Assembly: GCA_964372815.1 (NCBI GenBank) | Contig: CAYJSG010000002.1 | Coordinates: 1 to 43,265, forward strand | Length of the DNA stretch: 43,265 bases | Direction of reading: 5' to 3' | From: Candidatus Woesearchaeota archaeon | GTDB lineage: Archaea; Nanobdellota; Nanobdellia; Pacearchaeales; GW2011-AR1 | Part shown: positions 1-43,265 of the stretch, one piece after another | Position numbering within the stretch: position 1 is the first letter of the stretch | Layout of the letters: each line of letters opens with the position of its first letter | Notes under the pieces: generated by a model | The model's database searches: none | What the model saw: the letters and a program-made list of their open reading frames with translations, nothing else | What the model was told of the DNA's origin: nothing | Position numbers and translations under genes: made by a program

Positions 1-137
1 TGGGACTATTTGGCATAATTTGCTCTTTCTATTTGGCTAATTTTGTCCCACACCCACCAGTTGATATAGCTCTAGAAAAACATATTCTTTATGCCAGAGG
101 AATAAAATAATTTTAAGATCAAGTTATTATAAAAGAT

Positions 138-848
138 TTATTTTGCATCCCAAATACTTTCTAGATGTTCAAAATCAGAGTCATAATCAGTATATTTTTT
201 TCTAACACTACCCAATCCAGAAACTTTCAATTGTTCAGGATAAGGAATTTTTGTTCCGAAATACTCATTTAAAATAGGAGCAGTCACATGTGCTGTGGAA
301 AATTCACCAGCTGCTTCAAGCTGACTTAAATTATATACCCCAATAAAACCTTCAGTATAAAATCTTTTTCCAGCATTGATATTATCTCTTACACACTCAA
401 TAACTTCCTGTGAAACAATAGAAAAAAAAGCGCTATAAATTGCTTTATAAATATCACTCATTTGTACGTTTTCTCTTCTTTCTCCCCTAGTTCTAGCCAT
501 AATAGCTCTAGCATCAACAAAAAAATCATCATATGCTCTTACATTATTTAATATACCGCTTCTGATAAGTGTAATGTCTTCCAAACTTGCCCATTGAATT
601 ACTCTTCCTTTCCAGTCAACGTTTTTTTCTTCTCTAGCTATTTCTTCTTCGACCTCTCTCTTTAAAACATCAAGTGGCCCTCTTGTTTTATCAGCTTGTT
701 CAGGATTTCCTCCAAGCAAATTAGGCGCGCTAGCATAGATTATTCTAGGATAACCTCCATCATATCCAGAAAGAATCACTTCACATCTACCATTTTGAGA
801 ATAAACAAACATCACACTAGGATGCGCATTAAGTTGCCTTCTTTCCAT
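138..848 (-). CDS. Hypothetical protein, possible divergent Nudix-fold hydrolase
   Basis: 236-aa ORF. GGNPEQADKTRGPLDVLKREVEEEI resembles a Nudix box (REVEEE core) but has a lengthened loop and no terminal G. A TATA-like box lies 23-32 nt upstream. The product call is tentative. Confidence 0.5.
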   Translation of the reverse strand: MERRQLNAHPSVMFVYSQNGRCEVILSGYDGGYPRIIYASAPNLLGGNPEQADKTRGPLDVLKREVEEEIAREEKNVDWKGRVIQWASLEDITLIRSGILNNVRAYDDFFVDARAIMARTRGERRENVQMSDIYKAIYSAFFSIVSQEVIECVRDNINAGKRFYTEGFIGVYNLSQLEAAGEFSTAHVTAPILNEYFGTKIPYPEQLKVSGLGSVRKKYTDYDSDFEHLESIWDAK

Positions 849-870
849 AATTAATCCTGTTAAACTCCAT

Positions 871-880
871 TTTTAAATAT
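871..880 (-). promoter_or_regulatory. TATA-like box for CDS 138..848
   Basis: Minus strand reads ATATTTAAAA, 23-32 nt upstream of the ATG at 848. No SD lies between them. Confidence 0.5.
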
Positions 881-933
881 GTTTATAATAATAAATGTAT
901 TTTGTAGTATCTATCTAATCAACTTTAATAATA

Positions 934-941
934 TTTATAAA
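934..941 (+). promoter_or_regulatory. TATA-like box for CDS 963..1916
   Basis: TTTATAAA starts 29 nt upstream of the ATG at 963. No SD. Confidence 0.5.
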
Positions 942-962
942 CTATCAAGGAAATAAAATTTA

Positions 963-1916
963 ATGAATAATGCAAAAGAAAAAGTCTTGATAACAGGAGG
1001 TTCAGGCTATTTAGGCTCTGTTTTAACAGGACATTTATTAGAAAAAGGCTACGAAGTAACTTGTCTTGATAATTTAATGTACGGACAAAAATCTCTTCTT
1101 ATCTATGCTTCTAATCCAAACTTTAATTTTATTTATGGGGATGCAAGAAACAAAAAATTATTAGAAAAAATTCTTCCAGAATTTGATGTGATTATTCCTT
1201 TAGCAGCAATTGTAGGCATGCCTGTCTGTGACTTAAAACCATTAGAAGCAGAATCAATTAATAGAGATGCAGTAATTTTAATTAATGAACTACGTTCCCT
1301 ACAACAAAAATTAATTTATCCAAATACAAATTCAGGCTATGGCACAAAAACAGGAGAGATGTTTTGCACAGAAGAAACTCCTTTAGAGCCAGTTTCTTTA
1401 TATGGGATAACAAAATGCCAGGCAGAAAGCTCTCTTTTAAGTTCAGGTAAGCCCACAATAGTTCTAAGATTAGCAACTGTTTTTGGCTTATCCCCCAGAA
1501 TGAGAACTGATTTATTAGTTAATGACTTCGTTTACAAGGCAATGAATGATTCTTATATTATAATTTATCAGAAAGACTTCAAAAGAAATTATATTCATAT
1601 TAAAGATGTTGCTCGTGTTTTTGAACATTGTATAATTAATTTTGAAAAAATGAAAAACAATATTTACAATGTTGGTTTAGAAGATGCCAATCTTTCAAAA
1701 GCAGAGCTGGCAGAAAAAATAAGATCTTATATTCCGAAATTTGAAATTGTTTATAAAGAAGTTGGGGAAGATCCTGATAAAAGAAATTATATAGTGTCAA
1801 ATCAAAAAATCCTTAAAACCGGGTTCTCTCCAATTTACTCATTAGACTATGGAATAAAAGAATTAATCAAAGGTTTCTCAATTTTATTAAAAAACGATCC
1901 CTATAAAAATCTCTAA
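963..1916 (+). CDS. NAD-dependent sugar-nucleotide epimerase/dehydratase (extended SDR)
   Basis: N-terminal Rossmann motif ITGGSGYLGS and catalytic YGITK (YxxxK). 317 aa, typical for this family. Confidence 0.85.
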   Translation: MNNAKEKVLITGGSGYLGSVLTGHLLEKGYEVTCLDNLMYGQKSLLIYASNPNFNFIYGDARNKKLLEKILPEFDVIIPLAAIVGMPVCDLKPLEAESINRDAVILINELRSLQQKLIYPNTNSGYGTKTGEMFCTEETPLEPVSLYGITKCQAESSLLSSGKPTIVLRLATVFGLSPRMRTDLLVNDFVYKAMNDSYIIIYQKDFKRNYIHIKDVARVFEHCIINFEKMKNNIYNVGLEDANLSKAELAEKIRSYIPKFEIVYKEVGEDPDKRNYIVSNQKILKTGFSPIYSLDYGIKELIKGFSILLKNDPYKNL

Positions 1917-1917
1917 A

Positions 1918-2490
1918 ATGGAAAAAATAGTCTTTTTAGATAGAGATGGAGTTATAAATGTAGAAAAAGAATTATTGCATGAAAAGTTAGACATGGAGTT
2001 AATTCCTCAATCTGCAGAAGCAATAAGGCTTCTAAATGAAAATAATTATAAAGTTATTATCATAACAAATCAGCCAGTTATAGCAAGAGGTCTTTGCACA
2101 TTAGAAGAGCTAGCAGAAATTCACAAATATATGGGCGCTCTCTTAGCAGAAAAAAAAGCAAGAATAGATAGAATTTATTTTTGCCCGCATCATCCAACAG
2201 TAGGAAATAATTCTTTCTACACCAGAGAATGCGATTGCAGAAAACCAAAACCAGGTTTAATCTTTCAAGCACAAAAAGATTTCAATATAAAAAATTTATC
2301 AGAATGTTATATGATCGGAGATAAAATAGCAGACATAAAAACAGGTTTTCTAGCTGGCTGTAAAACAATCCTTGTTGAAACAGGTTATGGAGGTAATGAA
2401 AGATTTAACGACGCAGTTCCTGATTACAAAGCAAAAGATTTATACGAAGCAGTTACGAATATAATCTTAAAAAATGAAACTCTTAATTAA
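1918..2490 (+). CDS. gmhB: GmhB-like HAD phosphatase (D-glycero-D-manno-heptose 1,7-bisphosphate phosphatase family)
   Basis: HAD motif I FLDRDGVIN, Zn-loop CPHHP...CDCRKPKPG, and GDKIAD motif. The start lies 1 nt after the upstream stop. Confidence 0.8.
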   Translation: MEKIVFLDRDGVINVEKELLHEKLDMELIPQSAEAIRLLNENNYKVIIITNQPVIARGLCTLEELAEIHKYMGALLAEKKARIDRIYFCPHHPTVGNNSFYTRECDCRKPKPGLIFQAQKDFNIKNLSECYMIGDKIADIKTGFLAGCKTILVETGYGGNERFNDAVPDYKAKDLYEAVTNIILKNETLN

Positions 2491-3190
2491 TACGGGCGGC
2501 AGAGGAGAAAGATTAATGCCCTTAACCAAAGATATCCCAAAATCTTTAGTTAAAATAGTTGACAAACCAGTATTACATCATCTAATAAATTGGGCAAAAA
2601 AACAAGATATAAGAGATATAATAATGCTTAATGGCTATAAGGCAGAAAAGATTATAGAATATTTTAAAGATGGGAAGGAGTTTGATATAAATATAGCTCA
2701 TTCAATTGAACCATCTCCATTGGGCAGTGGAGGTTCAATAAAATTTGCAAAGCCTCATATAAATAGCGAGTTTGCTTACATTTCAGGCGATTTATTATGT
2801 GCAATAGATTTTAAAAAAATGTTAATATTTCATAAGAAGAATAAAGCAGACATTACAGTATTAGTGCATAAATCAAGTCATCCTCATGATTCAGATATAT
2901 TAAAGATTAATGAAGAAGGAATGGTTGAGAGATTTATTTCTAAGCATGATGACCATAATGGTGCTGGAGACCTCTCTAATGCTGGTTTGTGTATTATGCA
3001 CCCTAAAATCTTAGACTTGATGGATAAAGAAGTATTTACTCTAGAAACCTATTTATATCCAAGAATAATACAAAACAATTTAGGATTCTTCGCTTACGAT
3101 ACGGATGAATTTATTGCAGATATGGGCACGTTTGACAGACTAAAGAAATGTGAAGATTTTGTAGTAAAAAATTTACATTTGTTTAACTAA
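2474..3190 (+). CDS. Sugar-1-phosphate nucleotidyltransferase (HddC/ManC-like)
   Basis: N-terminal GGRGERLMPLTKDIPKSLV signature of NTP_transferase enzymes. Overlaps the gmhB-like gene by 17 nt. Confidence 0.8.
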   Translation: MKLLINTGGRGERLMPLTKDIPKSLVKIVDKPVLHHLINWAKKQDIRDIIMLNGYKAEKIIEYFKDGKEFDINIAHSIEPSPLGSGGSIKFAKPHINSEFAYISGDLLCAIDFKKMLIFHKKNKADITVLVHKSSHPHDSDILKINEEGMVERFISKHDDHNGAGDLSNAGLCIMHPKILDLMDKEVFTLETYLYPRIIQNNLGFFAYDTDEFIADMGTFDRLKKCEDFVVKNLHLFN

Positions 3191-4051
3191 TCTTCCAAAA
3201 ATCTCTTCAGCCAGATTTTCATGAGCGGCGACAAATCCAACAGCTCTTTTATCAGGATGATAATGTCTAACTTCAAGTCTATCCAACCTATTTATTTCCT
3301 CTCCTTCCATTTCATAAAAGATAACTTTTCCTCCTGCTTCCTCAACAATTAATTTTCCAGCGGCCCAATCCCATGGACATACTAATGGCTGAATCAAAGC
3401 ATCTGCCTTGCCAGCAGCAACTAATCCTAAAGGCAATGCACAAGATCCGTTAGAATTTGTCGTTCTACAGAGATCACTTAATTCATGTACTGTAGCATTA
3501 TGTTTCTTATATTTAGTTAGAAAACAATCAACCCCAAAAATAAGATAAGAATCTTTCAATTCTCTATGAGCGACTTCTATTTTTTTCTTTCCTTTTCTAT
3601 TCTCTAGAAAAGCTCCTTCCCCAAGAGAAGCATAAAAAACCAGCCCGCTATCTATTTTAGGAGCAAAAACAGCCCCCGCTTTATGTTCTAAATTCTCAAC
3701 ATATCCGACAGATATACTCCACTCATAATGTCCAATATTAAAACTACTTGATCCATCAAGTTCATCAATAATATAAACTCCTGAATCTCTCATCCTTTCC
3801 AAAGAATCTGCTTGTATCAATCTTTCTTTGAAATTCTTATCTTTAACATGCTCTTCAGTCATGAATAGGGTATTTTCTCCTCTAAGTTCTTTTAAAATAG
3901 CTGCTTGAGACATATAATCTGCAGCAGTTACTATAGCATGATGCCCGACATATTTGTCATTTTTTGTAACTACTTTTCTAGCTGAATAATCTGCAATTTT
4001 CTCCCCTCCAGCTATCGCCGCTCCTATACAATGATTCAAAAAATCAGTCAT
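3173..4051 (-). CDS. Inositol monophosphatase / FBPase family phosphatase (paralog 1)
   Basis: Motifs IIDELDGSSSF (the DPxDGT-type metal site) and CPWDWAAG. 292 aa. Confidence 0.85.
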   Translation of the reverse strand: MTDFLNHCIGAAIAGGEKIADYSARKVVTKNDKYVGHHAIVTAADYMSQAAILKELRGENTLFMTEEHVKDKNFKERLIQADSLERMRDSGVYIIDELDGSSSFNIGHYEWSISVGYVENLEHKAGAVFAPKIDSGLVFYASLGEGAFLENRKGKKKIEVAHRELKDSYLIFGVDCFLTKYKKHNATVHELSDLCRTTNSNGSCALPLGLVAAGKADALIQPLVCPWDWAAGKLIVEEAGGKVIFYEMEGEEINRLDRLEVRHYHPDKRAVGFVAAHENLAEEIFGRLVKQM

Positions 4052-4073
4052 TTAATATTTCATGTAAATTCAT

Positions 4074-4083
4074 TTTTAAATAT
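4074..4083 (-). promoter_or_regulatory. TATA-like box for CDS 3173..4051
   Basis: Minus strand reads ATATTTAAAA, 23-32 nt upstream of the ATG at 4051. Confidence 0.5.
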
Positions 4084-4112
4084 TATTGTGGTCTAGATTA
4101 ATTCTCCATAAT

Positions 4113-4122
4113 CTTTATATAA
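4113..4122 (+). promoter_or_regulatory. TATA-like box upstream of uORF/CDS 4174..6210
   Basis: CTTTATATAA lies 26-35 nt upstream of the ATG at 4148, but about 55-60 nt upstream of the main ATG at 4174. Confidence 0.4.
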
Positions 4123-4147
4123 CATCTCCACAATCCCAATTGTTAAA

Positions 4148-4177
4148 ATGAAAGGAGAAAAAGAGCGTAAATTATGA
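4148..4177 (+). other. Candidate 9-codon upstream ORF (MKGEKERKL) whose stop overlaps the main ATG (ATGA)
   Basis: ATG at 4148 and TGA at 4175-4177, overlapping the ATG at 4174-4176. It sits at the spacing from the TATA box that other genes in the window use for their start codon. Confidence 0.25.
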
Positions 4178-6210
4178 AAGCAATTATTCTCGCGGGAGGG
4201 TTAAGTTCAGGATTAAAATCAGGCGCAGGAGATGTCTCAAGACCAATGGCAATGATCGCGGGTCAGCCATTTCTCGAGCATCAAATCAGGTCTCTTAGAG
4301 ACTTCGGAATAAAAGAGATTATTTTAGCCGTCTATAATACAGCCAACACAATAAAATCCTATTTTGGAAATGGTTTGAGATTGGCAGTAGATATAACCTA
4401 TTCTGAAGAAGACTTTCCTCTGGGAACCGCAGGAGCAATTAAAAAGGCAGAGAAATATATTGACGACACTTTCCTAGTATTAAATGGAGACTCGTATTCA
4501 AACGTAGATATTAATGAATTAATAGAATTCCATAATTCAAAAAGAAGTAATTTCACTCTATCTCTAACAAAAATATTAGACACCTCTCGTTATGGAAATG
4601 TGATCTTGAAAGAAAACAAGATTATAGAATTCTTAGAAAAAACAGAATCACCAAATCCCAATGCACTTATAAACAGCGGAGTTTATGTTTTTGAACCAAA
4701 AATATTTGATTATATAGAACCAGAAAAGAACATTTCTTTAGAAAAAGAGATATTTCCCAGATTAGCAAAAGAAAATCTTCTATTCGGATACATTTACAAT
4801 GGTTACTTTAGAGACATAGGGCAACCAGAAACTTATCAAAAATTCAAGGAAGATGTTATTAATACTCTTCAACTTAAAGAGATACATAAAGTAAGAGATG
4901 CAATGAACAAAATAACAAAGAGTGGAATAAATATCGTCTTGGTTACAAACGAGGATAAAAAACTTCTTGGAGTTGTTAATGATAGAATAATGAAAGAATA
5001 CATGCTTAGAGGAGGAAATCTGGACGACACTTTAAGCAAGGCAATGATTCGAGATCCAATAATCGCAAAAGAGTCAGAAGGAAAAGACAGAATTTCAGAA
5101 CTATTAATGGCAGGGATAAATCATCTGCCAGTTGTAGACGACTTTAGAAGAATAAAGGACGTTGAATTTAGAGTAGAAAAGCTAAAAACAGAAACTTTTC
5201 CAGTAATCAGAGGAAGAGCACCTTTAAGAATAAGTTTTGCTGGTGGAGGTACAGATATTCAAAATTTCTTTGAAAAATACGGAGGAGTTGTCATAAATGC
5301 TACAATAGACAAATATTGTCATGCCACTCTAATTAAAAGAGCGGACTCAAAAATAATAATAAACTCAGATTTAGGAGAAGATCTAATAATAGATTCAAGA
5401 AGCGATTTACATTATGACGGTAGATTTGATTTAATCAAATCAGTTATAAATATTCTCAAGCCTGATTTCGGTTTTGAATTATATCTTCATAATGATTTAC
5501 CTCCAGGTAGGGGCCTAGGTTCTTCAGCTTCTTTATCCACCCTAATAATAAGCCTCTTAAGCTACTTGCAGGATGCACATTACGACGATTATAAAATTGC
5601 TGAATTAGCTTATAAAGTAGAAAGAGAAGAGCTAAAAATAAAAGGGGGTTGGCAGGATCAGTATGCAGCAGTAACAGGAGGATTTAATTTTATGGAATTT
5701 AATGGAGAAAAAAAAATTATTTATCCCTTAAAATTAAAAGAAGAAGTTATAAACGAATTAAATCATCATATGCTTCTTTGTTATGTAGGAAAATCTCATA
5801 ATTCAGGAGACATTCACAAAAGTCAAGAAAGATCCTTTGAACAAAATGAATCATTAGTTGCTAATTACAAAGAATTAAAAAAAATAGCTATCGAAATAAA
5901 AGACGCTCTTTTGACAAACCAGATAGAAAAAATAGGAACTCTTTTAAATGAAGCCTGGGAAAATAAAAGAAAGTTAGAATCGTCAATTTCAGATCAAATT
6001 ATAGATACTATTTACACGATAGGCTTAAAAAACGGTGCTCATGGAGGAAAATTACTTGGAGCAGGTGGTGGAGGCTATATTTTGTTTTTCTATTCTCCAA
6101 AAAAAAGAAACCAGCTTACAAAAGCATTAGAAAAATCAGGAGGTCAGATAATGAATTTTAACTTTGAGTTTAAAGGAATTCAATTATGGCCTGCAAAACA
6201 AAAAGCCTAG
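4174..6210 (+). CDS. Fusion protein: sugar-1-P nucleotidyltransferase + CBS pair + GHMP sugar kinase (HddA/fucokinase-like)
   Basis: N-terminus ILAGGLSSG...PFLEH (NTP_transferase). Central tandem CBS-like repeats (about residues 236-335). C-terminus PLRISFAGGGTD and PPGRGLGSSASL (GHMP motifs), plus GAGGGGY. Confidence 0.85.
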   Translation: MKAIILAGGLSSGLKSGAGDVSRPMAMIAGQPFLEHQIRSLRDFGIKEIILAVYNTANTIKSYFGNGLRLAVDITYSEEDFPLGTAGAIKKAEKYIDDTFLVLNGDSYSNVDINELIEFHNSKRSNFTLSLTKILDTSRYGNVILKENKIIEFLEKTESPNPNALINSGVYVFEPKIFDYIEPEKNISLEKEIFPRLAKENLLFGYIYNGYFRDIGQPETYQKFKEDVINTLQLKEIHKVRDAMNKITKSGINIVLVTNEDKKLLGVVNDRIMKEYMLRGGNLDDTLSKAMIRDPIIAKESEGKDRISELLMAGINHLPVVDDFRRIKDVEFRVEKLKTETFPVIRGRAPLRISFAGGGTDIQNFFEKYGGVVINATIDKYCHATLIKRADSKIIINSDLGEDLIIDSRSDLHYDGRFDLIKSVINILKPDFGFELYLHNDLPPGRGLGSSASLSTLIISLLSYLQDAHYDDYKIAELAYKVEREELKIKGGWQDQYAAVTGGFNFMEFNGEKKIIYPLKLKEEVINELNHHMLLCYVGKSHNSGDIHKSQERSFEQNESLVANYKELKKIAIEIKDALLTNQIEKIGTLLNEAWENKRKLESSISDQIIDTIYTIGLKNGAHGGKLLGAGGGGYILFFYSPKKRNQLTKALEKSGGQIMNFNFEFKGIQLWPAKQKA

Positions 6211-6298
6211 AAAGCGATAAATCAACTATTCTCATAGAAATACCAGATCTGTATAATATCGAGTAACTTAAAAATTAATGTTTTTAATTACACAAATA

Positions 6299-6306
6299 CT
6301 TTTAAA
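6299..6306 (+). promoter_or_regulatory. TATA-like box for CDS 6328..7212
   Basis: CTTTTAAA about 28 nt upstream of the ATG at 6328. No SD. Confidence 0.5.
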
Positions 6307-6327
6307 CCATATCTTCATTCTCTTACA

Positions 6328-7212
6328 ATGGATTATGAATCAGAGTTAGAATTTACAATAGAAACGGCACGATTAGCAGGCAATTTATTAATGGAGAATT
6401 TTGGAGGACAACATAGTCCACAATGGACTTCTGAAACAAAAGAAACCAATTTTAAAATAGCAATGGACAAAAAAAGTGATAATTTAATAAGAACAGCTAT
6501 AAAGCAAAGTTTCCCAGAAGACGATATTTATTCAGAAGAAGCAGAGGATGTAGACAGAGGCAGGGAAAGAAAATGGGTTTTCGATCCAATAGACGGAACA
6601 GAACCGTATGCTAACCATACAAGTAATAATTGGAGTGTAGCTATAGCATTAATCAAAGATAAAACTCCTGTTCTTGGAGTTGTTTATATGCCACAAAGAG
6701 GAGAACTCTATCGCGCGGTTACAGGTAATGGTGCTTATTGCAATAATATTCCTATCAGAGTTTCACAAGAATCTAGCATCAACAAAGTACGTATGGGTGT
6801 TGATGGTGGTAAGAAGATAGATGGCTGGTTCGATGCAAATTCCCTTAGTATATTAAAAAATAGACTTGAGCCAAATATTGCAATCCTTCTAGGTTTTGCT
6901 TGCGCTTCTGTTCCATTATGTCAGGTTGCGAGCGGCTTCCCTGATTCAAGACTGCCAAGAGTAGGAAGATTAGAGGCCTATCTCGGTGGAGCTTTAGAGC
7001 CATGGGATATGGCAGCAGAAGTTCCAATAATCAGAGAAGTAGGCGGAAAGGTTACACATCTATCAGGAAAAGAATGGCAGTTTAGTAAATATAAACAAGG
7101 TGATCCTACAATTCTTGCTGCAAATCCAGTTCTACACCAAAAGTTAATAGATTATCTTTCGGCGGAGATAGATCTTTATTACACCAAAAACGGGTTTGCA
7201 ATTTACAAATAA
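6328..7212 (+). CDS. Inositol monophosphatase family phosphatase (paralog 2)
   Basis: Motifs WVFDPIDGTEPY and EPWDMAAE. 294 aa. Confidence 0.85.
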   Translation: MDYESELEFTIETARLAGNLLMENFGGQHSPQWTSETKETNFKIAMDKKSDNLIRTAIKQSFPEDDIYSEEAEDVDRGRERKWVFDPIDGTEPYANHTSNNWSVAIALIKDKTPVLGVVYMPQRGELYRAVTGNGAYCNNIPIRVSQESSINKVRMGVDGGKKIDGWFDANSLSILKNRLEPNIAILLGFACASVPLCQVASGFPDSRLPRVGRLEAYLGGALEPWDMAAEVPIIREVGGKVTHLSGKEWQFSKYKQGDPTILAANPVLHQKLIDYLSAEIDLYYTKNGFAIYK

Positions 7213-7300
7213 TTGAGGACATTGCAGAAATCGTAACCAGCGTCGTAGAACCAAGATGATCAGAATAAGAATTTAGCTCCCGAATTATCTTTCTTAGCAA

Positions 7301-7480
7301 CTAATTTATCATTTGCGTAAATATATGTTTCATTAAGAATTGTGCCATTTGTATAACAAACATGAATGAAGTTATCAGATATACTATTAAGACCACTGCG
7401 CTAGCATTGATTATTGTTACTAATTGATTAAATCCGTTATATGAATAATTCCTACCAAAGCCTTTAAAGAAATACTTAAA
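7301..7480 (-). pseudogene. Possible YD/RHS-repeat gene fragment (3' piece)
   Basis: The minus frame reads KGFGRNYSYNGFNQLVTI, a YD-repeat-like motif, with no credible start. The rest of the 224-aa ORF is low-complexity antisense of the TA genes. Confidence 0.3.
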
Positions 7481-7514
7481 AAAGTTTATATATTTCCAAT
7501 TAAGTTTTATATTT

Positions 7515-7748
7515 ATGAGCGAAATAACTATTTCCATACCTGAAGAATTAGAGGAAGATATAAGAAGACTATCAAAAATAAAACTTTCATTAGCTATTGC
7601 TAAGATGATAAAACCAGAACTGGAAAAATCAGCAAGACTTAAGTCTATTATTTCTAAATCTAAATTAATAGAAGAAGATGTTAAAGAACTCTCAAATGAA
7701 ACAGATAAGGCATTATCTGAAAGATTCAGAAAATCTGTAAAAGAATAA
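7515..7748 (+). CDS. VapB-like antitoxin (archaeal PIN-associated family)
   Basis: 77 aa, reading MSEITISIPEELEEDIRRL...SKSKLIEEDVKELS. It lies immediately upstream of a PIN-type start (MFIVVDSNI). Confidence 0.6.
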   Translation: MSEITISIPEELEEDIRRLSKIKLSLAIAKMIKPELEKSARLKSIISKSKLIEEDVKELSNETDKALSERFRKSVKE

Positions 7749-7754
7749 TTTAAA

Positions 7755-8059
7755 ATGTTTATTGTTGTTGATAGTAATATCAAAGGGGAAAACCTTATAA
7801 AATTGAATATATTAGAATTAATAGAGAAAATGGAAGAGATAAAAGTAAAAATTCCAGAAACATTGAGAGAAGATAGAAGGAAAATTGAGAGAGAGGTAGC
7901 AGAGCTTATTTCTTCTGAAGAGAAGATAAAACTATTATCTGTTTTTTTAGATAATGCAATGAAGGGGCTAATCAAATAAGGGATGAAGAATTAGTTGAAT
8001 TTGGAAGAAAGATTAAGAAAGGAAGATTTAATGAGCTGAAAAAAAATAGGATTAATTAA
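7755..8059 (+). pseudogene. PIN N-terminal stub (25 codons) fused in frame to a second, frameshifted antitoxin copy
   Basis: MFIVVDSNI... runs into MEEIKVKIPETLREDRRKIE at 7830, which parallels the first antitoxin. The C-terminal part DEELVEFGRKIKKGRFNELKK continues in another frame from 7982 to the stop at 8057-8059. Confidence 0.5.
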
Positions 8060-8380
8060 ATGAGGCTAACAATTGATACTAATGAATTATTTTCTTTTTT
8101 CAATGAAAAATCAAAAGTTAGAGAATTATCACTTCTTCCTGAATTAGAACTTAGAGAATTATCACTTCTTCCTGAATTAGAACTATATGCGCCCTCATAT
8201 GCATTATAAGAAATTGGAAAATATAGGAGAGACGTTATAAAGAAATTTAATTTATCTAACTTTCAATTTGACACAATTGAGAATTTTTTGCATATTATTA
8301 TTAAATTTATTGATGCAGATGAATATGAAGAGAACTTCGCAGAAGCAAAGAAACTCTCTCCTGATCCAGATTTTACTTAA
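8060..8380 (+). pseudogene. PIN-domain (VapC-like) toxin pseudogene
   Basis: MRLTIDTNELFSFF start, an in-frame 11-codon tandem duplication, and an in-frame TAA at 8207-8209. The frame then continues (EIGKYRRDVIKKF...AKKLSPDPDFT) and ends prematurely at 8378-8380. Confidence 0.6.
8120..8185. repeat. Perfectly in-frame 33-bp tandem duplication (2 copies, 32/33 identical)
   Basis: 8120-8152 agagaattatcacttcttcctgaattagaactt; 8153-8185 is the same sequence with a final a. It encodes RELSLLPELEL twice. Confidence 0.95.
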
Positions 8381-8572
8381 CTGATTAAAACTATCATATT
8401 CATAGTATTTACTAAATCCTTTAATGAGATTGCCGTTATTATCATAGGTTAGATTTGTGTTGTAAGTGACGATTAAAATTGGAGTTGATGATTCAGAAGA
8501 ATATTCTAGGTAGCGTTCGGCTTCTTCATAATTATCTTCCCCATCTATTATTAGAACAAAGATAGAATTAAT
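8381..8572 (-). pseudogene. Possible YD/RHS-repeat gene fragment (5' piece)
   Basis: The minus frame reads IIDGEDNYEEAERYLEYSSESSTPILIVTYNTNLTYDNNGNLIKGFSKYYEYDSFNQL. It has no start codon and abuts the PIN pseudogene. Confidence 0.35.
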
Positions 8573-8645
8573 TTATCGTTAGGAAATAATAATCAGACAC
8601 CACAAATTTAGTAAGTTGTACAAGGTAATTATAAGATTCATAACA

Positions 8646-8655
8646 CTTATAAATG
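8646..8655 (+). promoter_or_regulatory. TATA-like box for CDS 8675..9802
   Basis: CTTATAAATG about 28 nt upstream of the ATG at 8675. No SD. Confidence 0.5.
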
Positions 8656-8674
8656 ATTTATCATTTCTTAAAAA

Positions 8675-9802
8675 ATGAGAATACAATTCGGAGAATTAAA
8701 GATTGGTGAAACAGCAAAAAAGCATTTGCAAGATGTAATAAATACAAATTGGGCATCTGGAGGCCCTAAAGTCAAACTCTTTGAAGAACAGTGGAGCAAA
8801 TTATTTGGCTACAAATATAGCGTTGCTATGAGCTCTGGCACAGACGCTGACATAAATGCCTGCGCAGCGCTCTATGACTTCGGTGCAAATAGAGGAGATG
8901 AAATTATAGTTCCAGCCTTATCTTTTATAGCAACCTCAAATGCAGTTTTAGCCGCCGGCCTTAAACCAGTGTTTGTAGATATAGAAAGACACACATTAAA
9001 TATCAATCCAAAAAAAATCGAGGATAAGATAACAAAAAAAACAAAAGCAATTATGGTTGTCCATACAATGGGCAAACCATGCGATATGGACAAAATAAAT
9101 GAAATTGCAAAAAAGAATAATTTATTTATTATTGAAGATTCGTGTGAGTCGCATGGAGCAAAATACAAGGGAAAATTTGTAGGTCATTTAGGTGACATGG
9201 CAGCATTTAGTTTCTATGCAGCACATTTAATATGTTGTGGCGAAGGAGGCATGGTCTCAACAAACAATGAAAAATTAGCAGAAATCCTGCAATCAATAAG
9301 AAGTCACGGTAGAAAACCTGGAACATTATATTTTGACCATATTCGTTTCGGTATAAATTCCAAGATGAATGATATGGAAGCCTCTCTTGGATTACAGGGA
9401 GTAGAAGAATTTTGGGCTACTTTCAATAAAAGAAAAGAAAACTTATATTATTTATTAAACAAATTAGAAGATTTAGAAAAATTTGCTTTCTTTAATATAG
9501 AAGAAGAGCATGAAGTAGTCACTCCTCATGCTTTCACTATAACATTAAAAGACTCAAAATACAATTGCTCTGAACTATACTCCTTCTTGGAATCCAATGG
9601 AGTCATGTGCAAAAGAAATTTTGGTTCAATACCAACACAACATAAAGCGTTTGCTTTTATGGGACATAAATTTGGAGAATTTCCAGAATCAGAATATGTT
9701 GGAAATAATGGTTTACATTTTGGAATCCATCAATATCTAACAAGAGAAGATTTAGACTATATTTCAGACTTGGTTCATAAATATTTTGCTAAATTTAATT
9801 AA
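8675..9802 (+). CDS. DegT/DnrJ/EryC1/StrS-family PLP sugar aminotransferase
   Basis: 375 aa with SSGTDA, IVPALSFIATSNAV and EDSCESHGA, the family's layout with a conserved active-site region. Confidence 0.88.
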   Translation: MRIQFGELKIGETAKKHLQDVINTNWASGGPKVKLFEEQWSKLFGYKYSVAMSSGTDADINACAALYDFGANRGDEIIVPALSFIATSNAVLAAGLKPVFVDIERHTLNINPKKIEDKITKKTKAIMVVHTMGKPCDMDKINEIAKKNNLFIIEDSCESHGAKYKGKFVGHLGDMAAFSFYAAHLICCGEGGMVSTNNEKLAEILQSIRSHGRKPGTLYFDHIRFGINSKMNDMEASLGLQGVEEFWATFNKRKENLYYLLNKLEDLEKFAFFNIEEEHEVVTPHAFTITLKDSKYNCSELYSFLESNGVMCKRNFGSIPTQHKAFAFMGHKFGEFPESEYVGNNGLHFGIHQYLTREDLDYISDLVHKYFAKFN

Positions 9803-9803
9803 T

Positions 9804-10661
9804 ATGCCACTAAAAAGCTCTCTTCTGGTTGGAGAAATACACCCACAAGCATTATCTCTATTAAAGAAAAATACAATCTTAACAAAAAAAACTCAAGATG
9901 AATTTGATAAAATATCTTTATCAGAAGAATATGAAATTTTAATAATTAGAACATTTACAAAAATATCAGAGAAAGAATTAAATAAACTTCCAAATCTAAA
10001 ATATATAGTAAGTTGTAGCGTAGGAATAGACAACATAAATTTAGAAGAATTAAAGAAGAGAGATATATCTTTAATTTATTGCCCAGGCACTAATGCCAAT
10101 AGCGTAGCAGAACACACTCTTTATCTTATACTTTCTCTTCTAAGAGAAAGCACCCCGCAATTTATAGAATTAAAAAACAAAACCATGGGAATAATAGGAT
10201 TTGGAAACATAGGAAAATTAGTTGCAAGAAAGTTATCTGGTTTTGAGGTTAAAATAATTGCTCATGATATAATAGAACAAAATAAAGACATATTAAAGGA
10301 ATTAAAAGTAGAAATCAAAGATTTAGATTATCTTGTAAAAAATTCAGATATCGTAACAATTCACGTTAATTTAAATGAACATACAAAATCTATGATAAAC
10401 GAAACAATATTTTCAAAAATGAAGGACAATATTTTCTTAATAAATACATCAAGAGCAGAAATTATAGACGAAATATCTTTAATGAAACACAACAACTTAG
10501 GAAAATTTAAAGGCATAGCCCTAGACGTCTATTCAGAATATCTAGAAAAAAACCTTAAAGGAAATATAATTTTAACACCACATGTAGCTTCACAAGGACA
10601 AGACTCATTCAGAGAAATGTGTACAAAGCCAATAAGCGAACTATTAAAAATTATGGGTTAA
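9804..10661 (+). CDS. D-isomer-specific 2-hydroxyacid dehydrogenase family protein
   Basis: NAD fold GIIGFGNIGKLVARKL, then INTSRAEIID, ALDVY and TPHVAS. ATG at 9804 is preferred over the TTG at 9786. Confidence 0.85.
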   Translation: MPLKSSLLVGEIHPQALSLLKKNTILTKKTQDEFDKISLSEEYEILIIRTFTKISEKELNKLPNLKYIVSCSVGIDNINLEELKKRDISLIYCPGTNANSVAEHTLYLILSLLRESTPQFIELKNKTMGIIGFGNIGKLVARKLSGFEVKIIAHDIIEQNKDILKELKVEIKDLDYLVKNSDIVTIHVNLNEHTKSMINETIFSKMKDNIFLINTSRAEIIDEISLMKHNNLGKFKGIALDVYSEYLEKNLKGNIILTPHVASQGQDSFREMCTKPISELLKIMG

Positions 10662-11333
10662 ATTTATTCCAGATATATATTTAGAGCTCTTAATCAGTCT
10701 AAAAGGGAATTCTTGCATTATTTTATCAGCAATATCACCATGTTCAAAATTATATTTAATCTCCAGAATAAATGTCTCTTTATCTTCTATAGGCTTAATA
10801 AACAAATTATTTCTTTCTCTAGTCTCAAAAAACTTTAATTCATTGTCTAAGGTAATCCTAAATTTATTATCGGTAGAAATATAATATCTTCTCTTATAAG
10901 AGTTTATCAAACTAATCTTGGTTAACATTATTATTTCTTTAATATAATCTGAAATATTAGATTCAATTATTACATTTTTTATATGCTCCTCTGAAAAATT
11001 TCTCTTTACTGAAAATTCATTTAATTCAAACTTCAATTTCTTTCCCAATTCACCTTCTTTTATCTTAAATTCCAATATTCCATTTTTAATAAGTCCAAAC
11101 ATATTCCCATACCATCTAATTCTAATTTTCAATCTGGAACTGTTTCCGGAAATATTATCATGATAGTTATCCATATTAAAAGAATCTAGATATATATTAT
11201 TAACCTGCCTGGGAGAATATATCTCCTTAAATAGGCCGGAATTTAATTTAATAACATGTTCAATTTCTTTTAAATCCAGCTTATGAATAACAAATTTTCT
11301 TTCATTTCTTAATTTTAAGTCTTTATTCTCCAT
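10644..11333 (-). CDS. VTC-domain (CYTH-like, polyphosphate-polymerase-type tunnel domain) protein
   Basis: ERKFVI..., YLDSFNMDNY..., RLKIRIRWYG..., LEFKIKEGELGKK. ATG at 11333 (MENKDLK) is preferred over 11378. Confidence 0.75.
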   Translation of the reverse strand: MENKDLKLRNERKFVIHKLDLKEIEHVIKLNSGLFKEIYSPRQVNNIYLDSFNMDNYHDNISGNSSRLKIRIRWYGNMFGLIKNGILEFKIKEGELGKKLKFELNEFSVKRNFSEEHIKNVIIESNISDYIKEIIMLTKISLINSYKRRYYISTDNKFRITLDNELKFFETRERNNLFIKPIEDKETFILEIKYNFEHGDIADKIMQEFPFRLIKSSKYISGINLTHNF

Positions 11334-11340
11334 ATTAATC

Positions 11341-14124
11341 TCAGCCAGGATATAATTTATCAAAAACATTATTTCCACTATTCAAAATAATCTTTTTATT
11401 TATTAATGCATCTGAACCTTTTTCAATTAAATAATCATTTTTAGCATTAATCTCAGCATTAACAGCCTCGATCGAGGCAGGTCCAAATTCAGGTTTCTTT
11501 TGATAAGCAGTCAAACCATATTCACAATTCTTTATCTTAATATCATTCACATTTAATTTAGAAAGATCCTTGCTTGTCGCTCCTATATAACAATTTTTTA
11601 TTTTAAATCCATTAACCCCTATATCACTTTCTTCTCCTGCGCTTATTCCCTTATCACCTATTTCACTAGCTTCAACATAGTTTATAATTGCTCTGCTTCC
11701 AGAAAAATCCAGAGCATCATTTCTACAATTTGTAAATATTGTATTTTCTACACTCCCCTTACCAAAATCAACATCAAAACAATCAGACAAAGCCCCATCA
11801 AATAGACTATTTTTAATTTCAAATTCAGATTTTACAATGTTCAGGCTATCTTCAGCTCTAGCATTTAAAAATTGTACATTATTCATTTTAACATCAGATT
11901 CATAAAATGTAACTGCCCCTGTTAATTCCCATCCATTCTTAGACGGAAAAGATAAATCATCAAATATAACATTGTTTAATTCAGATCTCTCATTTGCGCC
12001 AATTACAACAATACCCTGGCCCTGCCCATCAGAAGAGAGTAATCTGATAGGACTTTCCAAACTACCATAAAATCTTAATGGAGAATATGACAATATTGCC
12101 GAATTGTTTATCAAATCCAAGTTAGTCCCGCTACTAGCATAAACTAAAAATCCCTCGGGGATAATTAAACTTTTATCTAATTTCCAGTTACCTGCTTTTA
12201 TTGTTATTTTCTTATCTTTATTATCAACAATTAAAAATTCATTATCTAAAACAGGTTTCTGCCTTATAAAATCAGTTTCAATAAAGTTATCATCTCTATA
12301 GCTCCATGGCAACACAGTTACATTTCTTAAAGAATTTGCTCCAAACACCTTATAATTAACTTGGAGTTCGCTAATAATAGTATTATTAAATTCGAAACCT
12401 TTTGGAATTGAAAAACCAACCTTTTTGTAATCAACTACTCCAGAAGAAGCCCTCGGCTGCAATATTAATTTTTCATTTAGATAAAACTTTATGCCTTTAT
12501 ATTCCAGCTCTAGAATATCAATAGGCAAATAATCCAGATTTCCAACATCTAAAATTAGCTCACCATTATCTTCTTTATCAAAATAAGCTAAAATCGTCCT
12601 TCTATCTGGATTTAAAATATCTCTTATATATTGCTGATTTTCATAAAATATATTTTTAGAGAAGTGATAATAAGGCATATCTTTGTGTATAATTTCTATC
12701 TTCTCTTTTATCTCATTATCAAGTTCGTTAAACAATCCATCTAAATATTCTTTCTTAGAAACCCGTTCTAGTTCACTGATATACTTTTCAAAAAATACAG
12801 GATCGCTAAATAACAAGTTATAATAATTATTTATTTTTTCTTCACACTCTCTTTCATTAAATTTTATACATCTTGGAAAATATTTATGAATTATTTTATA
12901 ATTATCTGTCCCACTATTTCCATTAAATCCAATTGGCTCTAATTTTGAGGTTATAGGATTGTAATAGAGCCTTATATTAATCCAATCAGCCGCATGTTCT
13001 GCTCCAATTAAACTTACAATTGCAAAATATTTTGCAAGTTTTTCTACATCAAAAACTTCATGTGTTTTTAATTTTCCTAATCTAAATGCTTCAAATAAAT
13101 TTCTAGCTTTATTAAATTGTGTATACTGAATATTATCTTCTAAAACAGCCCCAGTCTTAAACAAATCTACAGAGCTATCATGAAAACCAGTATCGAGGAA
13201 ATAACTATAAGAGATTAGATAATCTTTATCAAAAGTTATATTTTTATTTCCTACATTAAACTCAGTGACAAGTTCATCATCACGCATCTCTCTTACAATA
13301 AAATTCTTCCCTTCTTTTTGTACCAAATCTTTATACCAGTCATCCTCATAAAATTTTATTATCACCCCTTCTCTTCTTTCATTATCCTCTATAAGATACT
13401 TATCAAAATGCTCTTCTATCCCATAAATTCCCTTGTTTTTACCATTTATTTCAACTTCTATAAAATCATATCTTAAGCCAATAACACCCTCTTTTTTTAA
13501 TGCCTTATGGAATATATACTCATTCAAATACTGCCTTATTCTAGGATGATGTATAGAAAAAGTCTTCATGCCAAATAAAGTATTATCTCCATTCAGATCT
13601 ATTTTCATAGACCATTTTTCTCCTTCTAAATTTTCAGGGGCATCACCTTTTAATCTTACTTTGGCCTTATATTCTTTATTCATATATCTTATACTTGCAG
13701 GAACAAAATCATCTCCTGAATAAAAAATAAATTTATCATTAAAAACCTGTTCTCTTTTATAAACTAATTTTTGATAATCTTTAAATTTAATATCAATATA
13801 TATTTTTTCTGGATTTGAGAATTGTCCGAAAATATAATTAAAAGGTATCTTAATATTCTCTTTTAGAACACCAATCAACACACTCTTTAATCCAGATTCA
13901 AAGCCAAGACTTCTTAAAAATTCCCTCCCTTTTTGAGAGGGCTCATCAAGTGTTCCAAAAAATCCAGAGAAAATTAAGCCGCTAAAATATCCAATTAAAA
14001 AAAAACCTATAAATATAGTTATAATCAATATTACTCTAATCTTTTTCTTTAATATAAATTTAGATATCGACAAGAATAATTTCTTTAGTCTGGATTCAGA
14101 AGCAGAATTTAATTTCAATTTCAT
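11341..14124 (-). CDS. CotH-family kinase-like protein with N-terminal membrane anchor and C-terminal parallel beta-helix repeats
   Basis: TM segment IRVILIITIFIGFFLIGYFSGLIF. CotH-like core KVRLKGDAPENLEGEKWSMKIDL...VEINGKNKGIYGIEEHFD. C-terminal beta-helix repeats (NVQFLNARAEDSLNIV...DALDFSGS). Confidence 0.8.
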   Translation of the reverse strand: MKLKLNSASESRLKKLFLSISKFILKKKIRVILIITIFIGFFLIGYFSGLIFSGFFGTLDEPSQKGREFLRSLGFESGLKSVLIGVLKENIKIPFNYIFGQFSNPEKIYIDIKFKDYQKLVYKREQVFNDKFIFYSGDDFVPASIRYMNKEYKAKVRLKGDAPENLEGEKWSMKIDLNGDNTLFGMKTFSIHHPRIRQYLNEYIFHKALKKEGVIGLRYDFIEVEINGKNKGIYGIEEHFDKYLIEDNERREGVIIKFYEDDWYKDLVQKEGKNFIVREMRDDELVTEFNVGNKNITFDKDYLISYSYFLDTGFHDSSVDLFKTGAVLEDNIQYTQFNKARNLFEAFRLGKLKTHEVFDVEKLAKYFAIVSLIGAEHAADWINIRLYYNPITSKLEPIGFNGNSGTDNYKIIHKYFPRCIKFNERECEEKINNYYNLLFSDPVFFEKYISELERVSKKEYLDGLFNELDNEIKEKIEIIHKDMPYYHFSKNIFYENQQYIRDILNPDRRTILAYFDKEDNGELILDVGNLDYLPIDILELEYKGIKFYLNEKLILQPRASSGVVDYKKVGFSIPKGFEFNNTIISELQVNYKVFGANSLRNVTVLPWSYRDDNFIETDFIRQKPVLDNEFLIVDNKDKKITIKAGNWKLDKSLIIPEGFLVYASSGTNLDLINNSAILSYSPLRFYGSLESPIRLLSSDGQGQGIVVIGANERSELNNVIFDDLSFPSKNGWELTGAVTFYESDVKMNNVQFLNARAEDSLNIVKSEFEIKNSLFDGALSDCFDVDFGKGSVENTIFTNCRNDALDFSGSRAIINYVEASEIGDKGISAGEESDIGVNGFKIKNCYIGATSKDLSKLNVNDIKIKNCEYGLTAYQKKPEFGPASIEAVNAEINAKNDYLIEKGSDALINKKIILNSGNNVFDKLYPG

Positions 14125-14125
14125 C

Positions 14126-14818
14126 TTATTGATAGATGCCTATTTTATCAAGATAACTTATCGCAATTGAACTTGAGATTTTATTTAGCTCTTCCTTTAT
14201 TATATCTAATTTCTCAAAAGAATCAAGGTCAACAAGGAAAGCAGCTTCAAGCATCCCATCAATAGATTTATCAAATCTTTTCAAATGTACAGAAGAACAG
14301 TTTTTCTTTAAAATATCAACAATCTTTTTTAAAGTAAGATCCTTATTTATCTTTCCGGAAATTGTTAAATACAAATTTTGATCTTCCTCTTTTCTATAAT
14401 AAAAATGTCTGCTCCACAAAAACAAAGATAGAATAAAGACCGCAATCAAAGTAATTAAAATCTGATTTGCCCCCAAACTTAATCCGGCAGATATAGAAAT
14501 GAAGAGAAATGCCAGCTCTTCTGGCTCTTTTATAGCTGTTCTGAATCTAACAATTGATAATGCTCCAACTAAACCTAATGATAAAGCCAGAGAAGATTTG
14601 ACCACACTAATAATCAATGTAGTTGTTGGTATTAGAAGATAAAAATTATTAGCAAATTTTTTCCTATTAGAAATAGCACTTCCATATTTAACATATACTC
14701 TGCTCAAAACAAAAGCTAAAATCAAAGAAAGGATCATTGCTAGTATAAATTGAGAAATATCTATCTGGGCAGGATTATTCAATAAAAAATCTTGGAAAGT
14801 TATATTAGTAATAGCCAT
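14126..14818 (-). CDS. DUF4956-type multi-pass membrane protein
   Basis: Several TM helices and the family hallmark GALSIVRFRTAIKEPEELAFLF. The stop is 1 nt from the CotH start. Confidence 0.75.
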   Translation of the reverse strand: MAITNITFQDFLLNNPAQIDISQFILAMILSLILAFVLSRVYVKYGSAISNRKKFANNFYLLIPTTTLIISVVKSSLALSLGLVGALSIVRFRTAIKEPEELAFLFISISAGLSLGANQILITLIAVFILSLFLWSRHFYYRKEEDQNLYLTISGKINKDLTLKKIVDILKKNCSSVHLKRFDKSIDGMLEAAFLVDLDSFEKLDIIKEELNKISSSIAISYLDKIGIYQ

Positions 14819-14856
14819 ATTGATTTAAGAATGCAACAAATTCTCATTTATAAAAC

Positions 14857-16428
14857 TTATGTAGAAAAACTAGATATTCTCCCAATTTTTAACTTATTTT
14901 TAATAGTTAGCAATATAATTTTATCATTGCTGTCTAAACCGCCAGAAATTAAAATCAGAAAGATATATAATAAAATAAAGAAACAACTCAATATTAAAAA
15001 ACTTACAATATTTATGGCAAAAAATTGCTTAACATAAATCAATATAATAGTGCAAATTATTCCCATCAAAAATATTTTAATCATACTTCTTCTTGCAGGA
15101 ATCATATTAAAATTTTTTCTAACTTCAAAAATTAACAAAGCGCTTGTAATTAATATAGAGAATAATGTAGCTAGAGCAGCCCCATTTATTCCCAACTTAT
15201 TTTCAATAAACCAGATTTTTTCCATAGGAACAAAGATGTAATTTAATATTATATTTAAGATAATAGATAAACTAGTGTTAAATAATATCAATTTAGATCT
15301 GCCTTTCATTAAAAGCAGATGGTATGATATAGTCGGGACAATTGTAGTAACAAATAAACCTATAGCTAAAATTCTCAAAGAGTTTCCAGCGGCAACATAT
15401 TGCTCTCCAAATAATATCCTTATTATTATATCAGGAAATATAAAGATAAGGATAAATAATGGAAGATTTATAACAAATATCCATTTGACAACCTGTCTGC
15501 TTAATTCTTTAATCAGATGATATTTCTTTTCAGAATATATTTTTGTAATCAATGGAAAGAATAATTGCATAAATAATTCAGGAACAAAATGAAGCAGTGC
15601 AGCAATAGGCACCGCAGAAGCGTATAAACCTACCTCGACAGCAGTTTTATAATAACCTATAAAAAAAGAATCTAACCATGTTAATGCGACTTGCATAATT
15701 CCAACAAATACAACAGGCCATGAATAAGACAAAATATCTTTAGCTATTTTTATTTCCTTTCCCTCTTTTAAATTTTTATCAAAAATCTCTGGTGTTTTTT
15801 TCCTGCAGATTATAAAAACAAATATCAACATTAATAATAAACCTAACGCATGGGATAAAGGTACAGAAATACTTTCAAAACCTAAAATAATCAAAATAAC
15901 TAAAACAATTACTTTAGCGAAATTTCTAATAAAATTAGTTATAAAAGAATATTCTCTTATCTTTTCATAAGACCTCAATACAGAAAGTAGGACATTAGAA
16001 AAAGCAGTTAATGGAATCCCAATGCTCAATATTTTAATAAATAAGATAAGTTTCTCATTATGAAATATGTTAAGAGCAATAAATTCAGAAATAAAGTACA
16101 AAATAATCCCAAATATTATACTAGAAACTAAAATAAATCTTGATGTAAAATCATAAGAGTATTTTATCTTCTCCATTTCTTTTTTCCCTCTGAAAATTGA
16201 TATATATCTTAAAATGCCCTCAGGCAACCCAAAGGATGCAAAAGCAATAAAAAATCCTAAGATCATTATTCCCAAAGAATATAAGCCGTAAACCTCCGGC
16301 CCAAAATGCCTTGCGATTATTACTCTATAAACATAGGTAAACAATTTTGATAATCCAACGCCGAATAAGACTATAAAAGAAGATTTTACAATCAATCTGA
16401 GATTTTTATTAAGCTCGCTATTCTCCAT
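14857..16428 (-). CDS. Wzx-like oligosaccharide flippase (MOP/polysaccharide biosynthesis protein family)
   Basis: 523 aa with about 12-14 hydrophobic helices. The N-terminus LIVKSSFIVLFGVGLSKLFTYVYRVIIARHFGPEVYGLY is typical for the family. Confidence 0.8.
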   Translation of the reverse strand: MENSELNKNLRLIVKSSFIVLFGVGLSKLFTYVYRVIIARHFGPEVYGLYSLGIMILGFFIAFASFGLPEGILRYISIFRGKKEMEKIKYSYDFTSRFILVSSIIFGIILYFISEFIALNIFHNEKLILFIKILSIGIPLTAFSNVLLSVLRSYEKIREYSFITNFIRNFAKVIVLVILIILGFESISVPLSHALGLLLMLIFVFIICRKKTPEIFDKNLKEGKEIKIAKDILSYSWPVVFVGIMQVALTWLDSFFIGYYKTAVEVGLYASAVPIAALLHFVPELFMQLFFPLITKIYSEKKYHLIKELSRQVVKWIFVINLPLFILIFIFPDIIIRILFGEQYVAAGNSLRILAIGLFVTTIVPTISYHLLLMKGRSKLILFNTSLSIILNIILNYIFVPMEKIWFIENKLGINGAALATLFSILITSALLIFEVRKNFNMIPARRSMIKIFLMGIICTIILIYVKQFFAINIVSFLILSCFFILLYIFLILISGGLDSNDKIILLTIKNKLKIGRISSFST

Positions 16429-16592
16429 TCTATAATAAACTTTTTAATGCCTATTAAACTTTCCTTTTTATTACAAAATGCCTTTTACATATCCTTATTA
16501 TTATTTTTAATAATTATTTCAGTGGGCATTTAGCGTATAGAGAATTTGATAAATTCCATGACCTGAATAACTAATTTTCTCAGAGCCGGATT

Positions 16593-17168
16593 TCATCCTA
16601 CAAACCTTACAACCTCTAAATATAATTTTTCAAGACTTTTATCACTATTAATTTCAATCATCTTACAAAAATCTCTTATTTTGTAAAAATTAGTGTAATA
16701 ATTGTTTAGCTTTATAAAAGAAAAAGTATAACCTCTATTTCTCAAAACTTTTGGAGAAACTCTTAAAATAAGGCATAAGTCTGGTCTAGGCGTTATTAAT
16801 TTAAAAAACTTATATTTTAATCCTCTGGAAAAGACCAACTCATCATAAAAATATCTGTCAAACAGTATAAAATCAACATTATAAAATAAACTTTTCACAT
16901 ATCTAATCATTAATTCAGAATAATATATAAAATAAAAAATCCAGCTTCTCTCCCTATATCGGTCTATCCTATTTTCCTTTACTTTTTTACTTTTTTTCAT
17001 ATATAATTTAGAAAAAAGTCTTAAAATGGGATTAGAAAAATCTCTCCAACCCATAAAAATTATCTTCACACTCTTTTTCTCTATTTTAAACCTTTTCTTT
17101 ATATAATCAATCAAAGTACTCTTGCCTGTTCCATCTATCCCGATAAAACAAATTTTAATTTTTTTCAT
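16593..17168 (-). CDS. P-loop kinase, thymidylate-kinase-like fold
   Basis: Walker A FIGIDGTGKSTL and FDRYFYDE. ATG at 17168 (MKKIKICF) is preferred. Overlaps the methyltransferase stop by 14 nt. Confidence 0.6.
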   Translation of the reverse strand: MKKIKICFIGIDGTGKSTLIDYIKKRFKIEKKSVKIIFMGWRDFSNPILRLFSKLYMKKSKKVKENRIDRYRERSWIFYFIYYSELMIRYVKSLFYNVDFILFDRYFYDELVFSRGLKYKFFKLITPRPDLCLILRVSPKVLRNRGYTFSFIKLNNYYTNFYKIRDFCKMIEINSDKSLEKLYLEVVRFVG

Positions 17169-17922
17169 TTTTTTCAAATTTAACAAGATAGCTGGAAGCA
17201 AAAATCTTTGACAATAAACTCCACCTTTTTTTATAAAGCTTGTTAAATAATAATCTATTGGGAACAAGAGGAAAATCACTAAACAATATAGGGTAAACTT
17301 CTACTCTGATAAAACCTGCTCTTATTAAAAGATTGGCTAAATCTTCAACAAATATCCTGTTTTTATGTTCAATATCAATTTTTCTTCTGAATAATTTCTT
17401 TAAGGTAACTAATTTTGGATGTGGAGGCGAGCTAATAATGATTCCTTTTCCATCATTCTTTAAAATATTATAAAATTTTCTTATCACTTCAGATTTATTT
17501 GGTATATATTCTATCGCTCTTGAACAAAAAATAAAATCAAAACTCTCTTTTTTTAGTTTTACATCTAAAAAATTACTGACTATAGTTTTTACTCTCTTTC
17601 TCTCTCCTACATTCTTCTCAAACTGTTTTATCATCTCTTTTGAAATATCAACGCACAAAAAGTTAGCCCCAGGGTATTTTTTTAGCAATATTTTAGTCCA
17701 TGTCCCAGGCCCACAACCAACCTCAAGACAATTTTTAATCTCTATATCTTCTAAGTGAAATAACAAACTTCTCAAGCTATATTCATATTGTCTTATTTTC
17801 CTAGGACTGCTAAACCATCTCACATATTCATATCCACTGTCAGAAATATTCTTTGCTTTTCTATTATAAAATTCTCTAATCCAATTTCCAAATTCAATAT
17901 CTTTTTTTCTAATATTTTCCAT
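17155..17922 (-). CDS. Class I SAM-dependent methyltransferase
   Basis: Motif I LEVGCGPGTWT. 255 aa. Confidence 0.85.
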   Translation of the reverse strand: MENIRKKDIEFGNWIREFYNRKAKNISDSGYEYVRWFSSPRKIRQYEYSLRSLLFHLEDIEIKNCLEVGCGPGTWTKILLKKYPGANFLCVDISKEMIKQFEKNVGERKRVKTIVSNFLDVKLKKESFDFIFCSRAIEYIPNKSEVIRKFYNILKNDGKGIIISSPPHPKLVTLKKLFRRKIDIEHKNRIFVEDLANLLIRAGFIRVEVYPILFSDFPLVPNRLLFNKLYKKRWSLLSKIFASSYLVKFEKNEKN

Positions 17923-18157
17923 TTTTTTATTAAACTACATTTAGTTTTTAAATATAGGTATAATATATATCTTTTTAGTTGTTTCTCAATGATTCCTATT
18001 TTGTAAAATCTTTAAAGATCTTGAATATCAAAATAAAATCTAATCTTAGAAGTTATACATTTCATTTATTTAATATAAATGAGCTCATTTTACTCGGAAA
18101 AGCTCATCTACTGGAAGAATACACAACAATTAAAAACATTTATTTTCTTCAATATCC

Positions 18158-18817
18158 ATGTCTTTAATAAAAGAAATAAAAAGTTTTAGAAAAGGCCCTG
18201 AAAAATCAGGTTATGCATTGTATTATACTTATAGGCAAGTTTCCCCTTTCTTCTCTGCTCTATTTATTAAATTGAGATTTTCTCCCAATTTCATAACTTT
18301 TCTATCTATACTTTCAGATTTTTTAGTAGTTTATTTAATGTATTTACAAAACTGGATTTTAGCAGGAATTCTGGTTAATTTAGCAATGATTTTAGATTGT
18401 TCAGATGGTGAACTAGCAAGATATTACAAATCTAAGGAAAAAAGTCCAAAAGAAACACATTACGGTTCTTATTTAGATGAAGTTTTAGGAACAATTGGTT
18501 TTACATTAGTAGTATTTTTTGCAGGCTATTTTATGAATCAGCCGGCAATAGGATTATTTGCAATGTTTGGCTTATTCATGTTAATTGTAACTTCATTAAC
18601 AGCAGAAAAGGAATTTCCAAATAAGAAAGAAATTGCAAAGAAGTTTGAAGAATCTCTATTCGGAAATCTAAAAGGCAGAATAGGCTTTCCATGTGCAGCC
18701 CAGAGAATTCTAGTCAGTATAGCAGTTCTCTTTTCGAGCCATATTATTCTTCTAATCTTTGGTATTATCTGTCATCTCTTTTATCTTCTTAAGTTTTTAG
18801 TTTATAGAAAATATTAA
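18158..18817 (+). CDS. CDP-alcohol phosphatidyltransferase family membrane protein
   Basis: LDCSDGELAR (DxxDGxxAR) embedded in a multi-TM protein. The distal GxxxDxxxD part looks non-canonical (GSYLDEVLG). Confidence 0.75.
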   Translation: MSLIKEIKSFRKGPEKSGYALYYTYRQVSPFFSALFIKLRFSPNFITFLSILSDFLVVYLMYLQNWILAGILVNLAMILDCSDGELARYYKSKEKSPKETHYGSYLDEVLGTIGFTLVVFFAGYFMNQPAIGLFAMFGLFMLIVTSLTAEKEFPNKKEIAKKFEESLFGNLKGRIGFPCAAQRILVSIAVLFSSHIILLIFGIICHLFYLLKFLVYRKY

Positions 18818-18864
18818 TCTTGACTGATTTAATTACATACAAGAAATTACGCCCTATCCAGGAA

Positions 18865-19401
18865 CTAAGATGAAGATCCAAAAACTATTTTCCTTGTAAT
18901 ATCAATTAGGTCTCTGCATTTTTGAGTGAGGTCATTAATTTTTTCTTCATTCATAGATATTTTCACACTATAAGTATAATCTTCTCTCATCTCTATAACA
19001 CTCTCTTCTTTTTTCATTTCATCCTCTTGGTATTTAAAAATATCAATAAATTCTTGGTCAATGTTTGTTTTACCTTCTTCTTTAAGATACTCGATCAATA
19101 CAATAGTACATGTTTGATTTGCTGATTCATATCCAAATTTCACAGCAATTGCTAGAAAACAATGATACATTGAATAGAAAAATGCACTTGCAGACCAATC
19201 TGAAAATCCGGTTTTTACAAAATTAAGAGCGGCATCAAGATTATGTTCTGCTTTTACAATATGATTCTTTGCTTCATTTTTATCTGGACTTATTTTCAAA
19301 AGACCTCGATGTTTTGGTCTTTTTCCTTCTTTTTTACATTCCTCAATCTCTTTCTCTGCTTTCTTTAAACACCACGCAACATGCTTAGATGCTTGTGACA
19401 T
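18865..19401 (-). CDS. HEPN-domain protein (toxin partner of the MNT)
   Basis: Helical protein. The ATG at 19401 overlaps the MNT stop by 17 nt. KAEHNLDAALNF...FFYSMYHCFLAIAVKFGYES layout resembles HEPN. A canonical Rx4-6H motif is not evident. Confidence 0.6.
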   Translation of the reverse strand: MSQASKHVAWCLKKAEKEIEECKKEGKRPKHRGLLKISPDKNEAKNHIVKAEHNLDAALNFVKTGFSDWSASAFFYSMYHCFLAIAVKFGYESANQTCTIVLIEYLKEEGKTNIDQEFIDIFKYQEDEMKKEESVIEMREDYTYSVKISMNEEKINDLTQKCRDLIDITRKIVFGSSS

Positions 19402-19975
19402 TTTGTATAATCTCCACGTATTTATTTTGTCCATATAATATAAGGGCATTTTTAACAATATCTATAATAACCTTCTGTTTTTTCTGAAGATTTTTCGAGA
19501 GGTCTTGTGATGTAAGTTCTATAGAATGTATCTTTTTTGAAAGGAATTTTTGTCTTTCTTCTATTACTTTCACAACTTCCTTATATTCTTCTTTCTCCAT
19601 AACAATCATGATATCAATATCTCTCGCTTTTTCATAGTTTTTTATTATAGAACCATATAACATCACAATCCTTTCCCCCTTAAAGAGATCTTTGAATTCA
19701 TCTTTCCAACGTTTGAAGTCATTTGCTTCATCAACCAATAAAAAAGCAACGAGATTTCTTGCGTAATCGTCCTCTAAATTTAATTTATAGACTATTGATT
19801 TTCCTATTTTTCGGTCTTTTAAGATGCCTTTGTTAAAGAATTTCTTAAGTATTTTCATAGTTCCAATCCTGCTTATATTAAGAATCTTACTCAGTGAATT
19901 CGCATTGTAATAACTAGAAAAATCTTTAAACAAGATTAGCAATGCTTCTCTTTCATTTTCTGTTACAGTTGCCAT
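19385..19975 (-). CDS. wHTH-fused minimal nucleotidyltransferase (MNT antitoxin-type)
   Basis: N-terminal winged-helix-like segment (LSKILNISRIGTMKILKKF). NTase motif LYGSIIKNYEKARDIDIMIV (GS...DxD). Confidence 0.75.
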   Translation of the reverse strand: MATVTENEREALLILFKDFSSYYNANSLSKILNISRIGTMKILKKFFNKGILKDRKIGKSIVYKLNLEDDYARNLVAFLLVDEANDFKRWKDEFKDLFKGERIVMLYGSIIKNYEKARDIDIMIVMEKEEYKEVVKVIEERQKFLSKKIHSIELTSQDLSKNLQKKQKVIIDIVKNALILYGQNKYVEIIQNVTSI

Positions 19976-19995
19976 TTTCTTATGTAAACTAAAGA

Positions 19996-20026
19996 TTACT
20001 ATATAGTAACCTTTAATTACTATATA
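19996..20026. promoter_or_regulatory. Perfect 14-bp palindrome TTACTATATAGTAA plus a downstream half-site repeat, upstream of the MNT gene
   Basis: The palindrome at 19996-20009 is 21-34 nt upstream of the ATG at 19975. TTACTATATA is repeated at 20017-20026. The TATATA core could double as the TATA box. Confidence 0.4.
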
Positions 20027-20060
20027 AATCTTTCTCTTTTTAGATATCGTCTAATCTTCG

Positions 20061-20980
20061 TCAGATAACATTTTTAGCAATATGTCTAATTAATGCAAAC
20101 AATTTATTCCTTTCCAAATTCAATTTTATTCCTGCTTTTTCTGCTGGTGTTTTTCCTTTTAATCGTTGATGTGGATTTACAAAATTGTTAATGACGTGTT
20201 GTAGATTCATAAAATGCCTAGCATTGTCAAAACTATTGAATCCCCCCCCCTCATTGCATTCAATCTATCTTTTATTTTTCCATTATATCTTTCAATTGCA
20301 TTATTGTTATGCTTCAATCCAAATTTCTTGTATTTTATTGGAACTCCAAATTGCAGTTTAGAAACTCTGTAAAATAATTTTCTCCAAGCACTTTTATAAT
20401 TCTTAAATCCATCACAAACAAAGGTTATCAATTTTTTCTTTTTGCTATATTTTCTTATGTAATATTTTGCAAGTATCTGATTATAGCAAGTTTTTTTATC
20501 TGAGATAAAAATTCAATGCACTTCTCTTTTGTTCTTTTATCAACGAATAAATGAGCTAAGACATATTTTGTTCTGCTATCAATACAATTCAGGTCATAAC
20601 AATTTTTTCCATTAACTTTGACATATTTTTCATCAAGATGCAATCTTCCTTTTAACTTTGGCTGAACTTGCAAATGTATCGGATTTTAAAAAATTTGAAT
20701 ACTTTTTTGTCCATCTGTTTATTGTTTCCCTAGTTACTTTTATCCCTTCATGCTGCCATAAATGATATCGAACTTTGTAAAGAGAAAAGCCATCAATATG
20801 CTGATGAACAGCTTTAACAATAATTTCTTTTCTGAATTTCATTCTTTTAAATCCGTCATCTTCAACAAACCATTTCTTGCAATCGGCACATTGATACTTC
20901 TGTTTTTTATCATTGTTATTATTTCTAAAACCTTGTTTTAGAAGATTAGAACTTTTACAGTTAGGACATTTTATCTTCAT
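20061..20980 (-). pseudogene. IS6-type transposase with N-terminal Zn-finger, broken by three frameshifts
   Basis: CPNCKS...CADCKK, then HLDEKYVKVNG, ITFVCDGFKNY and NNAIERYNGKIKDR. After the C9 run the frame reads FNSFDNARHFMNLQHVINNFVNPHQRLKGKTPAEKAGI. Shifts occur near T6A4 (about 20685), A7 (about 20495) and C9 (20241-20249). Confidence 0.75.
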
Positions 20981-20986
20981 GTTTTT

Positions 20987-20993
20987 TACCTCC
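20987..20993 (-). promoter_or_regulatory. Strong Shine-Dalgarno (AGGAGGT) for the transposase
   Basis: Minus strand reads GAAAGGAGGTAAAAAACATG, with 6 nt spacing to the ATG at 20980. Confidence 0.6.
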
Positions 20994-21017
20994 TTTCAGA
21001 AAGATAAAACGTCTTTA

Positions 21018-21025
21018 ATATATAA
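21018..21025 (-). promoter_or_regulatory. TATA-like box inside the IS, upstream of the transposase
   Basis: Minus strand reads TTTATATA, 38-45 nt upstream of the ATG. This gives a short SD-containing leader, unlike host genes. Confidence 0.4.
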
Positions 21026-21033
21026 ATCTGACG

Positions 21034-21762
21034 TTAAATAGACAATATCTCAAATTTCAATTTAGGATAAACCTCACTCTTCGCCTTTTCATAATCTCTT
21101 AAAAAATCAATCTCAATCCAAGGCTCTTCATTAGCAAATTCAAAACCTATTTTATTTTCTTTGGATAATTCAATTAAAGGAACAATATAATAAGAATTAT
21201 CATATTCTTTTTTTCCAATAAATTTTCCGCTCTTTTCAATAAGTTTTCTTATTCCTTCTTTAGAGTATTTTGCAACACCGATAAAATTCCCATCTCCTTC
21301 TTCTACTTTAATATGGTTTCCTATATCAACAATACTATTATTTATAATTTTAACTCTAGCGCTATCTCGCAAAATCTCTCTATTATGAACTAATAAACAA
21401 AAATCCTCTTTACTTTTTACGCATTTCTCCAATAAACTCTTGCTGAATAAAACATCAGAATATAAAATAATAACATCATCATCTAATCTTTCTCTAATAC
21501 TATATAATGTATACAGGTTATTATATTTTTCATAATCAAAAAATTCCAGATAATCAGCCTTATCTCCCAAATGTTTTCTAATCAGCTCCTGCAAATATCC
21601 AACAATAACAACAACATTATTGACTCCACATTTTTCTAACATTTCAATTTGGAAATCAATTATAGCTTTCCCTTCTTCCAATTCAAGCAAACATTTAGGT
21701 TTATCTAAAGTTAAAGGATATAATCTAGAACTTTTACCAGCAGCAAGAATAACAGCCTTCAT
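21034..21762 (-). CDS. LicC/PntC-type nucleotidyltransferase (phospho(no)-alcohol cytidylyltransferase-like)
   Basis: MKAVILAAGKSSRLYPLTLDKPKCLL. 242 aa. ATGA overlap with the decarboxylase gene. Confidence 0.8.
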   Translation of the reverse strand: MKAVILAAGKSSRLYPLTLDKPKCLLELEEGKAIIDFQIEMLEKCGVNNVVVIVGYLQELIRKHLGDKADYLEFFDYEKYNNLYTLYSIRERLDDDVIILYSDVLFSKSLLEKCVKSKEDFCLLVHNREILRDSARVKIINNSIVDIGNHIKVEEGDGNFIGVAKYSKEGIRKLIEKSGKFIGKKEYDNSYYIVPLIELSKENKIGFEFANEEPWIEIDFLRDYEKAKSEVYPKLKFEILSI

Positions 21763-22886
21763 TTTTTTAAATTCTCCATAAACGCTTCTTTATTCTCCTT
21801 CGGGGTTGTTGTTGGTCTTCCCAGATCCTTTCTTGCTCCTTTATTAATTAAAATTTCTAATAAAGAAGGTCCTTCACTCTTCCTTAGAATCTCCAATTTT
21901 TCAGCAGTGTCATTCCTAGTTTCAGTTCTCCACGCATTTTTATATCCGCAGGATTTTGTTATTCCAACAAAATCTATATCAAATCCAACTGTTGGTTGTC
22001 CACCTACAGAATCATGTGAACCATTATTAAAAACAATATGCTTAAAATTATTGCATTTTCTAGCTCCTATTATTGCCAATCCACCCATATGCATTATCGC
22101 CGCACCATCACCATCAAAACAATAAACCTGCCTACCTTGTTTCACCAGCACAATTCCCAAAGCTATTTGCGAAGCATGCCCCATGCTCCCAACTGTTAAA
22201 AAATCCATTCCATGCCCTTGTCCTTTTTTTTCCCTATATTCAAATAATTCTCTTGAGATTTTTCCAGTAGTAGAAACAACAACATCTTCTTCATTTAAAG
22301 AATCAACAGCCAATTTAATAGCCTCTTCTCTGCTTAATCCATAATTTGTTTCTACTCTATTCTTTAATTCATAACGCTCAAAAGTTCCATTTCTAACAAC
22401 AAAAGCGCAGGGTATCTTATTAAATCTAGATCTTTTAACAGATTCTTCCAAAAGTAATCTGGCTTCCCTAATAGAATCAGGAAGTATAGAATAAGGAACA
22501 TTTAAAGTTTCAAGCAGACTTAGCGTTACTTTTCCCTGTTTTATATGTTGCGGCTCATCTTTAATTCCAGGCTCACCTCTCCAACCAATTAAAAGAATCA
22601 TTGGAATTCCATAAACCTCACTATCTGTCAAAGAAGTTAATGGATTAATTGCATTTCCTTCTCCAGAGTTTTGCATATAAACTAATCCTAATTTATCCCT
22701 AGCTAAATAATATCCCGTTGCAAGAGCAACAGCATTTCCTTCATTTGCGGCAATTACATGACGATTTTTAGGAGCATTATCCTCAATGTAAGCAGTAAAA
22801 TCGCTTAATAGTGAATCAGGCACGCCTGTAAAAAAATCAATTTCCTTTTCAATTAAAGCATTGTAAAATTCTTCACATTTTATCAT
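21759..22886 (-). CDS. aepY: Phosphonopyruvate decarboxylase (ThDP-dependent)
   Basis: N-terminus FFTGVPDSLLSDF. ThDP motif GDGAAIMHMGG...FNNGSHDSVGGQ. 375 aa. Directly downstream of the PEP mutase gene. Confidence 0.88.
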   Translation of the reverse strand: MIKCEEFYNALIEKEIDFFTGVPDSLLSDFTAYIEDNAPKNRHVIAANEGNAVALATGYYLARDKLGLVYMQNSGEGNAINPLTSLTDSEVYGIPMILLIGWRGEPGIKDEPQHIKQGKVTLSLLETLNVPYSILPDSIREARLLLEESVKRSRFNKIPCAFVVRNGTFERYELKNRVETNYGLSREEAIKLAVDSLNEEDVVVSTTGKISRELFEYREKKGQGHGMDFLTVGSMGHASQIALGIVLVKQGRQVYCFDGDGAAIMHMGGLAIIGARKCNNFKHIVFNNGSHDSVGGQPTVGFDIDFVGITKSCGYKNAWRTETRNDTAEKLEILRKSEGPSLLEILINKGARKDLGRPTTTPKENKEAFMENLKK

Positions 22887-24181
22887 TGTAATTCTCCCGG
22901 AACAAGCCTTAAAATTTCATTTATCGGCATACAATACTCATCAACATCGGCACAACGTGCATTTTTAAGTATTGTTATAGTAGTGTTTAACATTGCAGGA
23001 TAAGCACTTCTTAGTAAATGATTTGCATATATAACAATATTCACCCCATGATTTTCAAATTCTTTCTCATTTATATGCCCATAAGTAGAAGGCACTACTA
23101 CTAATGGCACTTTATTTTCAAATTTAGAATATTCATTACAAAACTCAATAATCTCTTTACCGTCTTTCTCTTTACTATGTATCATGATTCCATCTGCACC
23201 AGCATTAATATAGGCGAGTGCTCTTCCTAAAGCGTCTTCCAATCCCTTTTTTAATATTAAACTCTCTATTCTCGCTATAATCATAAAATCATCTGTAACT
23301 TGAGAATATTTTCCGGCTTTTATTTTCTCACAGAAATTACTAACACTATCCTGCTCTTGTTTCGCATTTTCCAACAAGGAATTTCTTTTCATACCTATTT
23401 TATCCTCTATTATTACAGCAGAAACGCCATGTCTTTCTAATTTTTTGACAGTAAAGACAAATTGTTCTATTAACCCCCCATTATCAGCATCAACTATTAA
23501 TGGTTTTGTTGTTACTTCTAAAATCTGGTCTATTGTTTGTATTCTAGATGTAACATCAACAGCCCCTATATCCGGCTTTCCCTTTGAAACTGAGTCAGTT
23601 AAGCTACTCTCCCACATTCCATCAAACTCTCTTATCTCTCCGTTTTCTTCAATTTTTGTTTTTTCAACTAGCAGCCCAGTTAAGCCATTATGAACCTCTA
23701 ATATTCTTATTAAAGGTTTTATCTTTAATAATTCCTTTAGTTTTCTTCTTCTCAAGTCAGGAGTTGTCCCCCTTCCTCTGATTTTATTTATCAATTCTGT
23801 AGCAGAGATTCCTTCAGTAAACCTTGGTTCAATAAGTTTACCATTCCATTTTTTCAATTCTTCAATTACTCTTTCCCTAACTTTAGATAAAAATCCACTC
23901 TTCCAATCGTCTCCATGTACAACATAATCAGGTTTCAATGTTTCAATATTCTCCAAGCAGCTATAACTATTTTGGGGAATTATTTTATAAATTCCTTTTA
24001 AATTCTCTAAAATTTTTTTTCTATGCTCATAAGACAATAAAGGCATTCTTCTATAACTTACAACAGCCCCATCAGTCAATAAACCAACAGTAACTTCTCC
24101 ATACTTTTCTGCCTCTTTCAATATATTTATATGCCCCGGATGCAAAAAATCAGCAGTCATCTCAACATAAACACTAGGCAT
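22883..24181 (-). CDS. aepX: Cytidylyltransferase-domain / phosphoenolpyruvate mutase fusion
   Basis: N-terminus VYVEMTADFLHPGHINILKEA (HxGH). C-terminus is PEP mutase/ICL fold with EVHNGLTG, DADNGG and EDKIGMKRNS. ATG at 24181 is preferred and overlaps the upstream stop by 8 nt. Confidence 0.88.
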   Translation of the reverse strand: MPSVYVEMTADFLHPGHINILKEAEKYGEVTVGLLTDGAVVSYRRMPLLSYEHRKKILENLKGIYKIIPQNSYSCLENIETLKPDYVVHGDDWKSGFLSKVRERVIEELKKWNGKLIEPRFTEGISATELINKIRGRGTTPDLRRRKLKELLKIKPLIRILEVHNGLTGLLVEKTKIEENGEIREFDGMWESSLTDSVSKGKPDIGAVDVTSRIQTIDQILEVTTKPLIVDADNGGLIEQFVFTVKKLERHGVSAVIIEDKIGMKRNSLLENAKQEQDSVSNFCEKIKAGKYSQVTDDFMIIARIESLILKKGLEDALGRALAYINAGADGIMIHSKEKDGKEIIEFCNEYSKFENKVPLVVVPSTYGHINEKEFENHGVNIVIYANHLLRSAYPAMLNTTITILKNARCADVDEYCMPINEILRLVPGELQ

Positions 24182-24518
24182 CTTTACTAACCACATCTCT
24201 GACAAATTTAGTTTTACACTCTTGTATAATCTCATGTAATCTAGATTTATCGACATTATGTTCAACTTTCAATGAAGAGGCTCTTCTTAAAGATGCTTCT
24301 CTAAAACATTCATTAAAATCTTCTAAAACAAAATATTTAACGTTTCTTTCATATAAATATCTTAAATTTTCAGGCACAATTTCTGTATAAGGTTCTCTCC
24401 CTATTTGAAATTGCCGATACAATATTCTTCCTTTTGGAGTTATAATATCAACTCTTTCAGGTGTTGTTATTACAGTATTCATCTCTCCTTCCAAAATATA
24501 TTCTATATTTTTCTCCAT
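24174..24518 (-). CDS. Hypothetical protein (114 aa) embedded in the phosphonate operon
   Basis: ORF abuts its upstream neighbour and overlaps its downstream one. I recognise no motif. Confidence 0.55.
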   Translation of the reverse strand: MEKNIEYILEGEMNTVITTPERVDIITPKGRILYRQFQIGREPYTEIVPENLRYLYERNVKYFVLEDFNECFREASLRRASSLKVEHNVDKSRLHEIIQECKTKFVRDVVSKDA

Positions 24519-25043
24519 TTATCTTTTTTTTATTTCCTTCTCTATATTTTTATCAGAAAGTTTCTGATAATAAGGAATTCTGACAATTTTCAATTTAATT
24601 TTTTTAATTAACCCCTCTCCAGGTATTTCTTTTTTATTATCTCCTCGGGCAATAATTACTTCAGAATTTTTAAATTGCTCTTTTATTATATTTAAATTAT
24701 CTTCAGGATTCAAACTATTCTGCGGAATAACCATATCAACACATCTTAATGCAGAAATAATAGCTTTTCTTTCAAAAAAATTTGCAACTGCCTTCTTATC
24801 ATATTCCTGCATTGCATTATCTGTCAAACCTCCACAAATATGGTAATCTCCGAGTTCATTTGCCTTTTCTAAAAACTGTAACTGCCCATAATGAAATAAA
24901 TCAGCAGCCACAGTACTATAAACTATTTTTCTTATCTTATCTTTTTCTATATTAACAATGTCACCTGCCTTTAAACCAGACCCTTTTGGAATTGTTACGC
25001 ATAATTGCCCATTCGATTTATTCTCCCAGACAACTTTTTTCAT
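24519..25043 (-). CDS. AbrB/SpoVT-like N-terminal domain fused to a TagD-like cytidylyltransferase fold with a degenerate HxGH motif
   Basis: NGQLCVTIPKGSGLKAGDIVNI is swapped-hairpin-like. KIVYSTVAADLFHYGQLQFLEKANELGDY...RCVDMVIPQ aligns to the TagD pattern GTFDLLHxGH, but reads AADLFHYGQ. ATG at 25043 is preferred. Confidence 0.65.
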   Translation of the reverse strand: MKKVVWENKSNGQLCVTIPKGSGLKAGDIVNIEKDKIRKIVYSTVAADLFHYGQLQFLEKANELGDYHICGGLTDNAMQEYDKKAVANFFERKAIISALRCVDMVIPQNSLNPEDNLNIIKEQFKNSEVIIARGDNKKEIPGEGLIKKIKLKIVRIPYYQKLSDKNIEKEIKKR

Positions 25044-25045
25044 AA

Positions 25046-25064
25046 CTACTAGTATCACTAGTAG
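25046..25064. promoter_or_regulatory. Palindrome CTACTAGT-nnn-ACTAGTAG between TATA box and operon start
   Basis: 8-bp arms with a 3-nt spacer. It ends 2 nt before the ATG at 25043 and lies directly downstream of the TATA-like box. Confidence 0.4.
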
Positions 25065-25078
25065 CTTTATAAATATTT
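25065..25078 (-). promoter_or_regulatory. TATA-like box of the phosphonate operon
   Basis: Minus strand reads AAATATTTATAAAG. The TTTATAAA core is 23-30 nt upstream of the ATG at 25043. Confidence 0.5.
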
Positions 25079-25114
25079 ATATTTTATAGAACAATGTTTT
25101 TAATCTTATCAGTT

Positions 25115-27622
25115 TCATATAAGTTGAATAGAACGTGTTTCAGTAGAGTTTATATTATTCGCTCGGTCAGTAATAGTTACATTATATAAATAATTACCAA
25201 GATTAAGTTTTGTGAAATTTATGAAGAATTTAGGTTTACTATAGGAAGTTCTATTTATTAAAAAATTATTATTATCAAATAAATAATATGTAATATTCTG
25301 GAAATTTTTTTCGATAACACTAACGTTCACGAAAATCCAATTTTGTGGCACTATCACGCCATCTACAACAGTGTTTACACCATATTTTATAATTGGAAAT
25401 TTAGTGTCAATAGAGAATTTTCTTGATGAAGTGGCATTATTATTACCAAATAAATCAGAGCAATAATAAATAATATTATATCCACCATCACGAAGATTAA
25501 CAATAGTATAGAAATTTATTCCATCTGTACTTTGCATAGTGTAATTCTTTTTTCCTTTATTTAAGGTATAGTTGCACATCCCGAGCTCATCTAAGCTAAC
25601 ATTAAATTGTATTGTACTAACATTATAATATGGCTTATTGGAAGTAGGAAAGTTAATTGTTATTTTGGGAGCGACAACATCGACAAGCGTCAAAGGCAAA
25701 AAGTCACCTCCTATTGCTATTTCATTATTTGCATTATAAGGTAATTCAGTATCGCCCAAACCATCACGGCTAGTATCAATTCCCTTATAATCTGACCAGA
25801 AATTCCCTCCTATAAAAGGACCTCCAACAATATTTTTTCCAGGAGTCTTTGTTATATTCCAATAATTCTCATTATTATCACCACCATCTTCAACATTTAT
25901 AGTATTATTAAATATATTATTATAAAAAAGGTTCTGAGTATTTGTATCTAACAAAATTAATCCGTTTTTGTTACCAACAATTATATTATTTGTAAATCTG
26001 TTTAATGAAGAACTTATTTTAATACCACTTTCTATATTATCTTTTATTATATTAGATTCTATAACATTAGATCCGATATATATTTGATTTGTAATAAAAA
26101 TACCATCTAAATTTTTAATGATGGTATTATTAAACAATTTATTTGAAGTTGCTCCATCTTGAGAAGTAAAACCTCTATTTTTATTATTTTCAATAAGATT
26201 ATTAGATAGTGAGTTATTCATGGAGTCGCGAGTAAGTATAAATCCTTCTGAATTGTCCTTCACAATATTCAAATTGAAATCATTCGAATTAGATAAACCA
26301 AGTAGAAAACCAAAAGCAGAGTCATCCACTTTATTATACAAAAAGTTACTTGAATTTAAACGGAATAAATAAAAACCAATTGCATTACCAGAAACATTAT
26401 TATAAAAAAAATTATTAAATGAAGAATCTTGTAAGAGATATCCAGTAGAGCCAGCACTAATTCGTGCAAAATTATTAGTAAAATTATTAAAATTAGAAGA
26501 ACCTAAATTAAAATCTCTTTCTATATTGTCACTTGCTAAATTATCACTTATAATATTAAAATTTGAAAAAGGACCTATAAAAAATCCGTTTTGATTAAAC
26601 TTTACAGTATTGTTAATAATGTAACTCTCATTTGTTGAATCTAATGTTATCCCAACAAAATACTTTTTAACTATACAATTTTTTATTGTAATATTTTTTT
26701 TATTTGTAGAATTAATACCCCAATTTATAAAATTACCAGCAATAGTATGTCCGGCGCAATCAAGAATTATATTATCTGCTCCAATAACAATCGCAGTATC
26801 AGGACAATTAAGATTAGAATCTAAGACAGTATTCTCTTTTATCACAGACCCACAAGCATTAGAGAACTCTGGAGTAAAATCATTATTTAATAGACTACTT
26901 AAATTCAATCCCCGCCCCAAATTATATAAATTTTCAACATCAACTTGATCTAGTGATCTGTTCCATATCGCAACCTCATCAATTACACCGCCCCAATATC
27001 TTTCTGGCTGATCCAGATTGCTGTGTAACCCTATTCTTAATTTTGGATTTGTAGAACTAATAGTCCCTGTAAAAGGAAGTGTATTTTCTAACTTACCATC
27101 TAGGTAAACCTGTATCTTTTCTCCATCATAAACACCTATTATATGGTACCATTTTTCAGGATCTATTGCCGAAGTTTTAACACTATTTGCTTCATTAGAA
27201 ATCAATCCTGCTTGATTTATAACTAAAAATAACAATTCATAAGAATCTCCACTTTTTGTTATTATAAATCCAACTTCTCTATCATCTAGATAACTTATAA
27301 GAGTCTGATAACTACCAAATTGAGTGGCATTAAACCACGCTTGAACACTAAATTTATTTGAGAGCTTTAAATTAGAAACTTCATTTTTAGCATATTGCCA
27401 TCCCTTATATAATAGAGCCTTGTTTATTTTTCCTTCTACCCAATTACTATCGTCCATATTAATAAGGGCTAAATTAACATTTCCAACTTTATCTGCTGTA
27501 ACTGTTCCACTTCCTTCTTCGAAATTATAATAAGTTATCAATCCATCTTTCAATCCCGCTGAAGAAAAATTCGTCATAAGAAAAAAAATAAAGAACATTA
27601 ATAAAATAGTCTCTTTTTTCAT
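25115..27622 (-). CDS. Secreted surface protein: signal peptide + LamG/ConA-like lectin domain + parallel beta-helix repeats + C-terminal Ig-like region
   Basis: Signal-like MKKETILLMFFIFFLMTNFSSAG. LamG-like block (YYNFEEGSGTVTADKVGN...IDEVAIWNRSL). Long Asn-rich periodic repeats. More than 20 N-x-S/T sequons. Confidence 0.75.
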   Translation of the reverse strand: MKKETILLMFFIFFLMTNFSSAGLKDGLITYYNFEEGSGTVTADKVGNVNLALINMDDSNWVEGKINKALLYKGWQYAKNEVSNLKLSNKFSVQAWFNATQFGSYQTLISYLDDREVGFIITKSGDSYELLFLVINQAGLISNEANSVKTSAIDPEKWYHIIGVYDGEKIQVYLDGKLENTLPFTGTISSTNPKLRIGLHSNLDQPERYWGGVIDEVAIWNRSLDQVDVENLYNLGRGLNLSSLLNNDFTPEFSNACGSVIKENTVLDSNLNCPDTAIVIGADNIILDCAGHTIAGNFINWGINSTNKKNITIKNCIVKKYFVGITLDSTNESYIINNTVKFNQNGFFIGPFSNFNIISDNLASDNIERDFNLGSSNFNNFTNNFARISAGSTGYLLQDSSFNNFFYNNVSGNAIGFYLFRLNSSNFLYNKVDDSAFGFLLGLSNSNDFNLNIVKDNSEGFILTRDSMNNSLSNNLIENNKNRGFTSQDGATSNKLFNNTIIKNLDGIFITNQIYIGSNVIESNIIKDNIESGIKISSSLNRFTNNIIVGNKNGLILLDTNTQNLFYNNIFNNTINVEDGGDNNENYWNITKTPGKNIVGGPFIGGNFWSDYKGIDTSRDGLGDTELPYNANNEIAIGGDFLPLTLVDVVAPKITINFPTSNKPYYNVSTIQFNVSLDELGMCNYTLNKGKKNYTMQSTDGINFYTIVNLRDGGYNIIYYCSDLFGNNNATSSRKFSIDTKFPIIKYGVNTVVDGVIVPQNWIFVNVSVIEKNFQNITYYLFDNNNFLINRTSYSKPKFFINFTKLNLGNYLYNVTITDRANNINSTETRSIQLI

Positions 27623-27643
27623 ATTAATTGCTAGTAGAGAATA

Positions 27644-27651
27644 TATTTAAA
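27644..27651 (-). promoter_or_regulatory. TATA-like box for CDS 25115..27622
   Basis: Minus strand reads TTTAAATA, 22-29 nt upstream of the ATG at 27622. Confidence 0.5.
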
Positions 27652-27701
27652 TTCTTCTTTATCATATCATAAACAAAAAGTAGCAAAATTATAGATAAAA
27701 A

Positions 27702-28325
27702 TTACTTTTCTTCCTCATACTCCTCCAGCAAAATCTTCTTAATAATTTTATAGTTATATTCGCAATTTTTCTGCCATTTAAATTTAAAATATAAATCAAG
27801 GTTAGTTGCAGGCTTCTTTATTTTTTTTAGTCTTTCAAATCTCACTTTTCTCTTCTCTTCAAATAATAAAATATTTTTTGACTTGGGCAGACAATAAAGA
27901 ACTTCTCTAATCTCTTTATCATCAACTCTTTTATGGAAAATCATAAATAAAGATTGTAATATAAACTCATCTACATAAATATCATCTTTTTTGCTCACAA
28001 TTTCATATTTAGCCAGCACCCCGGCTAAATATGAATTCCTCATTTTTAAAATACCAAGATAATTTTTAACAGTTAAATGCTCTAATTTTAACCAATTACT
28101 ATTTAACTTAAAAAAAAGATATAAAGTTTTAATAGGCTTCTTGATAAAATATTTAATAATATTATATATCTTAGTTATATTATTTCCATATTCAACTTCA
28201 TAAACTTCTTTTCCTTTTTCCTTCAATTTCTTTAAAAATGTTGTCTTTCCAGACTTCGCTAATCCAAATATTTCAATACAATTCAATCCCTTTCCTTCCT
28301 TACTTTTAATAGCCAAGACCGTCAT
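27702..28325 (-). CDS. P-loop NTPase of unknown function
   Basis: Walker A FGLAKSGKTTFL. 207 aa. No other recognisable motif. Confidence 0.55.
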   Translation of the reverse strand: MTVLAIKSKEGKGLNCIEIFGLAKSGKTTFLKKLKEKGKEVYEVEYGNNITKIYNIIKYFIKKPIKTLYLFFKLNSNWLKLEHLTVKNYLGILKMRNSYLAGVLAKYEIVSKKDDIYVDEFILQSLFMIFHKRVDDKEIREVLYCLPKSKNILLFEEKRKVRFERLKKIKKPATNLDLYFKFKWQKNCEYNYKIIKKILLEEYEEEK

Positions 28326-28409
28326 AAATAATCAATAATAAATATAATTAAAAACCCTTCTAAACTTAAATTTATATAAGAATTCACAAGCTTTATCCTA
28401 AATCACCAA

Positions 28410-29414
28410 ATGCTGAATAAAAAGAAAATTAAGAAAATACTAGTAATAAAAAATGACAAAATTGGAGATATGATTCTTTCAACAAATATATTCAGAGAAC
28501 TTAAAAAAAATTTTCCACAAGCAGACATAACAGTAGTAGCGTCAAACTCTAATAAGCCGATTATAGAAAAAAATAAGAATATAAAAAAGATAATAACCCT
28601 GGACTATCCTCCAAATTCATTTCAGGATTACATTAATTATTATAAAATATCAAAAAAAATTAAGAATGAAAACTTTGATCTCGGTATAGATTTAAGAGGG
28701 AGTATAATAAATATCTTTTTCCTGTTAACTTTGCCAAAAATAAAATATAAGATAGGTTTCTACAATAGATTTTTCTCAAAATTTTTTCTGGATTATGGAT
28801 ATAAAAAAAATAGAATAAATCAGCACGTTACTTTTCAGAGAATAGACTTAATGAATAAATCGTTAAATACAAATTCAAAAAATTATTGGCCAGAAATTGC
28901 AGTAGATGAAGAAGATATAAAAATAGCAGACAATATTACAAAAAAGTATAAGCTTAAAAAGTTTATTTCTATTGTTCCAGATGCAAGCCTGCCAGACAAA
29001 CAATGGCCTATTCAAAATTGGGATGAAATAATAAGATATCTTAAAGATTCATATAAAAATTATGGAATTCTGATTTTAGGGATAAATAAAAAGAAAATTG
29101 ATTTCTTAATAAAAAGAAATCCTCATATTATTAATCCTGCACAATTACTTCCACTTAGAGTAATATATTTAATATTTAAAAGAAGCTCTTTAGTAATAAC
29201 TCAAGATGGTGGCCCAATGCATCTTGCATGGGCAGGAAAATCAAGTCTTATAACTTTAATTTCCGGCTATAAATATAGATCAAAAAAACTGAATAAATTT
29301 AACTATATAAGGCCATTAAACAAAAATTCTATGGTCCTCTATAATAATATGGATAAAATAAAAATTGAGGAGGTAAAATCAGCAATTGACAAAATGCTAC
29401 TTGACAAAAGGTAA
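28410..29414 (+). CDS. Glycosyltransferase family 9 (heptosyltransferase-like)
   Basis: N-terminus KILVIKNDKIGDMILSTNIFRELKKNFPQADITVVA is typical of GT9. The C-terminal half contains ITQDGGPMHLA. Confidence 0.75.
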   Translation: MLNKKKIKKILVIKNDKIGDMILSTNIFRELKKNFPQADITVVASNSNKPIIEKNKNIKKIITLDYPPNSFQDYINYYKISKKIKNENFDLGIDLRGSIINIFFLLTLPKIKYKIGFYNRFFSKFFLDYGYKKNRINQHVTFQRIDLMNKSLNTNSKNYWPEIAVDEEDIKIADNITKKYKLKKFISIVPDASLPDKQWPIQNWDEIIRYLKDSYKNYGILILGINKKKIDFLIKRNPHIINPAQLLPLRVIYLIFKRSSLVITQDGGPMHLAWAGKSSLITLISGYKYRSKKLNKFNYIRPLNKNSMVLYNNMDKIKIEEVKSAIDKMLLDKR

Positions 29415-29444
29415 TTTTATAAATCGCTATTTTTTAATATAAAA

Positions 29445-29645
29445 ATGAAGTTTAAAGAGAATAAAACCAATAAAGAGTATGAATATCTGGGCTACATTAT
29501 TATGTATTTTATTTTCACAACAATTTTATACCTTATTTTAACATTCTTAAATAAGATACCAGAAACCTGGAATTATCTTCATGTTATGGCAATAACAATA
29601 ATTATAATATTAATATCAAGACTAATCAAATATATAATAAAATGA
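29445..29645 (+). CDS. Small two-TM membrane protein
   Basis: 66 aa with two hydrophobic helices. The stop overlaps the next ATG (ATGA). Confidence 0.45.
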   Translation: MKFKENKTNKEYEYLGYIIMYFIFTTILYLILTFLNKIPETWNYLHVMAITIIIILISRLIKYIIK

Positions 29646-29890
29646 GATTCCAAGAACTTTTTAAAAGCATAAAAGAAGGGCAGAAAGCATTTGGAGAAGA
29701 CATAGCAGTTATAATTAACTCTGTTTTATTAACATTAGTTTACATATTTGGAGTTGGATTTACTTTTTTAATAGCGAAATTTTCAAATAAAAATTTTCTT
29801 GATTTAAAAATTAAAAAAGATTCAGAAACATATTGGGAAGACCTAAACTTAACAAAAAAACCAGTGGAGGCCTATTACCGGCAATTTTAA
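29642..29890 (+). CDS. Small membrane protein, possibly SxtJ-C-terminal-like
   Basis: 82 aa with one long hydrophobic segment followed by NFLDLKIKKDSETYW. Sits 1 nt upstream of the carbamoyltransferase. Confidence 0.5.
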   Translation: MRFQELFKSIKEGQKAFGEDIAVIINSVLLTLVYIFGVGFTFLIAKFSNKNFLDLKIKKDSETYWEDLNLTKKPVEAYYRQF

Positions 29891-29891
29891 A

Positions 29892-31652
29892 ATGTACATT
29901 TTAGGAATCTCATGTTTTTATCACGATTCTTCAGCGGCTCTTATAAAAGATGGAAAAGTAGTCATAGCAATTCAAGAAGAAAGGCTTACAAGAAAAAAAC
30001 ACGACACCTCATTTCCAATTAACGCAATAAAATATTGCCTAAAAAGCCAGAATGTCACAATTGAGGATATAGACTATATAGGATTTTATGAGAAACCATT
30101 TCTCAAATTAGAAAGACTTTTGCATCAACATTTAGAAAAATTCCCTTTCAGTTATAAAATATTTCTTTCCTCCCTTCCATCATGGTTTAATGAAAAGCTA
30201 AAAGTTGTAAAGTTATTTAGAAAAAAATTAAATTACAGGAAGGACATTTTATTTATTGAACATCATATGGCTCACGCGGCAGGTTCTTTTCTTCCAAGTC
30301 CATTTAAAGAAGCAGCTATTCTAAGTGTTGACGGCGTTGGTGAATGGACAACAACCGCATATGGAATAGGACAGCACAATAACATAACCTTAATGAAAGA
30401 AATAAAATTCCCTTCATCCATAGGCCTTTTATATTCTGCAATTACAACTTATCTTGGATTTAAAGCGAATGGGCACGAATACAAAGTTATGGGCTTGGCT
30501 CCATATGGCGACATGAATAAAAAAACAAATTCCTATTATGAAAGATTAAAGAGCATAATTAACATAAAAGAAGATGGCAGTTATAGATTTGATATGAGCT
30601 ATTTTATTTATCATTTTACAAATAAAATGCCTTCAAAAAAGTTATGTGCTCTTCTTCAAGGCCCTATAAGGAAGCCAGAATCAGAGATAACTCAAAGGCA
30701 CAAAGATATAGCTGCCGCATTACAGTTAGTAACAGAAGAAATAATGCTTAAAATGCTGAATCATATATATAAACTAACAAAGTTAGACAATCTAGTTTTA
30801 GCAGGAGGCGTAGGCTTAAATAGCGTGTGCAATGGAAAAATATTGAAAAACACCCCCTTCAAGAAAATCTGGGTTCAACCTGATCCAGGAGATGGCGGCA
30901 CAAGTATTGGTGCAGCTTTATACATATATAACACTTTGTTAGGAAATAAAAGAAACTATATAATGAATACCGCATATCTCGGTCCTGAATTCACCACAGA
31001 AGAAATAAAGTCCTTCTTAATTCAAAACAATATAAAATACAGCCAATTTAAATCTGACAAAGAATTGATAAAAAGAACAGCAGAATTAATTTATAAAAAT
31101 AATGTAGTTGGTTGGTTCCAGGGAAGAATGGAATGGGGACCAAGAGCGTTAGGAGCAAGAAGCATTTTATCCAATCCAGCCAATAAAAATATGCAGGAAA
31201 TATTAAATGTAAAAGTAAAGCATAGAGAAAAATTCCGTCCTTTTGCACCAGCAGTATGTATAGATGATGCATTAAAATATTATGAGTGTGACAAACCAAT
31301 TCCGCTTCCGACAGATTTCATGTTAATGGTTTATCCAACAAAAAAGAAGTGGCATAAAAAAATACCAGCTGTCACTCATATAGACGGTTCCGGAAGATTG
31401 CAGACAGTTAGAAGCTCACAAAATTTGTTATATTACAATTTAATCAAGGAGTTTGGAAAATTATCAGGAATTCCAATAATAATTAATACATCTTTTAATA
31501 TTAGAGGCGAACCAATAGTCTGTACCCCCTATGACGCGTATAAATGTATGATGGGAACAGGAATAGATTATCTTATTATTGATAAATTTTTAATTAAACG
31601 AGACGACAACCAACAACACATTTGGGATAGTGAAAAATATGCTAAAGACTAA
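29892..31652 (+). CDS. NodU/CmcH-family carbamoyltransferase
   Basis: MYILGISCFYHDSSAALIKDGKVVIAIQEERLTRKKHD, and GRMEWGPRALGARSIL in the C-terminal domain. 586 aa. Confidence 0.9.
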   Translation: MYILGISCFYHDSSAALIKDGKVVIAIQEERLTRKKHDTSFPINAIKYCLKSQNVTIEDIDYIGFYEKPFLKLERLLHQHLEKFPFSYKIFLSSLPSWFNEKLKVVKLFRKKLNYRKDILFIEHHMAHAAGSFLPSPFKEAAILSVDGVGEWTTTAYGIGQHNNITLMKEIKFPSSIGLLYSAITTYLGFKANGHEYKVMGLAPYGDMNKKTNSYYERLKSIINIKEDGSYRFDMSYFIYHFTNKMPSKKLCALLQGPIRKPESEITQRHKDIAAALQLVTEEIMLKMLNHIYKLTKLDNLVLAGGVGLNSVCNGKILKNTPFKKIWVQPDPGDGGTSIGAALYIYNTLLGNKRNYIMNTAYLGPEFTTEEIKSFLIQNNIKYSQFKSDKELIKRTAELIYKNNVVGWFQGRMEWGPRALGARSILSNPANKNMQEILNVKVKHREKFRPFAPAVCIDDALKYYECDKPIPLPTDFMLMVYPTKKKWHKKIPAVTHIDGSGRLQTVRSSQNLLYYNLIKEFGKLSGIPIIINTSFNIRGEPIVCTPYDAYKCMMGTGIDYLIIDKFLIKRDDNQQHIWDSEKYAKD

Positions 31653-32691
31653 AAAGAATATAATAATTAATATAATATTATTGCTTGCAGTAACAATAAT
31701 ATTATTTATCTTTTTGGAAATAATATTTAGGGCAATTTTGGGCCCAGGCAGAATACAAAATTCAAAAGGAGAAACACCATATATAAATGATCCTGAACTA
31801 GGCTTTAAACTAAAACCCTATTATAGTGGAAATTTTAAAGAACCAGATTTTAATACAGAATTCAAGACAAACGCTCAAGGTTTTAGGAATAATTTTGACT
31901 TTGAGAAGTCAGATAAAAAGATAATCTTTATGCTCGGAGATTCATTCATAGCAGGAAGCGGAGTTGAAGTTGAAGAAACTTCTTCATTATATCTAAAAAA
32001 TATACTTGCAGATTATAAAGTTTATAATCTGGGTGTTCCAGGTTATTCGCAAAGACAGCACATAATCCAATTAGAAAAATTTATTCCTATTTATAATCCA
32101 GAAATTATTATATTAAATTTTTATACAGGCAATGACTTAACAGACAACTGCGATTCTCTTCCTTCTATAAAATCTCCTGAAAAATTATTAGAAAAAATAA
32201 GAATGTCAATAAGAAAAAGCCAATTTATTACATTTATTTATAGAAAGCTTGTTGTACCATTTAAATATCCAAAAAATTTAGATTATTACATTGATTCTCC
32301 AAAAATTCAGGAATGTTATGACATAACAAAACAGCATTTAATAAAAATTAAGAATTTAACTTCTAAGTATAATACAAAACTTATTATGACTCTGATTCCT
32401 AGAGAGCCTCAAACAGTAAAGGAAAAAGAGGAAGAACTTATAGACTGGTATGATAACTTTCCAGAGTTCAATCCAAAAAAATTTGACTTAAATTTAATAA
32501 ACAAAAAAATGTCAAATATTTGTAAAGAAATTGGACTAGACTGCCTAGATTTCAGTTTAAGATTTAAAGAAGATTCATCTAGAGATTTATATCTAAATGA
32601 CGGTCATTGGAATAAAAGTGGCCATAAACTTGCTGCAGAAACAATAGCAAAATATTTAAAAGATGGAGGGTATTTAGAAAATTATGAATAA
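31639..32691 (+). CDS. Membrane-anchored SGNH/GDSL-type hydrolase or acyltransferase
   Basis: N-terminal TM, GDS block FMLGDSFIAGSG, and C-terminal DGHWNKSGH. The start may be ATG 31639 or GTG 31630. Confidence 0.7.
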   Translation: MLKTKKNIIINIILLLAVTIILFIFLEIIFRAILGPGRIQNSKGETPYINDPELGFKLKPYYSGNFKEPDFNTEFKTNAQGFRNNFDFEKSDKKIIFMLGDSFIAGSGVEVEETSSLYLKNILADYKVYNLGVPGYSQRQHIIQLEKFIPIYNPEIIILNFYTGNDLTDNCDSLPSIKSPEKLLEKIRMSIRKSQFITFIYRKLVVPFKYPKNLDYYIDSPKIQECYDITKQHLIKIKNLTSKYNTKLIMTLIPREPQTVKEKEEELIDWYDNFPEFNPKKFDLNLINKKMSNICKEIGLDCLDFSLRFKEDSSRDLYLNDGHWNKSGHKLAAETIAKYLKDGGYLENYE

Positions 32692-32842
32692 CAAATCATT
32701 ATTAGTAGAGGTATGGGACTTTCTTAAAGTAAGAAAAAAATGGTGGCTTTTACCAATAATAATAATGCTTGTTTTAGTTGGGGCATTAATAATCCTGGGT
32801 CAAAGCAGTTCACTGTCTCCTTTTATTTATGCACTAGGTTGA
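32684..32842 (+). CDS. DUF5989 / SxtK-like 52-aa membrane peptide (not in the supplied ORF track)
   Basis: MNNKSLLVEVWDFLKVRKKWWLLPIIIMLVLVGALIILGQSSSLSPFIYALG. The ATG overlaps the upstream stop. The pattern W.FL..RKKWWLLPI...G.......S...PFIY matches my recollection of the family. Confidence 0.65.
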   Translation: MNNKSLLVEVWDFLKVRKKWWLLPIIIMLVLVGALIILGQSSSLSPFIYALG

Positions 32843-34291
32843 TTTTTCGAAAACCCTTAATATTTTATATTTTTTAACAAGGTTAAATCCGGCAATGCTA
32901 AAATTATCATCATAGCTTATCCCATATTTAATATCATCATAATTAGTATCATCGTTTGAATTTTTTCCCAGTCCAACTTCAATCCATAGCTCTGTTCTAA
33001 ATCTAGGATCAGCATCAGATTTTATTCTTCTTTTTGCTATTATTGTCTCATTATTTAAATAAAGTTTATAATCTTCTATACTTACAAATTCCGGTATATC
33101 ATTTCCCCAATAAAAATGAGCAAGCTCTTTATAATCATCTCTTTTTCCACTAACAACAAAACTCTGATTAAGATATTCTTTTCCTATTTTTTCCAAATCC
33201 TCTTGAATCAATTCTCCTTTAAATCCACTATTAAACTCAAAATTAGGAAACTTTACAATAGCTTTTTCCAAATTTCTTACATTTGTCTCGTAATAACCTT
33301 GGGCAATATAAGGCAGAACAACAAACATACTAATAACAAAAAAGATAACTAATTGTCTTTTATACTGTTTTTCGCTCAATTCTTCTGCTATAAGTAAGGT
33401 CATTATAGGCATTAAAACCATTAACATTCTTATGTGTGGATTTAATAATATAAATAATAAACACAAACTAAGAAAGATCATACTTTTCTTATATCTCACA
33501 AAAGTCTGCCTTCTGTATAAAATATAGAAATAAGATGGAATGAATGTAATAATGATTAAATATCCTAACCAGCTTACAACTTCATAAACATTTTCGTAAA
33601 TTCCCCCATATAAGGCGAAAGCCAAAAGGGCAAGAAAGTTCTTCAAAATTCCATAAAAAGCAAAATTATAGAATACCTGATCAGCTATCAATCTGGGTAA
33701 TATTCCCACAATAACAGAAATAATGAAAATCCAGCTATAAAAGAATTTTTTATTATAAAAAAAGGCGATTAGAAAGATAACGGAAAAATACAACGCACTA
33801 TCCCAGAAAGCAGCAGCCATTCCGATTAATATGCCTGAATAAACAGCATATTTAATTTTCTCTTCCTTATCAAATCTACATAAGAAATAATAAGCCCATA
33901 AAAATAACAAGCTCACAATTAGAACAGGGCTCAACCAAGGAGCCATATACCACGCCAATGGACTAAAAACGCTCAACAATAAACTCTTTCTATCTTTCCC
34001 GCTTATATAATAAATACTTATTATAACTAATACCAACCAGAAAGCAGAAGCAAGTTTAATTAGAATAAAACTATCAGTTATCTTAATAAACGGGCTTAAT
34101 AATAATCCGTATAAAATAGAATGAGCTGCTCTATGTTTTGCTTTATATTCTCCAGCAAAGAATTTAGCCGTGTCAGAATAATCCTTGACATCAGTAGCGT
34201 CAAGCATGTCAAATGGCACAGTTATTAAGGCAATTAAAATTAATAAAATAGAAGTTATAATTATAATGTTCTTATCTTTTAATCTTTTCAT
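32834..34291 (-). CDS. Polytopic membrane protein, putative GT-C-type glycosyltransferase
   Basis: About 12 TM helices, with acidic DMLDATD in the first loop and a soluble C-terminal domain. No WWDYG motif, so not AglB. The family call is tentative. Confidence 0.5.
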   Translation of the reverse strand: MKRLKDKNIIIITSILLILIALITVPFDMLDATDVKDYSDTAKFFAGEYKAKHRAAHSILYGLLLSPFIKITDSFILIKLASAFWLVLVIISIYYISGKDRKSLLLSVFSPLAWYMAPWLSPVLIVSLLFLWAYYFLCRFDKEEKIKYAVYSGILIGMAAAFWDSALYFSVIFLIAFFYNKKFFYSWIFIISVIVGILPRLIADQVFYNFAFYGILKNFLALLAFALYGGIYENVYEVVSWLGYLIIITFIPSYFYILYRRQTFVRYKKSMIFLSLCLLFILLNPHIRMLMVLMPIMTLLIAEELSEKQYKRQLVIFFVISMFVVLPYIAQGYYETNVRNLEKAIVKFPNFEFNSGFKGELIQEDLEKIGKEYLNQSFVVSGKRDDYKELAHFYWGNDIPEFVSIEDYKLYLNNETIIAKRRIKSDADPRFRTELWIEVGLGKNSNDDTNYDDIKYGISYDDNFSIAGFNLVKKYKILRVFEKST

Positions 34292-34313
34292 CACATCAAA
34301 AACAAAATAAACC

Positions 34314-34323
34314 TATTTAAATA
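34314..34323 (-). promoter_or_regulatory. TATA-like box for CDS 32834..34291
   Basis: Palindromic TATTTAAATA, 23-32 nt upstream of the ATG at 34291. Confidence 0.5.
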
Positions 34324-34343
34324 TAATTAAAAACAAATCTAAA

Positions 34344-36062
34344 CTAAGTATTATTTGGAAATAATCCATAAGCTCTGTAAAATATTTTTTGTTCAACCTG
34401 ATTTCTAGGATCTTTTATTTTAACATAATTACTCTCATCATTAAATAAGCCGTAATATCTAACAGAGTACGCAATACCACCGACAGCAATTGTACCAACA
34501 CCTTCAGAGGTTAAGTCAGCGCGATATATATTCCCATTTTCAAGATCACTAAATTCTACTTTATCATCACTTAACCCGCTACTATTAAATATAGCCCTAA
34601 CTCTGGCTATCCTTCCATTATAAACAGGATTTCCTATTACAACAATAGAATTCCTGAATGCTCTTTGTCTTCCTCTTGTCTGCGCCTCTACAGGAAAATC
34701 AGGCGAATCTTCTATTTCAATATATCTATCTTCCCAATCACTAATTGCAGAGCCATAATATCTCAAAGTATAAACTCTTCCAGCGATAGTTATAATTCCA
34801 CTTCCTTCAGATGTCAAAATCGCCCTGTATGATGCAGCTTTATCATAATAATCTACTAATTCCACTATATCGTCCACAATTCCAGCACTCTTATTAATTA
34901 TAAGCGATACGTTCAATATCTTGCCTCCAGCCACACTCTCCACGCACCTTCCATTCGTACACCCATTTAGACAAGTATAATTAACACTTCCAGGAGTTTT
35001 ATCACTATTACAAATCTGTTCAGCTAAGACATTCCCTGAACATTGGTCTATTTTAATATTTCCGCTACCACTACCACCACCAGCTCCAATGCAATTTGGC
35101 CCACTAGTAGCAACAACGCTGTAAGTCACATTAGCTCTTAAATTATAATTCAGCCCATTATCATAATCTATACAACTTCTACTTTCATTATAACATCCAA
35201 TTAAATTATATCCTGCGCTATTAGAGGTCCCCACACACCTCTCTCTAACCTGCCCTTTCTGATAACCAAAATCAGCGCAAGTTAGATTTGTTGTGCCAAC
35301 ATCATTTACACAAGCCCCATTCGTACACCCATTTGGACAATAAAACGATGTAGAATAACGAATAGTATTATCAACATTGCAACTATGTTCTCTCAAAGTA
35401 GTGCTATTATAGCAACTATCTACATACGTAAATATTCCTGTTCTATTAGTTACATCAACCCTCCCATTAATATTAAAGTTAAGCCCATTATCGCTATCAG
35501 TACAAATAGTAGGTAGACCACTATCAGGTTTACATACTCCATTCGCACATCCATTTGAGCAAGGTCTCGTAACATGGACTGCAACATTATTTTCACAATA
35601 TCCCTCTCTTACACTATCACCCCAACAATAATCTGGATATATTCCTGTACTGTTAGTTATATTCCCAAGAACATCAGGGAATATGCCCCCATCAGTATCA
35701 ACACATTCACTTACTGGCTGACTCAAAGGCTTTGGCGCAGGCCCTCCACTATAAAGCCAATTAGCAAGATACCTTGTATCAGTTACATCAATTCTATTAT
35801 CCCCATTTACATCAGCAGACTCATAATATCTTTGTTCATTACAAAATCCGCGACCATTTCTAAATAAGAATCTTGTAACATATTGTATATCAGCCTGATT
35901 AATTCTACAATCATTATTAGCATCGCCTCTTGTAGCTAAATTAGGGCAATCTCTACAAGTTCCAGGAGAAAATAACAAATTAGAAGAATTTTGTTCTATA
36001 ATAGCCAAAACAAAAGCTAAACTTATTACAACACCAACTATTAACCACACTCCTCTTTTCAT
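34344..36062 (-). CDS. Secreted dockerin-containing, Cys-rich repeat protein
   Basis: N-terminal anchor or signal. Two dockerin-type Ca loops (DANNDCRINQAD, DVNGDNRIDVTD). Three modules ending C.NGC.NG.C. Two C-terminal repeats of about 90 aa (LTSEGSGIITIAGRVYTLRYYG / LTSEGVGTIAVGGIAYSVRYYG). Confidence 0.75.
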   Translation of the reverse strand: MKRGVWLIVGVVISLAFVLAIIEQNSSNLLFSPGTCRDCPNLATRGDANNDCRINQADIQYVTRFLFRNGRGFCNEQRYYESADVNGDNRIDVTDTRYLANWLYSGGPAPKPLSQPVSECVDTDGGIFPDVLGNITNSTGIYPDYCWGDSVREGYCENNVAVHVTRPCSNGCANGVCKPDSGLPTICTDSDNGLNFNINGRVDVTNRTGIFTYVDSCYNSTTLREHSCNVDNTIRYSTSFYCPNGCTNGACVNDVGTTNLTCADFGYQKGQVRERCVGTSNSAGYNLIGCYNESRSCIDYDNGLNYNLRANVTYSVVATSGPNCIGAGGGSGSGNIKIDQCSGNVLAEQICNSDKTPGSVNYTCLNGCTNGRCVESVAGGKILNVSLIINKSAGIVDDIVELVDYYDKAASYRAILTSEGSGIITIAGRVYTLRYYGSAISDWEDRYIEIEDSPDFPVEAQTRGRQRAFRNSIVVIGNPVYNGRIARVRAIFNSSGLSDDKVEFSDLENGNIYRADLTSEGVGTIAVGGIAYSVRYYGLFNDESNYVKIKDPRNQVEQKIFYRAYGLFPNNT

Positions 36063-36076
36063 CACAAATAAAAGAA

Positions 36077-36598
36077 TCAGGGGTTTATAAATCTTTCTTC
36101 AGAATCTCTCTTAGATAAAATAGGCTCTTTAACAGGCCATTCAATTCCAAAAAAAGGATCATCCCAACGATAACTAAACTGTTTATTCTCAATATTATAA
36201 ACAGTTGATTGTTTATAATTATAAATAGCTTCTTCGCTTAAGATCAAAAAAGCATTGCCATAATCTGGAGGAGCTAAAATTTGTTTTCTTTCTTTTTCAC
36301 TTAAAATAATTTTTATCCATTTTCCAAAATCAGAAGAATTTTTATCACAATTCACAATAACCTGATAAATCTCTCCTTTTAAGCAGGAAATTAATTTCCA
36401 GTTTTTATCGTCTCCATGAATTCCCCTTAATACATTCTTCTTGCTGAAGATAACACTATCCTGCACAAATTTCAGGCCTTTAAATTTATCTCCAAAAACT
36501 TTTTCATCATATAGAGATAAATACTCTCCTCTATGATCTTCAAAAGGCTCTAATTCAATCAAATAAACGCCTTTTAAGTCTGTCTCACTAATTTTCAT
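36077..36598 (-). CDS. rmlC: RmlC-like cupin, NDP-4-keto-6-deoxy-sugar 3,5-epimerase family
   Basis: LKGVYLIELEPFEDHRGEY, VLRGIHGD, and KLISCLKGEIYQVIVNCD...FGKW. 173 aa. Confidence 0.8.
   Translation of the reverse strand: MKISETDLKGVYLIELEPFEDHRGEYLSLYDEKVFGDKFKGLKFVQDSVIFSKKNVLRGIHGDDKNWKLISCLKGEIYQVIVNCDKNSSDFGKWIKIILSEKERKQILAPPDYGNAFLILSEEAIYNYKQSTVYNIENKQFSYRWDDPFFGIEWPVKEPILSKRDSEERFINP
36084..36091 (-). promoter_or_regulatory. TATA-like box for CDS 34344..36062, embedded in the 3' end of the upstream CDS
   Basis: TTTATAAA, 22-29 nt upstream of the ATG at 36062. It lies inside CDS 36077..36598. Confidence 0.4.
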
Positions 36599-36620
36599 AA
36601 ATTAACTTAATAAAAAAGCT

Positions 36621-36630
36621 TTTTAATAAT
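36621..36630 (-). promoter_or_regulatory. TATA-like box for CDS 36077..36598
   Basis: Minus strand reads ATTATTAAAA, 23-32 nt upstream of the ATG at 36598. Confidence 0.4.
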
Positions 36631-36651
36631 TATGGAGATAACCTCATAAAA

Positions 36652-36661
36652 CTTTTTAAAT
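36652..36661 (+). promoter_or_regulatory. TATA-like box for CDS 36682..37311
   Basis: CTTTTTAAAT about 28 nt upstream of the ATG at 36682. No SD. Confidence 0.5.
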
Positions 36662-36681
36662 GCCCATAAACTACTACAAAA

Positions 36682-37311
36682 ATGGGCGACCCTAATTTAA
36701 AACAAGTATATGATGAAATGAGCTCTTATTTCGATGAAAAAAGAACAAAAAAATATTTTTTTCTTCTTTCCAATTATTTAAGAAAAATAATTCCTCCAAA
36801 ATCAAAAGTTTTAGAAATAGGCTCCGGAACAGGAGGTTATTGTATCTCGCTAGCAAGACGTGGTTGTATATGCAAAGGCCTTGATTATAGCGAAAAAATG
36901 GTGAAAGTTGCTAAAAATAATAATAAATTAGCAAAAACAACTTGTGTCTTTAAGATAGCAGATGTAGAAAAAAACATTCCATTTAAAGAAAAATTTGACT
37001 TTATAATCTCAATGGATAGCTGGGAATTTTTTCCAAATCCTAAAGCAGTTTTAAAAAATGTTAATAAATCATTAAAACAAAATGGTTTCTTTTTTATATT
37101 TACCCCAAATATGTTTTTTGCTCCGCCTATTATTATAGCAGAAAAATTAAAAATAAAGAAACTTTCTCCAGCCTATACATATTTTAATTCTTTCAAATAT
37201 AAAGTTAAAAGACTAGCCTCTCAAACAGGTTTTAAACTTATTAAGCACGATTACATTTTTAATTACATGACAATTATATTCTTTTTAAGAAAAAATGATA
37301 ATACAAATTGA
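36682..37311 (+). CDS. Class I SAM-dependent methyltransferase
   Basis: Motif I VLEIGSGTGGY. 209 aa. Confidence 0.8.
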   Translation: MGDPNLKQVYDEMSSYFDEKRTKKYFFLLSNYLRKIIPPKSKVLEIGSGTGGYCISLARRGCICKGLDYSEKMVKVAKNNNKLAKTTCVFKIADVEKNIPFKEKFDFIISMDSWEFFPNPKAVLKNVNKSLKQNGFFFIFTPNMFFAPPIIIAEKLKIKKLSPAYTYFNSFKYKVKRLASQTGFKLIKHDYIFNYMTIIFFLRKNDNTN

Positions 37312-38380
37312 GCCTTGGATTGGTGAAGAAGAGTTGAAAGAAGTAACAGAAGTAATTAAATCAACTTTTATTACAGAATCTAAAAAAACAGAAGAATTCG
37401 AGAATAATTTCAAAGAATTTACAGGAGCCAAACATGCATTAGCCTATTCTAGTGGCTCAACAGCTCTATTCGCTGCTCTGAAAATTTTAGAAATTGGACA
37501 AGGAGATGAAGTAATTGTCCCAGACTTAACATTTGTGGCAAGCTCAAATTCTATAATTTTATCAGGAGCAACACCAGTATTTGTAGATGTTGACAAACAA
37601 ACTTTTCAGATCTCTCCAGAAGAAATTGAAAAACATATTACAAAAAGAACAAAAGCAATAATGCCTGTTCATTTATATGGACAAAGCTGTGACATGGATT
37701 CAATTATGGAAATAGCAAAAAAACATAATCTACTTATTATCGAAGATGCAGCTCAAGGAGCCGGAGTAAAATTTAAAGGCAAACATGTCGGAACTTTTGG
37801 GGACGTTGGCTGTTTTTCATTGTACGGAAATAAAACTATTACAATGGGTGAAGGAGGAGTTATAGTTACAAATAATTCAGAATTAGCAAAAAAGTTCTAC
37901 ATGTTCAAGAATCACGGCAGGCCAAAAAGAGGAACTTTTTTTCATGAAGAGATAGGCTATAATTTCAGCATTACAGAAATGCAGGCTGCTATCGGCATAG
38001 CCCAATTATCAAAATTTGAAAAAATAAAAAAAAGAAAACAAGAGGTTAGAGATTATTATGAAAGAACTCTTTCAGATATCCCTGAAATAAAATTAACCTA
38101 TATTGATCCCAGATGCAGCCCTGTTCACTGGTTTACAAGCCTTATTGTTCCAGATGTAGAATCTCTCCAATCTTTCCTTATAAAACAAAATATCCAAACA
38201 AGAAGATTTTTTCCAGCATTGCATTTACAGCCTTGTTACAGAAATATAAAATTTCCTGAAACTTATCCCAATGCAGCCTACGCATTTGCTCACTGTCTTT
38301 CCCTGCCATCTTCAGCTCTAATAAAAGATGGGGAATTAGCAGAAGTAGTTAAAAATATAAGAGAATTTTACAAAAAATGA
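37295..38380 (+). CDS. DegT-family PLP sugar aminotransferase (perosamine-synthase-like)
   Basis: IEPWIGEEELKEV..., SSGSTALFAAL, VIVPDLTFVASSN, EDAAQGAG, and NFSITEMQAAIG. Confidence 0.88.
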   Translation: MIIQIEPWIGEEELKEVTEVIKSTFITESKKTEEFENNFKEFTGAKHALAYSSGSTALFAALKILEIGQGDEVIVPDLTFVASSNSIILSGATPVFVDVDKQTFQISPEEIEKHITKRTKAIMPVHLYGQSCDMDSIMEIAKKHNLLIIEDAAQGAGVKFKGKHVGTFGDVGCFSLYGNKTITMGEGGVIVTNNSELAKKFYMFKNHGRPKRGTFFHEEIGYNFSITEMQAAIGIAQLSKFEKIKKRKQEVRDYYERTLSDIPEIKLTYIDPRCSPVHWFTSLIVPDVESLQSFLIKQNIQTRRFFPALHLQPCYRNIKFPETYPNAAYAFAHCLSLPSSALIKDGELAEVVKNIREFYKK

Positions 38381-39090
38381 AAGTTTCAGTAATTTTAGCA
38401 ACATACAAAGAAAAAGATAATATAGTAAAGTTAGTCAACTCTTTATTGAAAGTATTAAAAAAGTCAAAACTAACTCCAGAAATAATAATTGTAGATGACA
38501 ATTCCCCTGATGGAACAGCTCAAGCTGTAAGAAAAGCATATGGAAAAAATAAAAACGTAAAACTAATTGTAAGGAAAAATGAGAAAGGCCTAGGCACAGC
38601 AGTAGGCAGAGGTGTAAAAGAAGCAACAGGAGATGTTGTAGTCTTCATGGACTCTGATTTCAGTCATGCTCCAGAAGAAATTCCTAAGATGGTTAAATTA
38701 ACAAAAGATTACGACATTGTTAATGGCTCCAGACATTTAAAAGGCGGCGGCATGCGCTCAACTGGTTTTAGAAAATTTGCTTCTAAGGCAGCACGACTTG
38801 CAGGAACTCTTTATATAGGATTTATTTTAGGTGTAAGACTTACTGATTATACTAATGGTTATTTTGTAGTAAAAAAATCTCTTTTGGATAAATTAACCAT
38901 AGAAAAAATATTCTATGGTTATGGGGATTATTACTTCAGATTATTTTACCATGCAAAAAAGAAAGGAGCGACAATAAAAGAAATACCTGTTTTTTACAAA
39001 TTTAGAGAAGAAGGAGAAAGCAAAACGAATTTCCTGAAACATGGTTTGCAATATGCAATTGCAGGGTTTAAACTTAGATTCAGTTTATAA
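38377..39090 (+). CDS. GT2 glycosyltransferase, polyprenyl-phosphate sugar synthase (Dpm1-like)
   Basis: VSVILATYKEKDNI, IIVDDNSPDGT and FMDSDFSH. 237 aa. ATGA overlap with the upstream gene. Confidence 0.82.
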   Translation: MKVSVILATYKEKDNIVKLVNSLLKVLKKSKLTPEIIIVDDNSPDGTAQAVRKAYGKNKNVKLIVRKNEKGLGTAVGRGVKEATGDVVVFMDSDFSHAPEEIPKMVKLTKDYDIVNGSRHLKGGGMRSTGFRKFASKAARLAGTLYIGFILGVRLTDYTNGYFVVKKSLLDKLTIEKIFYGYGDYYFRLFYHAKKKGATIKEIPVFYKFREEGESKTNFLKHGLQYAIAGFKLRFSL

Positions 39091-39744
39091 GAAGGGGATT
39101 TTCTTATATTCCAATAAAGAACTTAAGACAATATCTGCACCGGCAGACTTCAATTTATCCTCGTTGTAATAACCTGTTGCAACTCCAACTGTAAATGCAC
39201 TTATAAGTTTACCTGCTTCAATATCAAAAGGAGAGTCTCCAATAACTGTGATTCTATTTAGTTCATACCTCTTATCGCTAGCTTGTTTAATCGCATCTCT
39301 AAGAATTTCAACTCTTTTACTTGCATTATCACCGTAACTATAAATTGAGAAATAATCATACAATTCCCCTGCTTTTAGTAAAGCCTCGCCAACAGGTTTT
39401 GTATTTCCTGTTATTACACCAACAATAACCCTTTTTCTCAAATCATTTAAGCATTCTAATACACCAGGCATTACCCTAACATTATCTTCACTAATAATTT
39501 CTCTAATATTCCTTGCCCCTAATTCTGAAATTTTTTCTAATTGTGACTTATTATAATTTATTCTTAATTCTTCACATGCTCCTCTATGAATCTCTATTTC
39601 AGTCTTCCCAAATCTTTTTAACAAAGTTTCTTTAGGAATGTCTATATCAAAAACAGTTTTGTAGGCTTTTCCATAAGCGTCTAAATGCGCATTTGTAGCA
39701 TCAACAAGAGTTCCATCAACATCAAATAAGTAAAGATTTGTCAT
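39085..39744 (-). CDS. HAD-superfamily phosphatase (phosphoglycolate-phosphatase-like)
   Basis: Motif I LFDVDGTLVD, motif II VITGN, and motif III-IV GDSPFDIEAG. Confidence 0.82.
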   Translation of the reverse strand: MTNLYLFDVDGTLVDATNAHLDAYGKAYKTVFDIDIPKETLLKRFGKTEIEIHRGACEELRINYNKSQLEKISELGARNIREIISEDNVRVMPGVLECLNDLRKRVIVGVITGNTKPVGEALLKAGELYDYFSIYSYGDNASKRVEILRDAIKQASDKRYELNRITVIGDSPFDIEAGKLISAFTVGVATGYYNEDKLKSAGADIVLSSLLEYKKIPFL

Positions 39745-39764
39745 TCTTCTTAATTGACAAAACG

Positions 39765-39774
39765 ATTTAAAAAG
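39765..39774 (-). promoter_or_regulatory. TATA-like box for CDS 39085..39744
   Basis: Minus strand reads CTTTTTAAAT, 21-30 nt upstream of the ATG at 39744. Confidence 0.5.
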
Positions 39775-39814
39775 ATTTAGGTAATTAAAAAATAATGGAT
39801 TGTATCTTAATAAC

Positions 39815-39823
39815 CTTTAAATA
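39815..39823 (+). promoter_or_regulatory. TATA-like box for gmd
   Basis: CTTTAAATA about 29 nt upstream of the ATG at 39845. No SD. Confidence 0.5.
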
Positions 39824-39844
39824 CCATTTTCCCTGATTTTTAAA

Positions 39845-40891
39845 ATGAAAAGAGCTCTGATAACCGGCGTTACAGGACAAGACGGAGCATATTTATCAAA
39901 ATTCCTTTTAGAAAAAGGCTATGAAGTATACGGAACTTTTCGCAGAACATCAAATCCAAACTTCTGGCGATTACAATCATTAAACTGCCTCAACAAAATC
40001 CATCTAATTCCAGCTGATTTAAGCGATTCTTCATCTATCATCGAGGCTATAAAAATATCAGATCCTGATGAGATATATAATCTAGCTGCTCAAAGCTTTG
40101 TCGAGGCTAGTTTTCACCAACCACTAGCAACAGCAGATATTACCGGATTAGCTTTATTAAGGATATTAGAGAAGGTTAGACAAATAAAAGCTAATGCAAA
40201 GGTTTATCAGGCGTCTACCTCCGAATTATATGGCGACGGGAATACCAAACCACTGAATGAAGAGTCTAAATTTTCTCCTTCTTCTCCCTATGCCTCTGCA
40301 AAATTATTTGCTCATCATACCGCAAAGAATTATAGAAAAGCTTATGGAATTTTTGTTTGTAACGGAATATTATTCAATCATGAAAGTGAGTTACGCGGAT
40401 TAGAATTTGTAACGAGAAAAGTTAGCAACGCCGTGGCCAGGATTAAATTAGGATTACAGAAAGAATTGAAACTTGGAAATTTAGAAGCAAAAAGAGACTG
40501 GGGATATGCACCAGATTACGTAGCTAGTATGTGGTTAATGCTACAGCAAAACGAGCCAGATGATTATGTTATAGCAAGTGGAAAAGCGCATTCTGTTAAA
40601 GAATTTACTGAAAAAGCATTTGCTGTTCTTGGATTAGACTGGAAACAATATGTGAAAGTGGATGAAAGATTTATAAGATTAGAAGACGTGATGCATTTAG
40701 AAGGAGATTATTCAAAAGCAAAGCAAGTTTTAGGTTGGGAACCAAAAACAAAATTTGATGAATTAGTTAAAATAATGGTTGAGGAAGATTACAAAAAATG
40801 GAAAGCCTGGCTTGCAGGAGAGAGATTTTCATGGGATGCTCCTAATTTTACAGAAGATTTGCATATTATCACAAGAACAAAGAAATTCTAA
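39845..40891 (+). CDS. gmd: GDP-mannose 4,6-dehydratase
   Basis: ALITGVTGQDGAYLSKFLLEKGYEVYGTFRRTSNPNFWRL, YASAKL, and LFNHESELRG. 348 aa. Confidence 0.92.
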   Translation: MKRALITGVTGQDGAYLSKFLLEKGYEVYGTFRRTSNPNFWRLQSLNCLNKIHLIPADLSDSSSIIEAIKISDPDEIYNLAAQSFVEASFHQPLATADITGLALLRILEKVRQIKANAKVYQASTSELYGDGNTKPLNEESKFSPSSPYASAKLFAHHTAKNYRKAYGIFVCNGILFNHESELRGLEFVTRKVSNAVARIKLGLQKELKLGNLEAKRDWGYAPDYVASMWLMLQQNEPDDYVIASGKAHSVKEFTEKAFAVLGLDWKQYVKVDERFIRLEDVMHLEGDYSKAKQVLGWEPKTKFDELVKIMVEEDYKKWKAWLAGERFSWDAPNFTEDLHIITRTKKF

Positions 40892-40935
40892 ATTTCACTA
40901 TTACTACTATAAAAAATAACAAAATCTCAATAAAG

Positions 40936-40943
40936 TTTAAATA
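40936..40943 (+). promoter_or_regulatory. TATA-like box for CDS 40966..41853
   Basis: TTTAAATA 30 nt upstream of the ATG at 40966. No SD. Confidence 0.5.
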
Positions 40944-40965
40944 TGCATTATACGTTTTAAAAAAA

Positions 40966-41853
40966 ATGGATTATGAAGTAGAACATACACGAGAGAATAT
41001 TCCTATTCCTCTTAGTAGACATATAGTTGAAGAAAAGCTAGGTATGCGCTTTTTAGAAGGTATGTGTGCAGCAGACAAGACAGATCCTGATAATTCCAAG
41101 GGAATGAGAACAATAAAAGAATATATGGAAGAAGTTTTACTTCCCAGTATAAGAGAAGGGAAAATTGGAGATGGCATTAAATCAAAATGGGATGATAGGA
41201 AATTAAGATTCGATTCTGCAAAAATCTCTAGAGGAATACTAGAAATAAGATTAGGCTACACTCACTTTGGAGCAAATAAAGCAGATCTAACAAGAAGTCG
41301 GGATGATGCTCTAGCTTTACAAAGAATAGGAATAGAAAGATTCAACAATCGTTATGCATTTTTTGAAAGAGCACCAGGAGTAACTGTTATCCCAATAACA
41401 TCTCAAGGTTCGGTATATTTAGCTGAAAGAAAAGCTGTTGAGACAGGAGTTGGATTGCTTAATGGTGCAGCCGGATATATGGAATATAGAGAGAAAATTG
41501 AAGAAGTAAATCCAGAAAGCGAAGCCAGAAAAGAATTGCATGAAGAAATGGGAGTCTCACAGAATGATGTAATAGCTATGAAATTTGTTGGACTATATTC
41601 TAATCCAGGAACTGGAGAAGTAGATTTCACATATCTTGCCCCTATTAAATTATCAGATAAAGAACTTATGTCCGCATGGGACAGTGCAAAAGATAAAGTA
41701 GAAAGTGGAAGAAGAGTTCACCTTCCAGACTATACTTCTATTAGCATATTGTTAAACCAGGGAGTTATACAAGGAACAGACAAGAAATGGGCTCTTATGT
41801 ATGCAACAAAAGGTGGTCTTGCCAGTATAAGAGAAGAGGAGATGAATAATTAA
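40966..41853 (+). CDS. Nudix-like hydrolase with an N-terminal extension of about 150 aa of unknown function
   Basis: GAAGYMEYREKIEEVNPESEARKELHEEMGV contains a KELHEEMGV Nudix-box core after an extended loop. Confidence 0.65.
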   Translation: MDYEVEHTRENIPIPLSRHIVEEKLGMRFLEGMCAADKTDPDNSKGMRTIKEYMEEVLLPSIREGKIGDGIKSKWDDRKLRFDSAKISRGILEIRLGYTHFGANKADLTRSRDDALALQRIGIERFNNRYAFFERAPGVTVIPITSQGSVYLAERKAVETGVGLLNGAAGYMEYREKIEEVNPESEARKELHEEMGVSQNDVIAMKFVGLYSNPGTGEVDFTYLAPIKLSDKELMSAWDSAKDKVESGRRVHLPDYTSISILLNQGVIQGTDKKWALMYATKGGLASIREEEMNN

Positions 41854-41857
41854 TTAG

Positions 41858-42136
41858 ATGTTACTCCTAAAAATCCTCGGTTTAATAGACCTTGTTTCAG
41901 GAATAGCATTTCTAATGCTATTGTTCGGCATGCCGATATTTACTTATTTCCTTCTGTTCTGCGCTTTTCTCCTTTTAGTAAAGGGCTTATTTGTTCTAGG
42001 AGGAGATGTTTTAAGCATAATAGATTTATTCTCCGCAATTCTTTTATTTATTTCTCTGTTATTTGCCCTTCCTACTTTTCTCCTTTGGATTGCTTGTTTA
42101 TTGCTATTTGCTAAAGGCTTTGTTAGCTTCTTCTAA
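41858..42136 (+). CDS. Small three-TM membrane protein
   Basis: 92 aa, almost entirely hydrophobic helices. Lies 4 nt after the Nudix gene stop. Confidence 0.5.
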   Translation: MLLLKILGLIDLVSGIAFLMLLFGMPIFTYFLLFCAFLLLVKGLFVLGGDVLSIIDLFSAILLFISLLFALPTFLLWIACLLLFAKGFVSFF

Positions 42137-42958
42137 ATAGCTTCATTCCTTCATAGATTAAATTATCAAACAAATGATGACTTCCTCCAATTAATCCCCA
42201 TGTAGCATTGTAACGATGCTCATTTATTCTATCAGGAGTACAACTTGCAATACCCTCTAACAAAGAAGACATAAAATTATTTGGATCAAGTCTGCCAAGC
42301 ATTTTTGTGCAATTTCTTCCTATTTCATAAATTTTATGATGGTCTTGAAAAACAACTCCTCCCAGTTTAGGAAAATTTTTATGCATTCTAACAAAAAAAT
42401 CTATTGCTTTCTCATTAGCCTTCCTGTAACCAGGCAGTGGAAAATAAGCATTAGCATTAATAATCTCTATAGCCTGAAAATTCTCTAAATATTCCTGATT
42501 TTTCTCAAAAAAATGTCCTGCTCCCCATATACTAAAAGGATGTACAATAAATAGCAAAGCTCCTTGTTCTTGTGCCTTATCCCTAACTCTTTTCCACATA
42601 ACATCTTTTCCCTTAGGAAAGGAGATATCTATCTTAGTCCCAGATGCAAGAAAATGCCCTATATCACACTCAACTTCATGTCCATTAACGATAAAAATAT
42701 ATTCTTCAGGATTTTCTCTACTCCTAACTAAAGTTGCTCTTCCATCAATATCTTCTTTCATGTATTTACGAGAAGGTTTTTTTATGAAATCCTCATATCT
42801 AAAATCATTACAAACAGGATCGCTATCAACTCCCAAAATTCCTCCAGAACCAAGTCTTTTTAATGTATAACATCTATTACTCTATCAAAATTGCCTCTAT
42901 ATTTCCACATTCCCAAATGACCATGTAAATCTGCATAAAAAAATTCTTTATCTGACAT
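42123..42958 (-). pseudogene. Putative metal-dependent phosphoesterase (PHP-like) with an N-terminal frameshift
   Basis: The ATG at 42958 gives MSDKEFFYADLHGHLGMWKYRGNFDRVIDVIH-stop. The frame then changes to ...TLKRLGSGGILGVDSDPV, continuing into the 237-aa ORF. The shift lies between about 42863 and 42881. Confidence 0.4.
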
Positions 42959-43009
42959 AAAAATAAGATATCAAATTTGTTTTTAAGATTATATATCTTA
43001 GATTATATA

Positions 43010-43264
43010 TTAATCTCTTTTTCTAATCTTCTCCCAAACCCAATTTACAAGGAAAAATTCTCGTCTGTGCATCATACCTTCATAAAGAATTGAATAAATA
43101 TCAAGCAAACAATGAAAAACCATTCCTAGAAAAATGTAAAAGAAACCAACCCATGAAATACTTAATAATCCGACTAAAATATGGAATTCTACCGTATGAA
43201 AAAGATGGAAGTCGCCTTTTCTTTTAATTCCTTTTTTCTTTTCTTCTCTAGCTTGTTTTAGCAT
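43010..43264 (-). CDS. Hypothetical membrane protein (at the window edge)
   Basis: 84-aa ORF with two hydrophobic segments and several His. The ATG is 1 nt from the window end, so the true start is uncertain. Confidence 0.35.
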   Translation of the reverse strand: MLKQAREEKKKGIKRKGDFHLFHTVEFHILVGLLSISWVGFFYIFLGMVFHCLLDIYSILYEGMMHRREFFLVNWVWEKIRKRD

Positions 43265-43265
43265 T

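What the first reader, a model, noticed from the sequence alone, without database searches (positions are those of the whole stretch)
1918..7212. Nucleotidyltransferase-CBS-GHMP kinase fusion flanked by two IMPase paralogs in a heptose-like activation cluster that lacks GmhA
Seen in the sequence:
- The 678-aa product of 4174-6210 joins an NTP_transferase domain, a CBS pair and an HddA/fucokinase-type GHMP kinase (PLRISFAGGGTD, GLGSSASL).
- It is bracketed by two divergent inositol-monophosphatase-family genes (3173-4051 on the minus strand, 6328-7212 on the plus strand).
- It is preceded by a GmhB-like phosphatase with the Zn loop CPHHP...CDCRKPKPG and a second stand-alone nucleotidyltransferase.

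Established knowledge: GDP-D-glycero-D-manno-heptose synthesis uses GmhA, HddA, GmhB and HddC. Kinase plus pyrophosphorylase fusions such as Bacteroides Fkp perform one-protein salvage of a free sugar to its NDP form. CBS pairs usually sense adenosyl ligands.

What is unusual:
- There is no SIS-domain isomerase (GmhA) in the window.
- A regulatory CBS module sits between the two catalytic halves.
- There are two nucleotidyltransferases and three phosphatases.

Inference: this may be an energy-gated salvage or activation route for a heptose or another rare sugar, with the IMPase-family proteins acting on sugar bisphosphates.
Basis: partly seen in the sequence, partly recalled or inferred. Interest (0 to 1): 0.6.

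Follow-up and report, generated by a model that had tools for sequence, protein, structure and literature searches.

The report
Archaeal GDP-heptose gene cluster, fused enzyme
A tiny DPANN archaeon carries a gene cluster that most likely makes and then modifies the activated seven-carbon sugar GDP-heptose for its surface glycans; it is built around a three-part fused enzyme that is common in these archaea but has never been studied, and one of whose halves seems to be decaying here because a separate gene does the same job.

Summary
The 678-aa protein joins an HddC-like nucleotidyltransferase, a CBS pair and an HddA-like GHMP kinase. The architecture is not rare. More than 120 clusters of full-length relatives exist, nearly all in DPANN archaea, and this scan has flagged the fusion at least 19 times on other DNA. 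I found no paper on it.

The sugar is most likely D-glycero-D-manno-heptose:
- The gene just upstream (963-1916) is 54% identical to Cj1427, the GDP-heptose C4-dehydrogenase of Campylobacter jejuni, and is the fusion's most conserved neighbour.
- The window also holds a near-textbook GmhB, a heptose-type 3/3,5-epimerase and a GT9 heptosyltransferase-family gene.
- The "aminotransferase" at 8675-9802 carries His in place of the catalytic Lys, as ColD/E1 3-dehydratases do. This points to a 3-deoxy-heptose product.

Points specific to this window:
- The fusion's transferase half has lost its GxGTR...K signature and diverges three times faster than the other two domains. The stand-alone transferase is intact, and in other genomes its family is fused to GmhB, so it probably does the work.
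- IMPase 1 is a recurrent companion of these modules. Its role is unknown.
- No GmhA or any SIS protein is in this 86.6%-complete assembly, though GmhA lies beside the fusion in some relatives.
- The CBS pair lacks the canonical ribose-binding motif.

Verdict: a new variant of a known pathway.

The parts
963..1916 (+). [quoted passage not shown] First gene of the operon SDR-gmhB-NT2.
   Evidence: phmmer against PDB 6vo6/6vo8 gives E 2.2e-103. Foldseek on the AF2 model gives 54% identity and TM 0.90-0.96, with entry titles naming Cj1427; the next SDRs are only 20-25% identical. Orthologues of 50-75% identity lie beside the fusion in 9 other archaeal loci.
1918..2490 (+). GmhB-type HAD phosphatase (heptose 1,7-bisphosphate 7-phosphatase)
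   Evidence: NF006506 scores 165.6 bits (cut-off 178) and TIGR00213 scores 137.8 (cut-off 149.6). Motifs DRDGV, TNQ, the Zn loop CPHHP...CDCRKPKPG and GDKIADI are present. It starts 1 nt after the SDR stop codon.
2474..3190 (+). NT2: stand-alone sugar-1-phosphate nucleotidyltransferase with an intact catalytic signature. Probably the working HddC of this locus.
   Evidence: PF00483 E 6.8e-26. GGRGERL...PKS and EPSPLGSGG are intact. It overlaps the end of gmhB by 17 nt. Its family is fused to GmhB orthologues in P0180 and P0197.
3173..4051 (-). IMPase-family phosphatase 1: a recurrent companion of HddA/HddC modules, substrate unknown
   Evidence: PF00459 E 8.7e-29. Motifs DELDGS and WDWAAG are present. 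Its closest homologues share contigs with fusion genes. It is adjacent to the fusion in L009 and lies inside the G046 heptose cluster.
4174..4869 (+). Fusion protein, residues 1-232: HddC-like nucleotidyltransferase domain with a degenerate N-terminal catalytic loop
   Evidence: PF00483 E 1.5e-32; HddC model 148.6 bits. The guanine-binding Glu (E79 in EDFPLGTAGA) is kept. GxGTR...PKP reads LSSGL...SRP. Identity to P0003 is 80.9% here, against 93-94% in the other two domains.
4870..5202 (+). Fusion protein, residues 233-343: CBS pair (Bateman module), non-canonical
   Evidence: PF00571 30.2 bits. MJ0100 and MJ1225 CBS pairs match at E 8e-6. The AF2 secondary structure fits. The ribose-binding motif is not met: GVVNDRI aligns with GIITSWD of MJ0100.
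5203..6210 (+). Fusion protein, residues 344-678: HddA-type GHMP kinase (anomeric kinase of heptose-7-phosphate), catalytically intact
   Evidence: HddA model 295.7 bits. PDB 4n3o, 3k85 and 4usk (WcbL) match at E 1e-60 to 1e-71. Foldseek against WcbL gives TM 0.90. The WcbL residues R13, D22, S118-120, Q162 and D163 correspond to R352, D361, S450/451/453, Q494 and D495, which are invariant or nearly so.
6328..7212 (+). IMPase-family phosphatase 2, accessory gene, role unknown
   Evidence: PF00459 E 1.2e-43. The nearest solved relatives are dual IMPase/FBPases (2pcr, 2p3n). Homologues occur in only 11 of 121 genomes of the order. In G099 and G101 they are on the same contig as an HddA-like gene.
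8675..9802 (+). DegT-family enzyme with His at the catalytic-Lys position: ColD/E1-type NDP-4-keto-sugar 3-dehydratase
   Evidence: PF01041 E 2.6e-98; the best NCBIfam hit is RfbH. The motif SFYAAH aligns with the Lys of aminotransferase 7b0m. The same His is present in six DPANN orthologues next to fusions. The Lys-to-His rule is given in PMC8987622.
9786..10661 (+). D-2-hydroxyacid dehydrogenase family gene overlapping the dehydratase gene by 17 nt. Link to the pathway is uncertain.
   Evidence: PF02826 and PF00389. It is not conserved in related loci.
28410..29414 (+). GT9 (heptosyltransferase-family) glycosyltransferase: candidate user of the activated heptose
   Evidence: PF01075 E 1.3e-23. 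Heptosyltransferase I/II/III models score 52-83 bits, below their cut-offs.
36077..36598 (-). RmlC-fold epimerase most similar to the C. jejuni GDP-4-keto-heptose 3- and 3,5-epimerases
   Evidence: The top 8 PDB hits are C. jejuni capsular heptose epimerases (8dcl, 8dak, 7m14, 8db5, 8dco, 7an4...) at E about 2e-39, ahead of the dTDP RmlCs. An orthologue (52%) sits directly upstream of SDR-gmhB-fusion in G021.
39845..40891 (+). GDP-mannose 4,6-dehydratase family enzyme
   Evidence: PF16363 402 bits. PDB 2z1m E 5.8e-112. Paralogues of 30-36% identity sit beside the fusion in G112, G099, G094 and G120.

Best explanation

**Proposed steps**
1. D-glycero-D-manno-heptose-7-P is phosphorylated at O1 by the kinase half of the fusion (the HddA step).
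2. GmhB (1918-2490) removes the 7-phosphate.
3. A guanylyltransferase makes GDP-heptose (the HddC step).
4. The Cj1427-like SDR (963-1916) oxidises C4.
5. The His-type DegT enzyme (8675-9802) removes the 3-OH, giving a GDP-3-deoxy-4-keto-heptose.
6. Epimerase, reductase and glycosyltransferase genes elsewhere in the island finish and use the sugar.

**What is particular to this genome**
- The fusion's own transferase half has lost the catalytic Arg/Lys loop and evolves under relaxed constraint. The translationally coupled stand-alone NT2 most likely performs the HddC step.
- The CBS pair is a real Bateman fold without the usual ligand-binding motif. It is more likely a structural or oligomerisation element, or a sensor of something other than an adenosyl ligand.
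- IMPase 1 belongs to the module. Its likeliest substrate is a sugar bisphosphate: heptose-1,7-bisP as an alternative to GmhB, or sedoheptulose-1,7-bisP to supply sedoheptulose-7-P.
- The isomerase step (GmhA) is unaccounted for in the assembly.

**Status of the claims**
- Shown here: domain identities, orthology to enzymes with solved structures, conservation of catalytic residues, gene neighbourhoods, and the decay of the NT domain.
- Inferred: every substrate and every reaction.
For: **Kinase half is HddA-like and intact**
- HddA model 295.7 bits.
- WcbL, 4n3o and 3k85 match at E 1e-60 to 1e-71, TM 0.9.
- All five mutationally essential WcbL positions are conserved (PMC4691232).

**GmhB**
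- It scores just under the equivalog cut-offs and has all HAD motifs and the Zn loop.

**Tailoring genes of the heptose type**
- The SDR is 54% identical to Cj1427, TM 0.9 or higher. [quoted passage not shown]
- This SDR is the most conserved neighbour of the fusion.
- The RmlC-like gene's best solved relatives are the C. jejuni GDP-heptose epimerases.
- A GT9-family gene is in the window.

**GmhA in relatives**
- A GmhA 52% identical to the Helicobacter cetorum GmhA used as query abuts the fusion in G120, and one lies 10 kb away in G094.
- GmhA is in the cluster in the Methanosarcinales and Flavobacteriaceae members.

**Substrate supply**
- The genome has transaldolase and transketolase, so it can make sedoheptulose-7-P.

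**3-dehydratase**
- His replaces the catalytic Lys in this gene and in six DPANN orthologues.

**NT domain decay**
- The signature is lost only here among 13 locus fusions.
- Identity to P0003 is 80.9% in the NT domain against 92.8% and 94.0% in the other two (p = 7e-7).
- 6 of 12 fusions that share a contig with an NT2-type gene lack Arg13, against 10 of 108 others.

**NT2 and GmhB**
- Natural fusions of the two exist in both orders.

**Nucleotide**
- The guanine-binding Glu of EXXPLGTGGA is kept in both transferases.
Against: **GmhA**
- No GmhA or any SIS protein is in the assembly.
- Of nine DPANN genomes with the CBS-type fusion, only two have a strong GmhA, two have a divergent SIS_2, and five have none. 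All six non-CBS HddA-like genes listed in the order sample (G046, G093, G101, G007, G063, G104) have GmhA within about 5 kb; three of these directly abut it. The heptose-7-P source is therefore unexplained, and the CBS clade could use another substrate.

**Family cut-offs and phylogeny**
- HddA, HddC and GmhB model scores all fall below NCBI's equivalog cut-offs.
- The CBS-bearing kinases form a separate clade from plain HddA (SH-aLRT 99).
- Outside DPANN, all five CBS-clade loci carry a NeuB-type gene, immediately beside the kinase in the four bacterial loci and in the Methanosarcinales locus. This hints at a different end use in the ancestor.

**NT domain**
- Arg13-to-Gly also occurs in family members that keep PKP and carry a nearby Arg or Lys. 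Loss of transferase activity is therefore not certain.

**No biochemical evidence.** No biochemistry exists for any member.
Confidence: 0.62

Rival explanations
1. Hexose bypass. The kinase acts on mannose-6-P (or another hexose-6-P), GmhB removes the 6-phosphate, and the product is GDP-mannose or a related GDP-hexose. The Cj1427-like, ColD-like and GMD enzymes then modify it. This would explain why GmhA is so often missing.
For: - GmhA is missing from 5 of 9 genomes with the CBS-type fusion.
- WcbL binds mannose in its sugar site.
- A bona fide GDP-mannose 4,6-dehydratase in the window needs GDP-mannose.
- Both NT domains score as high or higher against a mannose-1-P guanylyltransferase model than against HddC.
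- The CBS clade is separate from plain HddA.
Against: - The genome already has a PGM/PMM-family mutase.
- The conserved partners are heptose-specific by closest homology: Cj1427 at 54% identity, heptose epimerases, GmhB and GT9.
- GmhA is adjacent in G120 and is in the cluster in L007 and L014.
Confidence: 0.13
2. Salvage. An Fkp-like one-protein route takes a free sugar scavenged from the host to its NDP form, gated by the CBS pair sensing adenosyl ligands.
For: - DPANN archaea depend on hosts.
- There is no isomerase in the assembly.
- Kinase plus pyrophosphorylase in one chain resembles Fkp.
Against: - GmhB is translationally linked in the same cluster, and NT2-GmhB fusions exist. Both imply a bisphosphate intermediate, so the two fused activities are not consecutive.
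- The fused NT half has a degenerate catalytic loop here.
- The CBS repeats lack the canonical ribose-binding motif.
- Similarity to Fkp is remote: 15-22% identity.
Confidence: 0.08
3. Precursor supply for a sialic-acid-like (ulosonic) sugar, as the context of the bacterial CBS-kinase relatives suggests.
For: All five non-DPANN members of the CBS-kinase clade have a NeuB-fusion gene in the locus, beside the kinase in the four bacterial loci and in the Methanosarcinales locus. In H. cetorum the cluster also has a second CMP-ulosonate synthetase.
Against: - No NeuB gene is in this genome.
- None is in any of the 14 DPANN loci. There the partners are the Cj1427-like SDR and a 3-dehydratase.
Confidence: 0.04

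Closest known systems
[quoted passage not shown]
   Same: - The kinase, phosphatase, guanylyltransferase, C4-dehydrogenase and epimerase all have their closest characterised homologues in this pathway.
- Catalytic residues of WcbL and the guanine-binding Glu of HddC are conserved.
   Different: - HddC and HddA are fused through a CBS pair.
- The fused HddC half is degenerate here and is duplicated by a stand-alone gene.
- GmhA is missing from the assembly.
- IMPase-family genes are embedded in the cluster.
- The host is a DPANN archaeon.
- Scores fall below the NCBI equivalog cut-offs.
HldE (RfaE), the bifunctional heptose-7-P kinase / heptose-1-P adenylyltransferase of the ADP-heptose pathway
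   Same: The logic is the same: the two nucleotide-using, non-consecutive steps are fused, with GmhB acting between them.
   Different: - The folds are unrelated: ribokinase plus cytidylyltransferase families, against GHMP plus NTP_transferase here.
- The anomer and nucleotide differ: ADP and beta, against GDP and alpha.
- HldE has no CBS module.
- This is an analogue, not a homologue. The statement about HldE rests on my own knowledge and on the introduction of PMC4691232.
Fkp (Bacteroides L-fucokinase / GDP-fucose pyrophosphorylase)
   Same: A GHMP anomeric kinase and a sugar-1-P guanylyltransferase sit in one chain. The order is also NT then kinase.
   Different: - Only 15-22% identity.
- Fkp performs two consecutive steps on a free sugar. 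Here a phosphatase step lies between them.
- Fkp has no CBS pair.
ColD/E1 PLP/PMP-dependent 3-dehydratases, and the C. jejuni HS:5 3,6-dideoxy-heptose pathway
   Same: The DegT fold carries His in place of the catalytic Lys, and the gene sits next to GDP-heptose genes.
   Different: - It is paired with a C4-dehydrogenase (Cj1427 type) instead of a 4,6-dehydratase. This predicts 3-deoxy, not 3,6-dideoxy, heptoses.
- That combination has so far been reported only as an in-vitro construction (PMC10680097).

Membership tests
[quoted passage not shown] | GHMP kinase fold closest to solved HddA/WcbL structures | tested here: met
   phmmer E 7.7e-71 to 2.4e-60 against 4n3o, 3k85 and 4usk. Foldseek TM 0.90 against WcbL.
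[quoted passage not shown] | Catalytic and substrate residues R13, D22, S118-120, Q162, D163 (WcbL numbering) | tested here: met
   These correspond to R352, D361, S450/S451/S453, Q494 and D495, which are invariant or at least 90% conserved in 40 homologues.
[quoted passage not shown] | Score above the curated NCBIfam equivalog cut-off (NF049969, 600 bits) | tested here: not met
   295.7 bits. The CBS-bearing kinases form their own clade apart from plain HddA.
[quoted passage not shown] | Genomic association with GmhA (supply of heptose-7-P) | tested here: inconclusive
   There is none in this assembly, which is 86.6% complete. GmhA is adjacent in G120, 10 kb away in G094, and in the cluster in L007 and L014. 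It was not found in G099, G021, G002 or G003.
[quoted passage not shown] | ATP-dependent 1-O-phosphorylation of heptose-7-P | not testable with these tools
   This needs an enzyme assay.
HddC (heptose-1-P guanylyltransferase), fused N-terminal domain | EXXPLGTGGA motif with the guanine-binding Glu | tested here: met
   EDFPLGTAGA is present, and E79 is invariant in the family.
HddC (heptose-1-P guanylyltransferase), fused N-terminal domain | N-terminal G-x-G-T-R ... P-K catalytic loop of sugar nucleotidyltransferases | tested here: not met
   The loop reads GGLSSGL...VSRPM where the family consensus is GGFGTRL...VPKPM. The model has pLDDT below 50 at residues 11-18.
HddC (heptose-1-P guanylyltransferase), stand-alone NT2 | Intact G-x-G-x-R ... 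K loop and EXXPLGxGG motif; functional link to GmhB | tested here: met
   GGRGERL...PKS and EPSPLGSGG are present. It overlaps gmhB by 17 nt. NT2-GmhB fusions exist in both orders. Its score against the HddC model (95.6 bits) is below the cut-off of 300.
CBS pair (Bateman module) | Two tandem CBS repeats with a beta-alpha-beta-beta-alpha fold | tested here: met
   PF00571 scores 30.2 bits against a cut-off of 24. MJ0100 and MJ1225 match. The AF2 secondary structure fits.
CBS pair (Bateman module) | Canonical ribose-phosphate motif G-h-h-T/S-x-x-D/N for adenosyl ligands | tested here: not met
   CBS1 has GVVNDRI aligned with GIITSWD of MJ0100, so T becomes N and D becomes I. CBS2 has no such motif. 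The family consensus is LLGVxNDRI.
GmhB (heptose 1,7-bisphosphate 7-phosphatase, HAD-IIIA) | HAD motifs I-IV plus the Zn-binding CxH...CxC loop | tested here: met
   DRDGV, TNQ, CPHHP...CDCRKPKPG and GDKIAD are present. Scores of 165.6 (cut-off 178) and 137.8 (cut-off 149.6) fall just under the cut-offs.
Cj1427-type GDP-heptose C4-dehydrogenase | Close sequence and structural orthology to Cj1427, set apart from other SDR epimerases and dehydratases | tested here: met
   54% identity, TM 0.90-0.96, E 1e-42. The next hits are 20-25% identical. Activity is not testable here.
ColD/E1-type 3-dehydratase | His replaces the Schiff-base Lys of DegT aminotransferases | tested here: met
   SFYAAH aligns with the Lys of 7b0m. 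The same His is present in six DPANN orthologues, whereas the window's other DegT gene (37295-38380) keeps Lys. The rule is from PMC8987622.
Inositol monophosphatase / FBPase family (both flanking genes) | Pfam PF00459 above cut-off, with metal-binding EE, DPxDG(T/S) and WDxAAG motifs | tested here: met
   Scores are 101.3 and 150 bits against a cut-off of 27. Motifs are seen. No equivalog model (HisN, CysQ, SuhB, FBPase/IMPase) reaches its cut-off.
Fkp-type bifunctional salvage enzyme | The two fused activities are consecutive and act on a free sugar | tested here: not met
   GmhB in the operon and NT2-GmhB fusions imply an intervening phosphatase step. Identity to Fkp is only 15-22%.

The most novel reading that the evidence does not exclude
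[quoted passage not shown] The route would be the conserved trio of NT-CBS-kinase fusion, Cj1427-type C4-dehydrogenase and His-type 3-dehydratase. Two steps would be filled in a non-canonical way: an IMPase-family enzyme acting as a heptose- or sedoheptulose-bisphosphate phosphatase, and an entry into heptose-7-P that does not use GmhA.
Probability: 0.22. Interest if true: 0.6.

Novelty: new variant of a known kind. Interest (0 to 1): 0.4.

Why it matters
- Heptose glycans are regarded mainly as a bacterial trait (LPS cores, capsules, S-layers). This family shows that a large group of host-dependent archaea carries the GDP-heptose route in compact, fused form and couples it to tailoring enzymes known from a human pathogen's capsule.
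- The window gives a natural example of a bifunctional enzyme losing one half after a stand-alone paralogue took over. It also gives a concrete candidate, IMPase 1, for an unassigned phosphatase role in heptose metabolism.
- If the 3-deoxy-heptose prediction holds, it adds a new natural sugar and a ready enzyme set for making it.
- The practical weight is modest: the chemistry is an extension of known steps.

Tried and rejected
**Tool that was closed**
Gene contexts of the protein-database homologues could not be fetched. I inferred shared contigs from identical longest-contig lengths.

**Readings I dropped**
- IMPases as irrelevant bystanders. This was my first reading, because only L009 among the species-representative loci had one. 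I dropped it for IMPase 1 after the contig matches and the G046 cluster.
- IMPase 1 as a replacement for GmhA. G046 has both.
- The conserved protein at 138-848 as a non-homologous isomerase. It occurs in loci that lack GmhA. However, it has no Pfam hit, and the protein-atlas lead points to a divergent Nudix hydrolase, which fits a GDP-sugar hydrolase better.
- A PtmE/legionaminic-acid (GDP-GlcNAc) reading. No NeuB is in the genome. I could not obtain a PtmE sequence to compare.
- A di-myo-inositol-phosphate reading of NT2 plus IMPase plus CDP-alcohol transferase. Not pursued: NT2 is fused to GmhB elsewhere.

**Searches that gave nothing**
- Literature searches for the architecture returned nothing relevant.
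- The papers on the Cj1427 structure, GDP-heptose biosynthesis and the ColD structure were not held.

Full report
**1. Observation**

- Pfam and NCBIfam assign the 678-aa product of 4174-6210 an NTP_transferase domain (residues 1-232), a CBS signal, and GHMP kinase N and C domains. The HddA equivalog model aligns over residues 344-672 (295.7 bits).
- Residues 230-345 match the solved CBS pairs of MJ0100 and MJ1225 (E 8e-6).
- An alignment-based AlphaFold model (pLDDT 88.3, pTM 0.83) shows two CBS-like units between the catalytic domains.
- The GmhB-like protein has all HAD motifs and the Zn loop.
- The two IMPase-family proteins are 23% identical and keep their metal-binding motifs.
- No SIS-domain gene is in the window or in the whole assembly. 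The assembly is 1.0 Mb in 139 contigs and 86.6% complete.

**2. Organism and spread of the fusion**

- The closest relatives are MAGs labelled Nanoarchaeota, Woesearchaeota or Pacearchaeota, that is, DPANN archaea.
- More than 120 clusters of full-length relatives (55-89% identical, same three domains) exist.
- In a sample of 121 genomes of the same order, 6 carry the full fusion and 3 carry a direct NT-kinase fusion without CBS.
- A Methanosarcinales MAG has the same three-part protein.
- In Helicobacter cetorum and a Flavobacteriaceae MAG the gene is split into NT and CBS-kinase. Bacteriovoracia and Sediminibacterium MAGs also have CBS-kinase.
- On a kinase-domain tree, all CBS-bearing kinases form one clade (SH-aLRT 99) next to plain HddA-type kinases. 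The archaeal three-part proteins form one subclade (SH-aLRT 92; midpoint root, quick search).
- This scan has already noted the same fusion on at least 18 other genomes.
- Literature searches found no study of it.

**3. Which sugar**

- *Kinase.* The kinase half is closest to the solved heptokinases 4n3o, 3k85 and WcbL. All residues whose mutation kills WcbL (R13, D22, S118-120, Q162, D163; PMC4691232) are conserved here as R352, D361, S450/451/453, Q494 and D495.
- *Upstream SDR (the strongest new evidence).* The gene at 963-1916 hits PDB 6vo6/6vo8 at E 2e-103. Its model superposes on them with 54% identity and TM 0.90-0.96. All other SDRs are 20-25% identical. [quoted passage not shown]
- *Conservation of the SDR.* Orthologues of 50-75% identity sit beside the fusion in nine other archaeal loci. 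The SDR cluster is the most frequent neighbour (14 of 19 loci).
- *Other heptose-type genes in the window.* An RmlC-fold protein has as its eight best solved relatives the C. jejuni GDP-4-keto-heptose 3- and 3,5-epimerases. There is also a GT9 heptosyltransferase-family gene and a GDP-mannose-4,6-dehydratase-family gene.
- *GmhA in relatives.* A GmhA 52% identical to the H. cetorum GmhA used as query abuts the fusion in G120, lies 10 kb away in G094, and is inside the cluster in the Methanosarcinales and Flavobacteriaceae loci.
- *Substrate supply.* The genome has transaldolase, transketolase and a PGM/PMM-family mutase, so sedoheptulose-7-P is available.

**4. The downstream 'aminotransferase' is a 3-dehydratase type**

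- The DegT-family gene at 8675-9802 has RfbH (E1) as its best NCBIfam hit.
- In the alignment to aminotransferase 7b0m it places His where the Schiff-base Lys should be (SFYAAH).
- Six DPANN orthologues next to fusions share this His. The window's other DegT gene (37295-38380) keeps Lys.
- Replacement of the catalytic Lys by His defines the ColD/E1/SpnQ 3-dehydratases (PMC8987622).
- A Cj1427-type dehydrogenase plus a 3-dehydratase would give GDP-D-glycero-3-deoxy-4-keto-heptose. PMC10680097 reports that compound from an in-vitro mixture of Cj1427 and the HS:5 dehydratase.
- Inference only: the dehydratase regenerates its cofactor from glutamate and so yields alpha-ketoglutarate, which Cj1427 needs as its oxidant. 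The two steps could therefore be coupled.

**5. Two nucleotidyltransferases: redundancy with decay**

- Both transferases keep the guanine-binding Glu of the HddC motif (PMC6981941).
- The fused domain reads GGLSSGL...VSRPM where the family has GGFGTRL...VPKPM. The Gly, Thr and Arg of the signature loop and the following Pro are replaced, and the Lys is replaced by Arg. All 12 other locus fusions are intact.
- Against its closest relative (P0003, 89% overall), the NT domain is 80.9% identical, against 92.8% (CBS) and 94.0% (kinase). In the rest of the family, NT is about as conserved as the kinase (57% and 62%). Fisher p = 7e-7, or 1e-4 without the first 30 residues.
- NT2 has the intact loop and overlaps gmhB by 17 nt. 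It belongs to a DPANN family of about 60 clusters. That family is fused to GmhB orthologues in both orders: P0180 (46% identical to this GmhB) and P0197 (55%).
- Twelve fusions share a contig length with an NT2-type gene. Six of these lack Arg/Lys13, against 10 of 108 others (about p = 0.001). The rows are related, and contig identity is inferred from length.
- I read this as NT2 doing the HddC step and the fused NT half decaying. Some members with Gly13 keep PKP and a nearby Arg, so residual activity cannot be excluded.

**6. The IMPases**

- *IMPase 1, contig sharing.* In the species-representative loci, only L009 has an IMPase 1 orthologue, directly downstream of the fusion. In the protein database, however, its closest homologues (53-79% identity) share contig lengths with fusion genes in eight cases, and with L009's contig.
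- *IMPase 1, order sample.* The only true orthologue (51%, G046) lies between GmhA and an NT-kinase fusion. That genome has no GmhB detectable with this window's GmhB as query.
- *IMPase 2.* Homologues occur in 11 of 121 genomes. In G099 and G101 they are on the same contig as an HddA-like gene.
- *Nearest solved relatives.* For both, these are dual IMPase/fructose-1,6-bisphosphatases.
- *Reading.* The family is an accessory, island-borne gene here, and IMPase 1 is tied to the heptose module. The substrate is not known. Candidates are heptose-1,7-bisP (as a substitute for GmhB) or sedoheptulose-1,7-bisP (as a supply of sedoheptulose-7-P). G120 and G094 have neither GmhB nor these IMPases, so the complementarity is only partial.

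**7. The missing GmhA**

- Non-CBS HddA-like genes in the order sample have GmhA within about 5 kb in all six cases listed (G046, G093, G101, G007, G063, G104); in G007, G063 and G104 the two genes directly abut.
- Among nine DPANN genomes with the CBS-type fusion, two have a strong GmhA, two have a divergent SIS_2 protein, and five have none.
- Incompleteness can explain single cases but hardly five. This remains unexplained. It keeps a hexose-6-P substrate, or an unknown isomerase, in play.

**8. The CBS pair**

- The fold is real.
- The canonical ribose-binding motif is not met in either repeat (family consensus).
- A conserved N-D-R triplet suggests some function. I cannot say which.

**9. 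Verdict**

- The heptose reading is supported and extended to the tailoring steps.
- The salvage and energy-gating parts are not supported.
- The IMPase link is real for IMPase 1 but remains unexplained.
- This is a new variant of a known pathway, in a family the scan has met repeatedly. The window-specific additions are the decaying transferase half, the NT2-GmhB link, the His-type dehydratase and the IMPase association.

Noticed in passing
L010:9989-16052; L014:10001-14537; L007:5705-12061; also L011 and L020: Outside DPANN, every CBS-kinase locus has a NeuB-family synthase gene, beside the kinase in the four bacterial loci and in the Methanosarcinales locus. The synthase is fused to an AP_endonuc_2 TIM barrel or to a formyltransferase. 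In H. cetorum the gene also sits beside a second CMP-ulosonate synthetase, within a pseudaminic-acid island. This may be an undescribed ulosonic-acid route that uses heptose-type genes.
   Followed up: partly
window 138-848 (-): A 236-aa protein with no Pfam hit, divergent from the SDR gene. Homologues (27-30% identity) occur in five other fusion loci, three copies in L006, and all of those loci lack GmhA. The protein-atlas features point to a divergent Nudix hydrolase (REVEEE core). It may be a GDP-sugar hydrolase.
   Followed up: partly
L001:16931-18213; L002:6454-8885; L088:3475-5366; six further DPANN loci: A split TPP-dependent E1-like pair (E1_dh plus Transket_pyr) recurs next to the fusion in 9 loci. 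A cupin-HAD fusion (468 aa in L002) recurs in 5 loci. These may be branched-chain or two-carbon sugar tailoring enzymes. Neither is present in this window.
   Followed up: no
L083 (G001:C9:92903-96340): In the genome that holds locus L001, a divergent SIS_2 protein (244 aa) sits between a transaldolase/FSA-family gene and a second HddA-like GHMP kinase. This looks like a separate sugar-phosphate module, reminiscent of octose/heptose routes.
   Followed up: no
window 9786-10661 (+): A D-2-hydroxyacid dehydrogenase family gene overlaps the 3-dehydratase gene by 17 nt. Cj1427-type enzymes turn alpha-ketoglutarate into 2-hydroxyglutarate, so a recycling role is conceivable. The gene is not conserved in related loci.
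   Followed up: no
G046, G093, G101 (L097:10543-12333; L099:8671-10377; L098:6411-8108): A second fused form, NT directly joined to the kinase without CBS (about 600 aa), exists in the same order. In all three genomes GmhA and a GMD-like SDR lie within 5 kb.
   Followed up: partly

Follow-up and report, generated by a model that had tools for sequence, protein, structure and literature searches.

Three co-directional genes of a Candidatus Woesearchaeota genome bring together a DUF4956 membrane protein, a CotH-like protein fused to a beta-helix and a VTC-domain protein immediately after a glycan flippase. Do they form one functional unit, and what would such a unit do at the cell surface? The locus lies within a 43,265 bp stretch of DNA that was analysed as a whole (hereafter the window). 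The preliminary description of the window proposed that the triad is a split prokaryotic counterpart of the eukaryotic VTC machine exporting polyphosphate, and noted that the ensemble has no assigned function. The latter statement is essentially right, but cotH, “poly-phosphate polymerase” and DUF4956 genes have already been described as accessory genes of Pel loci in Gram-positive bacteria (Whitfield et al. 2020, PMC7112168).

Gene Organization and Genomic Context

ORF positions and Pfam matches place the three genes on the minus strand in the order DUF4956 (14818-14126), CotH-like/beta-helix (14124-11341) and VTC (11333-10644). The spacers of 1 nt and 7 nt originally given for them agree with these positions, provided that VTC translation starts at the ATG at 11333. 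The database gene call for this protein (P0001) has 241 aa and starts at 11369, and a further GTG is found at 11378. Either start would overlap the 3′ end of the CotH gene and the exact start of the VTC protein is thus ambiguous.

The triad does follow a Wzx-like flippase gene on the same strand. This gene (14857..16428, minus strand) codes for a 523 aa protein of the Wzx/MOP family (Pfam Polysacc_synt_3, E 2.5e-25; also Polysacc_synt and MatE; every NCBIfam match is under its cut-off). It adjoins the triad directly upstream with a 38-nt gap, and it is found as the same neighbour in related loci (L001, L002/L003, L004 and L020). Further upstream are genes for a thymidylate-kinase-like P-loop protein (16593..17168, minus strand; Thymidylate_kin, E 1.6e-7; likely start at M38 of the listed ORF) and for a SAM-dependent methyltransferase (17155..17922, minus strand; Methyltransf_11, E 1.1e-19) that opens the co-directional block. 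The former is part of the gene block that is shared, together with the triad, by the closest DPANN relatives, and it has orthologues at the same position in L004 and L020. The methyltransferase gene is also syntenic in these two loci, as is a CDP-alcohol phosphatidyltransferase gene (18158..18817, plus strand; CDP-OH_P_transf, E 8.6e-12) that is divergent from the triad block. Pfam annotation, which covered 39 of the 40 window ORFs of at least 100 aa, identified the Wzx flippase, NDP-sugar and phosphonate enzymes, GT2 and GT9 glycosyltransferases and a carbamoyltransferase; no polysaccharide deacetylase, DUF4832 or other Pel-type gene was found among these ORFs. The context of the triad is glycan biosynthesis in the window, in the DPANN relatives and in a Methanosarcina locus.

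The spacer between the flippase and DUF4956 genes (14819..14856, minus strand) carries the A/T-rich sequence TTTTATAAAT at positions 14846-14855. The octamer TTTATAAA within it (14847-14854), which had been taken for a possible TATA-like box, exists, yet it is found 13 times in the 30% GC window versus 10.2 expected occurrences, a chance level. A promoter in this spacer is possible, but its sequence is statistically indistinct from the background. The suggestion of horizontal acquisition is not sustained: the GC content of the triad (0.26-0.29) is the same as that of its neighbours and the nearest relatives of all three proteins are found in other DPANN archaea with the same synteny.

Conservation of the Gene Set

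A total of 160 related loci was examined. DUF4956 was found in 71 and CotH in 53 of the 80 genome loci anchored on a VTC gene, and in 45 and 34 (74%), respectively, of the 46 that have at least 5 kb on both sides. Metagenome loci anchored on DUF4956 with at least 4.5 kb downstream had a VTC gene in all cases (34/34), while CotH was present in 68% of the DUF4956-anchored full-flank loci. In about 26-32% of full-flank loci, a CotH gene is missing from the surrounding 7-8 kb. The near-obligate pairing of VTC with DUF4956 is an adjacency far beyond chance. The recurrent gene orders are D-C-V, C-D-V and D-V (D, DUF4956; C, CotH; V, VTC), and the one of the window, with CotH between DUF4956 and VTC, is repeated in at least 20 other loci. 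The statement that the three families are often neighbours was correct, and extends to a conserved order. A census of 127 neighbouring ORFs gave glycosyltransferases, flippases and MBOAT/AlgX proteins as the most frequent. MBOAT and AlgX genes are frequent beside the VTC-DUF4956 pair in Bacteroidota, and in Bacteroidales versions D-V is paired with a lipoprotein in place of CotH.

One of the two studies on Pel-locus triads (PMC7112168 or PMC12345266) states that the triad is absent outside Pel loci. The window, the Methanosarcina locus, and the taxonomic breadth and neighbour census of the 160 loci all contradict a confinement to Pel loci.

The VTC-Domain Protein

The gene at 10644..11333 (minus strand) codes for a 229 aa VTC-domain (triphosphate tunnel metalloenzyme) protein. 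Its match to PF09359 (E 5.9e-27; 95.2 bits for a cut-off of 23) aligns residues 9-226 to positions 2-234 of the 235-position profile, and a profile search matched it to yeast Vtc4 (3g3q; E 3.5e-6). It is soluble, as had been supposed: hydropathy gave no transmembrane (TM) segment, and a TM-like window was found in 0/48 family members. Residues K13, R71, R73, E88, K90, K99, Y146, R148, R159, E191, S217 and K218 are invariant in 48 homologues. Ten of them (K13, R71, R73, K90, K99, Y146, R148, R159, S217 and K218) align with Vtc4 K200, R264, R266, K281, K294, Y359, R361, R373, S457 and K458, respectively, the offset of the PDB chain numbering having been checked against R264/R266. We take Vtc4 K200, K281, K294, Y359, R361, R373, S457 and K458 to be tunnel residues. 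The triple mutation R264A/R266A/E426N inactivates yeast VTC (PMC9911596). The invariant E191 is found in the motif ILEIKY, a strand that aligns to “ISNVKL” of Vtc2 and not directly to the E426 region of Vtc4; we infer from this that E191 may be the counterpart of the metal-binding Vtc4 E426. Retention of the catalytic tunnel residues thus holds for the ten invariant positions, with a candidate only for Glu426. Literature searches found no published activity or assay of any prokaryotic VTC-domain protein.

The window protein shares with the eukaryotic VTC complex the domain family (PF09359, 95 bits), the ten aligned basic/Tyr/Ser tunnel residues (with E191 as a candidate for the metal-binding Glu), and the pairing of the catalytic domain with a small multi-helix membrane protein, which suggests synthesis at the membrane. 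In yeast VTC, polyphosphate synthesis is coupled to translocation (PMC9911596). The differences are also clear. The window protein has no SPX domain and is a separate soluble protein rather than fused to a membrane domain, while no resemblance of its partner DUF4956 to the DUF202-type three-helix Vtc subunits is detected in sequence or in fold. In the N-terminal R-x-E-x-K strand, the prokaryotic proteins retain a Glu at the position of a Thr in Vtc4. The target of their putative activity would be the cell exterior instead of the vacuole.

The DUF4956 Membrane Protein

The 230 aa protein encoded at 14126..14818 (minus strand) matches PF16316 (E 2.4e-15; 57.1 bits for a cut-off of 30.6) and belongs to a family with 6072 representatives at E ≤ 1e-3. 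Its AlphaFold2 model (pLDDT 76.6) has five predicted helices (residues 21-45, 59-73, 76-94, 99-116 and 120-142), with the N-terminus predicted outside, followed by a predicted cytoplasmic beta-alpha-beta-beta-alpha-beta domain of the ACT/PII-like type (residues 147-229). Loop charges in 48 homologues obey the positive-inside rule. Long forms of the protein, 14 among the best 150 family representatives, carry an N-terminal ConA-like domain in 8 of 10 tested, and all three of these fusion sequences that were read start with a signal peptide; this combination also positions the N-terminus outside. The protein is multi-pass with a hallmark motif, as stated in the preliminary description: the motif IVRFRTAIKEPEELAFLF (residues 89-106; 14501..14554, minus strand), defined by the invariant columns of the 48-sequence alignment, is nearly invariant across the homologues. 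It is predicted to form a cytoplasm-facing loop between helices 3 and 4, with R91, R93, K97, E98, E100 and E101.

Foldseek searches with the model matched only ACT and PII-like SbtB domains, through the C-terminal domain; for the membrane domain, neither the Vtc1/Vtc4 channel nor any transporter or other membrane protein was matched. Conserved basic residues within the membrane part are few (K74 only). The idea of a Vtc-like channel is weakened by the lack of a fold match to the Vtc1/Vtc4 membrane channel, and conduction of polyphosphate by DUF4956 is putative. In overall architecture, with an ACT-like domain on the cytoplasmic side after several TM helices, DUF4956 is similar to the MgtC/SapB/YhiD family. 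The window protein has no Pfam match to MgtC (PF02308), for which 20 of 48 relatives gave sub-threshold matches (best E 0.0043), and the DUF4956 signature KSSLALSLGLVGALSIVRFRxAIKEPEE had no supported alignment to E. coli YhiD (profile-sequence hhalign, 0.25%). Some DUF4956 members are labelled YhiD/MgtC-like by JGI and in PMC12345266.

The CotH-Like/Beta-Helix Surface Protein

The central gene (11341..14124, minus strand) codes for a signal-anchored protein of 927 aa with more than 600 homologues at E ≤ 1e-5; the best 120 of these are mostly near full length and come from DPANN archaea, Methanosarcina, Methanogenium, Chloroflexota, KSB1 and Poribacteria. Pfam, hydropathy and the AlphaFold2 model (pLDDT 87.4, pTM 0.70) agree with the proposed architecture of one N-terminal TM helix, a CotH-like core and a C-terminal beta-helix. 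The anchor spans approximately residues 29-55 (13960..14040, minus strand) by hydropathy and charge count, and appears as helix 27-52 in the model. It is preceded by a 28-residue tail with 9 K/R and 1 D/E. Such an anchor is found in 46 of 48 family members, with a mean net charge of +3.9 before it. The protein is predicted to be N-in/C-out, leaving about 880 residues outside, in line with its proposed external display. This orientation would position the kinase-like domain outside the cell, where ATP is not expected.

The CotH match (PF08757; residues 157-505, E 6.4e-7) is above the gathering score (29.6 bits for a cut-off of 23.8). The core, delimited to approximately residues 140-505 (12610..13707, minus strand) by profile, hhalign and Foldseek comparisons, matches B. 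cereus CotH (5jd9) with a profile E of 3.5e-5, an hhalign probability of 86%, and a Foldseek E of 4.4e-12 (TM 0.63 on target). The true CotH fold of the domain is confirmed. Its reading as an atypical kinase stands for the fold and fails for the catalytic Asp. The column of this residue (B. subtilis CotH D228) has Ala in the window and G/S/A/P in the 59 module-linked CotH genes, with Asp in none, and the adjacent His377 is His in 55 of the 59; note that the alignment is remote (16-23% identity) and a one-residue shift would put the His at the Asp position. H377, N383, N389 and E396, in the region of the kinase-fold pocket, hardly vary among these 59 genes. The column of the Mg-binding Asp (B. 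subtilis CotH D251), which two aligners place at BcCotH D247 or D249, has Asn401 in the window and Asp in 45, Glu in 8 and Asn in 3 of the 59, so the window protein could be catalytically impaired. Without the canonical catalytic Asp (and, in the window protein, without the Mg-binding one), the domain is not an ordinary CotH kinase, and the combination of absent Asp (0/59) and adjacent His (55/59) fits a non-canonical donor chemistry.

The protein thus shares with Bacillus CotH (PDB 5JD9/5JDA) the atypical kinase fold (Foldseek E 4e-12) and positions K170, S172, N227-G228, G232, E238, N383, N389 and E396, together with an Asp at column 401 in most relatives. It differs by the replacement of D228 by Gly/Ser/Ala with the invariant His adjacent, by the Asn at the D251-like position in the window, and by being extracytoplasmic, membrane-anchored, about 570 residues longer (beta-sandwich plus beta-helix) and found in no sporulation context.

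C-terminal to the core, the model has an Ig-like beta-sandwich (approximately residues 511-603) and a right-handed parallel beta-helix (approximately residues 631-913; 11386..12234, minus strand) identified from its secondary structure and by Foldseek. Pfam Beta_helix (PF13229) matches residues 743-876 (E 6e-4), below the gathering score. D781, D784, D786, D803, D806, D824, E831 and D853 are invariant alignment columns of the beta-helix. Its Foldseek matches are GH87 alpha-1,3-glucanase, phage tailspike depolymerases, GH28 polygalacturonases, the AlgG epimerase, alginate lyase and WceF; as modelled, the beta-helix resembles glycan-cleaving or glycan-modifying enzymes.

Comparison with the Pel-Locus Triads

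The triad of Streptococcus intermedius consists of SIR_1594 (CotH-like), SIR_1593 (VTC) and SIR_1592 (DUF4956-like) (PMC12345266). Deletion of the VTC gene gave no aggregation or Pel phenotype, whereas deletion of the DUF4956-like or the CotH-like gene altered both Pel level and aggregation: Pel was raised in the absence of SIR_1592 and lowered in that of SIR_1594 (PMC12345266). SIR_1592 was independently annotated as an MgtC-type TM domain with an intracellular ACT domain, and the streptococcal CotH-like homologue is predicted to be secreted. The Pel accessory set and the window have in common the three families adjacent to one another at an exopolysaccharide locus, a CotH-like protein predicted to be extracytoplasmic and a DUF4956-like protein predicted to be multi-TM with an intracellular ACT domain. 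They differ in that the window belongs to a DPANN archaeon and places the triad beside a Wzx-type flippase, within an NDP-sugar/phosphonate island, instead of pelDEADAFG; neither a DUF4832 gene nor a glycoside hydrolase partner was found there. In the window, the CotH-like protein has a TM anchor, and a fused parallel beta-helix stands in place of the FN3 domain.

A Model for the Triad and Its Alternatives

We tentatively favour, at clearly less than an even chance, a reading of the triad as a single conserved module of the envelope, through which phosphate chemistry reaches a surface glycan. The conserved residues of the soluble VTC-type tunnel enzyme suggest that it would polymerise phosphate from nucleoside triphosphate in the cytoplasm. 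Near-obligate adjacency and topology point to this enzyme working docked on DUF4956, whose invariant basic/acidic loop RFRxAIKEPEE and ACT/PII-like domain would face the cytoplasm, with the N-terminus directed outward. DUF4956 would then move polyphosphate (or phosphoryl groups) across the membrane or gate that transfer. Outside, the anchored CotH-like protein, with its predicted fold and topology, may hold the flipped or polymerised glycan on its beta-helix while its atypical kinase-fold domain, with His for the catalytic Asp, would take the exported phospho-donor instead of ATP. The acceptor, glycan or surface protein, would be phosphorylated or given polyphosphate.

This scheme would parallel extracytoplasmic glycan relays that proceed from inside activation through a membrane carrier to an outside transferase. 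In AlgI/AlgJ/AlgX O-acetylation and DltB/DltD D-alanylation, a cytoplasmic activated donor, an integral-membrane component and an outward transferase act on an exported polymer. The three-part logic is alike by analogy only: the protein families are unrelated and the group transferred by the triad would be phosphate or polyphosphate.

The split-VTC model with exported polyphosphate is plausible but unproven. Co-occurrence, the tunnel residues and the external position of CotH are in its favour, while the lack of channel likeness of DUF4956 and the silent VTC deletion of S. intermedius are not. This silence, together with the opposite effects of the DUF4956 and CotH deletions on Pel, argues against a simple linear pathway of donor supply. 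A further point against the favoured reading is the share of loci, about a quarter to a third, in which CotH is missing.

Polyphosphate could itself be the product, an alternative to which we give a low probability. VTC and DUF4956 would then be a membrane-associated polyphosphate synthase. Its polymer would either stay in the cytoplasm as a store or be deposited at the membrane or beyond it, as a polyanionic matrix or a reserve of cations. It would be no donor for CotH, and the CotH/beta-helix protein would act separately, as a surface enzyme that binds or trims glycans or as a pseudokinase, having only the envelope context in common. The D-V pair standing alone in about 26-32% of full-flank loci implies that it can work without an adjacent CotH, and Bacteroidales pair it with a lipoprotein. 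A binding module devoid of catalysis would agree with the missing catalytic Asp (and Mg-binding Asp, in the window), and the beta-helix alone is like autonomous glycanases, epimerases and lyases. However, the insertion of CotH between DUF4956 and VTC with 1-nt and 7-nt spacers, in an order found in at least 20 other loci, argues for a shared complex or pathway, and the near-invariance of H377, N383, N389 and E396 would be unusual for a dead domain. We also consider unlikely that the module is regulatory, with the tunnel enzyme making or destroying a small phosphate-rich signal (tri- or tetraphosphate, a nucleotide derivative or short polyphosphate). DUF4956 would be an MgtC-like protein that detects this signal with its ACT/PII-like domain and tunes the polysaccharide synthase or flippase, with the external CotH-like protein feeding back on the state of the polymer. 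The CYTH/TTM superfamily includes cyclases and triphosphatases, which counts for such a role, as do the C-terminal fold of DUF4956, matching ligand-sensing ACT and PII-like SbtB domains, and the weak matches of its family to MgtC (20/48) and ACT_4 (6/48). The MgtC-type TM and intracellular ACT description of SIR_1592 points the same way; raised Pel upon SIR_1592 deletion and lowered Pel upon SIR_1594 deletion look like modulation and not like a biosynthetic step (PMC12345266). Nevertheless, the match is specific to the VTC family PF09359 and not to generic CYTH, the ten aligned Vtc4 tunnel positions are kept, and the DUF4956 profile aligns to E. coli YhiD with an hhalign probability of 0.25%. 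Moreover, the module lies beside both Wzx-dependent and synthase-dependent systems, and a specific regulator would have to fit very different machines.

The view put forward for Pel-linked cotH (Whitfield et al. 2020, PMC7112168), that it is an ordinary ATP-dependent Ser/Thr protein kinase regulating polysaccharide biosynthesis proteins, is in line with Bacillus CotH being a protein kinase (PMC7821199) and with the confirmed CotH fold. It is very improbable for the proteins described here: the whole kinase-fold domain is predicted to be outside the membrane, where no ATP is expected, and secretion is likewise predicted for the streptococcal homologue; the equivalent of BsCotH D228 is absent in 59/59 module-linked genes; and a carbohydrate partner is suggested by the fused beta-helix, which resembles glycan enzymes.

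Significance

Polyphosphate synthesis in prokaryotes is ascribed to PPK1, PPK2 and PPK3, the last described recently, and VTC-type polymerases are regarded as eukaryotic. This picture would change with a conserved prokaryotic VTC-domain enzyme that has both an intact tunnel and its own membrane partner. The DUF4956 family alone has thousands of representatives in Bacteroidota, Firmicutes, Chloroflexota, Planctomycetota, methanogens and DPANN archaea. The prokaryotic module may be relevant, too, to how the eukaryotic VTC machine arose. Pairing with an extracytoplasmic, glycan-binding protein of kinase fold offers a testable answer to how such a domain works without external ATP. It is conceivable, at rather long reach, that the module is a new way of performing kinase-type chemistry outside the cell, where ATP is lacking, in which VTC polyphosphate passes through or via DUF4956 to a His-containing ectoenzyme of CotH fold that would use the polymer as donor, possibly through a phospho-His, or graft it onto glycans held by the beta-helix. 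If this were true, bacteria and archaea, DPANN included, would have a third polyphosphate route besides PPK1/2/3 that is homologous to the eukaryotic one, and surface “phospho-glycans” produced by the VTC-DUF4956-CotH module would be widespread. The module affects Pel-dependent aggregation in a streptococcal pathogen and, not being restricted to Pel loci, is an accessory of surface-glycan loci in general, in bacteria as well as archaea.

Gene organization at the triad

On the minus strand of the window, a MOP/Wzx-type flippase gene (523 aa; 16428–14857; Pfam Polysacc_synt_3, E 2.5e-25) is followed by genes encoding a DUF4956 protein (230 aa; 14818–14126; Pfam DUF4956, E 2.4e-15), a CotH-like protein (927 aa; 14124–11341; Pfam CotH over residues 157–505, E 6.4e-7, with a sub-threshold Beta_helix match) and a VTC-domain protein (11333–10644 if translation starts at the ATG at 11333; full-length Pfam VTC match, E 5.9e-27). 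The spacers between the four genes are 38, 1 and 7 nt. Whether the VTC gene starts at this ATG, at 11369 (the database call) or at a GTG at 11378 is ambiguous; either of the latter two would make it overlap the preceding gene. The co-directional set recognized in the preliminary description is borne out by the ORFs and Pfam matches, and its arrangement is far from chance. The motif singled out there corresponds to DUF4956 residues 89–106, the best-conserved stretch of the family in an alignment of 48 homologues. NCBIfam has no family for any of the three triad proteins, and Rfam and tRNA scans of the window found nothing. The A/T-rich octamer at 14847–14854, read earlier as an internal TATA-like box, exists, but with 13 occurrences in the window against 10.2 expected it is not enriched and was rejected as evidence of an internal archaeal promoter.

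Host, glycan island and inheritance

For each of the three proteins, the nearest relatives carry the label Nanoarchaeota, Woesearchaeota or Pacearchaeota; the DUF4956 protein of one is 96% identical, and related contigs bear archaeal ribosomal, RNA-polymerase and SecDF genes. Two further DPANN contigs (L004 and L020) keep a block with the order CDP-alcohol phosphatidyltransferase (divergent), methyltransferase, dTMP-kinase-like P-loop protein, flippase, DUF4956, CotH-like and VTC. Horizontal acquisition had been suggested; a recent event is not indicated, given this conservation in syntenic DPANN contigs, which hold the nearest relatives, and a triad GC content (0.26–0.29) that is the same as that of the flanks. 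The thymidylate-kinase-like P-loop gene occupies the same operon position in the three contigs, between the methyltransferase gene and the flippase-triad genes (16593–17168, minus strand, in the window; 2205–2780 in L004; 2192–2794 in L020). Since the recently described archaeal polyphosphate kinase PPK3 is made of dTMP-kinase-like proteins (PMC12995831), this gene could, by analogy, be linked to phosphate or polyphosphate chemistry.

The entire 43-kb window is a surface-glycan island. It encodes NDP-sugar enzymes, two DegT aminotransferases, GT2 and GT9 glycosyltransferases, a carbamoyltransferase, CDP-alcohol and cytidylyl transferases, beta-helix and dockerin surface proteins, and a PEP-mutase/phosphonopyruvate-decarboxylase phosphonate pathway; no pel-type genes were found in it. 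The phosphonate genes of this DPANN island lie on the minus strand at 21034–24265 (nucleotidyltransferase, 21034–21762; TPP-dependent phosphonopyruvate-decarboxylase-like enzyme, 21759–22886; PEP mutase fused to a cytidylyltransferase domain, 22883–24265), with a further cytidylyltransferase gene at 24519–25058, and suggest phosphonate-decorated surface glycans or lipids. Between them and the CDP-alcohol phosphatidyltransferase gene of the conserved block, overlapping HEPN-domain and nucleotidyltransferase (NTP_transf_2) genes (18865–19975, minus strand) are likely a HEPN/MNT toxin-antitoxin pair. At the island edge, two inositol-monophosphatase-family genes (3173–4051, minus; 6328–7212, plus) around a fused nucleotidyltransferase-CBS-GHMP-kinase gene (4174–6210, plus) form an unusual sugar- or inositol-phosphate activation cassette (3173–7212). 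The adjoining 1.4 kb (7213–8674) have no long ORF on the plus strand and hold three small ORFs (77, 74 and 49 aa). The start of the shortest one (MRLTIDTNE...) resembles the N-terminus of a PIN domain, and an 11-residue segment, RELSLLPELEL, is perfectly duplicated in tandem within it; the stretch is probably a decayed toxin-antitoxin remnant. A 224-aa minus-strand ORF at 7301–7975 is of low complexity and looks spurious.

Conservation of the gene association

A VTC profile scan with one genome per species retrieved at least 585 relatives, and six-frame ORFs of the best 80 loci were searched with HMMs built in this analysis. These loci come from Bacteroidota, DPANN, Methanosarcina, Methanogenium, KSB1, Omnitrophota, Planctomycetota, Verrucomicrobia, Gemmatimonadota, Patescibacteria and others, a mixed bacterial and archaeal distribution that implies old transfers. 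Within the subfamily nearest the query, to which all association figures refer (best 80 loci per scan), DUF4956 was present in 71 of the 80 VTC loci and CotH in 53; where at least 5 kb was available on both sides (n = 46), the counts were 45 (98%) and 34 (74%). The recurrent orders were DUF4956-CotH-VTC (20 loci), DUF4956-VTC (20) and CotH-DUF4956-VTC (14). Reciprocally, among DUF4956-anchored loci in metagenome contigs, VTC was present in all 34 that had 4.5 kb or more downstream and in all 19 that had both flanks, and 13 of these 19 also had CotH. On these reciprocal counts VTC and DUF4956 form the core, which the CotH-like protein frequently joins as a third component.

A random sample of 127 ORFs located no more than 4 kb from the module in the 80 genome loci was searched against Pfam. 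The leading families were GT1/GT2/GT4 glycosyltransferases, Polysacc_synt flippases, Polysacc_synt_2, epimerases, MBOAT, AlgX and T9SS sorting domains. The triad of Methanosarcina sp. Mfa9 is flanked on one side by GT2, PIG-L, acetyltransferase, WbqC, FemAB and polysaccharide-deacetylase genes and on the other by genes for beta-helix/dockerin and cohesin proteins (L166, 14046–18874). Large secreted beta-helix/NosD/LamG/Big_13 and dockerin proteins are likewise encoded in the window (25115–27622 and 34344–36065, both minus strand), which hints at cohesin-dockerin surface assemblies near such modules. In the Nanoarchaeota SAG AM-311-K23 (L001/L021, JBHPFW010000004.1, 4631–14540), two divergent full triads surround a single Polysacc_synt flippase gene, and their orders differ (DUF4956-CotH-VTC vs CotH-VTC-DUF4956). 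In Bacteroidales, a lipoprotein of 181 aa that is conserved but belongs to no Pfam family (lipobox LTGC/FTGC) is encoded directly upstream of DUF4956-VTC (L078, 6584–7126; L073, 6578–7120; equivalent positions in other Bacteroidales loci) and may be another extracytoplasmic partner of the pair.

The VTC-domain protein

The 48-sequence VTC alignment has 31 invariant columns, and the family profile matches Vtc4 (3g3q, E 3.5e-6) and Vtc2. With the Vtc4 chain offset set from the known R264/R266 pair, window residues K13, R71/R73, K90, K99, Y146/R148, R159 and S217/K218 correspond to Vtc4 K200, R264/R266, K281, K294, Y359/R361, R373 and S457/K458, respectively. These Vtc4 positions are tunnel residues of the polymerase. 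The R264A/R266A/E426N triple mutant is the standard inactive yeast VTC (PMC9911596). E191, which aligns with the Asn of inactive Vtc2, is the likely counterpart of E426; a C-terminal sub-profile alignment of this region reached Vtc2 alone (E 0.47). A tunnel without catalytic residues, which would have counted against the preliminary interpretation, was not found: the aligned residues are kept and, judged from the alignment, the tunnel looks intact. Compared with Vtc4, the prokaryotic proteins retain a Glu in the N-terminal R-x-E-x-K strand. A hydrophobic segment is absent from the window protein and from all 48 relatives. The literature searched contained no report on the enzymology of prokaryotic VTC-domain proteins, nor are VTC-type enzymes mentioned in a 2026 paper on PPK3 and polyphosphate synthesis in archaea.

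The CotH-like protein

The first 28 residues of the CotH-like protein include nine K/R and are followed by one helix, with about 880 residues predicted outside; this N-terminal anchor is common to 46 of 48 relatives. The top Foldseek match of its confident AlphaFold2 model (pLDDT 87) is Bacillus cereus CotH (E 4.4e-12). The next matches are all to the C-terminal beta-helix and all polysaccharide-active enzymes (GH87 glucanase, phage tailspike depolymerases, GH28 polygalacturonases, AlgG epimerase, alginate lyase, WceF). The family was aligned to B. cereus CotH by two methods, using as landmarks the published inactive B. subtilis CotH mutants D228Q and D251A (PMC7821199). At the catalytic Asp position the window protein has Ala, and none of 59 module-linked CotH genes has Asp. 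The neighbouring His377 is present in 55/59, and N383, N389 and E396 hardly vary. In the D251-like column, 45 of the 59 have Asp, eight Glu and three Asn; the window protein and several close DPANN homologues carry Asn. The fold is thus that of CotH, but by its catalytic residues the protein does not qualify as an ordinary CotH kinase. The domain fits extracellular work with a different donor or chemistry, and a binding module fits equally well; no polyphosphate-dependent CotH was found in the literature searched.

The DUF4956 protein

In the AlphaFold2 model (pLDDT 77), five helices precede a C-terminal beta-alpha-beta-beta-alpha-beta domain. This domain alone found matches with Foldseek, to ACT domains and the PII-like SbtB; neither VTC membrane subunits nor any transporter were among them. 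As a PDB sequence search was also empty, homology to the yeast VTC channel was rejected; the two may be functionally analogous. Loop charges over 48 homologues are consistent with an N-out/C-in topology. The invariant loop R91-F-R93-x-A-I-K97-E-P-E-E and the ACT-like domain would then face the cytoplasm, where the soluble VTC enzyme could dock.

A whole-library profile search gave 6072 representatives at E ≤ 1e-3. Among the top 150, 14 (~9%) are 444–502 aa long (database proteins P0389, P0393, P0398, P0401, P0402, P0407, P0409, P0428, P0432, P0442, P0446, P0453, P0455 and P0500). An N-terminal ConA-like 3keto-disac_hyd (PF06439) domain was found in eight of the ten tested, followed by a Pro/Glu-rich linker and DUF4956, and all three sequences read start with a signal peptide. 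These proteins independently support the topology and put the DUF4956 N-terminus outside the cell, where the long members probably bear a domain that binds carbohydrate. None of the long proteins tested is a VTC-DUF4956 fusion, so that they offer no Rosetta-stone evidence. Labels in other sources, together with weak Pfam matches in 20/48 members, hint at kinship with MgtC/YhiD; hhalign of the DUF4956 profile against E. coli YhiD did not support it.

Relation to known gene sets and possible mechanism

The accessory genes that Whitfield et al. 2020 (PMC7112168) described for pel operons of Gram-positive bacteria include cotH, 'poly-phosphate polymerase', DUF4956 and DUF4832, and the authors proposed protein-kinase regulation. 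In a Clostridium perfringens pathogenicity locus, VTC and CotH genes lie beside a chitin-synthase-like glycosyltransferase gene, and the 'tubulin/FtsZ'-labelled membrane protein adjoining each VTC gene may be a mis-annotated DUF4956. In the Streptococcus intermedius Pel locus, deletion of SIR_1592 (DUF4956-like) raised Pel and lowered aggregation, deletion of SIR_1594 (secreted CotH-like) lowered both, and deletion of SIR_1593 (VTC) reportedly had no effect (PMC12345266). The authors of this study state that they did not find the three-gene synteny outside Pel loci. This restriction is contradicted here: in archaea and many bacterial phyla the synteny is widespread next to genes for Wzx flippases, MBOAT/AlgX and other glycan functions (loci L005–L166).

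The preliminary description proposed a split VTC machine exporting polyphosphate. Its support is partial, coming from what computation established (gene association, tunnel-residue conservation, folds and predicted topologies), and the function is unproven. We tentatively favour a three-part envelope relay, for which polymerase activity, any translocation and the CotH-like chemistry are inferred. The soluble VTC enzyme would synthesize polyphosphate at the membrane, DUF4956 would dock it and pass or gate the product outward, and the anchored CotH-like/beta-helix protein would apply the product to a surface glycan. Against this relay stand the missing channel-like fold match for DUF4956, the roughly 30% of loci without CotH nearby, and streptococcal genetics unlike a linear pathway.

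Those loci without CotH would suit polyphosphate as the end product, with the CotH/beta-helix protein acting independently, a reading we consider rather unlikely. A regulatory circuit based on the ACT/PII-like domain, the only part of DUF4956 with structural matches, is similarly doubtful. A role as a conventional protein kinase in the cytoplasm is highly improbable for the CotH-like protein, being contradicted by the predicted topology. The window triad adds to a gene set known in bacteria a new variant that is archaeal, linked to a Wzx flippase and fused to a beta-helix: neither a solved nor a wholly new system, and a good target for experiments.

Follow-up and report, generated by a model that had tools for sequence, protein, structure and literature searches.

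A five-gene operon in the 43,265-nt stretch of Candidatus Woesearchaeota archaeon DNA analysed here (the window) appears to encode a route to phosphonoacetaldehyde (PnAA), and the question it raises is what becomes of this aldehyde when no enzyme that would modify it is encoded alongside. The reading that we favour, with some reservation, is that the genes form a working cell-surface phosphonate operon of a DPANN type, present as a dehydrogenase-less allele, in which the PnAA-modifying step would be supplied in trans and an adjoining insertion is incidental.

Operon layout and core enzymes

All five minus-strand ORFs (A to E, Table 1) are intact and their junctions are translationally coupled, as the sequence-only reading had described: B abuts A, C starts at an ATG 8 nt before B ends, and the C/D and D/E junctions are ATGA overlaps. 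Gene A starts with ATG; a GTG upstream of it was rejected as the start, orthologues beginning MKKVVW. Likewise, a 460-aa ORF with a TTG start was rejected as gene C, the orthologue starts being MPSVYVEMTADF.

Table 1 Features of the operon and its surroundings, with positions in the window.
Feature	Position (nt)	Strand	Description
TATA box TTTATAAA	25066-25073	-	Archaeal; operon promoter, 22 nt upstream of A's ATG
Palindromic ACTAGT-N3-ACTAGT	25048-25062		Between TATA box and A start; candidate operator
Gene A	24519-25043	-	174 aa, first operon gene, PF01467
Gene B	24174-24518	-	114 aa, orphan small protein, coupled to A and C
Gene C	22883-24181	-	Fom1-type cytidylyltransferase and PEP mutase fusion
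Gene C, N-terminal domain	23777-24181	-	Fom1-type (HxGH) cytidylyltransferase, PF01467
Gene C, C-terminal domain	22883-23752	-	PEP mutase; EDKIGMKRNS at nt 23378-23407
Gene D	21759-22886	-	Phosphonopyruvate decarboxylase, ThDP-dependent, TIGR03297
Gene E	21034-21762	-	LicC-fold nucleotidyltransferase, PF00483/PF12804
IS6-family element, degenerate	about 20038-21054		PF13610 DDE_Tnp_IS240, InsA-like zinc-ribbon
Toxin-antitoxin pair	18865-19975	-	MNT-like nucleotidyltransferase/HEPN, PF01909, PF05168
CDP-alcohol phosphotransferase-family membrane protein	18158-18817	+	PF01066; convergent with E
Class-I SAM methyltransferase	17155-17922	-	Best matches carboxyl-O-methyltransferases
Thymidylate-kinase-like P-loop protein	16593-17279	-	Conserved downstream partner
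Wzx-type flippase	14857-16428	-	Conserved downstream partner

The product of gene C matches PF01467 and PF13714 and contains HPGH (aa 14-17), TEGISAT (aa 122-128) and EDKIGMKRNS (aa 259-268). The first and last of these motifs, as well as FFTGVPDSLL and GDG...NN (GDG-x25-NN) in D, had been picked out earlier and were confirmed. The N-terminal domain of C resembles the Fom1 CyTase domain (PDB 5x3d, E=2.5e-46 over 133 aa) and the C-terminal domain a PEP mutase (PDB 1m1b, E=3.8e-43). In the profile search C scored 399.9 bits against TIGR02320 (PEP_mutase; curated equivalog cut-off 319.55 bits) versus 103.8 bits for methylisocitrate lyase, while D scored 481.3 bits against TIGR03297 (phosphonopyruvate decarboxylase; cut-off 312.5 bits) versus 107 bits for sulfopyruvate decarboxylase beta. 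The proposed PEP mutase (Ppm) and phosphonopyruvate decarboxylase (Ppd) operon is thus upheld, and C is not of the methylisocitrate lyase type nor D of the sulfopyruvate type. Based on these family-level assignments, the C-terminal domain of C would convert PEP to phosphonopyruvate, which D would irreversibly decarboxylate to PnAA.

The missing dehydrogenase and the insertion

Pfam and six-frame tblastn searches of the 43-kb window turned up neither an Fe-ADH nor an aldehyde dehydrogenase nor a class-V aminotransferase. The window has no branch-point enzyme, which agrees with the earlier remark that no PnAA-tailoring enzyme of the AepZ/PhnW aminotransferase or alcohol dehydrogenase kind lies in or beside the operon. 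The nearest relatives of the operon are in Nanoarchaeota/Woesearchaeota MAGs, and in at least nine syntenic DPANN loci a gene for a PhnY-like phosphonoacetaldehyde dehydrogenase is found exactly between Ppd and E. The top PDB match of this enzyme is PhnY (4i3t, E=1.3e-93; runner-up 5e-72) and its best NCBIfam match is TIGR03250, phosphonoacetaldehyde dehydrogenase. Five loci (L001, L003, L004, L007 and L088) share the order P-loop/(A)/Ppm/Ppd/Aldedh/NTase/convergent CDP-OH transferase, the P-loop gene being absent from L003, whose contig is short; in all of these except L004 the flippase gene is followed by DUF4956 and CotH genes where the contig reaches. The window differs from the five only by the absent Aldedh gene and an inserted block, and has a seamless ATGA at the Ppd-E junction where the relatives hold the dehydrogenase.

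The dehydrogenase-less loci are the window, L112, L008 and L111. Since they sit at three separate places in a neighbour-joining tree of E with a dehydrogenase-bearing backbone, the distribution implies that the gene was lost independently three times. The closest relative, L112, has no IS element and is 94-95% identical in nucleotide sequence at the Ppd-E junction; sliding-window identity shows the body of gene D to be an allelic replacement relative to it.

The IS6-like element has 29-nt terminal inverted repeats (20038-20066 and 21026-21054, 79% complementary), no clear 8-bp target duplication at its flanks, and a transposase split into three ORFs (20633-20980, 20455-20673 and 20207-20431). 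Together with the toxin-antitoxin pair it forms one 2.2-kb block (18822-21055) replacing a 49-nt intergenic region of L112, homology to which ends at 21056. The element had been taken to begin within 2 nt of the last stop codon; instead its right inverted repeat encodes the last six codons and the stop of E. Comparison of orthologue C-termini places the insertion point one codon before E's stop, so that only the last codon of E was rewritten. Because L112 shares the Ppd-E junction and has a 46-bp gap between E and the transferase gene, the block displaced no gene, contrary to the suggestion that a tailoring gene had been lost to it. The IS element and toxin-antitoxin pair are not responsible for the loss of the dehydrogenase and would represent a later, incidental insertion.

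These data bear on the proposal that the locus was an AEP pathway (Ppm, Ppd, PntC) and that the element pushed out its aminotransferase or dehydrogenase, which we consider highly improbable. AEP is the most frequent outcome of Ppm-Ppd clusters (56%; PMC8942020), the IS abuts the operon and E has the LicC/PntC fold (family profile E=1.6e-21 against LicC, 1jyk, and 1.3e-11 against Tde-PntC, 6pd1). Against this, E and the transferase gene are direct neighbours in the IS-free L112, and the relatives' tailoring gene lies elsewhere, between Ppd and E, and encodes a PhnY-like dehydrogenase, the usual partner of E, rather than an aminotransferase. Furthermore, Tde-PntC contacts the amine of AEP through two glutamates that are not conserved in the E family, which has Tyr/Phe101 and Ile/Met/Thr193 at these positions. 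Of the LicC/PntC-type assignment made for the last gene, the fold stands, whereas the AEP specificity is not supported.

Proposed activation and transfer of the phosphonate

Three nucleotidyltransferase modules are present, as proposed, though not of a single fold: the HxGH/Fom1 type is represented by A and by the N-terminus of C, the LicC/GT-A type by E. Their number had been considered unusual; PF01467-Ppm fusions and multiple nucleotidyltransferases are common in ppm clusters (PMC6697681, PMC8942020), and PF01467 enzymes cytidylylate HEP (Fom1) and phosphonoformate (PhpF) (PMC6697681). A C2 phosphonate would be converted with CTP to a CMP-phosphonate by the Fom1-type domain of C, by E, or by both. 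Loci that have neither Ppm nor Ppd (L118-L121) also encode E-type nucleotidyltransferases of 58-59% identity, so the substrate of E cannot be tied to phosphonoacetate.

The search for a transferase on the contig that the sequence-only reading had called for yielded the CDP-alcohol phosphotransferase homologue, parted from E only by the insertion. It is probably the phosphonyl transferase of the pathway and would pass the phosphonyl group on to a hydroxyl acceptor anchored in the membrane. Its PDB matches are AF2299 (4o6m) and IPCT-DIPPS (4mnd), and in its signature the fourth Asp is replaced by Gly. The transferase gene directly follows E in L001, L003, L004, L007, L008, L088, L112, L113 and L115; in the L086/L087/L116 type a radical SAM gene takes this place. 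Known clusters of the phosphonolipid type combine CDP-OH transferase genes with two cytidylyltransferases (PMC8942020). Between the window and L112, dN/dS is 0.062 for the transferase and 0.145 for E (dS 0.48).

The methyltransferase, kinase-like and flippase genes occur in the same order in L001, L003, L007 and L088. The methyltransferase is closest to BioC and trans-aconitate methyltransferase, and its carboxyl-O-methyltransferase matches fit a carboxylate intermediate. Two inositol-monophosphatase-family genes are also found in the window.

It is quite unlikely that E and the transferase are instead a generic IPCT/DIPPS-type CDP-alcohol module, with only the Fom1-type domain of C activating the phosphonate for another transferase. 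The two proteins have their best full-length NCBIfam coverage as the halves of a bifunctional inositol-1-phosphate cytidylyltransferase/CDP-inositol transferase, but with scores of 60.6 and 42.3 bits, far under the cut-off of 580. The 4mnd match, the inositol-monophosphatase-family genes and the E orthologues in Ppm-less loci are in keeping with such a module; however, E is coupled to Ppd or the dehydrogenase in every Ppm locus of the clade and, except in the L086/L087/L116 type, has the transferase gene as its immediate convergent neighbour.

Genes A and B and the fate of PnAA

The archaeal promoter architecture noted earlier was confirmed. The TATA position holds TTTAAATA or TTTATATA in all orthologous loci, often with CGAAA just before it, and its spacing from the ATG of A implies that the operon transcript would be leaderless. 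The exact ACTAGT-N3-ACTAGT palindrome occurs once in the window and once in each of the 14 loci (13 distinct) that have A and upstream DNA, always 0-5 nt ahead of A's ATG, and in none of the 107 other loci. Only the spacer varies, the hexamers being invariant. The palindrome is a candidate operator-like element next to the TATA box. Its invariable pairing with A is a new point.

In A, a Fom1-type cytidylyltransferase-like domain comes after a conserved N-terminal extension of 35 aa, with 5x3d as the top PDB match in both sequence and fold. In place of HxGH, A carries HYGQ, a variant conserved also in L004 and L008, and its counterpart of the RTxGISTT-type motif is PYYQKLSD. Among 120 listed of its 389 homologues all are at least 59% identical, and those named are from DPANN archaea. 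A immediately precedes Ppm in L004, L008, L009, L011, L013, L020, L032, L041, L047, L113 and L115, and is placed four genes upstream of it in L012. A may be described as a conserved leader gene behind the palindrome, a candidate enzyme, regulator or both. Its HYGQ in place of HxGH and the missing fourth Asp of the transferase are points against the reading that we favour.

B has no Pfam or NCBIfam matches. When 1.84 billion representatives were searched exhaustively with HMMER, the only hits were B itself and P0242 (51% identity); P0242 lies in L111 between Ppd and the E-type nucleotidyltransferase gene, i.e. in the dehydrogenase slot. In L003 a shortened, internally deleted relative of 70 aa is encoded after Ppd and before the aldehyde dehydrogenase gene. 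Both relatives of B belong to the same type of operon as B. Full-length B is thus confined to dehydrogenase-less loci, a correlation that rests on three loci, and the dehydrogenase-less L008 has no B. This extreme rarity and restriction to the operon is a new point; B is putatively a clade-specific accessory protein.

The absent dehydrogenase, the IS in E, the HYGQ of A and the orphan B could together be taken as pseudogenisation, the IS did rewrite the C-terminus of E, and the degenerate transposase shows that the region has gathered lesions. Such a decaying remnant is improbable. The ORFs are intact and coupled, HYGQ is shared with other loci and hence no private lesion, B has its homologue in the same operon type, and the same strain was found in two other samples at 100% and 99.9% nucleotide identity. 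That E and the transferase have evolved under purifying selection even without the dehydrogenase (dN/dS 0.15 and 0.06) argues that the pathway is not decaying.

The same selection, with the intact coupled Ppd-nucleotidyltransferase genes in three independent dehydrogenase-less lineages and nothing able to modify PnAA within 43 kb, is consistent with untailored PnAA, or its hydrate, being cytidylylated and transferred as an aldehyde head group, the dehydrogenase switching between carboxylate and aldehyde and B perhaps helping to handle the aldehyde. The distribution of B, which fills the dehydrogenase slot in L111 and is internally deleted beside the dehydrogenase in L003, would agree with this, as would the approximately 13% of ppm neighbourhoods that have no known branch enzyme (PMC8942020). 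We regard it as unlikely, though not negligible: a CMP-PnAA intermediate is without precedent in the literature searched, a free aldehyde would be reactive, L008 has no B, and the carboxyl-type methyltransferase that the window keeps points to a carboxylate intermediate.

In the favoured reading of a working operon, most members of the locus family would oxidise PnAA to phosphonoacetate with the PhnY-like enzyme, while in the window we infer a non-dedicated enzyme encoded outside the locus. Oxidation to phosphonoacetate would be its more likely outcome, with reduction to 2-hydroxyethylphosphonate as the alternative, and the flippase would export the product. Having or lacking the clustered dehydrogenase would then be a variation in the surface head group that recurs and is tolerated.

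Gene order and enzyme assignments

All five coupled minus-strand genes, A to E, were recovered with the junctions that the sequence-only reading had described (see table). The window has a G+C content of ~30%, and tRNA and Rfam scans of it gave no match.

Features of the phosphonate operon and its downstream flank (window coordinates)
Feature	Position	Strand	Remarks
Gene A (Fom1-type cytidylyltransferase-like)	24519-25043	minus	start fixed by orthologues beginning MKKVVW
Gene B	24174-24518	minus	abuts A
Gene C (cytidylyltransferase-PEP mutase, Ppm)	22883-24181	minus	overlaps the last 8 nt of B; start (ATG) fixed by orthologues beginning MPSVYVEMTADF
Gene D (phosphonopyruvate decarboxylase, Ppd)	21759-22886	minus	ATGA overlaps with its neighbours
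Gene E (LicC-fold nucleotidyltransferase)	21034-21762	minus	ATGA overlap with D
Palindrome ACTAGT-N3-ACTAGT	25048-25062		between an archaeal TATA box (25066-25073) and the ATG of A
IS6-like element	20039-21054		transposase in three ORF pieces
MNT-like nucleotidyltransferase/HEPN toxin-antitoxin pair	18865-19975		between the IS and the transferase gene; part of a 2.2-kb block absent from L112
CDP-alcohol phosphotransferase homologue (transferase)	18158-18817	plus	convergent with the operon

The identities proposed earlier for C (PEP mutase) and D (Ppd) were borne out. C consists of a PF01467 and a PF13714 domain and scores 399.9 bits against the PEP mutase model TIGR02320 (trusted cut-off 319.55), compared with 137.7 bits for phosphonopyruvate hydrolase and 103.8 bits for methylisocitrate lyase, its sister families. 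Residues 259-268, EDKIGMKRNS, correspond to the catalytic motif EDKxxxxxNS, which discriminates Ppm from its relatives (PMC6697681). The N-terminal domain, in which the HxGH and ISxT motifs are preserved, matches the 2-hydroxyethylphosphonate (HEP)-cytidylyltransferase domain of Fom1 (PDB 5x3d; E=2.5e-46) and the C-terminal domain matches the mussel PEP mutase (E=3.8e-43). D contains the ThDP-binding motif GDG-x25-NN and scores 481.3 bits against the Ppd model TIGR03297 (trusted cut-off 312.5), with 107 bits for sulfopyruvate decarboxylase beta and at most 43 for acetolactate synthases. Both proteins pass equivalog models, so C is not of the methylisocitrate lyase type and D is not of the sulfopyruvate or acetolactate type.

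The architecture of C is common, being found in more than 8000 proteins at 58-76% identity (62-76% in the best 120 matches, down to 58% in 80 genome loci) from Woesearchaeota, Nanoarchaeota, CPR bacteria, Bacteroidota, Clostridia and others. A PF01467 fusion is carried by 23.6% of Ppm proteins, and more than one nucleotidyltransferase is frequent in ppm clusters (PMC6697681). In the 86 fetched loci with the fusion, Ppd is most commonly adjoined by an Fe-alcohol dehydrogenase (54 ORFs), often with a TagF-like transferase next to it in turn, and a class-V aminotransferase of the 2-aminoethylphosphonate (AEP) type is present in ~9 loci. Fom1 of Streptomyces wedmorensis (fosfomycin; PDB 5x3d) has the same two-domain build as C, and Ppd is encoded next in both systems. 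The window differs in that it has no FomC/PhpC-type Fe-alcohol dehydrogenase for HEP, no Fom3, no Fom4 and no antibiotic pathway; its context is a surface-glycan/lipid locus.

Two other public sequencing runs contain the A-B-C region at 100% (L109, ERR4904391) and 99.9% identity (L110, ERR3478686), so the same strain recurs in independent samples. Nucleotide identity to the closest relative, L112, is 84-96% at the end of ppm, over the final 100 nt of ppd, in E and in the transferase gene, whereas it is only 53-83% in the body of ppd (window 21860-22790, L112 100-1090), which indicates that the ppd body was probably swapped inside the operon by allelic replacement or recombination.

The missing dehydrogenase and the IS6-like element

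The absence of an aminotransferase or alcohol dehydrogenase from beside the operon, remarked on in the sequence-only reading, extends to the whole window: no Fe-alcohol dehydrogenase, PhnY-like aldehyde dehydrogenase (Aldedh; PF00171) or class-V aminotransferase is encoded within the 43 kb. A six-frame search of the window found no dehydrogenase remnant or deletion scar and no Fe-ADH or AEPT fragments. At 8675-10661, 11 kb from the operon, there is a 17-nt overlap between the genes for a DegT-family sugar aminotransferase and a PGDH-like D-2-hydroxyacid dehydrogenase, the latter of the family to which VlpB, a proposed phosphonopyruvate reductase, belongs.

Synteny places the window alongside a small DPANN clade, namely the loci L001 (identical to L006), L003, L004, L007, L088, L113 and L115, with the gene order P-loop protein (not visible on the short L003 contig), A in some loci, Ppm, Ppd, a 470-aa Aldedh, an E-type nucleotidyltransferase and a convergent CDP-alcohol phosphotransferase gene. 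These are followed in L001, L003, L007 and L088 by a methyltransferase, a thymidylate-kinase-like gene and a flippase, with DUF4956 and CotH where the contig extends; in L113 by the flippase, DUF4956 and CotH, the methyltransferase and kinase-like genes being absent; and in L004 and L115 by LicD, an AEP-type aminotransferase and a second nucleotidyltransferase. All conserved elements of the clade are present in the window, the dehydrogenase excepted. The best PDB match of the clade Aldedh is PhnY (4i3t, E=1.3e-93; next best 5e-72), which oxidises phosphonoacetaldehyde (PnAA) to phosphonoacetate, and its best NCBIfam match is the phosphonoacetaldehyde dehydrogenase model TIGR03250, at 462 bits, under the model cut-off. 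The dehydrogenase-E pair also occurs in L086/L087, L089 and L116/L117, where Ppm is of a different, PF12804-fused type.

PhnY-type phosphonoacetate-forming clusters make up ~6% of ppm neighbourhoods (PMC8942020), and the closest syntenic relatives of the window (at least nine loci), with the arrangement Ppm-Ppd-PhnY-like Aldedh-nucleotidyltransferase, are of this type. By contrast, loss of the defining dehydrogenase from the window, L112, L008 and L111, four loci in which Ppd is coupled to E directly or via B, places them in the 'post-Ppd other' class. The latter have Ppm and Ppd without any of the seven known branch-point enzymes, account for ~13% of ppm neighbourhoods and include some archaeal families (PMC8942020). 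The window differs from the class in general in that the ancestry of the gap can be traced to a clean, recurrent deletion of a PhnY-like gene, with the downstream genes under selection. The dehydrogenase-less loci occupy three separate places in a neighbour-joining tree of E, the backbone of which is dehydrogenase-bearing. In L112, E is 86% and the transferase 96% identical to the window proteins, and the Ppd-E junction common to the two loci is 94-95% identical. Since the two diverged, dN/dS has been 0.145 for E (dS 0.48) and 0.062 for the transferase; these low values argue that the post-Ppd pathway is kept under selection without a clustered dehydrogenase, and the window operon is not broken.

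The element adjoining E has DDE_Tnp_IS240 (PF13610) matches on two ORF fragments, an InsA-like zinc ribbon and terminal inverted repeats of 29 nt; an 8-bp target duplication of the IS was looked for and not found, and the whole 2.2-kb block is not flanked by a target-site duplication. From its position it had been suggested that a tailoring gene might have been displaced, an idea that L112 refutes: with neither the IS nor the toxin-antitoxin pair, this locus has the same Ppd-E junction, and only 46 bp separate the stop of E from the convergent transferase gene. Homology between the two ends at 21056 (the right end of the IS is at 21054) and restarts at 18821, so the 2.2-kb block took the place of a 49-nt intergenic spacer. 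It entered one codon before the stop of E, changing the C-terminus from ...YPKLKD* to ...YPKLK-FEILSI*. By this comparison the IS is a bystander and no gene was displaced. The earlier observations stand, and their interpretation in part. On the evidence of synteny and the E tree, the gap is a recurrent natural allele, the product of clean, repeated loss of the PhnY-like gene and not of IS damage.

Searched exhaustively against 1.84 billion representatives, B has a single homologue, P0242 (51% identity), located between Ppd and E in L111, i.e. in the dehydrogenase slot. A 70-aa relative with an internal deletion is present between Ppd and the dehydrogenase in L003. As its relatives are confined to these operons, B is, to judge by distribution, a genuine accessory gene peculiar to operons of this type. 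No family match was found for B in Pfam or NCBIfam even at E<=10, and the AF2 model is poor (pLDDT 52), with meaningless Foldseek matches (best probability 0.54, E>=0.4).

Gene A and the palindrome in its promoter

A is the second Fom1-type cytidylyltransferase-like protein of the operon, with HYGQ in place of HxGH. Its family comprises at least 389 proteins, of which 120 were listed, all at >=59% identity; in the few cases where a source is named, it is a DPANN archaeon (Pacearchaeota, Nanoarchaeota). The family consensus is HYGH, and HYGQ occurs in the subclade that comprises the window, L004 and L008. A has an N-terminal extension of 35 aa, rich in invariant residues.

Every fetched locus that has A and its upstream DNA (14, of which 13 are distinct: L004, L008, L009, L011, L012, L013, L020, L032, L041, L047, L113, L115 and L118) resembles the window in having an exact ACTAGT-N3-ACTAGT palindrome 0-5 nt before the ATG of A and a few nt past the TATA box. 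There is one copy per A-bearing locus and none elsewhere in the ~1.7 Mb of fetched loci; the 107 other fetched loci do not have the element, and it is missing wherever A is missing. The hexamers are invariant and the spacer varies. In the window the TATA box is 22 nt from the ATG, with the element in between, a distance that implies a leaderless transcript. The usual place of an archaeal repressor site is between the TATA box and the start, and the palindrome is a candidate operator. As RNA it folds at -12 kcal/mol (z=-3.8); a hairpin as its main reading was rejected because the invariant hexamers are without covariation and, given the TATA-to-ATG spacing, most of the element would be upstream of the transcription start.

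A itself is a candidate regulator that may bind the palindrome. NadR, a DNA-binding domain fused to an NMN adenylyltransferase of the HxGH family, is similar in having an extra N-terminal domain on a fold of this superfamily, and A is moreover encoded behind a conserved palindrome in its own promoter. In contrast to NadR, no DNA-binding fold was found in the 35-aa N-terminus of A: there was no Pfam family, no significant PDB sequence match and no AbrB match. The only PDB profile matches (E~0.4-1) were to methionine aminopeptidases and to mini-proteins of unconfirmed fold. An AbrB/SpoVT-like N-terminus, suspected from a 'VTIPK..GIK.GD.V.I' appearance, was not supported (no Pfam family; hhalign probability 0.3% against an AbrB N-domain sequence). 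Also unlike NadR, A-like domains occur in L118 as fusions with a citrate-synthase-like enzyme, an arrangement suggestive of catalysis.

In two loci without A (L001, 9970-10000; L003, 470-504), the DNA just 5' of ppm still starts with ATGAAAAAA or ATGAAAAGG, an apparent stump of the first codons of A (MKK...), which suggests secondary deletion of A together with its promoter element.

Proposed nucleotidyl activation and transfer, and the probable fate of phosphonoacetaldehyde

The LicC/PntC-type assignment of E holds as to fold (PF12804/PF00483), the family profile matching LicC at E=1.6e-21 and Tde-PntC at E=1.3e-11. It probably does not extend to the substrate. The AEP amine is contacted by Glu104 and Glu196 in Tde-PntC (PMC6697681), positions that align to Tyr/Phe101 and Ile/Met/Thr193 of the E family (a profile alignment at only ~20-25% identity), and a partner AEP transaminase is absent from the window. 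Since the amine-contacting positions are not kept, E is unlikely to be AEP-specific. A further caution on its substrate range comes from loci with neither Ppm nor Ppd, which encode E orthologues too (58-59% identity), adjoining a cytidylyltransferase-citrate-synthase-like fusion and an HD-domain protein.

The latter loci, L118 (2566-6711), L119, L120 and L121, have the same gene frame: a fusion of 434-436 aa that joins an A-like cytidylyltransferase domain with a citrate-synthase-like one, then a 332-aa citrate-synthase-like protein, the HD-domain protein and the E-type nucleotidyltransferase, followed by an asparagine-synthase homologue in L118 and L119. An A orthologue with the palindrome precedes the frame in L118; at L119 it is cut off by the contig end and no stand-alone A was called in L120 or L121. 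The frame looks like an uncharacterised CMP-dependent pathway with modules in common with the phosphonate operon.

The transferase scores 46.1 bits against PF01066 (cut-off 22). Against the CDP-alcohol phosphotransferase signature D-x2-D-G-x2-A-R...G-x3-D-x3-D, its motif (residues 80-110) reads DCSDGELAR-x14-GSYLDEVLG, with Gly for the fourth Asp when aligned to LDGVLD of AF2299. This Gly is also found in L001 (14607-15266), L004 (14543-15220) and L008 (13560-14219). The signature also contains a 6-residue insertion, and the change is kept across the clade. The best matches of the window methyltransferase are carboxyl-O-methyltransferases.

On the other side of the operon, a gene for an 835-aa secreted NosD/beta-helix and laminin-G protein (25115-27622) lies between A and the P-loop gene (27702-28325). 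It looks like an insertion into the locus, as the P-loop gene is directly before A or Ppm in L001, L004, L008 and L115. P-loop NMP-kinase-like genes are conserved beside these CMP-dependent clusters (thymidylate-kinase-like in the window, at 16593-17279 and 27702-28325; a cytidylate kinase in L116 at 969-1667) and may recycle CMP; a thymidylate kinase flanking a ppm neighbourhood has been noted previously (PMC8942020).

Phosphonyl-tailoring (Pnt) clusters that combine PntC cytidylyltransferases with CDP-alcohol phosphotransferase genes, e.g. the 'Burkholderiales_CDP-OH' group (PMC6697681, PMC8942020), share with the window a Ppm-cytidylyltransferase fusion, a stand-alone LicC-fold nucleotidyltransferase, Ppd and a membrane protein of the CDP-OH transferase family, as well as the logic of CMP activation followed by transfer to lipid or glycan. 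They encode an AEP transaminase and an oxygenase, whereas the window has no transaminase, E is without the amine-contacting Glu residues and the host is archaeal.

By gene content, the locus is best described as a Ppm-Ppd nucleotidyl-activation surface pathway, in a dehydrogenase-less allele of the DPANN phosphonoacetate-type locus. C would convert PEP to phosphonopyruvate and D would convert this to PnAA, both steps being supported at the family level. CTP-dependent activation would fall to the N-terminal domain of C, to E or to both, after which the CDP-alcohol phosphotransferase homologue would transfer the product to a membrane acceptor and the flippase would export it. In the preferred reading PnAA would be handled by an unlinked enzyme, oxidation to phosphonoacetate being the more likely outcome given the retained carboxyl-O-methyltransferase-like gene and the precedent of PhpF, a PF01467 enzyme that activates a carboxy-phosphonate (PMC6697681). 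It is much less probable, although conceivable, that DPANN archaea of this clade make the surface phosphonate straight from PnAA, which (or the hydrate of which) would be cytidylylated and transferred with no redox or transamination step, such that gaining or losing one PhnY-like gene switches the head group between aldehyde and carboxylate and B is an accessory of the aldehyde route. If true, direct use of PnAA would add an eighth outcome, of a 'no-branch-enzyme' kind, to those of the Ppm-Ppd pathway. No mention of CMP-PnAA or CMP-phosphonoacetate was found in the literature searched.

Most features of the operon are already documented elsewhere. The recurrent loss of the sole branch enzyme, with purifying selection on the genes downstream, the operator-like element with A and the orphan B family were not found described in the papers searched. 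The palindrome and A offer a testable handle on the control of a surface-modification operon in DPANN archaea, which have few characterised regulators. Surface phosphonate decoration is widespread and biochemically poorly resolved, and these closely related archaeal loci, which differ only in having or lacking a single PnAA-modifying gene, with the activation and transfer genes under selection both ways, constitute a natural experiment. A biochemical comparison of both alleles would tell whether nucleotidyl activation requires prior, dedicated tailoring of PnAA.
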